A program made the translations under genes and the position numbers. A stretch of 64,000 nucleotides of DNA, taken from Lepidodermella squamata (lineage: Eukaryota; Animalia; Gastrotricha). The first letter of the stretch is position 1, and each line of letters opens with the position of its first letter. A model generated the notes under the pieces. That model was not told the origin of the DNA. It saw only the letters and a list, made by a program, of their open reading frames with translations, and did not search any database. Shown piece after piece: positions 1 to 64,000 of the stretch. The DNA lies in contig JBLDXI010000003.1 of assembly GCA_047495785.1 (NCBI GenBank), positions 4,154,001 through 4,218,000 on the forward strand. The letters run 5' to 3'.

Positions 1-241
1 CTACAGTGTTCACGTGTAAAAATAATGATGCTGCGGGTTCAAGGCGGTTTATTCATCTTTCTGATGAATGGCCAATGTCGTGGGGTCAACTAGAAACGAA
101 GGAATCTGTTGACTACGTAAGCAAACAACACGCCGTGATTATTCACCGCCTTCCAGTCTTTTCATGAATTAACTACCGACGTGTTTATTTTTTTACATGC
201 TGTTTTGATAACTTTTTTAGACAAGCTTCACAAAATACATC

Positions 242-2941
242 ATGCCTAAAATGAGCTCATTTTTAATAACAATTTGTGTAGCACACCTTTCCGCGGTTTG
301 GTTCATATCTAGCGCGAATCCGTCCCCGGTTCGATTGCTTGAAATCAGCAGCTTTATAAATGCAACTGCTGTAATCGACGATGCGAATTTTACAAGAAAT
401 TTTACAAGCCCGCTGAAGATTGATCAAAATCAAGCGTTAGCTAGCAACCAAAGCGCTAAGCAGTTGGCACCAAGTATTTTAGTCCGCCCGGCAACGCCTT
501 CGACCAGCACAACCAGGCCCGTATCTACGACAACAACCGTTAGAACGACTACCACTTCAAGTCGCCCGACCACCGCACCGCCCAGAACTCGAGTTACCGA
601 TACTACGACAAGGCGAACGACAACTCCTAGAATTACTACGCCGAAGCCGAAGACTGTAGATGAAATCATGGCAGCAGCCGTTGATACGGTGATTGAGGAG
701 GAATTCATCTTTCAGCTGATGCTACTCAGGAGCAAAGAAAGCGGCGCGCAGGTGAATGAGAGCGAATCCGAGGCGGCGGATGCTGATGGCAAAGGCTCAG
801 CTCCTCAGGGGCGCCCTAGCAAACAGGCAGCCAGGGTGAGTCGATGTCCTTAATTTAAGCTCTGATTCCTTTATTGAATCTTTGAGAATGATTACCAGCT
901 GAAAGCTGAATGTTGATTATTTATGATTATTCGATTCTCTTGCAGGCTCTTGCTGGAAATCCAGCTCCTATTGAACCTCCTGCAAACGAATCCACAACTT
1001 TAAATATGCAAGAGCGGCTTGATAACCTAGCTTCAAAAATGACTTCAATCGATGTGCCCATTCCTCCTGTTGCCACCGCACGTGGCCTGGTTGTCGATAA
1101 TTGCTCCGACATAGCGATTCAGCGAGTAGCCTGTGACCTTCTTGCGAAGAGCAAGGAAGGTTCTTTGATGCTTATGCCCCTCTCGGCCGATTCGCCGTTG
1201 CTTAGCGACTCGAGAAACTCGGCGTTTTTCACGGTTATGGAGTCATGCATCGACCCGAGCTCTGTCCGAAAACGCCGTCGTGTCACCGGCTGCCAATTGG
1301 CGAAAAGTTTGACCAGCATTCAGTCAGTTGTCGAAGCAATGGCACCGAAAGCACCGAACCCAATTTTATCGGCATCGGTAGTGTCAGCATCGATGGTGCC
1401 AGTATCGGTAGTCCCAGGACCGATAGCGCCAGCAGTGCCGTCATCCCGTCGCATGGACTTCAACACATCTCAAGATGCAATCAAAGCGAAGAAACCGACA
1501 GTTGTACAAAGCATCTCTCTAGAATCCGATGGCAGCGTTGATTTCATGTGTAGTACGTATGACGCTGCTGGGAACCTTCAATACGACGTATGTGATGAGC
1601 TAAACGATAAGTGCGGCCAATTATTCGGCAGTCAGACATCGAGCCAAGACCTTGAAGTGGTGTACGACTACCCATCCGAGGATGACACTTTTTCAGCGAG
1701 TGGCAACCGCCGGTCTCGAGCTGGAATTAACGTCAAGTCTCAGTCTGGCAAGCCGAAAAAACTTTACCGGTCGCAAAAATGCGCAGCGGCACCCCCGAGT
1801 TATCCAGCACCGATGTCCATCCTGGATGTAGCTGGATCTAGTCGAGCTATGGCATCTGCGCCTGCATCTACAGCATCTATGACATCTGCGATCATCGTCG
1901 AACTTAACTCGGCTTCAGACGTCAAACGAGCCCAAGAACAGCTGGGCGGATACTACGACACTCTTAACACCAAATTGAGGAAGTATCTGACGAGCAAGGT
2001 GAAAATTGGCGTGAACACTGCCGATGCAGCTGCGCCAATGAATCCGGACTTGGCAGTTGGTGTTGCCAGCCGAACAAGTCAAGACATGCGGCCCACGATC
2101 TCAGTTGTTGTCAATCCAGCGACGACTAAGAAAGCTAAGACAACTACTACAACAACCAGCACGACTACAACAGCTAGAGCGACAACGGCCCCTCCCGTTG
2201 TGAAGGGTATAGGTTCCAGTTTTGATTCCTACGACGATGAAAGTGCTCCTCCTCCTTGTAAGTTTGCTAAATATTAAGTATAATCAATCTAAAATAGCTT
2301 GATATTTGCTATTTACAGGCAGTCAGGAAGTTCAAAATCTAGCCAAGACTTTGCTGGAAATGAATAACAACGGCTCGATCTGGTTGTCATGGTTCGTTCT
2401 CGAGGACCAAATTTACGGCAGAAATCCGCAGAATCAAGACGCGTCACCCCTATCTACCATTATGTACTCTGTCGCTGGGCTGAAAGCGCCGCTGTATCTG
2501 GCCAATGATCACTACCAGAGATCACTTAAAAGCGACAATATTTCTATGTCATCTGTTTGCATTCCTGCCGAAACTCTGTCTCGCCTCATCAAATCCGCCA
2601 TGTCTTTTTACAATGCTTTCGGGCAACCTTTTTACGTGAGTTTTTAACTCTAATTTTTTGAAATTTTGAACCATTCTTTATCTGTTTCTTTATAGGTTCA
2701 ATCCATTGTCGGTTCACCAGCCTACAACGGCACTGGTCTGTCTACCCATGCGATGAGCGCTGTTGGCGCAGATTTTCAATGTGGCCAGGCTATTTACGAC
2801 GCTTCGTTGGCTATCGACTGTAACAAGATGCTTAATTACTGCTACCAGGGCCCGTTCAGGCGGGTCGTAGCCCCCGCCGCCCAGTTGGGCTGCGGCGAAA
2901 CCTGGTGGCCGATTTCTACAATGCATTGTTCCTCCTTATAG
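242..2941 (+). CDS. Secreted Ser/Thr-rich (mucin-like) protein with a Cys-containing globular C-terminal domain; exons 242-835, 946-2257, 2319-2635, 2696-2941
   Basis: N-terminal hydrophobic signal, Thr-rich tracts, three GT-AG introns with consistent phases (0,1,0) joining four ORF-track segments, AATAAA at ~3013. Confidence 0.8.
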
Positions 2942-3485
2942 CCCGCATAATTTCATGCCATTTATTTTCCAAGAATCTCTTCTAGCCTCTTTGACAAGAA
3001 TAACGATGAAAGAATAAATTTTTGAAGAAAACAATTAGGTATTATTTGTGGCTCAATTTTATTAGTAAATCGTCAATATTGCACGGAAGAATGAAGAAAA
3101 GCTAAGAAGATTATCGTAAAATATAATTTAAAGGCCTGAGCGATCTGTTGGACAGTTGGCCGAAAAAATATAAGAAGGAGCATTGGGGTTTGCTTTTAAA
3201 TTTTGCGTGATCTGATCATGATGAGGTAAATTGAAAAATAAATATTATTGCTTTTTTTGATATAAAATTTGAGGTTCATCAGATGAAAATAAAAGACAGC
3301 CTTTCCACCACCTTATAACGAAATATTTAGAAGATCTTTAACCAGGGTCTAAGAGACAGATTTTGTACAAGAAGTTGAGAACGGCATCACGTGAGTACAT
3401 TAGGCTGTGAACATCCAAAAAACGAGACCTAAAAAATCGGTTTTGATTCGTTCGTTAGCGTACGAACTTTCGTTGCAAATGGAAA

Positions 3486-5363
3486 TCATGCTTCATTGCC
3501 TGTTTCAAGCGTTGATTCCGGTGAAGACGGAAGGGCGACGACGAAGTCGTCTGTAGTACAGCACTCTTCAGGCCGCAGCCCGTGTGTTTGCTGGTGATGT
3601 CTGGTTAGAAGTTTTCGGCGCTAAAATAAACAGGATTTTAACAATGACTTCACAGCATGAATTTTTGCTTTTACCTTGGTAACAAATGGGCAGAGGACGC
3701 ATTTGAGCAGAAACTTCTCCGCGGACTTGCCAACCTGTTTCAGGTAGGTATCGACGGTTCGGCGAGCTTCTTCAAGAGGCATGACCAGGATCTTCGCCGC
3801 GCCTCCTTCGACATTTCCACCGCCATCGCCGCCGTCCAGTGAATCCGTATCGTCGCCCATTTTCCCGACGAGAATTTTCTCCGCAGGCTGTTGTCGCTGC
3901 TCCCCGTCGATTTCGATCGGATGAACCTGACGGATGTGCTTTTTGAGATCCCACTTCCAGTTACTGCGATAAGCACACGCTGAACATTTGTAAATCCGCA
4001 GGTTTTCATGGCAAGCCACGTGGCACTCGAAATTTGTCTGACGTTGAGTTCGGTAGTTGCACAACGGACATTGAAACTTGTACGGAATCGAGCGAGGCGC
4101 GCCAAGGGGCGGCGGATGATTGCTGATCAACATCCCATCAGAATTTCTCGTCACATTCGACGTTGACGATGACGAATTTAATGTATGCGCCATGGATCTG
4201 AGCGGAGATGGCTGCTGATTTTGCTGCTGTCGGTGGTTATTCAACGCTTTATGGACACTTCTACAGTCGATTTTGATCGCTTTAACCGATCGAATATCAG
4301 CCGATTGCTGCTGTTGCCCGACAGCTTTCGCCCAGAATGGCGATTCTTGGTTTTGCAAGCTTTGCTTGTTCGAGTTATTATCGTGATGATTCACACTTCC
4401 GTTCAGCATTTTTGGCTTGTTCATATGGCCGTTTCCTGATGGGTGATGTTTCCGCGGCGGGAAGAGGCCCGAACCGCCCGAGCTGTTTAACAACATGGGC
4501 AGTTTACTGGCGAGCATGAGCAAGCTATCACTTGATGGGGGTGACGATGACGAAGGTGACTGTTGGTTACTCAAGTTCGGGATCAGAGGTAGGGGCGTAG
4601 TCGCTCGGTCCTTCACGAGCTGAATAGCGTCGTAAAGCTGACGGGGCGAATTGGCAATCTACGAATTAAAAAGCTTTAAATCAAGGTCTATAAGGGCGAA
4701 AATTTAAATTAAATTCTATAACCGAAAAAAACTATTAAAAAAATCTGCTGCCCTTATGGTCTTACGTCAGGATGATGGCGTCTGAAGTGGATTCGCATAT
4801 CGCAGAACCATTTCGTGCTGTAGGGACATCCAGGCGATAGAGCACAGGCGAACGGCCGTTCGTTAGGGTGGCAATTTTGTAAATGAGCCTATAAAATTAA
4901 TTTCTTAACTTTAAAAATTCATGATTCTAAACCGCTCAACTTGAATGCCAGCCCATGTCTGAAAGATGACGGGTGATGTGGCGGAGGCGCTGCAGTAATG
5001 ACAGGCGTAGGCTCCATTCTCGTTGCCGTTGTCGTCGATCATCGCCGCTGCATCTGCCAGTTCGTCGTCGAGGGCGGTGTCGTCGGTCGACGGGCGCGTG
5101 TCGCCGCCGTCGTCGTAGTCGACCGGCCGTCGCAGCGTTGGCGCTGTGCTCCAGGGTAGTAGCCGCTTTCGGCTACTGTTAACAGCGATAACTGATGGAT
5201 CGCCACGGGTCTTTAACGAAAGATCGAGTGGCTGGAATGAGGCAGCTGTGTTCGGAAATTCGGACGACTCGTTGCCGTCGTCACTGGAAACTGGTTCATC
5301 GTCGCCCTGGCTGTCGATGCTGTCGGGTGTGCCATCGACTTTTTTACTCAAATTTAATGCCAT
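3486..5363 (-). CDS. C2H2 zinc-finger protein (5 fingers) with CtBP-type motifs; exons 5363-4941, 4888-4766, 4658-3675, 3620-3486
   Basis: Fingers CHYC..HLQNCH, CALSPGC..HFRRHH, CPLC..HVACH, CSAC..HIRQVH, and CVLCPFVTK|RRKLLTRHHQQTH (C-x2-C-x12-H spacing restored only by the splice); motifs ALNLS and PLDLS. Confidence 0.85.
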
Positions 5364-7137
5364 CAACTCCTAAAAAGAAAATTGAAAATATCGAATTTCA
5401 AATTTGGAAAAGGTCAAGCTGCTAAAAATTTTAAAAGAAGTTAATGGACCTGAGACTATTAATAAAATAAAAAATCTAAATAAAAAACTATCAAAAATTA
5501 AGTAGAACAAAATGTGTAGCTCTGGATCTTGGTTTGTCAGAGATGAAAGGCCCGGAATCTATCAAATGATTCTCGAATTATTTCAGGAAAGTTAAAAGTT
5601 ATAACTAAGAATCTTTCTAAAGAATTTGGAAAATGGTTAACAGAGAAGACAATTTTGTCTTGGATGAAAGATGAAAGCTTGGATTGTAAAATGCTAGTTT
5701 CCAAGAAGAAAAAAACGTTTGAATAAAACCGCGCACGAATTTTCGGCCGATGCTTTTTTGCCGTGACTTGTTTTGCGCAGAGCGCATCATTATTATTATT
5801 GTTTTGCTGCTGTGTGTGAATTCAGCCGCCACAAAAGCGATGTGACTAAATCGCGCACGTGTCTTGTCGCGCGCTCTGCGACAACCGCGACGACGAGCCG
5901 TTTTCTGCGTGTTCCTTTGTCAGTCTAATTTTTGAAAAATTATCATATATAACGCCATGTGCTTGTAACTAATAGGTATGTGTGTCTTCTTCTTATGTAA
6001 GAGCGTAGAGAGAAGATTTTGGCTTTTGTCAAAAATGCCGGAATATGGGCACTCTTCAACACGCTGGTGCCGTATTATCATAAAAATAAATGACATCCGA
6101 CTATCGTGTCTTGCGGTGAGCCGAGGTGAGCGAGCGCTTTTTGACGTCGGAAAAAGTCTGCCGGGTTGTGTGGCACTGCCGTGCGAAAGTTGTGGCGAAA
6201 AGCGGGTTCTTGGATCCCTATAATATGCTGCTGCATCTAGTTATTTTTCACGCAGCGCAAGTGATGAATAGCGAGCGCCAAGCCAGCCAAAAAATATCGG
6301 AGGATGACGTTTCTAATTTTTAAGCCGCGCGCGCATCACCATACCCGAGCACATAGGTAAACCGTATCTTTTTCACGTGTTTTGTTGTGCGCAGCTATTA
6401 CTGCTTTTTATATTAGTATACCTAAAACTGCTTACCCCATATTCCTCGATTTTATTTTGCCACGCTCCGGCGCACACGGCCGAGCCGTGTCGCCTCACGG
6501 ATAGGTCTGCGCTGACGTTAGGCTAGGGAAGAAAGGAAGAAGATGAGCCGACGGCGACGACGAAGACCGCAATCTCTCAACACAAGAAAAAAACAGCTAC
6601 GGAAGCAGCGGCTGTGAAACGCGAAAAAATTTGCCGTAAGGCCGGCCAAACCGGCCAAACCGCACATGGTGGTGGCTTTTGTGGACGATGTTTTCTCATT
6701 GCCGAGAGTGCAATACACCGTCGCATCATCACAACAAGATAATGACGGCACACGATGAGTTTCTCCGACCAAAAACGGGCCCTGTACAAAAAATTTCTTC
6801 CTCACCTCAACACACATCCATGAAGATGCGGCTTTTCATCCGCTCCGGGGAAATAATTGAAAAACAAAAAACAAGACTGAGGATGAAAACAAATTATTGT
6901 CTATTTTCTCGAAAAAAATACTGTAGAAAAAAACTTCAATGATTGTCTCTTTATTCAAACCATCTCATGCACTCGACGTATAACATTAAAATTAAGGGAT
7001 ATGATAATTAGATCTACCTTACCCACTCCGCGCAGTTCTTCAAGATAGAAACGAAAGACAAAGAATTTTCATCGGCAGGAGAGGTTTCACGTGGCTATTT
7101 TAGCAGGAAGTTTGATTTCAGCGGGTTCGATCCATGT

Positions 7138-7805
7138 TCACAGACGTTGCTTATTGCAGCAGCAGCTGACAGGGAAAGGACACGGCAAGAAACAGCCTCC
7201 AGAGCAGGCGATGTATCGACTGAAAATTAAAAAAAAAATTTAATTTAATCCGGATTTTCCAACTGATTTACCTGCAAAGCAAAGTGTCCTTGATACAGCG
7301 GCCGTTGTTTGTTTGCGAAGATCCGCCGTACCATAATCCGCTGTGCCCACGGCTGGGTGAATATTGGAATGTCGCCAGGGATCGATGTCTTTCCGAAGCC
7401 AAAATCGCGAATAAAGCCGCTGAAAAAGCGTAATTTTACTTCAAAAACGCGCGATTCTTTCCGATAAATCCCTAATATTAATTTTTTCCTGGGAAACTTG
7501 GGCCATTATAAAAATTAAAATTATCAGAATTAAATTGATTAATGCCGAATACAACCACCCCCCGTGTTCGAAAAATTAGAATGGTTCGAATTATGCCCGG
7601 CATTTAAGTTAGTGGTGCTTCTATTGAGAGATAATTTCTCATGCCAAAATCAAGGTCAAGGGAATCTGTCTCAAACAAGAATTTAGTGTTTACCTTCCTC
7701 CCCAGGGTTCTCAACGGTCGATGATGCAGCCAGGCTGAATAACGCCATCGATAATATCGCAATGAAAGACTTGGTGGTAGAAAATTCGCTTCTTGTGAAA
7801 GCCAT
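7138..7805 (-). CDS. Small secreted cysteine-rich peptide precursor, 113 aa; exons 7805-7694, 7419-7272, 7219-7138
   Basis: aaaATG start, signal-like SFIAILSMALFSLAASS, phase-1 and phase-2 GT-AG introns keep the frame, C-terminus CIKDTLLCSRYIACSGGCFLPCPFPVSCCCNKQRL, minus-strand AATAAA at 6950-6955. Confidence 0.75.
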
Positions 7806-8351
7806 TTTGTAGATGATTATCACTGTAATGTGCACGAAGTCTGTTGACAGCAGATGAGCTTATCGCTGCTTCCCTCCAAGGTCGGCAAACGCGCTATACT
7901 GACAGCGGTAGAACGATTTATTTTGCATTTGAATAATATTGCGAATTATAAACAAGATAAACCGGTGTGGTGTGCGAGTGTATGTTCCGTGTACATCATG
8001 CGATGGGGTTTTTTTCCCCATGTTCGACGCAATATGCAGGTTCGTGGATAACCTTGAATGCTTCACTTAGATTACTGTGAAGAGCCGGTTCTGATGAGTA
8101 CCGGCTTTCACGCCACGTGATAATGCGGAAAAATTCAGGTGAAAAGGCATTGCGATGCTACATCACTGGTCAGGCCCAGCTCTTCTCGCCAACCTTGAAA
8201 TTAGAGAAATTTTCGCAGCAACTTAAGGCATTCAAACTCTGGTACTAGCAGTAGGTACAGACAGGTGTAGTACAATATGAAAATAATGTCATTTATTCAA
8301 TTTTTCGATGTAATCATGGACAATAAAAAAATTCATGGCAACGCAAATAAA

Positions 8352-11300
8352 TTATTTCTTTGAAGATCGGCTATTTTTTACGAGATATTTAGATTTAAAT
8401 TCCCGCAATCTGTCTCTTTGGTCAATCTTGTCCAGCTTGCCAACTATACCTATTGTTGATTCAGAGAGAGCCCGAATCTGTAAAATATATATGTCTAAGC
8501 AATCCTTTGAATCTTTTTCAGTCTCACATTTTTCCGAAGATCGCCTAATAGAGGCAGTTGTCGACTCGCTGAATGAACCCTTCGCAGGCAATCTTCCAAG
8601 CTAGCTTCGAGCTCCTTCCGAATTTCCTCTGATTCCTCAGCCAACAGTCTTTGCCGTAAAATTTCAGCAAATTCCGTATCTCCATACCTAAATTACCCAA
8701 AATTAAGATCTCGAATGAATTTCATGGCGAAATATTCACCCGTGCTGGCGAAGAATGAGAAGAGCCTTGTGGCGGACATTTATTTCCTGGGCGGTTTGCA
8801 AGCTCCAAACTAAACATGCGTAGATTTTCTCCCTTAGCAGTTGATTAGCTGAAGGGGCAGATCGAAAGAAAGAAACCGATGGAGCGGCTGAGTTGGCTGG
8901 GCTTGGATCGGCCGTATTCAGGGCTAGTAAGCAATACTCTAGCGCCTCGATCGCACTTGTTCGAACAGCTGGCGTGACGTCGAATTGCATGATTTCCATT
9001 AATCGCTCGCAAATCGATTGATCAAGAAGTGTTTCTAAAATGAATCATTTCTCAATAAAGCGATTACATTCTATCAATTATTACTCGTTCGAGCGGCTAA
9101 TTTGTAGAGCCTGCTCGCTACGCTGCAAGCGGCTTGGCGCACGTCGGTGTATGCGTCGCGAAAGCATTCGAGGTACAGGGGCATTAGCCTAACTGTCATG
9201 AAACCGACGATGCTAATAAGGCGCAACGCCCGGGCTCTTTCGGCTCCATGCTTCGACTGCAATCTGGCAACAAGTTCGTGGTGAACATCCAGGCCGTGTC
9301 CTGTTTTTCCCAGCGAATGCGCAGCGGCTACACGCACTGGTTCACTCCAATCCGTCCTATTAATGAATATTTTTGAGGCTTAAAAATAGACATATTTGGG
9401 GGTTGATAACTTACCACATCAACTGGCTGAGCTTTGAAACTACATCAGCTGGCAATGGACCATGGCATGCTCCTAGAACATGACATGCCGACCTTTGATA
9501 CATGACACGGCAAAAAACTCAATTTACGTGAATTAATTAAGGGTAGGAGCCTTACTTTCTGATTTCCCAATCTGAGTTTACCAGAAGCTCACCTGCCATT
9601 CCAGCTGCTAGAGCCGTCCCAGAACTGATTAATTGAACTAGCTGAAATAAAAGAATTGATAAACATGATTACGAGCATCGAAAATAATACCTTCAGAGCT
9701 GTCTCCCGCCGAGGATCGTCAGTTCCATCAGGAGCGTAATTATCGACGTAAATTCTCAGAAACACCGTTATCACGTCGGAGGTATAAATTTGGTTGTGAG
9801 CCAATCCCTGAGCCGCAGACCATTTGTCCGCTGAATCTGAGTCGTCACTCCGGATTATGTTGAGAAGTACTTGTTTGGTTGCTTCGGAAAATCTACCGAG
9901 AGACGATAGACAAATAGCGGCTGCTTTCTTGACGTTCACGTCAGGATCTTCCGTCACCATAACTTCCATAGCTTTAAGCAAGAAGTTGGGCGTGGCAACC
10001 CCAGTTGAATGCCGCCCATGAGCGATGTATGTGATCGTCACAATTCCACGTACTCTACAGTAATTTTATCATCATGATGCTAAATCTGACCGCACTTTCA
10101 TCTAAATACCTCGTAAATGGATGAAGATCGCATAGCATCTGCAACAGTTCATTTGGGTCTGCTGTATCAGCTAGATTCACTCGCCACCTTAAAGCAATAA
10201 GTTGCATAAAGCGTATCGTGTAAGCGTATTAAACCTGTTCCGCCAATCGGCAGCCATTCCGGCTCGCATGGATGAACTCTCGTCAAGCTCCTGGCGACTT
10301 TCGTTACCTTCCCTGTCATTAGCTAAATTTTCGAGTTCGTATTCGGCAGAGAACTTGCTGCTTCTACCACTCGTCGCATCTTCAGTTTGATCGAGATCAC
10401 TTTCGTAGGCGTAAGGACGATTGACTAAATCCCCCGCATCCTAACAACGAAGAATCATATTAATAGTGGGATACAGAATGTTATGTTTTAACCCACGTCT
10501 AAATAGCCAGGTTCTTTAACCCATCTGATATGCCCACGACTGGGTGCTCTAGAGGATGCTGAGCCCATTGATTTCGAAATCCCTTTTTTCTTTTTCTTGC
10601 TGTCAAAATCAGGCATTTCATTCGGGAAAACTTGCTGCAATTTTTTCCCGAATCGACGGCCTGAAGTGAATTCGATTTCATTGACACGTCTACCGGAGTA
10701 GAGTTGTTTCGCACCTAGAAAAAAAGTTATTAACATTCTTTATTCTTGCTTGCTGTTAACATACCAGAAACTAATTCTTTAGCAAAGGTCGGTGGAGGTG
10801 TAGCAGATCTCGCTCTAGTAGACGGTTTCTCTTGCTCCTCGTTCGATTTTTTTGATATTTCAACGGCTAAGATTGAAATTAAGATACATACTGAGAGTTG
10901 ATTTCTCAACAACAAACCTGACTTTGATCTCTTCATTGCCGCGTTTCCATCTACCATTTTTTCTTTCTTTTCTTTCTGAGTTATGACGACAGATACGCGC
11001 CCATCAGAGAGTTCCGTAACGTTGTAGCCCCTCTCTGTGCTGATTGCAGGCAGTAAACGAGACAACTCGTCTTTGAGCCACTTGGGACGTTTACCGCTAG
11101 CCGATGTCCTTTTCTCTTCATCAAATAAATCGTCGATCAGTTCAATTTTATCCATTTCTTTCGGCCGCCCATACCTTTATACAAAAAGATCGGTAAGTAT
11201 CAAAGAAAACCAATATAGAAATACAAAATCGGCGTATCAACTCACTTAGTTATAAATGACCGACTGAGGCGATGGTAATCATTAGCACTTTTATTTGTAA

Positions 11301-11902
11301 GGCGAAATACGATGAATTCTTGCATATTTTTGCTGACCAAGGATAATGCATGCTCATCCCATCGCAACTCGTTGAAAATGTCCTCTTTTGGTCTAACTTC
11401 AACGGTAGATTTTGATGATATCTCAGGTAATTGACTGGAAGCTTCTCTTTTGGCCTAGACATTTACGAATCATTATTGGAAGTAACGCAAACAACTAAGA
11501 GTTAGCTAACTTTTTGTTTGGCATAGTATTCGTGCCAGCGAGCGATAACATCGGAGGATTTGAGAACTGGCTCGGAAGAAATGGGAACGGCGCTACCGCA
11601 ATGATGCACGGGCTCATATCCAGCTGTGTTATGCTAAAAAGGACAACATTAAATCAAGAGGATCTTCGAGGCTGTAAGCAAACTGATTTCTTTCTCCCAT
11701 CCAGCAATCTTGGAGTCTGAGGCTCAAATGAATAAATAGCTTGACTTTTCGCAATCTCGAATGGTAAATCGCTCTTTGCATTGCTTGCAATCAAATTAAT
11801 GTCGAATTCCACAATGTTGTCGAGCTCCTTTATGACTGACTTATGAAGTCGTTTCTGATGGGACGACTTCACAGCCTCAAGGTGTGAATTCACTGGAATC
11901 AT
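8352..11902 (-). CDS. HEATR4: HEAT repeat-containing protein 4-like, multi-exon
   Basis: RVAAAHSLGKTGHGLDVHHELVARL..ERARAL..GFMTVRLMPLYLECFRDAYTDVRQAAC and DKWSAAQGLA match recalled HEATR4 repeats; many short introns; ends approximate. Confidence 0.75.
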
Positions 11903-12093
11903 ACTTCGGTAGTCAGCAGCAACTTCTGATTAATGCTGGATACTTCATGCAACAAGAAAACAATTAGAAGTAAGTGGAGGCTCTGAAGTCAAATTTGGTG
12001 ATCACCGCTTGCAAGGAGCGCGTGCGCTTTGTCTACAACAAAATACCTTCGGCCAATCGAGCGACCCAATAATTTGGCATCAGCTGATCACTC

Positions 12094-12107
12094 GTTGCTA
12101 TGACAAT
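12094..12107. promoter_or_regulatory. RFX X-box-like motif upstream of HEATR4
   Basis: GTTGCTATGACAAT about 190 bp upstream of the ATG; near-match to the GTTGCCATGGCAAC consensus. Confidence 0.55.
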
Positions 12108-12639
12108 AAAATGTATCGGACGTAAATTGTTTTGATTTTACAAAAAATTAATAAAACTATTTTTGTTAGAAAATTGTTGTCTTTCACGCATATTTTTCGC
12201 GTTGTTGGTTTCGCGATCTTCCTCATCATTTCTTATTCCCAGCGAGCGGAAGTCAAAAGAGCCGCGAGAGTTTTGGCATAAGACATCATAAGACAGTTTT
12301 ATTCGCATCTCCTCAGACAGATACGGTTTACGGTTGCATCTTGCATCGGATAATCACAGTTTTGGTAGTGCATATATTTCTATCGCATCGCACACAATTT
12401 ATATAAGAGTGTTTACAATGCTTTTTTGCTGGACACTGCTATATACAGATTATTCATTGCAGTATATAACTTTTTCAAGATGCGCCGATTGAAGACCGAA
12501 AGACAGCTGGGCTTGAGGTGAGCGCATCATGAGGCTCCATATTACCAACTCGACGATCATACTTCTTGGGAACATTACTTTATTAAGTTTTGCCGCGAGA
12601 GTTTTGGCAGGAAGGTGAGAATTAGCTGCCGATCGTGAA

Positions 12640-13090
12640 CCGTGGATGTTGGAAAATCGTCGTGACATTTGCGTCGTAGGTTGTACTGGTGTCTTACCTC
12701 GCGAGTTGTAGAAACATGAGTCGGATTCTCCCAGAACCGGATAGGTTCGCCGCACAGAACGCATGAACAGAACTTTATGCCTTGTCGCAATAGCCGAATA
12801 GGACGGAAGTAGCAATTGGTCCGCAAGCTTAATAGGAACATAGTGATGTCATTTGGGTAGTTGATAAACTTCCCATAAACGGCTGAGCGTGCGCAAAAGA
12901 GTTTATGATCGTATTCCACATGGTATTGGCTGGCTAACAGTGCCAAGTCGTGCGCCCGTAGCTGGGATTTCGTTTGGTCTCGAAAAACACCCATTGATTC
13001 CAAGTATCTGTTTGGATTGATCCAATCGAGCAGTTTTCTTATCGGATTTTGTTCGAAGTAAGTCAGTTCTTCAATCCAGCTTTAGGCTAT
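12640..13090 (-). mobile_element. Probable decayed 3' fragment of a non-LTR retrotransposon
   Basis: Frameshifted peptides KSQLRAHDLALL..ITMFLL / LPSYSAIATRH resemble the C-terminal 'xxLR..L....HFLLxCPxY..R' region of LINE ORF2; intronless and intergenic. Confidence 0.35.
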
Positions 13091-13453
13091 ACCAAGAAGT
13101 TACGTCTAATTTTTATCTAAAGCTCTATGCTTCAATGTGAAATATTCCTTAGATCAATCAACGGGCATTTATTATGTGTTTCTTATAAAGCCCATGCTCA
13201 CAATGCTTAGTTGCTTGATTGCTAAGTTATTAATCTTGGGGCTTGGGGCACGGAAGGCCCCATAGGACGGAGGACGGAGGCCCCTAACCCTAAATATTTC
13301 AACTGAGTGGCTCCCATCTTTGCGTAGAAGCTTCTGGTTGTTGTGAATAACCAAGCGAATTATCGTCTGAAATATATATTGTTGCATTTGGATTTCATGA
13401 TGTTGCTCTAATTTGGAATATGCCTTTTCATTTTAGAGATTTTTTTTGAAATA

Positions 13454-14530
13454 ATGTCCTCGTCGCAATGGTGGCCTTTTAATAACAATCAAAGCAGCGA
13501 TCCTTGGTACAACAACGCGAATCAATCTGCTGCCATGTACAACGATCCATCTAATCAACGATTTGTTTTCTACTGCCAACTTGCTCATGGCAGTCAGACG
13601 GCCGTCATTCAAGATTTCGGAACAGTGCAACAGCTTTACAAAAAAATTGCCGACGCATTCGAAATTCCTATAGAGACGGTTTGTGCTGAAGACCTGTCTT
13701 GATATTAAATAGTAAACATTTCCACATTTAGATTCTTTATTGCACGTTAAATACGCACAAATTGGACATGAATAGGCTTCTTGGTTCGGCAATTTCACCG
13801 GAAGATTTTATTTTCTGCCACGTAGCTGGTCAACCAAAAGAGCTTGAGTTGATAAAGGCCGAAAACGCAATTGGGCTGACGATTACTGACAATGGAAATG
13901 GACTTGCATTTGTGAAAGGTATCCAACCGGGCAGTATTGCAGCCCGGCATGGGGCAATTGCTGTTGGCGATCACATCGCCAGAATTAACGGCGAATCTGC
14001 CTTTGGCATGCGCCATTTTGATGTCGCTTCCCGTCTGCGAGAAATTGAGCCTGGACAAACCATTCAGTTGCGCGTTGTTTCGCCCCTAACTTCAGGATTC
14101 TGTGAGTTGACGTTCTATTTCGGTCTAATTTTATGCAATTGTTGTTTTTGCAGCAATGATCGCCCCGAGAAGTTCGAATAAATCCAATGTTGGCAATAAG
14201 TTGGGTGGAAGTGGCGCTGGGCGAAAAACCCTGCGTTTCCGTGCAGATGGCCGTGCTGTGGTGGAAGATGAAGTTTTGCCTGATGAGCAAGATCGTGCAG
14301 CTGTGGCGAAGGTCGATTCTTTGTTAGATTCTTACTTGGGCGTAAGCGATGCTGAATTGGCCGATCGATTTTGGGTGCTGGCCAAACAAGCAGCGAATCC
14401 AGCTGAATTGGCAGCTCTCATCGACAACGAAGACGCTAGCTTGAAAGCGCTGTCATTTGGCTCAACGACTTTTGTCTACGATTTGTGGGGAATTTTAACT
14501 GACTTCAAACGCAACAATCCTCAGAGCTGA
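13454..14530 (+). CDS. GIPC: GIPC PDZ-domain adaptor; exons 13454-13678, 13732-14101, 14154-14530
   Basis: FYCQLAHGSQT (GH1), GLTITDNGNGLAFVKGI (PDZ), KTLRFRADG and VDSLLDSYLGVSDAELA..FVYDLWG (GH2). Confidence 0.93.
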
Positions 14531-15318
14531 ACTTCTAAATTTATAGAGTTTGATATTTTTATGCATATGTGGCTTCTCTCTTGTGCTGTTAACTGTTTCG
14601 CTGGCGGGTGCTGGATTTTGTTGCACCTTCAACTATCTATGCTATTTTTCCGAAAATATACATGCAAGTGATCTTCTATATATTTATGCATTTTTCTTGG
14701 TCGATCTGTGTTCTCAAATTTTTCGCTGGGTCTACTAAATATCGAGGTGACTTCTTTATAAATTTCATACTAATTTTATTTATTGTTGTGCATTGAAATC
14801 ACATTCTATGCTGATCTCATGTTCGCTGTCTCACGCATTCCTCAGCGGTTGTTGGACCACTTTCTCATTGCTCTAGTCTTGAAAATTCATCATTTTGCGG
14901 AGCTGAAAAATCTCAGAAAATCGCATTACTCTGGCTTTATTTATCCGATGTCACGGCTTTATTTTCGTCGAATTCGCAAAATCACGAGTGAAAATTGTTG
15001 TTTCGTTGAGTTTTGCAAATAATAAGCTAATAAACAGCTACTCAAGTCAACCATGAAATGTTTTTTGCCTAGAAATGTCTTTAAATAAGCAAAAAGAAAC
15101 CAAATATACTCGAATATCATTGATGAAGTGATTACCCGTGCTAAATTTCAGCAAGCAACGTCAAAAAGCAAAGAAACGAGCGAAACTGATGAAAAAATTC
15201 ATGGGGCGATGCTGATAATAGCTTCTGAATCTGATCGATCTTGGTCAATGTGTTTTCATTCGGGGTTGAATACACATTTTTACTTAATTCTTAGGGATAA
15301 TTATCGCTAGTATTCCCA

Positions 15319-18300
15319 ATGGGAGTAAAGGGGCTATGGAAGTTGCTGGAACCTGCTGCTCAGCCTGTTTCATCCCTCGATGCGTTACGAGGACAAGTGA
15401 TTGCTATCGGTAAAATAGATCCAAGAAAGCAAAAACTGGAAAATTATGTTTTTTATTTGTAGATATAAGTATGTGGGCTCATCGCCTTTTGAAAGGCGGC
15501 ATCGGAAGTCACGAGAAAGCTCTAATGTTGACGTTTTCACGGATTTCCAAGCTGCTGTACTATGGAATTAAACCTGTATTCGTCTTCGATGGCGCCCCTC
15601 CTCGCGTCAAGCTTGAAACTCAGGTTGGTTTAAACGGCCATGACGAAGCCTGCTTAAACTTTTGAGAAATGATAGATGCGTCGCCGCAATCGCCGCGAAG
15701 CCGCGAGCGAACGAGTCGAAAGGCTTCGGCGACGCTTGTTAGACCAGGTGGTTGAAATGCAGGCCGAGGTCGCTGCTGCGGCGACCAGCCAGGACCCCAG
15801 CCAGCCATCGACTGAAAATGAAGTGGTCGATAAAGTTCTACAACGACTTCGCGATGCCCGCGAAGCCGAGCTGTCGAACGACATTTTCAAGCTTCAAACT
15901 GATGTTGATTTATCCGCAGTTTTGGAGGCTCAATCGTAGGTTTTCTCGATTCGACTTCAATATTTACGAATTAATTTGACAGTTCATCGAGCGAAAGCAG
16001 CAGCGATGAGGAAAGTGAAAATTCGAACAGCCAGTGGACACAACGCTTTGACGATGAAGATGACGAAGCTCTACTCAATTCAGTTTACTTCAAGGAACTT
16101 CCTCCAGAGGTTCGTCCACTATTTGGGTCTCAAAAAATGGAAAAATTATTGTTTTAGGTTCGGCATGACATGTTACTCGAGCTGAAAGTAAAACGAAAAT
16201 ACGCTGCGAGCATTGCCAGCGCACAAGGGGCAGAAACGTCATTTTTACCCAAGGTTCCCTAACAAATAGAAAGTTTGATTAGATTTAATTATTTCGAATA
16301 TAGGATCCGTCGGATTTCTCAGCCTTTCAACTCAAAAAAGCGTTGACGGGCAGCAAAATAGCGGAAAAACTGCGCGAAGCCCGGAAAGAAATCGCAGCTA
16401 ATGCCGTTGAGAGGGCGGGAGCTGATGCTTCCCTGCTACGCCGAGTCATGTTTTCCGGGGCAGGTGACAGGTCTACAGCGGCTACTGAGGTTGTTTGATA
16501 TATTTAGTTTTAACTCGAAATTCATTGAATTGACAGATTCGAGTGGAGACGGGCGGCGCTTCATCGTCCTCCGAATACGTTTTCGTGCACAACAAGCGGC
16601 AAGTGGACGATTTTGGGTTCGCTAGTGTCGCCTATCGGCCTCCGCCGAAGAAACAGGCCAAAGTTGAACCGTTGACATCACAACCGCCGGCTAAGGCGAC
16701 GGCTTTATTCATGAAAATCGGAACTTTTGACAGTTCAGCCTACGCCATTGGCGCAGCTAAAATTCAAAGCTCTGACAACGAAATGGACTCAGATTCCGAT
16801 GAAATTGATGATTATTTCAAACCAAAACCCACGCCTGTAGTGGCGAAAGCTGATCCTGTCGTTGAAAAAGCTCCAGTTCAACCAGTTCCGGAAATTATAA
16901 GCTCGGATGAAAGTGAAGACGATTTCGAGGAAGTGCCCCCTGTTCCATCAATAACTGATCTCGCGACCCCGGTGGAAAAAATAATCAAACCTATCGCGCA
17001 AAATCCACCGAAAAATGTGATAATCGAACCGCCTAAGCAGGCTGTTAGGGTGATCGAAAAAGAAACTTTACCTGTGATACCTGAAACCGAAGCAGAACCT
17101 GAAATCTGTGAAAAATCTCCCGAGTTGGCGATTTCTCAATCGCCACCTGCACAAGTGACTGAGCCTTTGAATATTTCAAAAAATTCTGAAGCCGATGTCT
17201 CGAGTTGGCAATTGGAAGATGCTTTGGTTGCTATTCGTGAGGAGCGAAAAGAAAGCGCCCAGACGGCGTTGATGGACTTTGACCGCGAAAAGCGATCCGC
17301 AGCCGCCCCGGCCGAGTCGTTCTACTCGGATGTCGCCGAGATGTGTCGCGCTTTCGGCTTCCCGACTGTCGACTCGCCGGCGGAAGCCGAGGCCCAGGCG
17401 GCAGCGATGGACAGTGCGGGTATTATCAATTGTTGTTTGACTGATGATTCAGATTATTGGCTGTTCGGTGGGCAACGGTGTGTTCGAGGCCTGTTCGCCA
17501 GTGGGCCGGGTAAAAAGGACGATGCGTTGTCGGCTGGAGCCGCTTGCTACAAATACGAGTTATCGGAAATAGTGAAAAATACGGGTCTTGATCGGGACAC
17601 GATGATTTTCATCGCCATGATTTCTGGCAGGTAATTTTTTCAAACATCTTCAAAAAAGTACCGAGACTAGTGATAACTTTGGACCATTTTTGAAGTATAG
17701 AAATCAAATGGAATTATTCCATTTTTACCTGATATTTTGCAATTGCAAGCGTAAATATGGAAGGGTTCCAAATCGCTCCCGTGAGCGCAACCTCAAGAGC
17801 GTAGACGCGTCGCTTTATTTGCGTATTTTTTGCTCGGTTAGGTCGGAAAATTGCCATAAAACGAGGAAATTTCAACTCAAAAAGTAAATATCAACAGCCG
17901 CCTGAAATGCTGGGGTGATGGAGTCCAGTGCCATCTATTATTTATTTAAGAGCATATGAATCCCAAAGTTGAGAGCACGTTAACAAAAAGTTTCGAGTGG
18001 TATAAAAGTGGCAGAAAATTCGAGTCATATTTCAGCCCGTTTCAAAATTTGATAATAACATAACAAAAGATGTACAAAATTCAGCATTTGTATGATTTGA
18101 GCTTAGGTTTAGTCAACAGATAATTGTAAATAAGTGAGCATTGTAACAGATTTTGAAGCCGCAATCGCATCGTGGAGGAAGGCTAGTATAGGAAGTAATA
18201 TCGACTGGGCGATGATGAGGACAATGAAAGTGGAGTGGTAGATTGTTAAACAACAGAGGCCCTGCGTAACTAAGAGAGGCTTGGCCGTAGTCAAGTTTCA

Positions 18301-20467
18301 TAGTAGGAATTTTGAAGCTGAGACGTGAAGAACGAGTAGAAGATCGAGGATTAGGAATAAAAATAGATTTTATAACATCTAACAAAATGTTGAAGTTTCA
18401 ATTTTTCTACTCGATTCTTTTGCGGCCGCAAGGCGCTGATCTTCGAGCTTGGCCAGGTCAGTTTCGAGCTGCTCAGCGCGGAATTGCAGAAATGCAGAAT
18501 TTCTCATTGCATAGGTTCTCCATTTTCCGGCGCTGTTCGTTGACATTGGTGCCAGTTGACAGCTGAAGAAGAAGTTTTCAATAGCTTGCTCTTCTTTAAT
18601 CAACATCTCGACAAATTGCCATCAGAAAAAATAGCAAATTATCAATAAAATTGCCTCAACGATTTTATTGGTCCGGAAGTTCCACCAAAGGCTCGTTCCA
18701 CTCCTTGGGCTTTAACCTAGCCAGGTTTTCTCAAACCGGCAGTAGTCAGCAGTAACAGTCAGCGAAACCGGAGAATTTCCGAACTTCATGGTTAGATAGG
18801 GCCTTGATTCTTTGGTGATTGATATTTGGCAATCGGGTCGACGTGTTCCGACTTGAGAAAAGATAGCGAGAGAAACCGCCTATAGATTGCCGTCTTTCAA
18901 CGGGTTCGCGCAATGGTCCCAGTAACCCGACCCCTGCACCCATCTAATGACCGCCTGAGAAAAATGGCAGCCGCGAACGACTACCATCCAGCCTGCGAAG
19001 CGCAGGTAAAAGGCAGATTTCGAAGTCGCACGTGACCTCTTCGAGCAGTAGATTTTCACAAGTCGATTCGCAGCCTTCGAAGATTTTTTTGAACACCCTT
19101 TCGTAATCAAACCCAGCCTGGCAGAAAACGGCCAGGGCTGACATTTTGTGTTCCTCGGTGTGAATCGAAAATAGTTGACGGGAAAGTGTAGGCGCATTTG
19201 AAAGTTGCACGAACTACGCGTTTGAAGCTCGATTTTGTCGCAAATAAACAGTTCCATCGTCGTCCAAGTAGTAGACAAAGTCCTCTACTTTCTTTGCCCG
19301 TGAATATTTCGAAATTTCGTGGCGACATGCGTTAATGTCTCGTTCAGTTTCCAAAGCCATACCCTCAGCTAGTATTTCTAGTAAATATTCGGGTGAGACG
19401 GGGTTGGTGGGTAAATTTAGATTTTTCCCCAATAGACAGCGTTTTTAGATGACTCAAACCTCGTAAAATGCTGCGCCACGGCCGGGTCCAGTTGAACACG
19501 AACTTCAGCGTAGATTTTATTGGCTGGTTTGCTCGGATTTTTGTTTTGCTTTTTCTTCACCTCAATCCTGGCTAATTCAATTACTTTGAACTCCGAGCCA
19601 TTTGAAAGAAGAAGAATTGTATGCAAAGAATCTTGTGTTTTTATCGTTTGATGTTGCTAAGCCACAAGTTTTCAAGATTACCCATAGTCTACAATTTTCC
19701 TCGTATTGTTAAGGTATACGATTCATTTTTTTATCTTTTCAGTGATTACTCTGATGGATTGCGTGGTTGCGGGCCTGCTCTAGCTCTAGACATTTGGCGG
19801 GAATTCTTCGATAAGAAAACCGATGTTGAGGATGACAAAATTTTGGAGCCACTTCGTCGTTTCAAAAACGCTGTTTTAGCCGCTTATTCTGGCGATGATT
19901 ACCCTGGCCTGGCGAAATCGGCTGCCCTGGTCGTCGATCGGTTTCTAAAACGCCGGAAACAGGCGAATCGGCGACAGGCTGGGCAGCGGGAAATCGATAT
20001 TGAAGATATAGCTGAGGAGCGATTTCCATCTCCTGACGTAGTCGAGGCATTTCTGAGGCCGAATGTGAAGCTCAACGAATTTATTGACGAAAATAATAAC
20101 GATTTTTTCGACGATAACCCTCGATTTACTTTACGCTGGTCAAAGCCAGATTTGGATCGGCTCAAGGTTGGCTAGATTTTTCATAATTTTTCATAATATT
20201 TATTTTCGTATTTCTCAGAGTTTTGCAAAGCGGCAGTGGAACTGGCAGCCTGATCGAACTGAAGCTGTGTTAGCGCCTGTTTTACGGCGTGTTGATTTGA
20301 CGACGACCAACCTGCCAGGCCAGGCGACTTTGACGTCACTCTGGAGGGCCATTCCGACTGTTTCTCATACGACAAATCGCAGCAAAGCTCAACAGCCGAA
20401 CAATAAGGAGAGTGATAGTAAAAACAATAACGCCAGAAAAGGTGCTGCGAAATCTCGCAAGAAATGA
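15319..20467 (+). CDS. ERCC5: XPG/RAD2 structure-specific endonuclease, multi-exon, with a 2.1-kb intron at 17631-19742
   Basis: MGVKGLWKLLEP, KLLYYGIKPVFVFDG, spacer LPPEVRHDML..DFSAFQL, EAEAQ..TDDSDYWLFGG, GS|DYSDGLRGCG, FPSPDVVEAFLRP, WSKPDLDRL. Confidence 0.92.
17938..18375 (-). mobile_element. 5'-truncated L2/CR1-group LINE fragment with TAAA tail, nested in the MULE remnant
   Basis: DYGQASLSYAGPLLFNNLP..HCPHH..CDCGFKIC is homologous to the 38.2-39.3 kb LINE; shared 3' tail; flanking direct repeat catcta at 17932-17937 and 18376-18381. Confidence 0.8.
18382..19630 (-). mobile_element. Decayed Mutator-like (MULE) transposase in the XPG intron
   Basis: Motifs read across stops and frameshifts: YLDDDGTV, APTLSRQLFSIH, YERVFKKI, VTCDFEICLLPAL, VRGCHFSQAVIRWVQ, WQFVEMLIKEE. 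Confidence 0.75.
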
Positions 20468-22058
20468 TTTTATTTCTCATTCATTTGATTGAAAATTTGG
20501 CTATAATAAAACTTTTTGAGCCCATTTGTATCCGGTGTTATTTCAGTCCTACAGTACTGCCATTGAAATGTTGGGGAAGGGCGCCGAATAGGAGGCAAGC
20601 GTGTTTGCCACGTGATACACCTCAGACTTGGGACTTCGAAAAATTGTCTAAGATACGAATCATTTGTGGGAAATCTGGGGCAATCACGCGCCACTTTAAA
20701 TGGATCTATTCGGCATGGCTACTTCAGACTTGTGGCTCATCCTTACTCTTTTTCCAGAAAATCATTTCATTAGTGTGCTGCAGTTGAAGATTTACTTCTC
20801 TCGTAAAGTTCTATATTTTTTTGCTCGCCTAAATGCATTACTCGATCGATTCAGGAACCGTAATTTAGACCGACCGAATTAGGCTTCAGTTCACATCTAA
20901 TCCACCTATTCAAGGTATTTGAAAAAAATGATTGACACTTCAATAACGATTTCAATCTTGGCCACGTGCCTATGGCACCCGTGTTCCGTATTTCCCTTTG
21001 AAGGCTCATATTTCGTTGCCAACTGTGAGAAATTCCCACCCATGGATAATCACTTAATCTCGGAAGTTTAAAATTCATCCGGAATTTAGTGACGTAACCA
21101 CATCACGTTACCACCGACTGAGAGTCGCGCGGTAACCCGGGTTGTCGAGATGATGGCGTAATGAGCCGGCAGGTGCGTGGCTCTGCGTGAGGCCCTTCGA
21201 ATAATGCCGGCGAATTGTTGCGCGGCACCGAGGCGGAACGGTTGTTGGCTCGCAAGGCGGGCGGTCAGTGGCGCCATTAAGCCGATTGTTGTGTCACGGG
21301 TAACAAAAGCGCACGCAGCACAATGCACGACGAATGCCTCGAATTTCAGGCGACCCCGAGGACGACAGACACAGCCGCTCGACTCGACCCCGTTCGCGGT
21401 ATTGCGAACTTTTCTTGGCCCGCTGTCTCGAGTCGCGCGCAGCTAAACGCAATTTGTTGATAGTGTCGCTTTTTTTCTATTTGTTTTTCTCGCCGAGTTA
21501 GTAACGCGTGGGAGAGCGACAACGTGTTGCGGGCGTGTTGACTCACTGTTACAGGCCCTACTACGACATGATTTCAACGTAGAAACGAGCCTATGGGGGT
21601 TAAACGTTACGCTGTACTTTTTCCACCATGCATGCGCGCGCTTTCGGTGTTTGTTTCACCCGCTCACTAATACTACTGCAAAAAATGTACAGAACACCTG
21701 TGAGGCGCGTGTGTAGTAAGGCGAATTTATCAATGCTGCATAGGTTATAATAATAGGGATAAAGCTGCTCCAAGGTTTGTGTCAACTTTCTCCTACAATT
21801 AGCGTGAAGCGCCGAGTTCCGCCACAGCAGCGAATTGGTCAACACCGGCTCTTGTAGTATGCGCGTAATGATTCGAGCCATCCAGCTTAGAAGGCAATTC
21901 CTTCTGAACACGTTATGAGCAAATGAATTAATCCCCCCTCATGAAAAAAATCGCCACAAATTACAGTTTACTCAAGCATAAAATGATATTTTGTAAACAC
22001 TTATCTAATTACTGATCTGTTTTTAGACTAATTAATTGCTAATCAACAAACAAAAACC

Positions 22059-22518
22059 ATGAACAACCTTATGATCGCTTTTGGCCTCGTTCTGGCTGTC
22101 GCCACTCTTTCGACAGGTAAATTTGATTTTTATTGATTTTTATTTATTCTTTATTTTTCTGAATTTCAGAAGCGCTAAAATGCATGCAATGCACCAATTG
22201 CCCGTACAGCCAGGTTGTCGGAATGTCGTCGACTGATTGCGGTGGTAGCGATAAATATTGCACGGTAAATTTTGATTAAGATGGAATATTTGCCCTCATT
22301 CAATTTTGGCGCTGTCTTTATAGGTCATCCAAGAGAGCGGCCTGTACAACCGCGGCTGCGCGCAGACCTGTGAAATGGGCAACGGTGCCATCGACAACAA
22401 CGCCGAGGGTCTGGTCATGTGCTGCCAGAAGGACGGTTGCAACGCGGCGCTGTCTCTTATCGCTTCTTCGCCCGTCGTCGGCTTGTTGGTCGGAGTGATT
22501 GCCCTGCTACGCCTCTAA
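22059..22518 (+). CDS. Ly6/uPAR three-finger GPI-anchored protein (cluster 1, gene 1), 3 exons
   Basis: Signal peptide, LKCMQCTNC..CGGSDKYC..RGCAQTC..CCQKDGCN (10 Cys), hydrophobic tail. Confidence 0.9.
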
Positions 22519-23676
22519 ATTGTCAATTTATTATTATTATTATTGCCTTTACTCCACGCTCCGTGCTTCCTCATTTTACTCGAACTTTTTGAACCCGTCT
22601 CGTGTTATTGTCAACAATTATAGATGACAAATTTTGTTTTTACTCATCAACATCATCATTGGAATTTCTCAAGTCAACAGCTTTAGGACGGCTATTTTTT
22701 AGGCTCCATTACCGTTATTACAGTTCAAAAGATTGAATCGTTATGGTGATGACACTTTTATCGACGGTTCATTTTGTTTGTTCTCTATTCCTATATGATG
22801 TAAATATCTGACAACATTCCACCGATATCAGCAGTTTTAATCTTTGTTTCTGTGAAATGTAACAAACAAAAAACGACGAGTAAAACGATAAAAATTGATA
22901 TGTTATTTCGCGTTTTTGTCACCGGCTGCTGCTACATTAGGGGTTCGTTGCGTAGTCGAAGGTGTTTTACGCTTGGCCGTCGAGCGCGCCTGCGTGGGAA
23001 TAATCGGATGAATCCCGAAGAAATGACGTTACGGCGCCAATTTTCACACATTTTTCACACGCACTTTTGCACCTACGTTAATAGCCTCCTACAATTAATT
23101 GCTTTGTATACGCGCCGAATCGCCGCTTTATTGTCGACAACAACAATACATATTGTGGCGTTCTACAATAGCCTTTTTATCAATGAATAGCGACTCAATG
23201 AACTGAACTTGGAGTCTCTGCCTCAAGAGTGACATAATGATTTGTAAATTGTTACGTTCAAGTTGACCGAATGTAACGCCGTAAAACTTGGAGAGAAAAA
23301 GTCAAATTATTGTTCATCCTTATCGTCGGTTTTATTTATTTCAAGAGACTTGCTGCTTCTATACACAATGCTGGTAATCTCATCGTCTGGTATAAGGCGT
23401 CTCGAAGCGAAAACGCGCCAATATGACTATGACAGTCAAGTTGTTGTATTTAAAAACATGGTAAATGCAGGTAAAATGACAACATAGACACGAAGTAGAA
23501 GCTAGCTTTGTTTTAAAACTGTTGTTGTGTTTGAAATTCGACTTTGGCGATTTTCTTTTTGTCGTCGAGAAAAAAGGAGTAAATACAGCGCGGTGATAAC
23601 ATGAAAATTATTAACAATAGTAAGGACTCGGATTAATAACGCGGGACAAGGCATCGGGTACAACGTTTAAAAAATT

Positions 23677-24175
23677 CTATTGGCGCCTCAGTGCGTTGTA
23701 GGCGGCCAAGATCGCGAGGAATGACGCTGATAGTCCGAGCCACGACGCCGAGAAAGAAGTCGCCGAGTTGCAGCCTTCCTTGTCCTTGCAGCAGTTGACC
23801 GAGTACTTGACAGAGTTCAGCGTCCACGAGCCTTCAGTGCAGTTGACAGCGCAGCTGCGAGTGATCGAACCGTCGCTCCTCACTTCTTTCTATTAACATG
23901 AGAAATCAATTAATATTTGAATACATCGAAAAAATGACTAAGACTTACATAGCAATAACGATGGGCAGGTTGGCATTCGCTGATAGCATAACCGTCGGTG
24001 GTCGAGCAGGGCGAGCAAACGTAGCACTTCATGATTGGTGGAACGGTGGTCTGAGCGTAGCCTGGAAAATATTGCGGAATTGAAGACAATAAATAAGGAA
24101 TGTTTAAGGTGGCTTACAAAGAGTTGCAAAAGCAACAACTGCAACGCCAACGGCAATGCACTGATTCGTAAGCAT
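23677..24175 (-). CDS. Ly6/uPAR protein (cluster 1, gene 2), 3 exons
   Basis: MKCYVCSPC..CQPAHRYC..RSCAVNC..CCKDKEGCN plus GPI-type tail. Confidence 0.9.
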
Positions 24176-25704
24176 TATTACTTTCGATTGATTAATTCAG
24201 TAGAGTCTATCAGTAGAGAAAAAAATTCGAGTAAATAATTAGTTGAATTAATTGATTATCGCGGGCTCGTGTCATGAATGATTGCTACCGCGGCAAGTGA
24301 CCACTTTGTGTAAATAATAAAAAAGTTATAATTTGATAGCAGCATATTAAGGCCGGTTACTTAACGTGCGTATTAGCGAGACGCCAGCGAGGCAGCAGAT
24401 ACACGAGCCTATGAGAGTTGAGCTTTGATGATCGCAACTCCTGGGTTGCAGTTTTTGAATATTTACTTTTAAATAAAGGCCATGTATGCGTTGACACGCT
24501 AGACGCGCGTGCGCGGCACAAATAATACAGGTGAGCTGATGTGGGGAGGTGAATGTGTGTGTGTGGAACTAGCGGAGGTGGCTAATACGCGGCAAAAAAC
24601 AAACGCGCTTACAAACACAAGAAAAAACGTTGTTGGAAACAAATAATTGATACAATATAACAACGCGCGTTCGCCGTCTCGTCAAACGGTAATTGAGGCT
24701 CTCGGCTGAATCAGATAAATACAACTGACTTCTGGTTTCATGATGGAAACTGGCGGTCATCGCGTCGGCGTGAGATCACCGTGTATTGATATAGTCGAAA
24801 AGGACAAACAAAGAGAGTCGTGCGAAGTTTGAAAGAACTTTGCGTTCAAGTACTCCGTAATCGCAACTATGGCGTTTTGTTAAGCTGGCGTTAAGTTACT
24901 CGACGCCGTCACACAGAGATGCCGCTCGCAGCCGGATGACATACCAGCAGGTGACTCTCGGCCACGCATTATTGCGTGCGCGCGCGCGCGATGGGGCCGA
25001 ACGTGTTACGCAATCAATTTTCAAAAATAATCCACGCACTCGGTTACGCGCGTGCGACGGCCGAATTGTATGACCCACGCGACCCACGTTGCGCGCAATG
25101 ATGAATGGCGTATGTAGAAAAAAAAAAGAATCGCGTTAATCTGCGCACCGAGTGCCGCGACACTCGCAAATGTACTGTTGTGTATAGTGGAAACAATTGT
25201 TCGCACGTTCAGCTGCTTGACTCATTGTGAAAACGGCCGTGAGAGTGGGCGTGCCTATTGCCTCACCCGTGTTATATTTTCGTCAAAAATCACAACTCCG
25301 GTGCAGTGAAATAAACAACAAAAGGATGTGTGTACAAATCGAACGTTATTTTTATTGCGTTTTAACCGAGCATTTTTCAACACAGTTGACCGTAAATTGT
25401 CGCGACAAAAAAAGAGAACTGTACAATCCTTAGGAAGTCATTGTGTTTCAATTTTTATCGTTCTTTATTTTCAAACTTCGAACATTGAAATAGCTGAACA
25501 GTGCCCGGAGGAGGGCTGAGACTTAAATGCGAATAAGAATGATCGAACTAATTTTTTTGAAATGTTAAGTTGGTCGTAAAATTATTACAAGTAAATAATA
25601 TTGAAAAATGACGTTGAATTAATATCGGGTTGATGATGACGGGCAACGATTATACAACAACAACAACATTCTCAAGGTGGTGGTGGTTGATCAAAAACTA
25701 TCGT

Positions 25705-26174
25705 TCACTTCCGGGCGAACAACACGGCGATAGCGACGGCGACGAGGCTCGCGTAAAACACGGGCGTTAGCGAGGTGGACGCGTTGCAGCCGTCGGTTCC
25801 GCAGCACCGTTGCCAGTTAGCATCGCCAGACTGGCCGGTTTGACAGGTATCAGCGCACTCGGCGTATTCCATACCATTGGACCGAATGATCTATAACACA
25901 TATTGAGTTGAATTAACATGAAAAATATTGAGTTTATTCGATCGACTTACATAGCAATATGTCGCACTGCTGGTGCATTCGCCGAGGGTGCCCTGAGTCG
26001 CGGTACCGTTGATGCTGCAACCCTTGCATTTCCAGCATTTAAGGCCAACTAAAAATGCGAAATTTGTTTTAAAAAATCTTGGCTCCAGCAACGCGTTGTC
26101 TCACCTGACATGTCGACGAAGAAGAGCGCGATAAGGGCAGGCACGACAAGCATAGCGATCTTGTGGAAAGCCAT
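25705..26174 (-). CDS. Ly6/uPAR protein (cluster 1, gene 3), 3 exons
   Basis: LKCWKCKGC..CTSSATYC..ECADTC..CCGTDGCN plus hydrophobic tail. Confidence 0.9.
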
Positions 26175-27262
26175 TACAATTGATGATTGATTTCGAATCA
26201 ATAAATCAAAAATCTAAATTTCAACAATTAAAAAAAATGAATAAACGAGTTAATTGAAACTGCTTGTTGTTGTCAAGTGGTCACTATTAGCCAGAGCATG
26301 ATTAACTGTAGTATATGCTGGCTGCCACGACAATTGCAACGTTAACATTTGCCTGAATTTTACGATGAATGATAGCTCTATGCTCGTAGTTGTTGCTTGT
26401 TGCAATTAATAATAGCAGAATCACCCGGTAGCGTTAAGAGATAATAACTGCTGGATTCTGGAAGCGCGCGCAAGAATAGTGGGATGAATACGCATGAAAG
26501 TTAGTAATAATAAAGGCAACCAGGCTGTGATGTAAAGTGAGCGGCCTTAACTTAGCCGAGTGTGACGAAGAGGCCGCGTGAGCACAAGCGCACAAGCACA
26601 CGAATGTAGCGTATTGTTTGCTTATTCGTCGCTGTCGTCGGCCATGTTGCGAAATTTTCAAAGGCAGTAGTAAATGCTCCGCCGCGTGAACGAACGAATA
26701 CCACCAACGTTGCTCGTAATCGCGTAACCGAAAAGGCGCCCCATCGTGTTGACGTTTTCTAACGAGACAGTAGCAGTAGTAATATCGCGCGGTTTCGCGT
26801 TAATAAGCGCGCGCCCCCGACTCAGAATTCTCACACTTCGAAGCGCAAATACTACACGCAGTACTACGACTACTACGACCCGAAGGTCGATATGAAGCGA
26901 TTGTATCAGAGTTTTTTTTGCTTTTACAACTTGTCGACGACGTTAACCGCCCCCGCGTGTTTATTGAGCAAAACACGGTGAATAACGCCTCGAGTAGGAT
27001 AGTGCGAAATGTCACGTTTGGTAAAACATCTTCGGCCTATTTTCCAGATCATTCTTGACAATGTAACAGTGTAGAGAAGAAGAAATAAAGCTACACACTA
27101 AGGCTGTTGCGGCGATTTGACCTCATTTATTAACATTTTGAAAAAAATACTCGTGTATTTTGGATTAATCGGCTCTTGAGCGAACTGGAATAATGAGATT
27201 GAGATGAACAAAAAGCATAAATTTAGAGAGAGCGAATTTTAGGTCGATTGGGACACAAGACA

Positions 27263-27373
27263 CAACCCAAGAAAAGGTACCAAATTGAATGGTAGCATAG
27301 CAATAACTGGAGCATTCTAATGCCTGTTTTCATTGGACAGCTCGGATACTTATGGTACCTTTTTCTTGGGTTG
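27263..27373. repeat. 20-bp inverted repeat pair around a 70-bp spacer (MITE-like remnant)
   Basis: caacccaagaaaaggtacca (27263-27282) versus tggtacctttttcttgggttg (27353-27373), one extra T. Confidence 0.6.
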
Positions 27374-30300
27374 CGCCTCAATTAATCTAACATCGGCCCG
27401 GTGGAAGTTCGCCTAATCTGTTGAACTTATAAAAGAGAAATTGAAGTCGAAATGCGGAGTTATTTTTTCATTTGCATTTTGCATTTTCAATTTTTTTCAT
27501 AAATCAAATTTCATCGGAGCCCAGCGGCACTTTTAAATTTCCACTTTTTCTTTCACTTTTTCTTTTTGTTTTCATCTGGGGGAAAATGCAGAAAAAGACG
27601 ATATAGCGCGTGCTGCTGGTCTCCAAAAGAGCGATTGTAAAATTCATTTTTTTTGAAGGAAATGACAATGCCAATGAAAAAGGTGTACCCTCTAAAAGGG
27701 CTTAACTTTAATTTTATAGAAGAGGAAAAAATCCAAGAAAAGTTGCACTTCCGGCTCCTGATATTCACAATTTTTGTTTCCTATCGCAGCAACAGATGAG
27801 GAAGAGCCATCGAAATTATACATTATATACTCAAGGATAATGTGCCGAACAATGCTTATATATAAAAATGATAACAAAAACAATAACTTCTGTGATAATT
27901 TTATTTGTTATTTATTTTTTTGTTGCGTCTTCAAATAAGTCATCAGACTAAAAACGTGTTGCTTGTTTTCTGTTTGCGACAAAAACGTGCGATGAGTTAA
28001 AAGCTCCTTGTTAAAATGACCGTCGTTGTTGTTTTTTTTTTCATTTATTGCTGTCATTAGCCATCAACGCCCTAGGTGAGAAGCAACCATCAGCCTCCAC
28101 ACCGGAGCCGCGCGGGCCCACGCCGCTATAAAAAAAAACAACACAAATTGCATCAATTTTGTTCACTTTAACACCACCACGTCTGCTGAGATGATTAGAT
28201 TACACGAGTGTGAAATACGAAAAACGTGATCACGTTTTTCTTCAAAGCCGCAAAGCTGTCGGATTAGATTTAATGTGGAGATGAGCGCTGGCCTAAAAAG
28301 CCGGGAAAGTTTGTTGTTATACCTTGGAGAATCGTCTCTGTATTTGCCGCTAATGGTCGAGAATTTTAGGCTGTTTTTTTTAATTTATTCACGCATTCCA
28401 GGACTTGAAAAAGAAAACTCAAATTATAGACAGTTCCGGTAATTTTCTGATTTTATTCCAGTCTGTTCATGAATAAAACTTTGTCATTTTAAACCTGAGA
28501 ATCGCGATTGTTTTACGACTATGCCTGGATCAAAAAGTTCAGGATATATCAAGTATCAGAGGCTGAAATAATAAACAGACGCTTTTTCCGCAAAAGCTCT
28601 TATATCATTTATGCGACTTCCAGTTGACGAAAAAAAATTAACGAAAGCTATTGGTTGATTATTATGCAAATAAAATTAATTCTATTACTTGATGCGTTGC
28701 ATTTATTTTTGGAAACTACAGGAAATTGAGGAAGCTAATAGTCTGCTTTCCACAGGAAATTTCCTGTCGTAGGCTGGGAAAGGTCATCAAACAAGCTACG
28801 CGCTTCAGTTTTCGATTAACACAACATATTCTTGAACACAGTGTTCTGCACCACTGTAACTGATTTTTTTCGACTCTTAAAATCATAATTTATTCGTTCT
28901 GATTACTCGGCATGGCTGATAGAGACCACCCAAGTGAGATCAGGAGTAAAATTCGCGTTGGCTGTAGGATTATACAGGTATGCATGAGGATTACTTATTG
29001 ACGCTAATATTACAAAAGCTGAAATCGCAATGCCCCTGTCTGCAGGTGAATCGAGGCGCGAGACTTTTCAGGGCGTAAAATATTTTCGCTGCACAAAAAA
29101 TCGATTGTCGCCGCTATTTCAAATAAAAAAGTACTAATGCAACTTGAGCCAAGCAGCCTCATCAACGAGACATCATATTATTGTCTCTTGAAATGAACTA
29201 TTAACTTTTTTCTGCTATGCTACAATAATACCTGAATTCCTATACGTATATACCGCCGCTGGCGCGCAATATCAAGTCTAGTCCCATGTTTTCATCGGAA
29301 AAATGAATTTTCATACGATCAATATATTTTCAAGCAAGGCGACTCAATGAGCTCCTGAGATTTTTAAACACTTAGGAATGGAAAAATCAGTTTAAACATT
29401 TCAAACCAGATTCCCCTAATCACGACCAGCTTATTTTTAGGGCGGAAGCCTGTGCGAGGCAAATATTCTGTATTTAAGCATTTCCTCATTTATATGTTAT
29501 TAAGTTCATTCAATCTCTTTTAGGATTTCATCTGGCTTCAGGTCTCCACATCAGGAATAAATGTCGCCATCATTTTATAGGCTGGATTTTGAAATTTTCG
29601 AAGCAAGTTAGCCGCCGTATATAAGTCATATTGCGTCCCTGAAATTACATTGGTGGGTGTCAAATGCAAATGGGCTGCGTAATTCGATTGGTTTTTTCGT
29701 ATAATTGGGTGATGGCCGTGCTGTATATGCGAAGATAGAAGATAGAAACTTCGCTCGCGCTCGCGAAAAATAATGATATATGCGTATCGAGTTTCATGAC
29801 TCGCGATGACTCCGTTTTTTGTTGTCTGCATTTTTTTGCCTCGCTTCATCGCCGCCTTGTAATAACTTTGGCCCTTTATACTGCAATTTTCTGCGATAAA
29901 TAACGACCGTAAATCGAACTTGGTATGTTGTATTAGATACCAAACCGGTGTTTTACTTGTTATTTTTTGTGGGAGCATCATGGATGTATGTGCGCGGTGA
30001 ATAGCTTTTACCGAGGCGAGCCGGGTGAAAAAAATGCGCGCGCGCGATTGCGTAATGATGATAATGTTTTCAGTAATATACTGACTCCTACGCGAGGCGC
30101 TGCCTGCCAAATTTGCGTGTGCTAGGCCAGCCGACCACTCACGCTGCATCTAACACCAATAACGTGTACCGGAAGATGCCGTTCGATCGCAGCCATCGGC
30201 GTGTTGTTTCATCGAAGCGATCGCTTGCTCGCTTAGCTAAGTGGCTGGGCGCGTTGTTTTACAGACACAGGCTCGGCAGCAAAAACAGATAAATATTTCA

Positions 30301-31290
30301 CTTCGGCTACGATAACACCGGCTCGGAAAGTGAGCGAATCACCTACATATTACATACGCTGATGCGTATTCGCCGCGTATAGCAAAAGCAGGCAGAAAAA
30401 AATAAGCACACGCTGCGCATTTTTTGCGCGGTAACATCCGCGCTTTTAAAGGTGGACGAGATAAAAAACACACATCTAATGGCTTTATGCAATTTTTTCC
30501 CATCATCATCGAGCGCGTTGCTTTCAGTCGTACGCTGATGTTAGTATTAATCTACTAAACTAACATCTAGCGTTTAGATAACGCGATATCTCGTTAGTCG
30601 CTTCTAAACACACAGATGTTTTTTGTGTTTCCGACGTTGAACGCGCCAAAAAATGTTTTTCGCGCCCCGCTGCGTCGGCACAACTTGGGGTTGCCACCTG
30701 ATATAACCGGCGCCAACAATTTAACGCTACAGTGACGCTTTTAGAGGCGCCGATTTGACGGCTAACACATGGCGTTTTGTGTTTGTTTATAGATGAACAG
30801 CGCCAAAACACGCGCACTGGCCACATAAACAATCATGATATAACTCCATTTTTTTTATAATAAATACACCCCTGAAAATAGCTTTTTATCTGGGTAAACT
30901 CTATTTCGTAGATTTGCGATTGCTTTAACCGCGACAAATGTGGTCATCCGAAAAACCGATGTGAATTAGGCACGGCTATTATTATGTTATGGTTAATTGC
31001 AAAATTTTTTTTATATTTTTGATGCGATGTGTATTTTATCGATCACTAATGGGCTATCTTGTCGATAATTGCCGCTATTCAGTTTAATCGCGGCTGATGA
31101 TTGATCAAATGGGCCAATGCGCATGAGTAATCATCATCCTTTGATTAGATTTAATGAATGAAGCTATATTTAGACATGGCTGAGTGCTTAATTAATAAAC
31201 CCATTTTGTATTATATCGAAGAATTCAACTATACCTAAAATCAATCTTTCCATAGGTATTTTAGCGTTAGAATTATGGATTCAATCTGAG

Positions 31291-33836
31291 ATGTCGGCGA
31301 CAGTGAAAAAGGCGTCTGGACGCCCGTACACTACGACATTGGGCATACTGTTGGGTTCAGCTCAAACATCAACGCTCGGGCCATGGCTGGCCGGCTCGTC
31401 GCAATCACGCCAATCCTCATCGTCTTCAACTGTGATTACCAAGCTTGTCGGTAAACTGTCGAGTTTGCCCGTCGTAGCCGCAGCTTCCTCTACTGATGCT
31501 TCGTTAGCTCTGCTACGGCTCGACACTGGCTTCACGTCGAACGGCAGCGTGCAACAGGTGTCGGCGAATCGAACAACTTCGCTAACTACTATCGACGAAG
31601 CAGCTCCGCCGATGACTTTTGTTCAATTTCTTCAATCGACATCGCCGCCGTTGATACCTGTTGTCGGCATGAGCCTCATATTTATCATGATATTTGTAGT
31701 CACCCTGTCTTTACTGCCGCATTTTCGCAAGGCCCAGGAGAGGACCAAATACTACATGCGGACAACCGGCGAGATGGCCGAGTCAACGTCGTCGGACAGC
31801 GTCGTTCTACGTTCAGCCACATTCGAGTATTTTTATAACCAGGTATGTTGGACTAATCATGCTGAGCTAAACAAATTGCTAACATTTTTCATTTGTTATT
31901 TTAAGATGGGAATGCGAGTCGGTTGTGTTAGCGACTTCAAGCGAACTTCTTCCACTAGTAGCACTACGCAGCCTTTCCAAGACTTGGTAAATTTTTTATC
32001 CACTGTTTGAAAACATTTCAGGACGAAAATATGCAATGAATTTGGGGAAAAATCATCTGTCAGCCTTCTACGAGCCATATGACAAACCGCTTTTTGAAGT
32101 TTCCTTTTCCCAGCTGATTTCAGCTTTATGCCCAGCAAAAATGTGAGGGATCTCCCAACCTCAAATTTCCAACGTGCAAGAAATGAAGTTCAAATTGAAC
32201 TCTAATTTCCGAAACTTGCTTGACCTAGTTTTTCTATTACCCAAATGAAATTGAGCGGTAGCGTCCCATGGGCAATAATATCCGGTTTCAATCGCGTCAA
32301 ATGTATAGCGTGTCTCATAAGTAACACAAGCAAACAAAATACACGGAAAAATAATTAGAAATTCTCAAATGAGAGGAAAAGTGGCCAGAATTATTTTTAG
32401 AAAAATTCAAAACATCACGAGAATATTTATCAACTGTGTCTCTTGCTGATGGGATTGAAAAAGTCTGGAGAAATTTGGTCCAACCGGTAAAATACCGAAA
32501 ATTACCGAACCTACCATCGGGATTTTTCGTGTTTTCTCTTCGGTAAATTTTTTATTTCATCGGTTAAATCGCAGGTAAAAGATGGAATATTCTCTCGATA
32601 GGTTTAATTATTTAATAAAATTGAACAAATTTCCTGCAAAGAGTTGCGAAATTAAAAAATAGTTAAAAAATAGTTATGGAAACGGTTAGTAAGTGCTCAA
32701 ACAGTGTTTAAGGGGCTACCTACTAAACATTCATTTCTGGGCTTATGATAGATTTAAATTAAATAGATGCTTAGGGGAATTGGAATTTGGAATTATACTT
32801 GAAATTGCTGGTAATTCAAATTTAGAGATGAATGCTGAGATTTTGGGACTATTTACATACAACTTGAAGCTTTCTTTTGGGATTTTAGCAAATAATTTTT
32901 CCAAAAGACCCAAGCGAGTGAAAGGGGAAATCTTAAACTTATTCTCGCAGGTTTTAAAGTTTTTTCGGGAATTTTATGTTCCAACTTGTTACTTTGCTTC
33001 AGTTTTTGAAAAAATACGATACCATTCAAGGAAAAGTAGAAATGTTGGCAACTTATGGATACACTAATGTATGTAGAACCCGGCGTTGAGGTTCACGCTC
33101 CGAAGTTCCCAAGTCAATATGGAAAACTAATTGTCTGTTTTTTTCGCATTAGCACCTGCTGATGCCACCAGTTCCGACTTCAGATTACAATGGCGATGGC
33201 AGTTCGAGCAGGGGCAGTTTCGACAACGGCACCAGCAATAACCGATATTCCACAACACTGGCGTCTTCATTTTTAACAGCAACAAGCCCAGGGTCGCCCG
33301 ACCTGCACTCTCAGTCTCACTTCCTGCTAGCCACCCGGCCAGCTCGGTCTGAACTGATCAGCTTCGACGCTTCGCCTGGCGAGCAAGACGAAAGCGACGA
33401 GACTAACTTCGACACCCTGTCGCCTAGCTCGCACCTGGCCAGGGCGGAGTCAACCTCGTCGATCTCGCTGACTTCAGCGGTGAATCTACCTCTTCCGCCG
33501 AACAACTCCAGCCAGACAAACCTTCAGAGGCAACAGCAACAACAACAACAGCAGCAGCAACAACAGCAGCAACAACAGCAACAGCAACAACAACAACAAC
33601 AAAGACAGCACCAGCAAGCGCATCGATCTTCGCTGCACCCGCATAGCGTGATCAACGCGACGCCGATGGGTGTCATGGGCAGTTCGCGGGGCGCCGCAGG
33701 TCGGGGCGCGGGCGGGCGGCGGAGCAGCATGGCGCCGCCTCGGCAGCAGCAACAGCGCAACAAAAACGGGCGTTCCGGTGAGAGTTCCGACAACAGCGCC
33801 AGCTTCAAACGCATGGGCATTTTCGGACGCCACTGA
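31291..33836 (+). CDS. Single-pass membrane protein of unknown family with Ser-rich regions and a polyQ tract; exons about 31291-31842, 31906-31986, 33153-33836
   Basis: TM segment LIPVVGMSLIFIMIFVVTLSLL followed by basic residues; phase-0 GT-AG introns link the ORFs. Confidence 0.65.
33531..33602 (+). repeat. Mixed CAA/CAG tract encoding 24 Gln
   Basis: 72 nt of CAR codons, in frame. Confidence 0.95.
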
Positions 33837-34408
33837 AATCATTCTCGATCCATTATACTGTTATATCGTCATTTTAGTTTTATTTATATTATTATAATTT
33901 CTACGCCGCGCAAGCGATGTCTTGTGTTTTTTCAGCATTCATCGTATCAGTATTTGCGCAGACTGAAAAACTCACCCTGTCATCCAAGTTGAAAAATAAA
34001 CGACGCGAAACATTTTCATTATTTCAAACTTTTTCAGTTTGGTTTTTATTTAGGTACGATTAGCGAGGTTCGAGGCAGTGCGAAGTTATAATCCTGTTAT
34101 AATTTAATAAGCTGATAATTCGTTAGTGCTGTTTATATCGTCGGTTGTGCCTCATAACTGGAATCAACAGGTAGCTATCATCATCAACTGAAGTAGTAGT
34201 GACGCACTTCTGACGATTTGAACCCTTGTAGTGTTGCCTAGTTTCGAATCCAGGCTATATCGGCTTCGAGATCCGGCCTCTGTGATCTACTGTGCACTAC
34301 AACTGCAAATTAATTTTCGATGCGCCAAATTTTGGTAATAATCTAAAATCACCGAAAAATAAAACCAACAAGTAAACCGGCGTTGATCATGTCTGACCGT
34401 TTCGGCGG

Positions 34409-34553
34409 GAAAGCCAAAAATAACTGCCACTGTAAAATTCGTATTTAGCCTTAAAACCAACAAAAACCAACCTTTTACCGAAAGCCAAAAATAACTGCCA
34501 CTGTAAAATTCGTATTTAGCCTTAAAACCAACAAAAACCAACCTTTTACCGAA
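34409..34553. repeat. Exact tandem duplication of a 71-bp unit
   Basis: gaaagccaaaaataactgcc..ccttttacc starts at 34409 and again at 34480. Confidence 0.92.
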
Positions 34554-35022
34554 AAATTATCTCGTCTGCAACGGGTGAAAGGGAGAAATCTGGAGCTATA
34601 CTAAAGATGAGACATCGCAAATAACCTTTGCCAACTTCCAACTACAGTTGTAAATATATAGTTTATAATTTTAAATAACAAAACCCGATCTTGTTAGTGA
34701 AAATAATCGCTAAAAAATTAAAATATGTTGGTTAAAGATCATCAATAACACCTTTAGAAACTGAAAATGCAGGTAAAAATAGCGGAATCGAATACAAAGT
34801 TAGTTGTGAAGCGCTGTTGGCGATATGGGGACATAATAATTGCAGCAGATTACTTATCCAGCGATGGAAAAAATGCTCTGATAATCAGCTAAATGTGTCC
34901 TGATATAATCGTATAAACTCAAACTCACCTGTGTGTGGGGACAATAGAACGGCCTTGACTTATTTCCAAGTTTTCCTGGAAAATTGAACATTTAACAGAT
35001 CCTATTGCTATTAAACCTCGCC

Positions 35023-38000
35023 ATGTCGCAGTTTCGGACCATTTCGAGCTGGTTTGCCATTAAATGGGCGCATTTTCTTCGGACAAAGGCTGTTACCGAG
35101 CCAGAAGCTCAAAGTGGACGTGTGCCTCAGCCATAGATATAATTCAGTAGAGATCGCTCACTCGCGTGAAAAAGGGTGTACGCCGTGGGCGCCAGATGGT
35201 CAGCTGATTCATCAGAGGCTTGGAGGCCAAGTAAACAAAATATTCGATTCGTTTTTTGTTGGTTCCGATCGAAGTTTAAACATTTCTCAATTTTTGTTGA
35301 TGGTTCCAGATAGGTGACATTACAAGGAACATGCTGGTTATTTTTCCAAAACTTTAGGAGCAATATGCACCACTGAAATTGAAGAAATTGAATTTCGCTG
35401 ATGCAATAAAAATATTTACCCTCTAATTGAATCGAAATTGAAGCAGTTTTTCAGTGGTCCGTGTAGCCCAGATCGAGCTCTACAATTTGCTACTTGGAGC
35501 GGACTTGGATGAATTTTTATCGATTTTCTGGACATTTTCGAAAATCGAACGAAAATCGAAATCCATAATAAAAACCTGGACTTGGTGGAGGATTCAATAC
35601 AGAACCTTTGTTGACAGCACGTGCGCCACATGCACATGTTATGGTTGGAAAGAGTCCAAACCTTAATCACGAAAGGACGGTGATGTAAATTATGCTCTCG
35701 ATTCCTATAATAAATTGCAGAAAATCAATAAAAATTCATCCAAGTCCGCTCCAAGTAGCAAATTGTAGAGCTCGATCTGGGCTACACGGACCACTGAAAA
35801 ACTGCTTCAATTTCAATTCAAGTAGAGGTGTAAATTCATTTTATTTCCAATCGCAAAATCATTTTTCTTTGATTTTGGTGGTCCATTTTGAGTTAAAAAT
35901 CATGAAAAAATAACCAGCATGTTCCTTGTAATGTCACCTATCTGGAACCATCAACAAAAATTGAGAAATTTTTAAACTTCGATCGGAACCAACAAAAAAC
36001 GAATCGAATATTTTGTTTACTTGGCCTCCAAGCCTCTGATGAATCAGCTGACCATCTGGCGCCCACGGCGTACACCCTTTTTCACGCGAGTGAGCGATCT
36101 CTACTGAATTATATCTATGGCCTCAGCTAATAGGGGTACGACGCTTCGTTTTTCTCGAAAAAGAGCCATAATTCCTGAAAATAATATCAGGTTGTTTCTC
36201 TTACGTTGGTTGCAATCGCTGCCATTGGCGTCCAGGTTTTGACAGATACCCAGCTGAGCTATGATCGCGATTTTTACAGCATTGAACGAAACGTTATTCA
36301 AAGACCTAACAGCTATAATACCCTGAAAAATTGAACCTTTTTGCAGGCTGATTATCGACTCGTCACTCAAGTTTTCGCGATCGCAGGTAATCTTTCCCCA
36401 ACTTCGAAAACATGTTTATTAACCTTGATATTTTTAAAAAACAGAGCTTCTTGGAAATGAGCTGGATGTTTATTACAGGTACACTGTTATTGGAGTAAAA
36501 TTTGGCTGGCATGTTCGCTTTTTCTTGAAATCTTTAGGTATAGCAACGCCCCATACGACACATTTATGTTAAATGCGGAGAAAACGATGAGGCAGCTAGA
36601 TGTGGTATTCAAATTTTATCAACTAAAAATGACTGAATTTTATCTAGAATTTTAGCAACTCCTCGATGTGACTGATTGGTTGAGCGAGTTTCAGCTGGGG
36701 GACATACCCCTTGCTCTGAGGCCCAATATTTCCTCGCCTTTGGCTCTACGCTACGCGCTTCGCTGGTTTCGAGATCGCAGACGAGCAGCTGTCAATGGTA
36801 CACCAGAAGCAGAGGTGCTTTTCTTCTTCAACAACCTTATTGACCAGCTTGCATTTGCTTGCCGAGGAATAGTTCAAAACTCGCCAAGGTGAACATTTCC
36901 GCTTGACTTAGCTCTTATCTACATTATTTTGCAATTTTCCCAAGATTTGACGGTTACCAGAGTTTTCTCTCGATCATTCCATCTTTCCTTACGGTAAAAA
37001 GCGCATCTCTTGAAGTGTTTCCAATTTTTTAATTCTGTTTTCAATTCAGTGGTTAAATTACAAGCGATTTTCCATGGTCGGAAGGAAGATGCTCGAAGAA
37101 AGTTTGATATAACACATGCTAATTTGATGGAGAATCTTTAAACAATCCTATTTATCTCAGATCGAACCCTGAGCATCAGAGACCCAGTTTACAGAATACT
37201 TGTTCAATACCATACACGATACGTAAATTTTCTGTCAGTCGCTTCAACCATGTCAAGCTTCACTCGTGGGTTGGCGAGCAATTTGACTAATCAGGATAGC
37301 GCAAAGGAAGTAGACACCATATTCAATGGGGTCAGTTTAGATTCCAAAAAAGTGGCCGTTGTGCCTGTCACGTGGTATTTATCATTTTACAGGTCATGTC
37401 GTTCGATCTCTCATTCACAACGGCTAGCCAATTCACTGATACCATCAATAAACACGAGAGAAACATCTTGTGGCTGTTGACGTCGCTTCGCAACGAAATC
37501 CGCCAGTCAATCGAAAATCAACACGATTGGCCGACGAGAGATATTGTTTGTGAGTTTTTTGTTATCATGGTTAAAATCGAATTACTATGGCAATATATTT
37601 AGCTGTCGCGCTCATGGCATCGGCCTTTGTCATAGTTACGATCGGTTTATTTATACACATAAAATCAGCTACGTCAATTCAGCGTGAAATCATCAGGCAT
37701 CACAAAGCTAACGAAGAGCTGGTCAAGGTAAGTGAGATTTTTTCCCAACTCATGGCACAGTAGGAACAATAAAATTCATTCCTAACAGGTTTTCAATAAC
37801 ATCTATGACTATGTTCCGAAGAACGTTATTTCTGAAGTCAAAACTGGTCATTCGAATCCAGCCTTCAAGTCGAACGGTAAAGAAATCCGAAAAAAGCAGC
37901 AATCGCTAATGAATTTTCTAAAGATGTATGCTTGGCAATATTCGACATCTGCAACTTGGACGGCCTCATGAGCAGTTTTGACGCTGATAATTTCTCAGCG

Positions 38001-39823
38001 ATGATTGGCGAAATTTTCGAAAAAATAGAGGAGCTTGCTGGTCGATTGAACTGCTGCAAGTTGGAGGTTACAGGTAAACATGTTTAACTTGAACATTCTG
38101 AACTGCATGTATTGCTGCCGTAGGAGGCTATTTTATCCTTATTTCTGGCATTTCCAACGACGTAGCTGACGACTTCATCGAGGATCATGTCAAGGAAATG
38201 GTTAGGAAATGCTTTGTCTCGCTCTGCCTGTTATTAAACATGTCTTCCGTGCCTCTCAAATCAACAATTGTTCAATATGCCGACGATACGACCATATATT
38301 ATTCTTCCAAAAATCCTGCCGAAGTCCAGAAAGTTCTACAACGCGACATTGACCGAGTCACTGACTGGCTGAGTTCAAATAGCCTTAAAGTTAATCCGAA
38401 AAAGTCACAATTAATGATCTTATCACTTAGCCACTCCGATTTCAAAATCAATATCACGATCGAAGGTAACGAGATCGAAGTAACCAAATCACTACGCCTC
38501 TTAGGATTCTCATTCGACAGCAAACTCCTCCACAACGAACAAATCGACGCTGCGTGTCGCAAAGCACGAAAGGGCCTCTTCGCCCTGCAACTCGCTGCGA
38601 AAAACGGGCTGAATCGCTTGTGCCTCACGGCGATGGCTAATGGCCTTGTCTTCTCTCACCTCCACTACTGCGACATATTGCTCGGCGAGGCCTGCAAAAC
38701 TTCACTCGAACGAATGCAGAAGCTACAAGACCGAGCTGTCAGAATCATCATGAATGCGTCCATCGACGCTCCCGTGGCGCCATTACGCAAAGAGCTCGGA
38801 TGGTTGGACTTGGACGGCAAACACGACGTACACCTGGCAACTTTAATGTTCAGGAGCATAATAGGTGAAGCCCCGGATGCTATCTGCAACTTGTTTACCA
38901 GGAAACAACCCGCTCGACAACTGCGCAACGCTCACCTCACCTTCGAGCTTCCTAAAGCTCGAATCGACTACGGCAAAGCTCGTCTCAGCTACCGAGGACC
39001 GGCTTTGTTCAACTCTCTGCCCATCTACTTTCACTGCACACAGCACAAACCTATTGGCATTCTCGAATACGACGGCACTTTGCCTGATTGTAAATGCGGC
39101 ATGAAAGCCTGCTCAACCGCCAACGATTGCCGTCAACTTGTATATAAACATCTTTTAAATTGTTGATTATTTTGTCTATTTGTTGATTTAATGTCCTATT
39201 TTGTTTTGACTGATGACCTGGCCTGAACTGACTTCGATTCTCTGCACGAAACATTTTAGAAATGCACCTTTTCCACGTCGAGCTCTCAACTATGGGATTA
39301 TGCTCAATAAATAAATAAAAAATAAAATAATTATAGCAATAATTCTGAAGGTTCACGTCGCGTTGGAGTTGACTGAAATTAGCTGTTTAAAAATTGATAA
39401 AGCTGATAGCGATGGTTTTGTGAAAGAGCCGCATTTCCGAATCGGAGTTCATGTGGGAAGCGCCAATGTTGCCGTGGTCAACCTGAAAATTCCCCGCCTC
39501 TTGGTTACGGGAGAAGCAATAACATCAGCAAACCTAGTTCATGCTTGCGGTCTGCGTAAGTGTTTCTTTCCAAATATTTCCAAATTATGCAACGAATGTA
39601 ACGTCGACTTTATATCTTAGCTCGTAAGGTGCTTGTTTCCGGCGCTGTTGAGAATCGTCTGTCCAGCACGACTGGGCTGGAATTCATAGCGCGTGATTTC
39701 GTGGAATCTTTAAAACTGTTTTGGGTTCAGGAGAGCGAAACGAATTTCGAAGATTCCAGCAGCGTTGCATCGAGCTTTAATTTCCGCCGCCGAGGATCAG
39801 AGGATTCCGTGTCATGTTATTAG
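35023..39823 (+). CDS. Membrane guanylyl-cyclase-like protein (TM, NIT-like ectodomain, TM, coiled coil, degenerate cyclase); exon 1 interrupted by a transposon
   Basis: YVPKNVISEVKTG..AIFDICN..KLEVTGGYFILISG..HVKEM|VHVALEL..FRIGVHVGSANVAVVNLKIPRLLVTGE; the many short introns give a continuous frame from 36127 to 39823. Confidence 0.78.
35132..36119. mobile_element. Non-autonomous foldback DNA transposon, P-superfamily-like
   Basis: 214-bp TIRs (35132-35345 / 35906-36119, one mismatch seen) starting CATAG; inner 97-bp inverted repeats (35434-35530 / 35718-35814); 8-bp TSD GCCTCAGC at 35124-35131 and 36120-36127. Confidence 0.9.
38240..39330 (+). mobile_element. 5'-truncated L2/CR1-group LINE (RT C-terminal half) in cyclase intron 38201-39350
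   Basis: QYADDTT, WLSSNSLKVNPKKSQ, LRLLG, HLHYC, LQDRAVRII, LGWL, SYRGPALFNSLP; (TAAA)n tail at 39306-39330. Confidence 0.92.
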
Positions 39824-40527
39824 GCGTTTAAAATATTATTTCAGGCTAGGTCTATTATTCTCTGTGTTTTATTGTCAATTGTCATTTGTCATCATTAAAT
39901 TTTTGGCCGAGATGTTGAATATAAATCTTATTCCCAAGCACGCTAAATAAACTCGGGACCAAGACTTATTAGCAATAGCCCCAAGTAACCACACCGTGTG
40001 TTTGTTTTCAGTTTATTGCAATTGAAATGAATTAGTACCTACACTTTAAAATAAATATTTAAAATCTTGTTTTTTGTCCATTTTTTAATCTTTCTGCACA
40101 TGTTTCCGTAGATACATAGCAGGGCGCTTTTCCTAATAAAATCATAACTCATGGTGCCATACTTCACTTATAGCCGTATGCCAAGCCTGATAGAAAGGCA
40201 AATTTTCACTTCCCAAGGTAGCAATTACATCAATCGCGAATATTAATGCTGTAAATTTTATACCATCGGAATCCCCATTCTTCAGGCTTTCTCTTGATGT
40301 TTATGGTCATAAAATATTCGGATTTGTTCAAGAGCGGCCAACGGTTAAAGAGAGCAAGGTGAGAGCAATTCTCGATTTGAGAGGGAAACGTGCGCGCTTA
40401 CGCCGAGGTCCGTTTTTCGAGTGTGCGCGCGACACATTTAAACCTAAGCCCTTCCTCGCTCTCAGCATCTCAGTTGTCTGCTTTTTTTACTAATCCATTT
40501 ATCTGTTCATCCCGTTTCACACTGAAA

Positions 40528-41172
40528 ATGACCGACGCTGTTGCTGCCACTGCTTCGCCCAAGAAGACCACGAAGACCACGAAACCCAAAGCGCCCGCTG
40601 CTCATCCGAAGTACTCCGAAATGATCGTCACCGCCATCGCAGCGCTGAAAGAACGCGGCGGCTCGTCTCGCCAGGCCATCTCCAAGTACATCCAGGCGCA
40701 TTTCAACGTCGGCAAGGACGAAAAGAAGATCAACGCTCACCTGCGCCTCGCTTTCAAACGTCTCGTCGCGTCGAATGCTCTCGTTCAAGTCAAGGGTTCA
40801 TTCAAGGTCGGCGAGAAGAAGGTAGAAAAGCCCAAGGCGAAGAAAGCGACTGTCCCGAAAACAGCCAAGCCGTCTTCGCCGAAGAAGACTGGTACGAAGA
40901 AGGCCGTTAAAAAAGCCGCCAAGACTACTGTCAGCACTGGCGATGCTGCCGCGCCCGCCGCCCCGAAACCCGAGAAGGTAAGCATTATCGATAGATTTGT
41001 TTATCGAGACGTTAATTTTCCGTTTTTCTCCGTTCAGGCAAAGAAAGCCGCGAAACCGAAGGCTGCTAAGAAAGTCGCGTCCCCGAAGAAACCGACGTCG
41101 CCGAAAAAGGTAGCTGCGAAGAAGAAGCCCGCGAAGAATGCCGCTCCGAAGAAGGCTGCCGCGAAGGCGTAA
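40528..41172 (+). CDS. H1: Linker histone H1 (H1.0/H5-like, polyadenylated); intron 40978-41037
   Basis: HPKYSEMIVTAIAALKERGGSSRQAISKYI globular domain, K/A/P-rich tail with SPKK motifs, AATAAA at ~41212, no histone stem-loop seen. Confidence 0.95.
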   Translation: MTDAVAATASPKKTTKTTKPKAPAAHPKYSEMIVTAIAALKERGGSSRQAISKYIQAHFNVGKDEKKINAHLRLAFKRLVASNALVQVKGSFKVGEKKVEKPKAKKATVPKTAKPSSPKKTGTKKAVKKAAKTTVSTGDAAAPAAPKPEKVSIIDRFVYRDVNFPFFSVQAKKAAKPKAAKKVASPKKPTSPKKVAAKKKPAKNAAPKKAAAKA

Positions 41173-43541
41173 CATCATTTCTTTGATCAACGTTTGTAAT
41201 CCCGGTCTTTTGAATAAAATAAACTCAGTTTTTAATTCTGTTTCGCGTTTTGCACCTGTTCTGTTTGATCATTGCCTGGTTAATTGCGGCAGACACATTA
41301 AGGAGGCGGAGCGCAGCAGGAGCGGCTGAGCGTAACGGACACGCTTAGCTCAATTCGTAGTGTTTCAGTTGTTACCAATTCACCGTTTTGTTTACGCGCG
41401 GGCGCATTCATAAATCGGCGCGCCTGCTTTGTATCCGTAAACAAAACAACTTGGCCGCCAAAACAAATTTTAGCAACCAACGTGATCATTTGCATCAAGT
41501 GAGATGAGAGCACATCCGCAGCCAATTCTTCACAATGCATGTGCTTAATTACTAACCACTCGAAATGAAACAACGGGGAAGCGAATTATTATAGTCCCAA
41601 ATAAATGCTAGGCTGAAACCCAGCGTACAAAGAAATCAGATACAGTCCCACCTCTATAGCATTTGCTACTTCATTCAAGGAATCGAGAACGCAAACCCTT
41701 CGTATTTTTTCATTGATCGATATAAAACGATAATCGTTCTACAAATCGAATTTTGCGGTTTGCTTTTTTCGCATGTTACCTATTTACTATTCCATTGCAC
41801 TTTGATCTTTGCCCTACCTATTTGTGGTGAGGCAAAAAATTGTTGGCATCCGCGCGTAGTAAGCGGTATCCATAGAAAAACATGTTTAACCATAGCTATC
41901 AATAAGCTGGGTTCAAAGTCCTGGTCGCTATTATGCCTTACCAAAAGTTCAAAATTCCGATGAAGCGCGAAACAGAATAGATACTACCGTAATATCTATT
42001 GAGTGCAACAATTCTGCCGAAAGGAACTAAGAGCAGAGATGAAAGCGAGGAAGATTTGTATAAAATAACAAGAATCAGGTAGCTGATTTCTCCCTGTTCC
42101 TCATGAGGTTAAAGTTATTCCTTCGAAACGCTTATTTTTTGGAATGGGAATTTTCGAGAATCAGGGCCCTGATGCGAAATCTAGGTGCTGTAAACAGCAC
42201 GTGATAGCGCATAACTGACCGCTGAAACTCGTTGACTAGAATTCGTACAAAAAACGCGCAGGCGGTGTGGTGTGATGTGTCTGTATCTATGCCAGCCAGC
42301 AATTTTTTGCTATAGGTAGCGGAATTTCACGCGATGAGCATGCATCCGTAACACGCTGCGCATCAGTCAAACTCGCCGTTTGGCGTGAGCGTAACATTTC
42401 AACACTGTGAGCAGGATAGATAGCAGGAAATACTCGGGACAGCGTCGTCACGCGCTAGCCAGAATTTTAATGCCAAAATTATATATAAATATATCAAGCG
42501 ATACCAAAGGGTAAATTTTGAAGCAAAAAGCGTTAGAGCTCCTTGTTGTTTCCCAAAATGGCAAAATGTTTCGGATTCCTATCTTCTTCGCAATCCGATC
42601 AAATTTTCATTTTTCTTAGCTCCAACATATTAGTAATGTGTACGAAATATGTATGTTATCTCAATTCTGAAATAATCAATCCTAGAATTTAGAAACTAAC
42701 ACCTTGATCCTATCACCATCTGAAGCTGTAGGTTAGTAGGGTTTTCAAAACGAACTATTATTTTGAATCCTATAATTCTTCCAAAACTTGATCCAGTATT
42801 TGTCCAGATTGGCCATCTTATACCCCATGATAGCTAGTGATTTTGTTAGTTTGAGCTAGGTTCTATGGATTTTCCGGATACTAGCGCACCTACCTAAGCT
42901 TATTGCCTGAAAAGTCATGCTTCCCCCTCCGCCTCCCCCCATGTTATAACACAGCTTTCAGAGTGAAGCTGAATTAACTAAATTCTAGCGAGAGCAAAAT
43001 ATTCGGAATGACCCTCGGCGAAATCGCTCGCGATTTGCACTTCTCTCTGCACGACATGAACCTGCTCGCGCGCGCGTGATTTTTTGCCTGGATTCCGGCT
43101 TTAATTTCAGACAATTTTTGACACCCTCACGATATCGCTCATTCATGCGTACTTTGATCTCTGGTGCGCTGTATTTTTTTTGTGTGTCGAATCTCTCTCG
43201 CTATGATGATCAAGTTACATCAGGTAGTTGCTGAGCTGGTAGGATTTTATTTTCGGCGGAAATGCGTAGTAAATAGCGCCGTATTAGGAAGTAATAAAAA
43301 GCTCAATTAAAAATGCGGCTTCGGCTGCGCTTTGACGCCGGCGTGGAGCTGGCTGTATATGTTGAGCAGCGCCGACACGCTGAGAAGTCATCCATCCACA
43401 CCGTCGCCTGTGTATCAAATATCAAGCGACGGTAGCTGGTAGCGGGAACTCAACGCTGGTCGCACCTACGGATCGCACTAGCTTCTCATTTGCATGCGAA
43501 ATTTTTGAACCCTCTGGCGTTCGCATCGACAACCATCCTGC

Positions 43542-43548
43542 TATATAA
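43542..43548 (+). promoter_or_regulatory. TATA box of the lipid transfer protein gene
   Basis: TATATAA upstream of a 5'UTR exon and intron 43682-43741 that precede the ATG at 43753. Confidence 0.6.
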
Positions 43549-43752
43549 GCATCGCGTTTTCTGCGCTAAAATCGCGCTAGGTTCACAGTTGAATCCTCGA
43601 CCACTTTCACATTTTCTGATTTCGGATTAAAGCTTTTAAATATAAACTAACTGTACACTTGTGATAACTGTTTAAAAGCGAGTAAGTTTCAACAACATTG
43701 TTTACGATTTCAGTTTATTAACGCTTTATCTCCCGTTACAGAACAGCTGACC

Positions 43753-46700
43753 ATGCAAGCAGCTGTGTGTTTCCTATTCCTGCTAGTCGCAGGAATCTCC
43801 GCAAGTGAGTTGAACAAAACGTTAACGTTTGGCATTTTTATAATCAATTGTTTCAGAGCCCATCGTGAGGCCCGCCTCACCCTCGGGATCTTGCGGCAAG
43901 GCGCCATCGTGCGATTTGCGTAAGTTTCAGAAAAAACAAGCAGATTTTTGTTAATTTTCGATGTCCAACTTTTGTTACAGCCAGCAAGATCAAGTTTGCC
44001 TATGAGCAGGGCAAGACCTACACCTACGACGTCCAGTCGTCGGTGAAGACTTCGGCCTCGTCGGACTCCAAGTCGGCTGGTTTGCAGATCTCGGCCCAGG
44101 CCAAGATCGGCGCCATCCACGACTGCGAATTGGAACTTGAGCTCTCAAGTGTTGAGCTCAAGGACGAACAGGGCAACAAGATCAACGACAAGAAGTTCCT
44201 CGACGACTTGTCGCTGCCTCTTCGCTTCGAATGGACCGACGGTCGCATCGGCGAAGTCTGCCCCACCGACGACAAGGACTCACAGTGGTCGCTCAACTTC
44301 AAGCGCAGCGTCTTGTCTGCTTTCCAAAACACCATGGATTCGTAAGTTTCAAATTTCTTCAAATTTTTTCTCATTTCTAGATTTTTATTGAATTTTCAAG
44401 ATTTTTTCTCAAATTATTATTGAGAGCCTAATTGTTTGTTATTTGATGAAGGCTCGACAACGCTGAACCTGCGCGCGAACTCGACGCTGCCGGTGATTGC
44501 TGGGCCAACTACGAAGTTGAGTCGGCTGACTCGAACCGCAAGGTCGTCAAGTGGACCAAGGATCTGAACCAATGTGCCGATCGCCAGGGCGGCGCTGTCG
44601 CCACCTACGGCATGAAGTACTCGAACCCGATGTCGGACATCAACACGATGCCGCTGACCGAGGGCAAGCAGACCTGCAAGCAGACCGTCGAGAAGCGCAT
44701 CGTCCAGTCGGTTGAGTGCACGGAACGCCTCGAGTTCTTGCCGTCTCGCCTCCAGGAGGGCGCCACCGTCGTCGCCACCGAGGCCACCATGCGCGTCAAG
44801 CTTGTCGGCGAGAACGCCGAACAGGCCCAGGCGCCCGCTGCCCGCTACGCCACCGACCTCAAGTTCGACCACTCCTACATCGCCGCCGACCTCGACGGTG
44901 ATTCTCAGGATGCCGAAAAGCTGCTCGACAAAATGTGCCAAGCCGATGGTGAGGTTGTCGCCGAATCCGGCCGCGACTTCTCCGACCTGCTCGACAGCCT
45001 GCGCTCGCTGAGCAAGGAGGAAATCGCCAAGGTCTTCGAAGCCGCTTCCAAGTGCAAGGCCACCGCGTAAGTTTCGATTTCTATTTATCCAAATTTCGAT
45101 TATAAAAGCGTTGTGTTTACAGTAAGATGATGGAAAACATCATCCCCGACGTTGCCACCCGTGCCGCCGCTAGCTTCATCGTCGAAAAGGTCGAAGCCAA
45201 GCAGCCGAGCTCGTCGATCGCCCGCGAGGACTGGCTCGCCGCCCTGCGCGGTGTCCAGAACCCGACCGCCGACGTCGTCGCCAAGGCCGCCGCCATCGCC
45301 ACCTCCGACGACGAGTACACCATCAGCGGTCGCGCCTACCTCGGCGCCGGCTCGCTGCTGAACAACTTCTGCCAGCGCAACAAGGACTGCCACGCCGTCC
45401 CTGAAGTCAAGCAGGCCGTTCAGAAGTTCGCCGACCAGCTCGCCGTCTGCCGCTCCGGCTCCGCCGACCGTGAAGCCACCCGCCGCGCCCTGTACGCCCT
45501 GCGCGCCCTCGGCAACGCCGGTGCCGCCGTCGCCGCCGACGCCCTCCCCGAGGCCGTCATCGACTGCATGACCAACAAGGCTCTGTCGCCCGAGCTCCGT
45601 CTGTCCGCTCTCTCCGTCACCCGCCGTGTCCCCTGCGGCCACGAAGGCGAGAAGGTCCAGGAGACCCAGCGCAAGATCATCCAGGACGCCGCTGACGACA
45701 CCGAGTTCCGCTCGTACGCCGCCATCCACGCCCTGCGCTGCCCGTGCCTGCGTGACGTCGACGCCATCCGCACCGTCATCACCGACGAGTCGCGCCCCGT
45801 CTCCGACAAGTTCGGCGCCTTCGTCGTCTCGCTCATCTCGCGCATGGAAGCCTCGCCGCTGTCCAGCTACTGGTCGCCCGAGCTCCGCTCGACCATCGGC
45901 GCCCTGATGGCCACCCGCCACGCCGCTGCCCTCTTCATGAAGGTCGACGCCCTCAAGACCGGTGGCTCGATGCACCGCCAGCAGTTCTTCGCCGGCAACG
46001 CCGGTTACATGTACGACATTGATCTGATCCACTCGGACAAGTCCATGTTCCCCCGCATCGCCCGCCTCAACGTCTCCGTTGGTCTGTTCGGCCGCGCCAT
46101 CAACCCGATCGAAATCGGCCTGCGCCAGGAAGGCCTCGAATCCATCATCGACTCGATGCCCGCCATGGACGTCTTCGAGAAGAACACCGAAGGTCTGATC
46201 AACGTCCCGCGCCTCAACACCGACAAGCTGAAGCCCGTCCTCGACAAGCTCAAGCTGAGCCTGTTCGTCCGCGTCTTCGGCTCTGAAGTCCGCTACGCCG
46301 CCGTCGACAAGGAAGTCATGGACCGCCTGCGCCAGCGTCTGCACGAGCGCGTCAACATCGACTCGCTGCGTAGCGAAGATGGCCGCCAAGCTGCCGAGCT
46401 CTTCGTCGACCGCGCCCTCAGCCTGCCGACCGTCGCCGGTCTGCCGATCCGCCTCGCCATCCGCGGCTCGTACCGCAGCCACGTTCGCCCGACCATGAAC
46501 CCGGAATCCAAGCGCGACGAAACCGGCCGCGTCTCCTCGGTCAACATCAAGGCCGACGTTAAGGCTGGTCTCTCTGTCGAACTGCGCTCGTCGATGGCCG
46601 CCTACATCGGCTCCCGCCAGTACGGTATCCAGGCCGTCACCCGCCTCGTCTCCAAGGCTGAGTACAAGCCCGAGTTCATTTTCGAAGGCCGCCACCTTAA

Positions 46701-49700
46701 GATCAAGGTCGACATGCCGTCGAAGACCATCCGCGCCGCCAGCCTTTCGTAAGTCGACTCGTATCACGTTTCCACCGCTGATTTTAATAAATCTTTATTC
46801 ATCTATAGGAACGAAGTTCACATCCGCCGTGACAAGACCGAAGAGCCGATCACCGTCGACCAGGCTCTCCGCACCGCCAAGATTTGCACGCCCGGCGTCA
46901 CTGGTCTCCAGATCTGCCTGCAGTCTGAAGTCCCGTCCCGCTGGAACGGCATCATGACCCCCGGCAAGCTGTCCATGTCTTTCGAGAAGACCGACGAGAA
47001 CATGCGTGGTGTTGAAGTCGAGTTCAAGGCCGATCACTCCGTCGATGCTGACGGCAAGATCAACACCGTTGACTTCAAGGCCTACGTCGACACCCCCGGC
47101 AGCGCCAAGGACCGCAAGCTCCTGGCTCAGCTGACCGTCTCGCGCCCCGATCGTGAGATCAAGGCTATCCTTGAGACCCCGTGGAAGAAGGCCAACCTGA
47201 ACGTCAAGATGACCGGTGATGCTGAGGACAGCCAGGTCTCGGCCACCCTTGCCATGGGCGAGGAACAAGCCGGCCTCCGCAACTACCAGGTCGCTGTCAA
47301 GCGCTCGTCCAGCTCCGTCCGCGACGGTGACAACAGCTACCCGAAACGTTCCATCTCCGTTGAAGTCACCCGCAGCGATGTCTCGCAGGCCATCCTTAAG
47401 GCCAGCGGTGCCATCACCGACATGGGTGCCCTCAAGGAAGTCAGCGTCAAGATCGACGAACTGCACATCCCGAACTACTTCACCCTGTCGAGCCCGGCCA
47501 CCCTGAACGGCGAGTTCGGCAACCACGCCACCCGCGGCCTCGGCTTCCTCGTCAAGGGCAAGACCGAAATCCGCGACTTCGAAACCGAATTCGGCATCAA
47601 GGTCCAGTCTGAAGGCAAGCAGCTCGTCTACTCGCACCGCCTGCACCACCAGTCGTCCGCCAGCGGCGTCGGTGATGACAAGCACGACCGCACCCTGCTG
47701 TGGGAAGTTGAATTCAAGCGCGAACCGGCCCGCATCCTCCTGCTGAAGAGCGTCCTCCGCTCTCTGGACGTGCCCGTCGTCGACCGCGCCGCTCACCGCC
47801 TCGTGCTGCTGCTCGAGCGCCCGACCGAGAACGACATGGTCACCGACTTCGAAGTCGACTTCGGCGTCGAAGCTAATGCCAAGCGCTTCAAGCTGTCGCA
47901 GAAGATCAGCCGCCACGAAATGCCGACGATGCGCGGATTCAACTACGCCGTCACCGTCTCCGGCCTCAACATGATCGACCGCACCATCGCCATCAACTAC
48001 CACCGCGAGTGGTCGCCCAAGCTGCTCGTCGAGTTCGACGCCGAGGTCCGCCGCGGCGACATCGCCATCTACCGCGTTGAAGTCAACACCCGCCGCGACG
48101 CCCCCGGCTACGGCGAGTTCAAGCTGCGCACCATCTGCCCGTACAGCGACTTTGTCCTGCACGGCAAGGGCGAAAAGACCGACGACGTCACCTCGGTGCA
48201 CTCGCTGCGCCTTGAACGCAACGGCGATCTGCGCATCAACTTCGAAAGCAAGGCCCGCATCGAAGAGGGCAAGCGCGACGTCGAAGCTAAGCTCGAACTT
48301 ATGGGTATGGCCCCGATCACTCTGTCCTCCCGCGGCTCCGGCTCGCCCTTCGACGGCAAGTGGCAACACGACGGCGTCCTCGCCTACGGTGGCCGCAAGC
48401 TGCTGTTCGGCGGCAACGTCCTCTACTCGCCCAAGGGTGACGACGAAGGTGTCCTCGACGCCAACGTCTACATGGGTACTCTCGAGCGCATGTTCAAGCA
48501 GTACATCAACTGGCACCGCACCGGCAAGCGCGTTCAACTGCGCGGTATGACCGAAATGGCCGATGATATGTACAAGGTCACTGGTGAGCTCGACCTCGAA
48601 GCCCGCCGCCACCGCATCGTCATCGAAGGTCCTCGTGGCTCGGCTGAGATCGCCGGCGGTCGCCTGTCCAACCAGCGCGGCTTCGACGTCGTCGCCAAGT
48701 ACTCGTGCCCCACTGTTGAACTCGAACTGTTTGCCAAGGCTGGTCTTGACAAGCTCCGCTCTGACATCACCGGTCACTTCGCGTACAAGCTGCCCGAAGA
48801 TCAGGTCAAGAAGGTCATTGGCTTCAAGGCCGGCTACAAGGCCGACCTCACCAACGGCATCGACATCGGCTTCGTCAGCGGCGTCAAGGTCAACGACAAG
48901 GACTGGTTCGCCACCGCCAACGTCACCGTCATCCCGACCCACAAGGTCGCCCTCGGTTTCGGCGCTGGTGACGGCGAGAACTTCCGCCACCGCTACGCCA
49001 TCAGCGTTGCCAAGAAGTGGGAGACCGAGAGCCTGCTCCGCCTCGACGGTGAGCTCGAAGCCCACTGCACCTCGCTGCAGTTCCCCCGCCTCAAGATCGA
49101 GACCTACAAGAAGCTGTCGTGGAACAAGGCCACCGAACGCCTCGGCGCCTACGAGACCAAGGTCAACTACGTTTTCGGCGAAAAGCAGGCCTGGTACGCT
49201 ATCCAGATCGATGCTATGAACCTGCGCGAAGCTCTCACCCTCGGCGTCGAAGGTGACTCGAACTTCATGCAACGCGTCGACATGAAGCTGGCCTACACCG
49301 CTAGCATGCCCACCATCACCCTCGCCATCAACGGCCGCGTCGGCCAGCGCGCCGCCCGCGTCCGTGGTCTCATCGACCTGACCAAGACCCGCACTGAGGA
49401 AGACAAGTCTGTCGATGTTTCGTACAGCCTTGCTGCCTACCTCGACGAGAGCGAACAGGCCGAGATTTCGATCCGCGGCCAGGCTATCGGCGATGAAAAG
49501 AACACCAACAGCTTCACGACCGTCGAGGTGCGCGACCTCATCTACGCGATGAACACTCGCCACGTCAACACCGACAAGAAGCTCGCCGAAATCGTTGTGC
49601 GCACCCCGCACGAAAACTTCCGCGAAAACGTTGTCCGCGTCTCCGCCCTCAAGGACTCCGATGACACCAACGCCGAGCTGCTGATCAAGATCGGCTCGAA

Positions 49701-52700
49701 GACCTTCCGCTCGACCATGTGGCGCAAGGTTGAAGAGAAGTCGCGCCGTGGTGAAGTCAAGGTCGACGTCAACGGCCGTGTCTACGCCGCTGGCTACACC
49801 CTTGACCACCCTGAGGTTATGATGAGCCGTGGCGAATACCGCCTCCGTCTCCGCGTCGACACCCCAGTTGAAGGCTACAAGACCTCGACCGTCATGTTCT
49901 GGATCAAGCCGTGCAAGGACGGTATGCAAGGTATCGCCGCCGTTCTCGGCCTCACCGACGCCCATCCCGACATCAAGGAACAGCGCACCCAGATGCAGTT
50001 CGCCTACCAGATCGGCGAAGAGAAGAAGGGCGGTATCATGTTCTCGGCTCGCGGTGAACGCAACTACGAACAGGACAAGCTGATGCGCGAAGCTTCGCTC
50101 ATCTTCAACATGCCTCGCCTCAACTTCACCATCGACATTGAATCTACCCGCGTCCCCGAAAAGGGCAACGGCTGGATCGAATACCGTAGCAAGCGGTAAG
50201 ACTCTCGCAATTATTAATGTATCAGATGTTTATACAACTATTTTTCTTACAGCAACGGTGAATGGCGCGTTGAATGGGCTGGTTCGGGCAACACCCGTAA
50301 GGCCGGCAACGCCCACATTGAGATCCGCGGCAAGACTGTTGAACGCGAAGAGCCCATCATCATCCGTCTGTCTGGCAACCATGACCTGACCGCTGAGACC
50401 AAGGAAATCGGTGGCCAGATCGCGACCAACCTGCCCGGCTACGACCGCATCCGCCTCCGCTACACCCAGGGCCTCGATGAAGATGGCAACATCGCCAACA
50501 CCGTCGAGCTGATGATGCCCAACAGCCAGATCGTCCGCGCTGAGCTCGCCGTCGGCTTCACCGTCGACCAGGCCGACCTCAAGTTCAAGTTCGAATCGCC
50601 GTTCGAAGCCGTCCGCGAAATGAAGGCCGAGCTCGAGGTTAAGATGGAAGCGCCCAAGTACTCGATCGACCTCAAGTTCAACCGCAACGAGCGCAAGTAC
50701 GTCATCCAGATTTCGGCCGACAAGACCGAAGAATCGCTGAGCGGTGACATCAACATCGAAACCCCGTTCCCGGCTCTGGCCAGCGCCTCCGGCTCGTTCA
50801 AGCGCACCGGCAGCCTGCTGTCCGAGGAGGGCTCGAAGACCACCGCCGAACTGCTCGTCAACAAGGACTGGACCCTGAAGGTCGACTCTGAAGGCAAGCT
50901 ACGCGGCGAAGGCCCCCGCTTCGTCTCGTCTCGCATCACCACCAAGTCTGACACGTACATCTTCGAAGTCAACAAGCAACCCGGCAAGTTCGAAGCTAAG
51001 CTGCCGCTGCCCTACTGCACCATCCACTACACCGGTGAGATCAACACCGCCAACAACATCCACGCCGAACTGAAGAAGCACCACGACTGCTCGCCGTACA
51101 GCGTTCAGGGCGACCTGACCATCTCGCTGAGCGACAACAAGCAGCTGCTGCTGAACCTCGAGACTCCGATCCCATACTTCACCAAGGTCAGCGCCAACAT
51201 CACCTACGACTTTGACGAGGCCATCTACCAGATCGAGCAGCGCATGCCCCCGACCGGTCTGTACATCAACATCAAGCGTGAAGATCACCCGCTCAAGATT
51301 GAGGCGACGATGAATGCTGAAGACAAGTCGGCGACTCTGCTGATGACCGTCCGCGGCATCACCGTCCGTGGCGACGCCCGTGTCGGAAATACCGAGGGTG
51401 GCCACATCGACCTGACCATCGAGACCCCGGTTGTTAACATCGAAATGCGCAACAAGCGTGAAGGCCCGTGGTCCAAGCCGACCAACGTTGAAGCCAGCCT
51501 CACCGCTGCCGGCCTCGACGTCTACTCGCTCTCTGGCAACTGGGACCTTACTACCTACCCGGCCGCCTACACCTTCAACGCTGAGGGCTCTCTGCTGTCC
51601 AAGCCTGCCAAGCTCGAGCTCGAGGGTACCACCCAGCACCCGATGAGCTGGACCCGCCAGTCTAAGGTCAAGTTCGGCCAGCGCACCCACGAAACCAAGA
51701 TCGAGATGCAAGGCCAGAAGCTGACCATCGACTACAAGAACTCCGAGAAGCGCTCCTTCACCGTCTCCATGGCGGCGAACCCGTCCGCCGACAGCGAACG
51801 CAAGACATTCCAGTCTAGCTTCGAACTGCAACAGAGCGGCTACACCGATCGGTTCAGCAGCCTGAAGTGGAACGAAAAGTACACCATCCCGGCCGCTGTT
51901 GACGCGTCGAAGATGCGCGAGAACCCTCGCGAATTCCTGCGCACCCTCTTCTCGCACATCGAGTGGGACCAGAAGCTCGAAGTCGACGGCTCGCACAAGT
52001 ACTCGTCCGTTGGCAGCCTCGAGCTCGCCATGCCCCGTGACGCCACCATGGTCGGCCTTAAGGTCAACTATGAATCGAACCGCGCCTGGAACGACAAGAA
52101 GTACCACGTTATCCTCAAGGTAAATTATCGAACCCCATCATCTTTATAGCTCTATTGTTAAATTTTGCGTCTGACAGGTCAACAAGCCCGATGAAAACCC
52201 GACTCAGGTCGAAATGAAGCTCGACATCAATGGCGAGAAGAAGGTCGACGTCAAGGGTACCATCAAGCGTGTTGAAAAGTTCTCGCGCTACGCTGAGATC
52301 AAGCTCGACTTTGAAGCGCCGAAGCAGATGACCTTCCACGTTTCTCGCGACGCCACCGACCCGACCAACCGTGTCTGGAAGGCCCTGATCAACTTCGACC
52401 GCTCCGTCGATGCTGAGGGTACCCAGTGGCAGCTGAACGTCAAGCCTGAGGATGGTGTCAAGGCTCGCGGTTTCGACCTGAAGCTGACCGCCACCCGCCC
52501 GGACAAGGAATACCTCAACGTTGAAGTCGGCTACAAGCGCAGCCTCGAAAAGGCCTTCGAAATCGCCTACCATCTGTTCGCCAAGACCGCCAACATGGAC
52601 AAGAAGTACGGCTTCAGCCACAAGCTCAGCGTTGAGAACATGGTTGTTGACAGCAAGTTCATGTGGGCTGCTCTCACCCGTGACATCAAGGTCGACGTTC

Positions 52701-54543
52701 AGGCTGGCTACGAACAGGGCAAGCGCATCTTCATCAAGAGCGTCTACGACCTCGGCACCCCGTCGAGCCGTCTCGAGGAGGAAATCGAATGGTCTGATGG
52801 CAAGATCACCGGCTTCGTCCAGCTCGGTGACAAGAAGGTCGTCTTCGACGGTGTCATGAAGCCCACCGATCGTAACAACTACGAACTTGACGTCAAGGTC
52901 AAGGGCGACGTTGATGCTCAGTTCTCGTTCGAGAAGAAGTGGTCCGAGGAAACCAAGAACCGCACCTACCACGCTATGCTGAAGACCAACGCCGGCGAGA
53001 TCGAATGGACCAGCCACCGCTACCTGGCCGATCCGATCCGCAGCCGCGGCATCCTCGTCCGCTGGCGCAAGACTGACTGGAACGCCAACGAGCAGACCCA
53101 GGTCTACCTGTACGGTGAGGTCAACATGGCCGCCCCGTCTGGCCGCGTCCAGATGGTCTCGGACTTCCGCAACTTCGACTACTCGGCCCGCGTTGAGCAC
53201 GGCGAGAACGGTGCCAAGGAGATCATTGCCAGCTTCAACGACGAAGGCAAGAAGTCTCTGATCACCCTCGCCATGGACCCGCTCCACAACTCGGTTGATC
53301 TGCTCTCGATCCGCGCCGACGGCAGCCGCCTCAAGGTCCACAGCCACATCGTCTCGACCAAGTACGGCTACTTCGAAGCTAAGCGCATGGCCAAGCCCGA
53401 TAGCACGTACGAAAACCTCGTCCGTCTGACCGTCAGCCTCGACCCGGCTCAGCTGCACGCCAACCTCAAGTACAACACCCAGTTGGCCGAAATCCTGCGC
53501 GAGTACGTCAACCGCCGCCGCGAACAGGCCCAGGAAATGCTCGGCAAGTACAAGGACAACGTTCCTCAGGGTATGCAGACCGTCCGCGACATCATGCTAA
53601 TGGAACAGCTCGTTAAGCCCTTCGTCAGCGCTATGCGCGACGAGCGCAAGCAGCTGCGCGAAGCCGAGCGTGCCAAGTGGCGCGAAATCGCCAAGGAGTG
53701 GTACGAATCGCCGGTCATGAAGAAGCTCTTCTCCGACCGCGTTCCCGACTTCGACGCCTCCATCGTCGGCCGCTGGTTGTCTGACGCCCAGACCGCCGTC
53801 TCGTCGGCTGTTGAAACCTCCGTCGACCGCGCCATCGTCGCCATCGGCCAGGCTGTTCGCCAGTTCGTCAAGAACGACCTTCTGCCCGATATGCGTGAAC
53901 TTCGCATGAAGGCTGCCGCCAGGCTGTCCAACAACGCCGTCACCGGTGCTCTTGCTGGCGTCCGCGACACCGCCCGCGCCTACGCCCTCGAGGCCATGGA
54001 ACGCCTGCGTGAACGCACCTGGACCTCGTGCCTGCTCGGCTACCTGAAGAAGATGCCCGAAAAGCTGGCTGCCCGCTTCCCCGACAACGAGAACCTCCAG
54101 GTTATCCGTGAGCGCCTTGCCAAGGCTGTTTCGAACGTCCGCGAATACTTCGCCGAGATGCGCGATCGCTACGTCAACGTCGACACCAAGACCAACCCGG
54201 TGCTGTCTGGCATCCGCGAAACCATCGCCAACGCTCAGATCAACTACAGCGAAGGTGAGGTCGACGCTAAGATCCCGCTGCCGGAGAACAAGTACCGCTC
54301 TCTGAAGACCCCGGCCTCGCTCGCCCGCCGTGTCGAAGCCGTCCGTGAGCTGCTTGAACGCGGTAAGATTGGCTTTTGCTCAAATAACATCGCAAATTCT
54401 TATGATTTTTCTTTACAATATCAGGTGTTGCTGCTGTCAAGGCTCGTCTTGCCAACCCCCGCGCCAGCGAACTGACCCTTCGCCGCATCTACGGTATGAT
54501 GCAGTACTTCCGCGCTTCGCAGCTGAAGTACCTGTTCCTGTGA
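43753..54543 (+). CDS. Large lipid transfer protein (apolipophorin/apoB/vitellogenin superfamily), ~3424 aa; exons 43753-43804, 43857-43919, 43981-44341, 44452-45066, 45123-46748, 46809-50195, 50253-52119, 52178-54362, 54425-54543
   Basis: Signal peptide; YEQGKTYTY, WSLNFKRSVLSAFQ, ELDAAGDCWANY, ALRALGNAG, IEIGLRQEGLE; long beta-strand-rich body; coding length 10275 nt, divisible by 3. Confidence 0.9.
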
Positions 54544-55095
54544 GCGACGATTTTTTACTAGCAACCAACAACCCCCAGCCGCTGTATACATGATTTGACA
54601 ATATCTGACATATTGATGACTTGATACGCTTATAGTTGAGCGCGTCTTTGCCTTGTGCTTCATCGCCAAGTTGCGATCTTCACGGCCTGACTGTAGTCTT
54701 ATACAAAACCTAAATGAATATGACGGCCCGCAACAGTGATGAAGCTTCGGCATCGGCGCCTGATATAGCTTTATCAAATATTTGCTACGCACAAATTTTA
54801 GTCACATAGCGCTTCCTTCTCCTTTTGATAATCTTGTACATTATTATATTATATTGGTACTTGAAATTGGTTATGATTCTGCAATGCAACAAAAAAAAAC
54901 AATACAAAAAATGAACTTTGACTTGTAAAGAAAATATTGATATTGAATGATGCAGATCCATTTTTAAAATGGTCTGTTGATGTAATCAATTAAATAAAAT
55001 GGTGCTGCAATGGTTTTAAACTCTTTGTCTTGAATTTTACTCATAAAAGTAACCAGTCTATTTCAACAATAAGATGAGTGAAGAACATAATTTGG

Positions 55096-57658
55096 TCAAA
55101 TCGGTGATGCCATGACACTTGCGGTATTCGCGTTAACCGCCGCCCATTTCTGAACATCTTGAACTTGACGAATTCGAAACAAATCAAAAGCAAACGCAGC
55201 CTGGAATTAAAACCCGGAGTCATAACAATAATGTGTGAATGTGAAATTAAAACCTGTAGATCAGGCGGCGGAGGTGGCGGTGGTTCGCTCGGCGCACCTT
55301 GAGCTGCAGCTGCGCCATTGGCTTTTCAAATGGAAAATCATAGATACATTTTCAATAATCAAAAAGCAGTTTATTTACCTTTATCCTTTTCTTTATCACC
55401 CTTCTCACTTTTTCCGCCAGCTTTCCCAGGGGGCGTTTTGTCTCTCGGAGATTTCCTTTCGCCAACACTATTCTTTCGCTCCTTAGGCGATTTCGCACCA
55501 TCACCACGCTTTTTTCCTTTAGGGGTAACACTAGGCGGGCGAGATTTTTCGTTTCCTTCTATTTTCTGCAGAATCTCTGATGAAGGAACGTGAACTCTGA
55601 AAAAGGTTAGAGTTTGCAATCGCAGTCAATTACTGTCAGGCTTTCTTACTTAAGCGGCACTGTGGAGGATGATCCGAAGACGAGAGGTGCTGTATTGAAA
55701 GCTGACTCAAATAGGACAACTCGATCCAAAACCGTGATTGTTGCTTCGGCAGCGACAGGGGCGCCTTTTTTGCTCTATTTTTTAGCAAAATGCATCAATA
55801 GAATATTATTTTCCTCAAAATAATATAATCCTTCTACCTTGTCTTTATCTTTATCCTTCTCCTTTTCTTTCTCTTTCTCTTTCTTGTCTTTTTCCTTGTC
55901 ATGATCACGTGATTTCTTGTTGGTCGAAGGTGGTCTGGAGCTCTCTGGAGTTACGATGCTTCGCTGCGCAAGAAAAATATTTGAATTCAATCTTCAAAAA
56001 TGCTGGAACAACTAACCACTATGAGTACAATAGCCACGCGGAAAGAAGAAGATTCCAGTGAATTCCTGAGAATTTCCACGCCAGAAGTGCTGATTATGGG
56101 TAGAAAATGAGTGGCCATATTCATGTTGGCGTTGAACTTCAATGCCGTGGAGCAGATTCTAACAGTGGAACCGAGCGAATCTCGCTCGATGCAAGGACTA
56201 AGCTTCTCGGCTGCAGCTTGGCCCTTTCCAGCCTTCGGATTAGAATTCTGAGCCGCTACTTCTACGGGCGCCTTGCAAACGAAAATATTATGATGTCTTT
56301 GTTATCGTAATTTTTTACTCACATCGGTCACTGGTTGGTTGAAAATGGTTGATGCAAATTCATTGCTCTGTGCAACCAAAGCTGCAGGGACGATAAGTTC
56401 CACTCGAAAAAACCAGTCTGCGGGCAACTGAGTTAGCTCATTAACTGGTGGTTGAGGCAAACCGACGATCGGAGCAATTATCCGCAATTGAAATTGTGAT
56501 TGCGATTTAACATTATCTGCTTTATCTAAATAGCGAAGATATTATAGGAATTTTCAGCAGGTCTTGTAAATTACTCTGAGATATAGCAGTTGCGATCGGA
56601 TAGGCGCTGAGAGTTTCGTCTGCGGCAATGGGTTGATCATCAAGAGAATTCAAATGACCAAGCTTTTGTACAATAGTCGTTCTATAAGCTGCCGTCAACT
56701 GCAAAAAATGAAATTGGAGAATGCAAGTAATGATAATATAATGACAATAACAATGAAAACTTACAGCAACAGGATTACCCGTCAGCACGAGGGCTTTTAA
56801 TCGAGGTAACTCCGAAATTTTCTCCAATAGCGATGAAAAATCCGATAAATTATTGTAGGAGAAATCGAGCGACGTTAAATTAGACCTATTATAGCTCAAA
56901 CTTTAGTTTCACTTGTTTTATAACAACTTTCGTTACCAGCAATACGGCTGAAACCATTCAATATTGTTCATTGAATTTCTGCCCAAACCAAGGTGTTTCA
57001 GCTTAGGCATTCCCTTTTTCAGCGCTTCCCCACTTTGATTTGTGAATGATATTTGATTGCTGTTCAGTTCGAGAAGCTGAAAGATCAGCATTCACATATC
57101 TATTATGCGATGAAAAAATATTTTATTACGACAAGTGAAGACGGTAGAGTTGATGGATCGACATCGGTAATGAAATTTCCAGACAACACCAGTTCCTCCA
57201 AGAAAGGAAACCTCCTGAATGTCGCGTCCACGTTATTGAGCTAATGGCATATAATAAAAACACAAGAATAAGTACAGCCTCACGAGGCAAGCGTACTATG
57301 TCTACCTTTTTGTCCACAATCCTCAATGACTTGATAAACGAGAAGAAGAAATCATCAGTAAGCTGTTTTGATGATGTGGCCAAAAGCTCCTTTAGTTCGA
57401 TAGCCTCGTCAGACCAATCGTCCGTAACCTTCCACAGTGATTTATTGTCACGCAGCAAATGTAGTACGTCATCGCAACTTTTCTCACGCACAATCATATA
57501 AGGATCAGGATCCAGAGCATTCTGTAAATAAGCAGAGCCTGTAATTGAAATCGGAGCAGCGGATATTCACTAACGTCAGTCAGCTTCTCCGAATGTAGAT
57601 TCTGAGGATGACGAAGGGAATCGATTAGCTGCTGAATCAAGAAGTTAGCGGATTCCAT
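55096..57658 (-). CDS. LRRC43: Leucine-rich repeat protein 43-like, multi-exon
   Basis: SLRIVDKK..FPFLEELVLSGNFI..LKHLGLGRN..LTSLDFSYNNL..LVLTGNPVAL..YR..LDDQPI, Lys-rich C-terminal region and PPPPP block. Confidence 0.82.
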
Positions 57659-57690
57659 TTCCTCTTAACCAATTTCAGACTCAAACGCTA

Positions 57691-57926
57691 GGGCCCCGGT
57701 AACAAAATTTGTCTAGGGCTGGTGAAAAATTTAGCGCCAAGATATGCCGTTACCAGGCAACACGTAAATAGGCAATATTATTATTTTCAAGTAAAATAAT
57801 TAAAATAATATTTCAGTTTTTCGATTTTAATTTTGGTGAAAACCCTTATCCTGGCGACGTTTACATTACTCCACGACCGCTTGCTTCTCTCCGCAGCTTT
57901 TCTTCACGGCGTTACCCTGCGATAAC
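57691..57926. promoter_or_regulatory. Bidirectional LRRC43/IFT22 promoter with RFX X-boxes
   Basis: GTTACCAGGCAAC at 57749-57761; weaker matches GTTACCCTGCGATAAC at 57911-57926 and CCGGTAAC near 57700. Confidence 0.7.
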
Positions 57927-58075
57927 TTTTTAGGTCTCCCTCATTGTCATAATGCATGTCATTTACATTTATTCATTCTTATAGCATCTACGTTCTCATT
58001 TTGTCTTCTATTTAGTCTATAGAGGTCATTGCAGGTCTTTAAAACTTCTACAGCTTTTTTTTCTGGTAGGTAGAT

Positions 58076-58855
58076 ATGTTGAAGTCTAAGGTAGTTGTTC
58101 TTGGACCACAGGAGTCTGGGAAATCATTGCTCTCCAACTTCTTATCCGATGCTAAAGATGCCTCGGTTACCAATTACAGGCCAACTCAAGGTGTCAGGAT
58201 TTTAGAATTTCAAATGGCTGGCGGTGGAGGCCCCAAGGGTGATGTTGAAGTTGAACTGTGGGATGTTTCTGGATCACCACGATATGAAGCTTGGTTTGTT
58301 GGGTGTTTAGCTTGCATATATTTTCAATTTCTAAACATATCGTTCTACAGTTGGCCGGCGATAGCACGTAATGTATCCGCGATGCTATTCGTTTTCAATC
58401 CTAACGTAAAAGGACAGGAAAAGGATTTAGAGCGATAGTACGTCAACTTACTTTGAGTCAGATTGTGATTGAACGAATTTATGAATAGTTTCAGAACATT
58501 TGCCGACTGGTCCGGCTTGCCAATAACTTCTTGTTTAGTCTGCTCATTTGCCACGCGCCGAAGTGACCCTCAGTTGTCTGCCATTCGTAAGCTTGCTTTA
58601 ATCAAAATTCACATGAATGTTAATCGAAAGTTTTGGCAGCTCCATCGATGGCTTCGATTCCGTCTGTAAGTTTTCTGATGAAAGGCGTGTTGACATGGGA
58701 AATGAAGCGAAAACTTCTTTATTTATCAGGTATCTGCAAGTCGTGAAGATAATGGCGACAATATTCGAAACGAATTTGTTCGTCTAGTTTCTCGCGCGAT
58801 GGATGCTGCTAATAAAAAGCGCGATCAGCAAGAGCTGAGCGTAATGAACAATTAG
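58076..58855 (+). CDS. IFT22: Intraflagellar transport protein 22 (RABL5)
   Basis: KVVVLGPQESGKS, YRPTQGVRILEF, ELWDVSGSPRYEAC|WPAI, C-terminal RDQQELSVMN. Confidence 0.93.
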
Positions 58856-58977
58856 GAGAATATCTTTATACACTAGCTCTTCATGTTTGTATATTAGTCA
58901 CGGTTTTATTATTATTGTCATGTCATTTGAACTGAGATCTCAAATATGATAATTTGTGCATTATTTAAGCATTCATA

Positions 58978-59483
58978 TCAAACTAGCTTGAAGTTTGGGG
59001 CTAACAATAAAATTGCAGCCACTAATAGCAACCTTATTTCTACTCTTTGAGCAGAAAATGCAATATTGCAAAAGTTCACTCGGCAACAGTTTATCGTCCA
59101 TCCCTCCGTTGAATTAGCGGCGAACTGTCCGCTTGTGCATGTTACCGCACAGAATCTGTAACCAGTCCCAGAGTTCGCCAGTTTAGTAACAGACTAGGAA
59201 AATGCCAGGGTAAAATGGTACAACAGCTCCTGGAAAGCTATATTAATTACCACGCAATAAGTGTCTGCAGCACTGCAGTTTCGAATGTAAGTGTTTGGAC
59301 TAGCTTGAATATCGAGTGTTGTACAGAGAGCCGCTGATGTGGTGCATTGATAACATTGCAGAGCTTGACCTGAAATATAAGGAACCTTGAAAACAATTTG
59401 CGCGCCTTAACTGCGTTGAAACCTGCTTCCAGGTAGCATGACAAAATGACCGTCGTGATTAATGCAAGTACCGTGAACTGCAT
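58978..59483 (-). CDS. Ly6/uPAR protein (cluster 2, gene 1), 3 exons
   Basis: LQCYQCTTSAALC..CSAADTYC..RFCAVTC..CCRVNFCN plus hydrophobic tail. Confidence 0.88.
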
Positions 59484-59834
59484 TGTTATAGAGTACGGTT
59501 ATTAACAAGATTTTCTGATAAGTCGATAAAGATTCAATAAATATTTTGCAGAAATTTAACGGTTTTCATTATTTGTGTTAAACTGGGATTAGGATGAACT
59601 TAGCAGTTAGCAGTAAGTGTAACTGCTAAGTGTAAAGATAACTTCGGTATCTACGCGAAGATGGCATGCGATATCAAAACAATGGCACCGCTGCACTCAT
59701 TTGGTAAATAGTAAACAATTTGTCAGGTAACACGTTGGATAGGGATTTTTATCAATTTATACCCGTGAAACACACTAGGCTAGTTGATAGGTAGTCGCGA
59801 GCAACACATTATTTTCTCATCTATTTCAAAGGTC

Positions 59835-60414
59835 ATGTCGGAAAAAAGTATTGTTTCAAAGCCGAAAGCCCTAGTATCACTCGCATGCGTATTCTTTCTG
59901 GTGGCCGGTATAATAAAATGGAAATATTCTTATCGTATACCCGTATGTATCATATAACCATACAGGAGCCGGGGCCATTCAGTGTTACCAATGCACCGGC
60001 GCCGCAGGGTGCACAACAGCGCAAGGTAGACCAATAAGCCATCTTGTCTTCTTGCCTAATTTGAAACTTCATTTCAGCAACCCAAGTTACGTGTGACTCG
60101 ACAGCTCCGTATTGTGTGGTAAAAGCCTCATTTTTGAATTTTTATTGGAATCATCAACCCAATTATTGATACAGTCGGTTAGAGTTCAAACCAATTCTTT
60201 GCCCCAACGGTATTGTGCTACGGCTTGCACCGGAAATAGCACGATTTTGACGGCATCAACAACCGTGAACAACACTTATAGCACTATCGGACTGTATTGC
60301 TGTGGCACGAGCTTCTGCAATCGGTCGATGAGCATTTGGCCTGATCCGAATGCATTCCTGATTCCAATTATCTTGTCAATTGGATCAATTGGATACGGAT
60401 GGCTTAGAGGCTAA
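59835..60414 (+). CDS. Ly6/uPAR protein (cluster 2, gene 2), 4 exons
   Basis: IQCYQCTGAAGC..CDSTAPYC..RYCATAC..CCGTSFCN plus tail. Confidence 0.88.
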
Positions 60415-60525
60415 AAAGCATCTTAAAAGACTGACGAGATGGTTTTATTTTTTATTTTGAAAGCTTAAAGCTGAAGTAGGATGGTTATTGTTCGCTGAAT
60501 AAAAAGTTTTTTTTCATTGCATGAT

Positions 60526-61086
60526 TCAACCACGCGTCGGGAAAAAATGGGCAGCAGTGAGACCTGAGATGATAATTACAGAAGTTTCGAACTTCCTCAC
60601 AGGAACCATTGGAGAGCTGTTGCAAATTGATGTTGTGTCGTTGCAGCAATAGCGGTGAGTGACGTAGAGACCCATTTTAAATTCCTCAGTTAGGCAATTC
60701 CTCACGCATCCTCGGTTAGTTCCAACAGCAAATCCATGAGTTATCTAAATTGTTTTAACCGCGTTTATAAAGAGATTGCTGACGGTATCAAATTGAACTT
60801 ACGTAGCAGGAATATCCCTTCTTTTCGTCACAATCCACTATCTATCACATAGGAATAAATTTCATGCTAAATAGCGATTATTTGGGAAGAAGAGATATTA
60901 CCATGGGCGTTTCAAATGCACAGTAAACGCATAGGTAACATCGCAGCCCTCCTAGTTGATTGAAATCAGTGTTTAAATTTATCGAATCGAATATTCGAAA
61001 TCAAACTTGCCAACAACTTTGAAGAGTAGCGCGAAGATTAAAGGACCGAAAAGGCAGGTTATGTAAAATTTTGAGGCTGGTTTCAT
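60526..61086 (-). CDS. Ly6/uPAR protein (cluster 2, gene 3), 4 exons, first intron GC-AG
   Basis: LRCYLCVYC..CDEKKGYSC..RGCVRNC..CCNDTTSICN. Confidence 0.85.
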
Positions 61087-61680
61087 GTCTCGGCTGAATA
61101 CTGGATAAACATTTCTAATCCCATTTATTTGCGGATACGTTTAGGTCGCATTATATTGTCCAGCGGATGACCCGCGGCTTAGAACAAGGTGTTGGGTGAA
61201 CTTGCCGCATGCAAGCTGCTTCGTTCTCCTCGAGCTGACCCAGCGCTTCAGGTTTTGTCACGTTTTCGTTACACGGCTCTCAAAAGACTGGTCTCTCGCG
61301 GGTTTAAGGTTGATAAGCCTCGATGCTATAGGTGAAACTCAGCTATCCGCATTCAGCGCTCGATATAACCCTTTTCGATCAAGTTTTTTCTCAATTTTAT
61401 CACTTCAGCTGCATAACCAAGGACAGTGTAAAAATTTATTTGCAAATGCTTAACTGTAAGCTCAGCTTCTCTTGTAAACACCTTGCTGTAAGAAAATTAA
61501 TTCAACATTTCGAACTTGTAAAAAATAAGAAGTTGGATATTTACTAAGTGGTAATTATTACGGTACGAATTTTATGGTTGAGTGATTTTCCATTAACAAC
61601 AGACAACAACAAAGCTGATTTGCGAATCAGGAATGGCATTTTGTATTTTCGCTCAGCATATATTGGCAATAAGACGCTTT

Positions 61681-62028
61681 TTACTTTCCGAATCCAAGCC
61701 AACGAGCTATAATAGAAACAGTTGAGAGATGCAAAACGCAGTGAAGCGGAAAGTTTACCTGTTCGCTTGTCCTTGTTCAAGTTGCGCAGCTGAGGAATGA
61801 ATAGTGCTGCTCTATCGTTACCATCTAATTCATCAATAAGATTTAGACTATCAATGTCGAAATCGTCGCCAGCTTGAGATTCCGCCAATTCTATTTGAAT
61901 AAGCAATGAAAAGCTATGACCCTTAGTCAATGTTATTACTTACCAGCATCGTCAACTTGTTCCGCATTGGCGAACATGACGGCCATAGCCATAAAGAGGC
62001 AAAAAAGAGCGAAGATTAAGCGAGACAT
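61681..62028 (-). CDS. Prohormone A, predicted TARWLGF-amide; exons 62028-61944, 61890-61759, 61706-61681
   Basis: MSRLIFALFCLFMAMAVMFANA signal, acidic spacer, AALFIPQLRNLNKD-KR-TARWLGF-GK-stop; two phase-1 GT-AG introns. Confidence 0.85.
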
Positions 62029-62753
62029 ATTTGAAATTGAAGACAATTCTATGTGGTTAAAAGCTTGTGAAATGGCTAATGACTTGGTTCACGAGATATT
62101 CCGCTATTTATGACGGAAATTTGACGCGATAATAGAGCGGAGCATGTTCAGGAGGTGGATCGAGGCGCCCGCGGCTGCATCCTTCCTAACACAGCTTCCA
62201 CAGCTGCACGGAGAGGGCGCACGAACACGTATCGGAAGCTAGGTGCTTAAGGGTAGCCGAGGGGGTGTGTGGCTTCAATTTTTACCTTCAAAAATCGTAT
62301 TCTTGACAATCGAAAATTCTTGAATGGCTGTTATAAATCCGTATGGCGGCTTTAATTGATTCATTTTGACCGTAGTCAACTTCCTGCAATTAACGGAACG
62401 TGTAAACATTCCAGGTGAGCACGTGAGAGTGTTTGTTGGCAAGTGTAAGCTGCGATGAATCATATTTAGGTATTGGACGCATAAATTGTCCTTTAGAACT
62501 TGATTTATAGCGCTTTTTGAATGAATAAAATACTCCTCTCTTGTCCTCCGAAGCGCTGTTCGACAAGTCTCCTATTTCTGTCCAATAAACTCAGGCGATT
62601 GGGAGAATAAAACATCATAGAAAGATAGAATTTCCATTCGAAAACATTTAATCGCTTCGTGATAATAACATTATATGCAAAAACGAAATGCGAAATTAGC
62701 CTTATAATTGTGAAACTGCGTTGACAAATGAAAATTCATGCTAACACCAGCCG

Positions 62754-63172
62754 TTACTTCCCGAATTGGACCCAACGCGGTGCTGAAAAAATTGTCCGAA
62801 ATAAAATATTGTTATTTCATGTTGACAAAAATACTTACGTTTTGCGTTGCCGAACCCTGCGTCTCGCTTTCTGTCCTCCTTATGATTTTTGTTGTACCTG
62901 CGCAATTGAGGAAACAGGACCTTCATGAAGCGACCTCGTTTTTCCTCGTTCTCCATGTCATCGTCGCCGAGACTCAGGTCATCTAGCTCGAAGTCATCAT
63001 CGCCACGACGTACATAATCGATTTCTGCAATTCGAGATCAAACAAATTGATGATTTATCATTGATGATTGGAAGGTTTTACCTGCAGGTTCCAATAATTC
63101 CGCGCCAACGAAAACAGCTATAAGTGCAACAACGAACACCAAAATTAACAATGTCTTGGAGGACGGTGCCAT
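62754..63172 (-). CDS. Prohormone B, predicted DAGFGNAKPPRWVQF-amide; exons 63172-63082, 63024-62839, 62782-62754
   Basis: MAPSSKTLLILVFVVALIAVFVGA signal, acidic spacer, KR-GRFMKVLFPQL-RR-YNKNHKED-RKR-DAGFGNAKPPRWVQF-GK-stop; same intron layout as gene A. Confidence 0.87.
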
Positions 63173-63775
63173 ATTTCCGAGTGAAAGAAATTTGAAAAAT
63201 TCCGATATAACAAAATGTTCAAGGAATGAGCTCAATAATCGCGAATACTGGAAGATTTCCGAGAATCAAGGCATTAATATGCGACGATGGACATATGTCA
63301 CCCTCAGTCAGTCCATCGCGTGGCTTCGATTGAGGCACACGCAAAATTGGGTCACAGCCTCTCATCTTGCCGATGAGTTCGAAATTCGCGTGCCTGAAAA
63401 TTTATAACGCCCTTTATCCTCCCACCACACTATGACTGATCAACGAGTACAGATGAATCACTTTGTTTTTCCCAACTGAGCAACGTGGCTGAATGCTGAA
63501 TGCTGTTTTTAACATCTCAGAGAAAACAATTTATTTGGATAAAACATTCAAACAATATAAAAAGTTGGAAGTTTCACTGCGCACTAAACGAGCAGAACGT
63601 TTCACTTGACATGGCTAAGACCAATTTCAAAAATTAACCAACCAGGTACTACAGTAACTGCGAACGCAACTTATGATAAACGATAAGTATATTAGGGAAG
63701 CATGCGTCATCTTCCGAAACCTAGCCATCGAGCTGACATTTTAAAGAAACACAATCATATGAATAAATTATCTAG

Positions 63776-64000
63776 TCATTGGGTGAATGCCCTCGAAAGG
63801 CGGTTACCATTTCGGTTAATGCTTCCTCCGATCGAAAATTTGTGGTCATCGACGTTGAGGGTGGCGAAGTTGTTGTTGGAAGCTCGGCCACTGAACGTCG
63901 AAATGCGCCTACCTCCAGCACTCGGACTTCGAAAATAGGCTGACGGATGGCGATACAGTTGTTTGGCTTCTTCACTTGACCTTGGATCGTTAGCTTTGAC
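63776..64000 (-). CDS. Probable last exon of a gene starting beyond the window
   Basis: GC-richer stretch open from the window edge (VKANDPRSS..RLSRAFTQ*), followed by AT-rich sequence with AATAAA-like signals; frame ambiguous. Confidence 0.35.
   Translation of the reverse strand, partial: VKANDPRSSEEAKQLYRHPSAYFRSPSAGGRRISTFSGRASNNNFATLNVDDHKFSIGGSINRNGNRLSRAFTQ

Follow-up and report, generated by a model that had tools for sequence, protein, structure and literature searches.

Two small genes, which we refer to as gene A (63172-62754) and gene B (62028-61681), lie on the minus strand of the window, i.e., the whole 64-kb stretch of Lepidodermella squamata DNA that was analysed. Each consists of three exons, with a coding sequence (CDS) of 306 nt (101 aa) in gene A and 243 nt (80 aa) in gene B. 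A sequence-only reading had described two same-strand three-exon paralogs with two phase-1 introns each, and exon-wise translation reproduced this structure exactly, down to the coordinates of the exons. All four introns are in phase 1, begin with GT and end with AG, and measure 52-57 nt. For evidence of transcription, we compared three public sequencing runs (X1, X2, and X3) over positions 61500-63300, each in the form of assembled contigs, which prove that spliced forms exist and are uninformative about expression level and exact transcript ends. The GC content of the window is ~0.42-0.44 outside one gene, in line with the 43% of the published Lepidodermella squamata genome.

In gene A, the coding part of exon 1 (63082..63172, minus strand) starts with the ATG at 63172-63170 and supplies 30 residues, after which its last base, the G at 63082, opens a split codon. 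Upstream of the ATG, the 5' untranslated region (UTR) extends to at least 63205, as seen in an X1 contig that spans 63082-63205 and continues at 63024. Intron 1 (63025..63081, minus strand; 57 nt, phase 1, GTAAAA...TTGCAG) is absent from this contig, with an exact joint at 63024/63082. Exon 2 (62839..63024, minus strand), which is spanned by contigs of X1, X2, and X3, encodes in order an RR site, an acidic spacer (GDDDFELDDLSLGDDD...), a KR site, the segment GRFMKVLFPQL, a further RR site, a linker, an RKR site, and finally DAGFGNAK, which forms the start of the terminal peptide. Intron 2 (62783..62838, minus strand; 56 nt, phase 1, GTAAGT...TTTTCAG) is removed with an exact joint at 62782/62839 in both X1 and X3, and the short coding part of exon 3 (62754..62782, minus strand) then reads (P)PRWVQFGK-stop. 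The contigs show that transcription of the gene A 3' UTR continues down to at least 62655.

Gene B has the same layout in a more compact form. Its exon 1 (61944..62028, minus strand) starts with the ATG at 62028-62026 and encodes a signal-peptide-like segment, MSRLIFALFCLFMAMAVMFANA, followed by EQVDDA; an X1 contig spans 61944-61998 of this exon and is joined to 61890. Intron 1 (61891..61943, minus strand; 53 nt, phase 1, GTAAGT...AAATAG) is removed with an exact joint at 61890/61944 in the X1 contig. Exon 2 (61759..61890, minus strand) encodes an acidic spacer (GDDFDIDSLNL...), then AALFIPQLRNLNKD, a KR site, and the T of the terminal peptide. Intron 2 (61707..61758, minus strand; 52 nt, phase 1, GTAAAC...TTATAG) shows an exact joint at 61706/61759 in X1 and X3, and the coding part of exon 3 (61681..61706, minus strand) supplies (A)RWLGFGK-stop. 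Transcription reaches from at least 61998 down to at least 61577 in the 3' UTR.

The contigs of the three runs differ at the introns. Those of run X1 skip 61707-61758, 61891-61943, 62783-62838, and 63025-63081 exactly, and one of them ends in a SMART cDNA adaptor, which identifies X1 as cDNA. Run X3, which stems from a different study, likewise lacks precisely the second intron of each gene (61707-61758 and 62783-62838); its gene A contig stops at 63026, and its gene B contig stops at 61891 with an unaligned 17-letter tail that matches the end of exon 1, as expected of a spliced transcript. By contrast, the contigs of run X2 cover the entire stretch without joints and keep the introns, and we conclude that X2 is genomic DNA. 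Accordingly, the two junctions that had been proposed for verification in RNA, 61759/61706 and 62839/62782, are both found as exact joints in X1 and X3, and the first introns of both genes are joined as well. Genes A and B are transcribed and spliced at the predicted sites, in contigs that derive from whole-animal material. In both genes, the amidation motif comes into being only once the second intron has been removed, as had been anticipated from the genomic sequence.

Although the genes had been described as a pair, the locus holds at least a trio. A third terminal coding exon, of a paralog that we call gene C, is located at 63732-63707 on the minus strand, where an acceptor AG (63734-63733) is followed by (A)RWLGFGR-stop, written as CT CGA TGG CTA GGT TTC GGA AGA TGA. 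Compared with the terminal exon of gene B, three differences fall within the six RWLGFG codons and all three are synonymous; in addition, gene C has R where gene B has K as the basic residue, and TGA instead of TAA as its stop codon. Such differences are what purifying selection acting on the peptide and its amidation signal would be expected to leave. The remaining exons of gene C are not recognisable within the 64-kb window and are probably located beyond position 64000. We considered an open frame at 63807-64000 (..NVDDHKFSIGGSINRN), upstream of the terminal exon, as its exon 2 and rejected it, as it contains no dibasic site and no PQLR and is unlike genes A and B. A six-frame scan of the window for RW..FG[KR]-stop returned exactly three matches, all on the minus strand, within ~2 kb of one another, and each directly behind an AG acceptor. 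When the window was simulated 200 times with a first-order Markov model, this motif appeared 0.0 times on average, and the less strict W..FG[KR]-stop 0.035 times.

The translated precursors contain the parts that the sequence-only reading had listed for each, namely a signal peptide, an acidic spacer, LF(I)PQLR, a KR site, and a small last exon with RW..FGK-stop. The N-termini of both genes look like signal peptides, as judged by eye and by hydrophobicity: a short basic n-region precedes a 16-residue hydrophobic core, with a 12-aa Kyte-Doolittle mean of 3.63 in gene A and 2.85 in gene B, and small residues occupy the -3/-1 positions of the likely cleavage site (V-G-A in gene A and A-N-A in gene B). 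After splicing, the C-terminal end reads RKR-DAGFGNAK(P)PRWVQF-GK-stop in gene A and KR-T(A)RWLGF-GK-stop in gene B. Both products hence combine the features by which amidated prepropeptides are recognised, i.e., a signal-peptide-like start, a dibasic site ahead of the peptide, a Gly plus a basic residue directly before the stop, and a reading frame that is restored by splicing. Between these ends, 14 of the 43 positions aligned between the two exon 2 translations are invariant, and they group into GDDF..D.L.L, a PQLR block that follows LF or LFI, and NK.

The distribution of cleavage sites sets the two precursors apart. Gene A carries four dibasic sites (RR, KR, RR, and RKR), and gene B a single one. 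Gene B should accordingly yield a 46-residue acidic propeptide and the 7-residue TARWLGF-NH2, and gene A should yield several fragments, among them GRFMKVLFPQL, which is not amidated, and the 15-residue DAGFGNAKPPRWVQF-NH2, within which the Lys-Pro bond is not a convertase site. For a peptide of only 7 residues, such as that of gene B, short motifs can resemble several families by chance. The locus had also been proposed to encode a two-peptide system, with a PQLR peptide beside the amidated one. Of this proposal, the conservation of LF(I)PQLR stands, whereas the segment is flanked by dibasic sites on both sides (KR...RR) in gene A alone. The gene B segment has no dibasic site ahead of it, ends in a single Arg that is followed by Asn, and lacks an upstream basic residue at position -4, -6, or -8, so that the predicted release of a PQL(R) peptide does not extend to both genes. 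GDDF..D.L.L and LF(I)PQLR are more likely to be propeptide elements for processing or sorting than a second ligand common to the paralogs.

Allelic variation gave a further view on conservation, which is drawn here from the paralogs and the alleles of one genome. Setting the window sequence against the transcript contigs and against one genomic haplotype, we found 10 variable coding positions in gene A, 7 of them synonymous and 3 nonsynonymous (D53G, M54V, and N77S), with 5 of the synonymous and all 3 nonsynonymous differences in exon 2. The three replacements are confined to the acidic spacer and the basic linker, and the signal core, LFPQLR, and the terminal peptide display no nonsynonymous change. 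In gene B, all variants are intronic.

Searches for relatives at the protein level, which cover exon 2 and not the spliced full-length products, support the earlier statement that the genes could not be assigned to a known family. Pfam returned no family at E<=1 for exon 2 of either gene, the amidated micro-exon being too short to scan, and word-indexed searches of a set of 5.8 billion proteins gave no match for gene A exon 2 or for the exon-2 region of gene B within the open reading frame (ORF) 61547-61930. When both exon 2 sequences were combined into a profile for an exhaustive HMMER search of 1.84 billion representatives, a single borderline match was obtained (P0001, E 3.4e-4). This is a 516-aa repeat protein in which only the basic linker was matched (..YYEDHKEDRH.. 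versus ..YNKNHKEDRKR..), and we took it as a chance hit. The feature search of the ESM Atlas yielded only scores <0.9, spread over unrelated families, and was not used as evidence. As the animal's own transcripts were not returned, the protein collections evidently do not include the genes of this animal.

Nucleotide and literature searches pointed in the same direction. A scan of JGI metagenomes with back-translated exon-2 patterns gave 599 pattern matches, 0 of which were confirmed. With the degenerate pattern AG|CT-R-W-L-G-F-G-[K/R]-stop, the metagenome scan found two loci, both of which we regard as chance: one match (L001) is embedded in a long ORF that runs in a different frame, and the other (L002) has GC-rich, bacterial-looking surroundings. 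In a full-text literature search, RWLGF, WLGFamide, and WVQFamide did not occur as neuropeptides, and the Lepidodermella squamata genome paper makes no mention of neuropeptides. The part of the PMC6425005 supplement covered here, which includes the transcriptomes of two gastrotrichs, Diuronotus and Mesodasys, contains neither WLGFG nor WVQFG; for these two animals, the same part holds a few homology-based neuropeptide entries (FMRFamide- and RYamide-type in the text), which were the sole gastrotrich neuropeptides in the literature searched. Overall, the protein, metagenome, and literature searches found no ortholog in another species.

Taken together, we consider it probable that the locus holds small secreted amidated prepropeptide genes of an apparently undescribed family, arranged in tandem, of which the window contains two in full and only the last exon of another. 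The observed splicing places the micro-exon that encodes R-W-[L/V]-x-F-G-K-stop downstream of a KR site. Following standard prohormone biochemistry, we infer how such precursors would be processed. Signal peptidase would remove the N-terminal 22-24 residues. Prohormone convertases would then cleave after KR, and in gene A also after RR and RKR, a carboxypeptidase E-type enzyme would trim the terminal Lys or Arg, and peptidylglycine alpha-amidating monooxygenase would use the newly exposed Gly to form the C-terminal amide. As end products, gene A would give DAGFGNAKPPRWVQF-NH2, gene B TARWLGF-NH2, and gene C probably xARWLGF-NH2. Their most likely role is that of neuropeptides or peptide hormones that signal via G-protein-coupled receptors. 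Judged by its sequence, the RWxxF-amide family is an orphan, and it is probably restricted to gastrotrichs or their near relatives.

Several other explanations of the data need to be weighed against this one. Short proteins that have no detectable homologues outside the locus could, in principle, be chance reading frames in transcribed non-coding or decaying duplicated DNA. We regard this as highly improbable, given that precise splicing restores the frame in both genes, that the peptide cores of genes B and C differ by synonymous changes only, that the nonsynonymous allelic changes avoid the conserved motifs, and that three motifs were counted where 0.0 were expected. The products might also be small secreted proteins or peptides that do not serve in signalling, for example antimicrobials, gland or adhesive secretions, or pheromones, with the Gly-Lys being incidental or serving stability. 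The whole-animal origin of the contigs leaves room for such a role, in that it does not indicate neuronal expression. This explanation seems to us distinctly unlikely, albeit less so than chance frames, as the combination of signal peptide, acidic spacer, dibasic site, short peptide, and G-[KR]-stop is kept across three paralogs, and as conservation is highest in the short peptide, which is a hallmark of amidated bioactive peptides. Moreover, peptides of the predicted lengths are too short and too weakly charged for typical antimicrobials.

The strongest competitor to an undescribed family is that the genes are highly derived members of a known bilaterian neuropeptide family, for example cholecystokinin (CCK)/sulfakinin (SK) or allatotropin, and act on its receptor. 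Since the absence of a known family rests on searches with exon 2, such an origin retains some weight. In its favour, an F-amide end is common to CCK/SK, and the RWVQF-amide of gene A can be set beside the chordate GWMDF-amide and the QF-amide of NLP-12 (PMC6219549), while both GF.N, as in gene A, and TAR..GF-amide, as in gene B, occur in Manduca allatotropin. All of these resemblances amount to 2-4 residues, however, and no search tied exon 2 to any family. In addition, the (D/E)Y(G) that defines CCK/SK is absent beside the amidated end, each precursor yields one peptide where protostome CCK/SK precursors yield two, and the paralogs fit only half of the allatotropin motif each, with a peptide that is not in the middle of the precursor. 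We consider descent from a known family an unlikely but live alternative and continue to favour a cluster of prepropeptide genes from an apparently undescribed family.

As a kind of gene, an amidated prepropeptide is ordinary; what is new is an apparently undescribed family in a little-studied animal. A transcript-verified and selectively maintained cluster without detectable relatives offers concrete ligands for receptor deorphanisation, and the precursors could also be used to map the peptidergic cells of a nervous system that is very small. The cluster further illustrates that bioactive cores placed on terminal micro-exons of 26-29 nt escape ORF-based annotation. To our knowledge, lineage-specific orphan neuropeptides are common in every phylum studied, and the cluster is for this reason a useful catalogue entry rather than a surprise. 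Gastrotrichs occupy a poorly sampled position within Spiralia, and together with flatworms they make up Rouphozoa. A more far-reaching and rather doubtful interpretation is that the genes belong to an expanded gastrotrich-specific superfamily with the core R-[W/Y]-[L/V] and an unpaired receptor lineage or, alternatively, constitute a tyrosine-less counterpart of CCK/allatotropin in Rouphozoa; if either were true, a new ligand family would be placed on the map of spiralian neuropeptide evolution. On the whole, we see the locus as being of moderate interest, chiefly for spiralian neuropeptide evolution and receptor deorphanisation.

A comparison with the CCK/gastrin/sulfakinin family, for which we considered the chordate GWMDF-amide, the arthropod YGHMRF-amide, C. 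elegans NLP-12 (DYRPLQF-amide), and oyster Cragi-CCK1, brings out the similarities and differences. Bilaterian CCK/sulfakinin peptides have (D/E)Y(G) and a terminal F-amide in common, with a GWMDF-amide terminus in chordate CCK and a QF-amide terminus in the C. elegans homologue (PMC6219549). As in this family, the precursors described here are small, carry their peptide at or near the C-terminal end, and are predicted to yield a C-terminal Phe-amide (...F-G-K-stop). The RWxxF-amide peptides also share with chordate CCK a Trp at position -4, and the gene A peptide ends, like that of NLP-12, in [L/V]-Q-F-amide. The analogy to CCK that had been drawn from the sequence thus holds for the F-amide and fails for (D/E)Y(G), the defining feature of CCK/SK (PMC6219549): both predicted mature peptides contain no tyrosine at all, and the only D-Y is found in the N-terminal propeptide of gene A, four dibasic sites away from the amidated peptide. 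The precursors also differ from those of protostome CCK/SK, which contain two peptides each (PMC6219549), and no sequence similarity to the CCK family was found beyond the last 2-4 residues.

Manduca allatotropin is GFKNVEMMTARGF-NH2. Allatotropin acts through an orexin-type receptor. The gene A peptide holds a 13-residue stretch that starts with GF.N (GFGN) and ends in an F-amide, and the gene B peptide starts with TAR and ends in GF-amide. Each paralog accordingly fits one end of the motif only, with WL or WVQ inserted, and the peptide is located at the extreme C-terminus of the precursor, where no C-terminal extension follows, unlike the mid-precursor position of allatotropin. When compared with the full set of allatotropin features, i.e., a mid-precursor peptide of 13-14 residues with a GF(K/R) start and an (A/H)(R/G)GF/Y-amide end, the gene A peptide has GFGN and ends in RWVQF-amide, and that of gene B has 7 residues, no GF start, and an LGF-amide end. 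The sister phylum of gastrotrichs is considered to be the flatworms. A spp-15-type precursor of the planarian Schmidtea, listed in the part of the PMC6425005 supplement covered here, gives rise to FDPIQF-amide and shares the [I/V]-Q-F-amide end with the gene A peptide. As listed there, this planarian precursor carries ten tandem hexapeptide copies without Arg-Trp, whereas the genes described here encode a single copy that is placed on a separate micro-exon.

The tandem pair of three-exon RWxxF-amide precursor genes, A and B, is accompanied by a third RWLGF-amide paralog, gene C, whose terminal exon lies at 63707-63732 on the reverse strand and which probably continues beyond position 64000. 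Upstream of this exon, no further gene C exons were recognisable within the window, and therefore either its last intron seems to be much longer than those of genes A and B, or its propeptide seems to differ from theirs.

Sequence variation at genes A and B was observed in X2, a public genomic run that retains the introns of both genes. Two different X2 contigs lie over exon 1 and the first intron of gene A (62998-63155), with 6 differences and a 2-nt indel. In the X2 contig across gene B (61512-62507), the introns contain differences, and there are also small indels; 8 nt are inserted behind 62449, where the spacer separates genes A and B. These differences point to appreciable heterozygosity or strain divergence, mostly in non-coding sequence.

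Elsewhere in the window, Pfam matches identified several ordinary neighbours: a C2H2 zinc-finger protein (3621-4616, reverse strand) and, on the forward strand, a PDZ-domain protein (13762-14530), an XPG-I nuclease domain protein (16543-17634), and a small Ras/Roc-like GTPase exon (58076-58438). A linker histone H1/H5 domain gene (40390-41172, forward) has a tail rich in lysine, alanine, and proline, and its frame appears to read through a short intron. The forward-strand ORF at 33162-33836 encodes a Ser/Pro-rich protein with an unbroken run of ~26 glutamines (a CAG/CAA repeat), which reads as poly-Leu on the opposite strand. Another forward ORF, of 322 aa (38198-39166), is probably a 5′-truncated retrotransposon copy; its match to the RVT_1 reverse transcriptase profile (positions 146-204 of 205) is confined to the C-terminal part.

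Also on the forward strand, a very large gene occupies 45127-54475; its exons are long and open (ORFs of 541, 1081, 545, and 753 aa). Its GC content of 0.59-0.61, versus 0.38-0.46 elsewhere in the window, together with long mirror ORFs on the opposite strand, suggests a highly expressed gene with strong codon bias. Matches of its 5′ part to the Vitellogenin_N and vitellinogen open beta-sheet domains identify its product as a vitellogenin/large lipid transfer protein.
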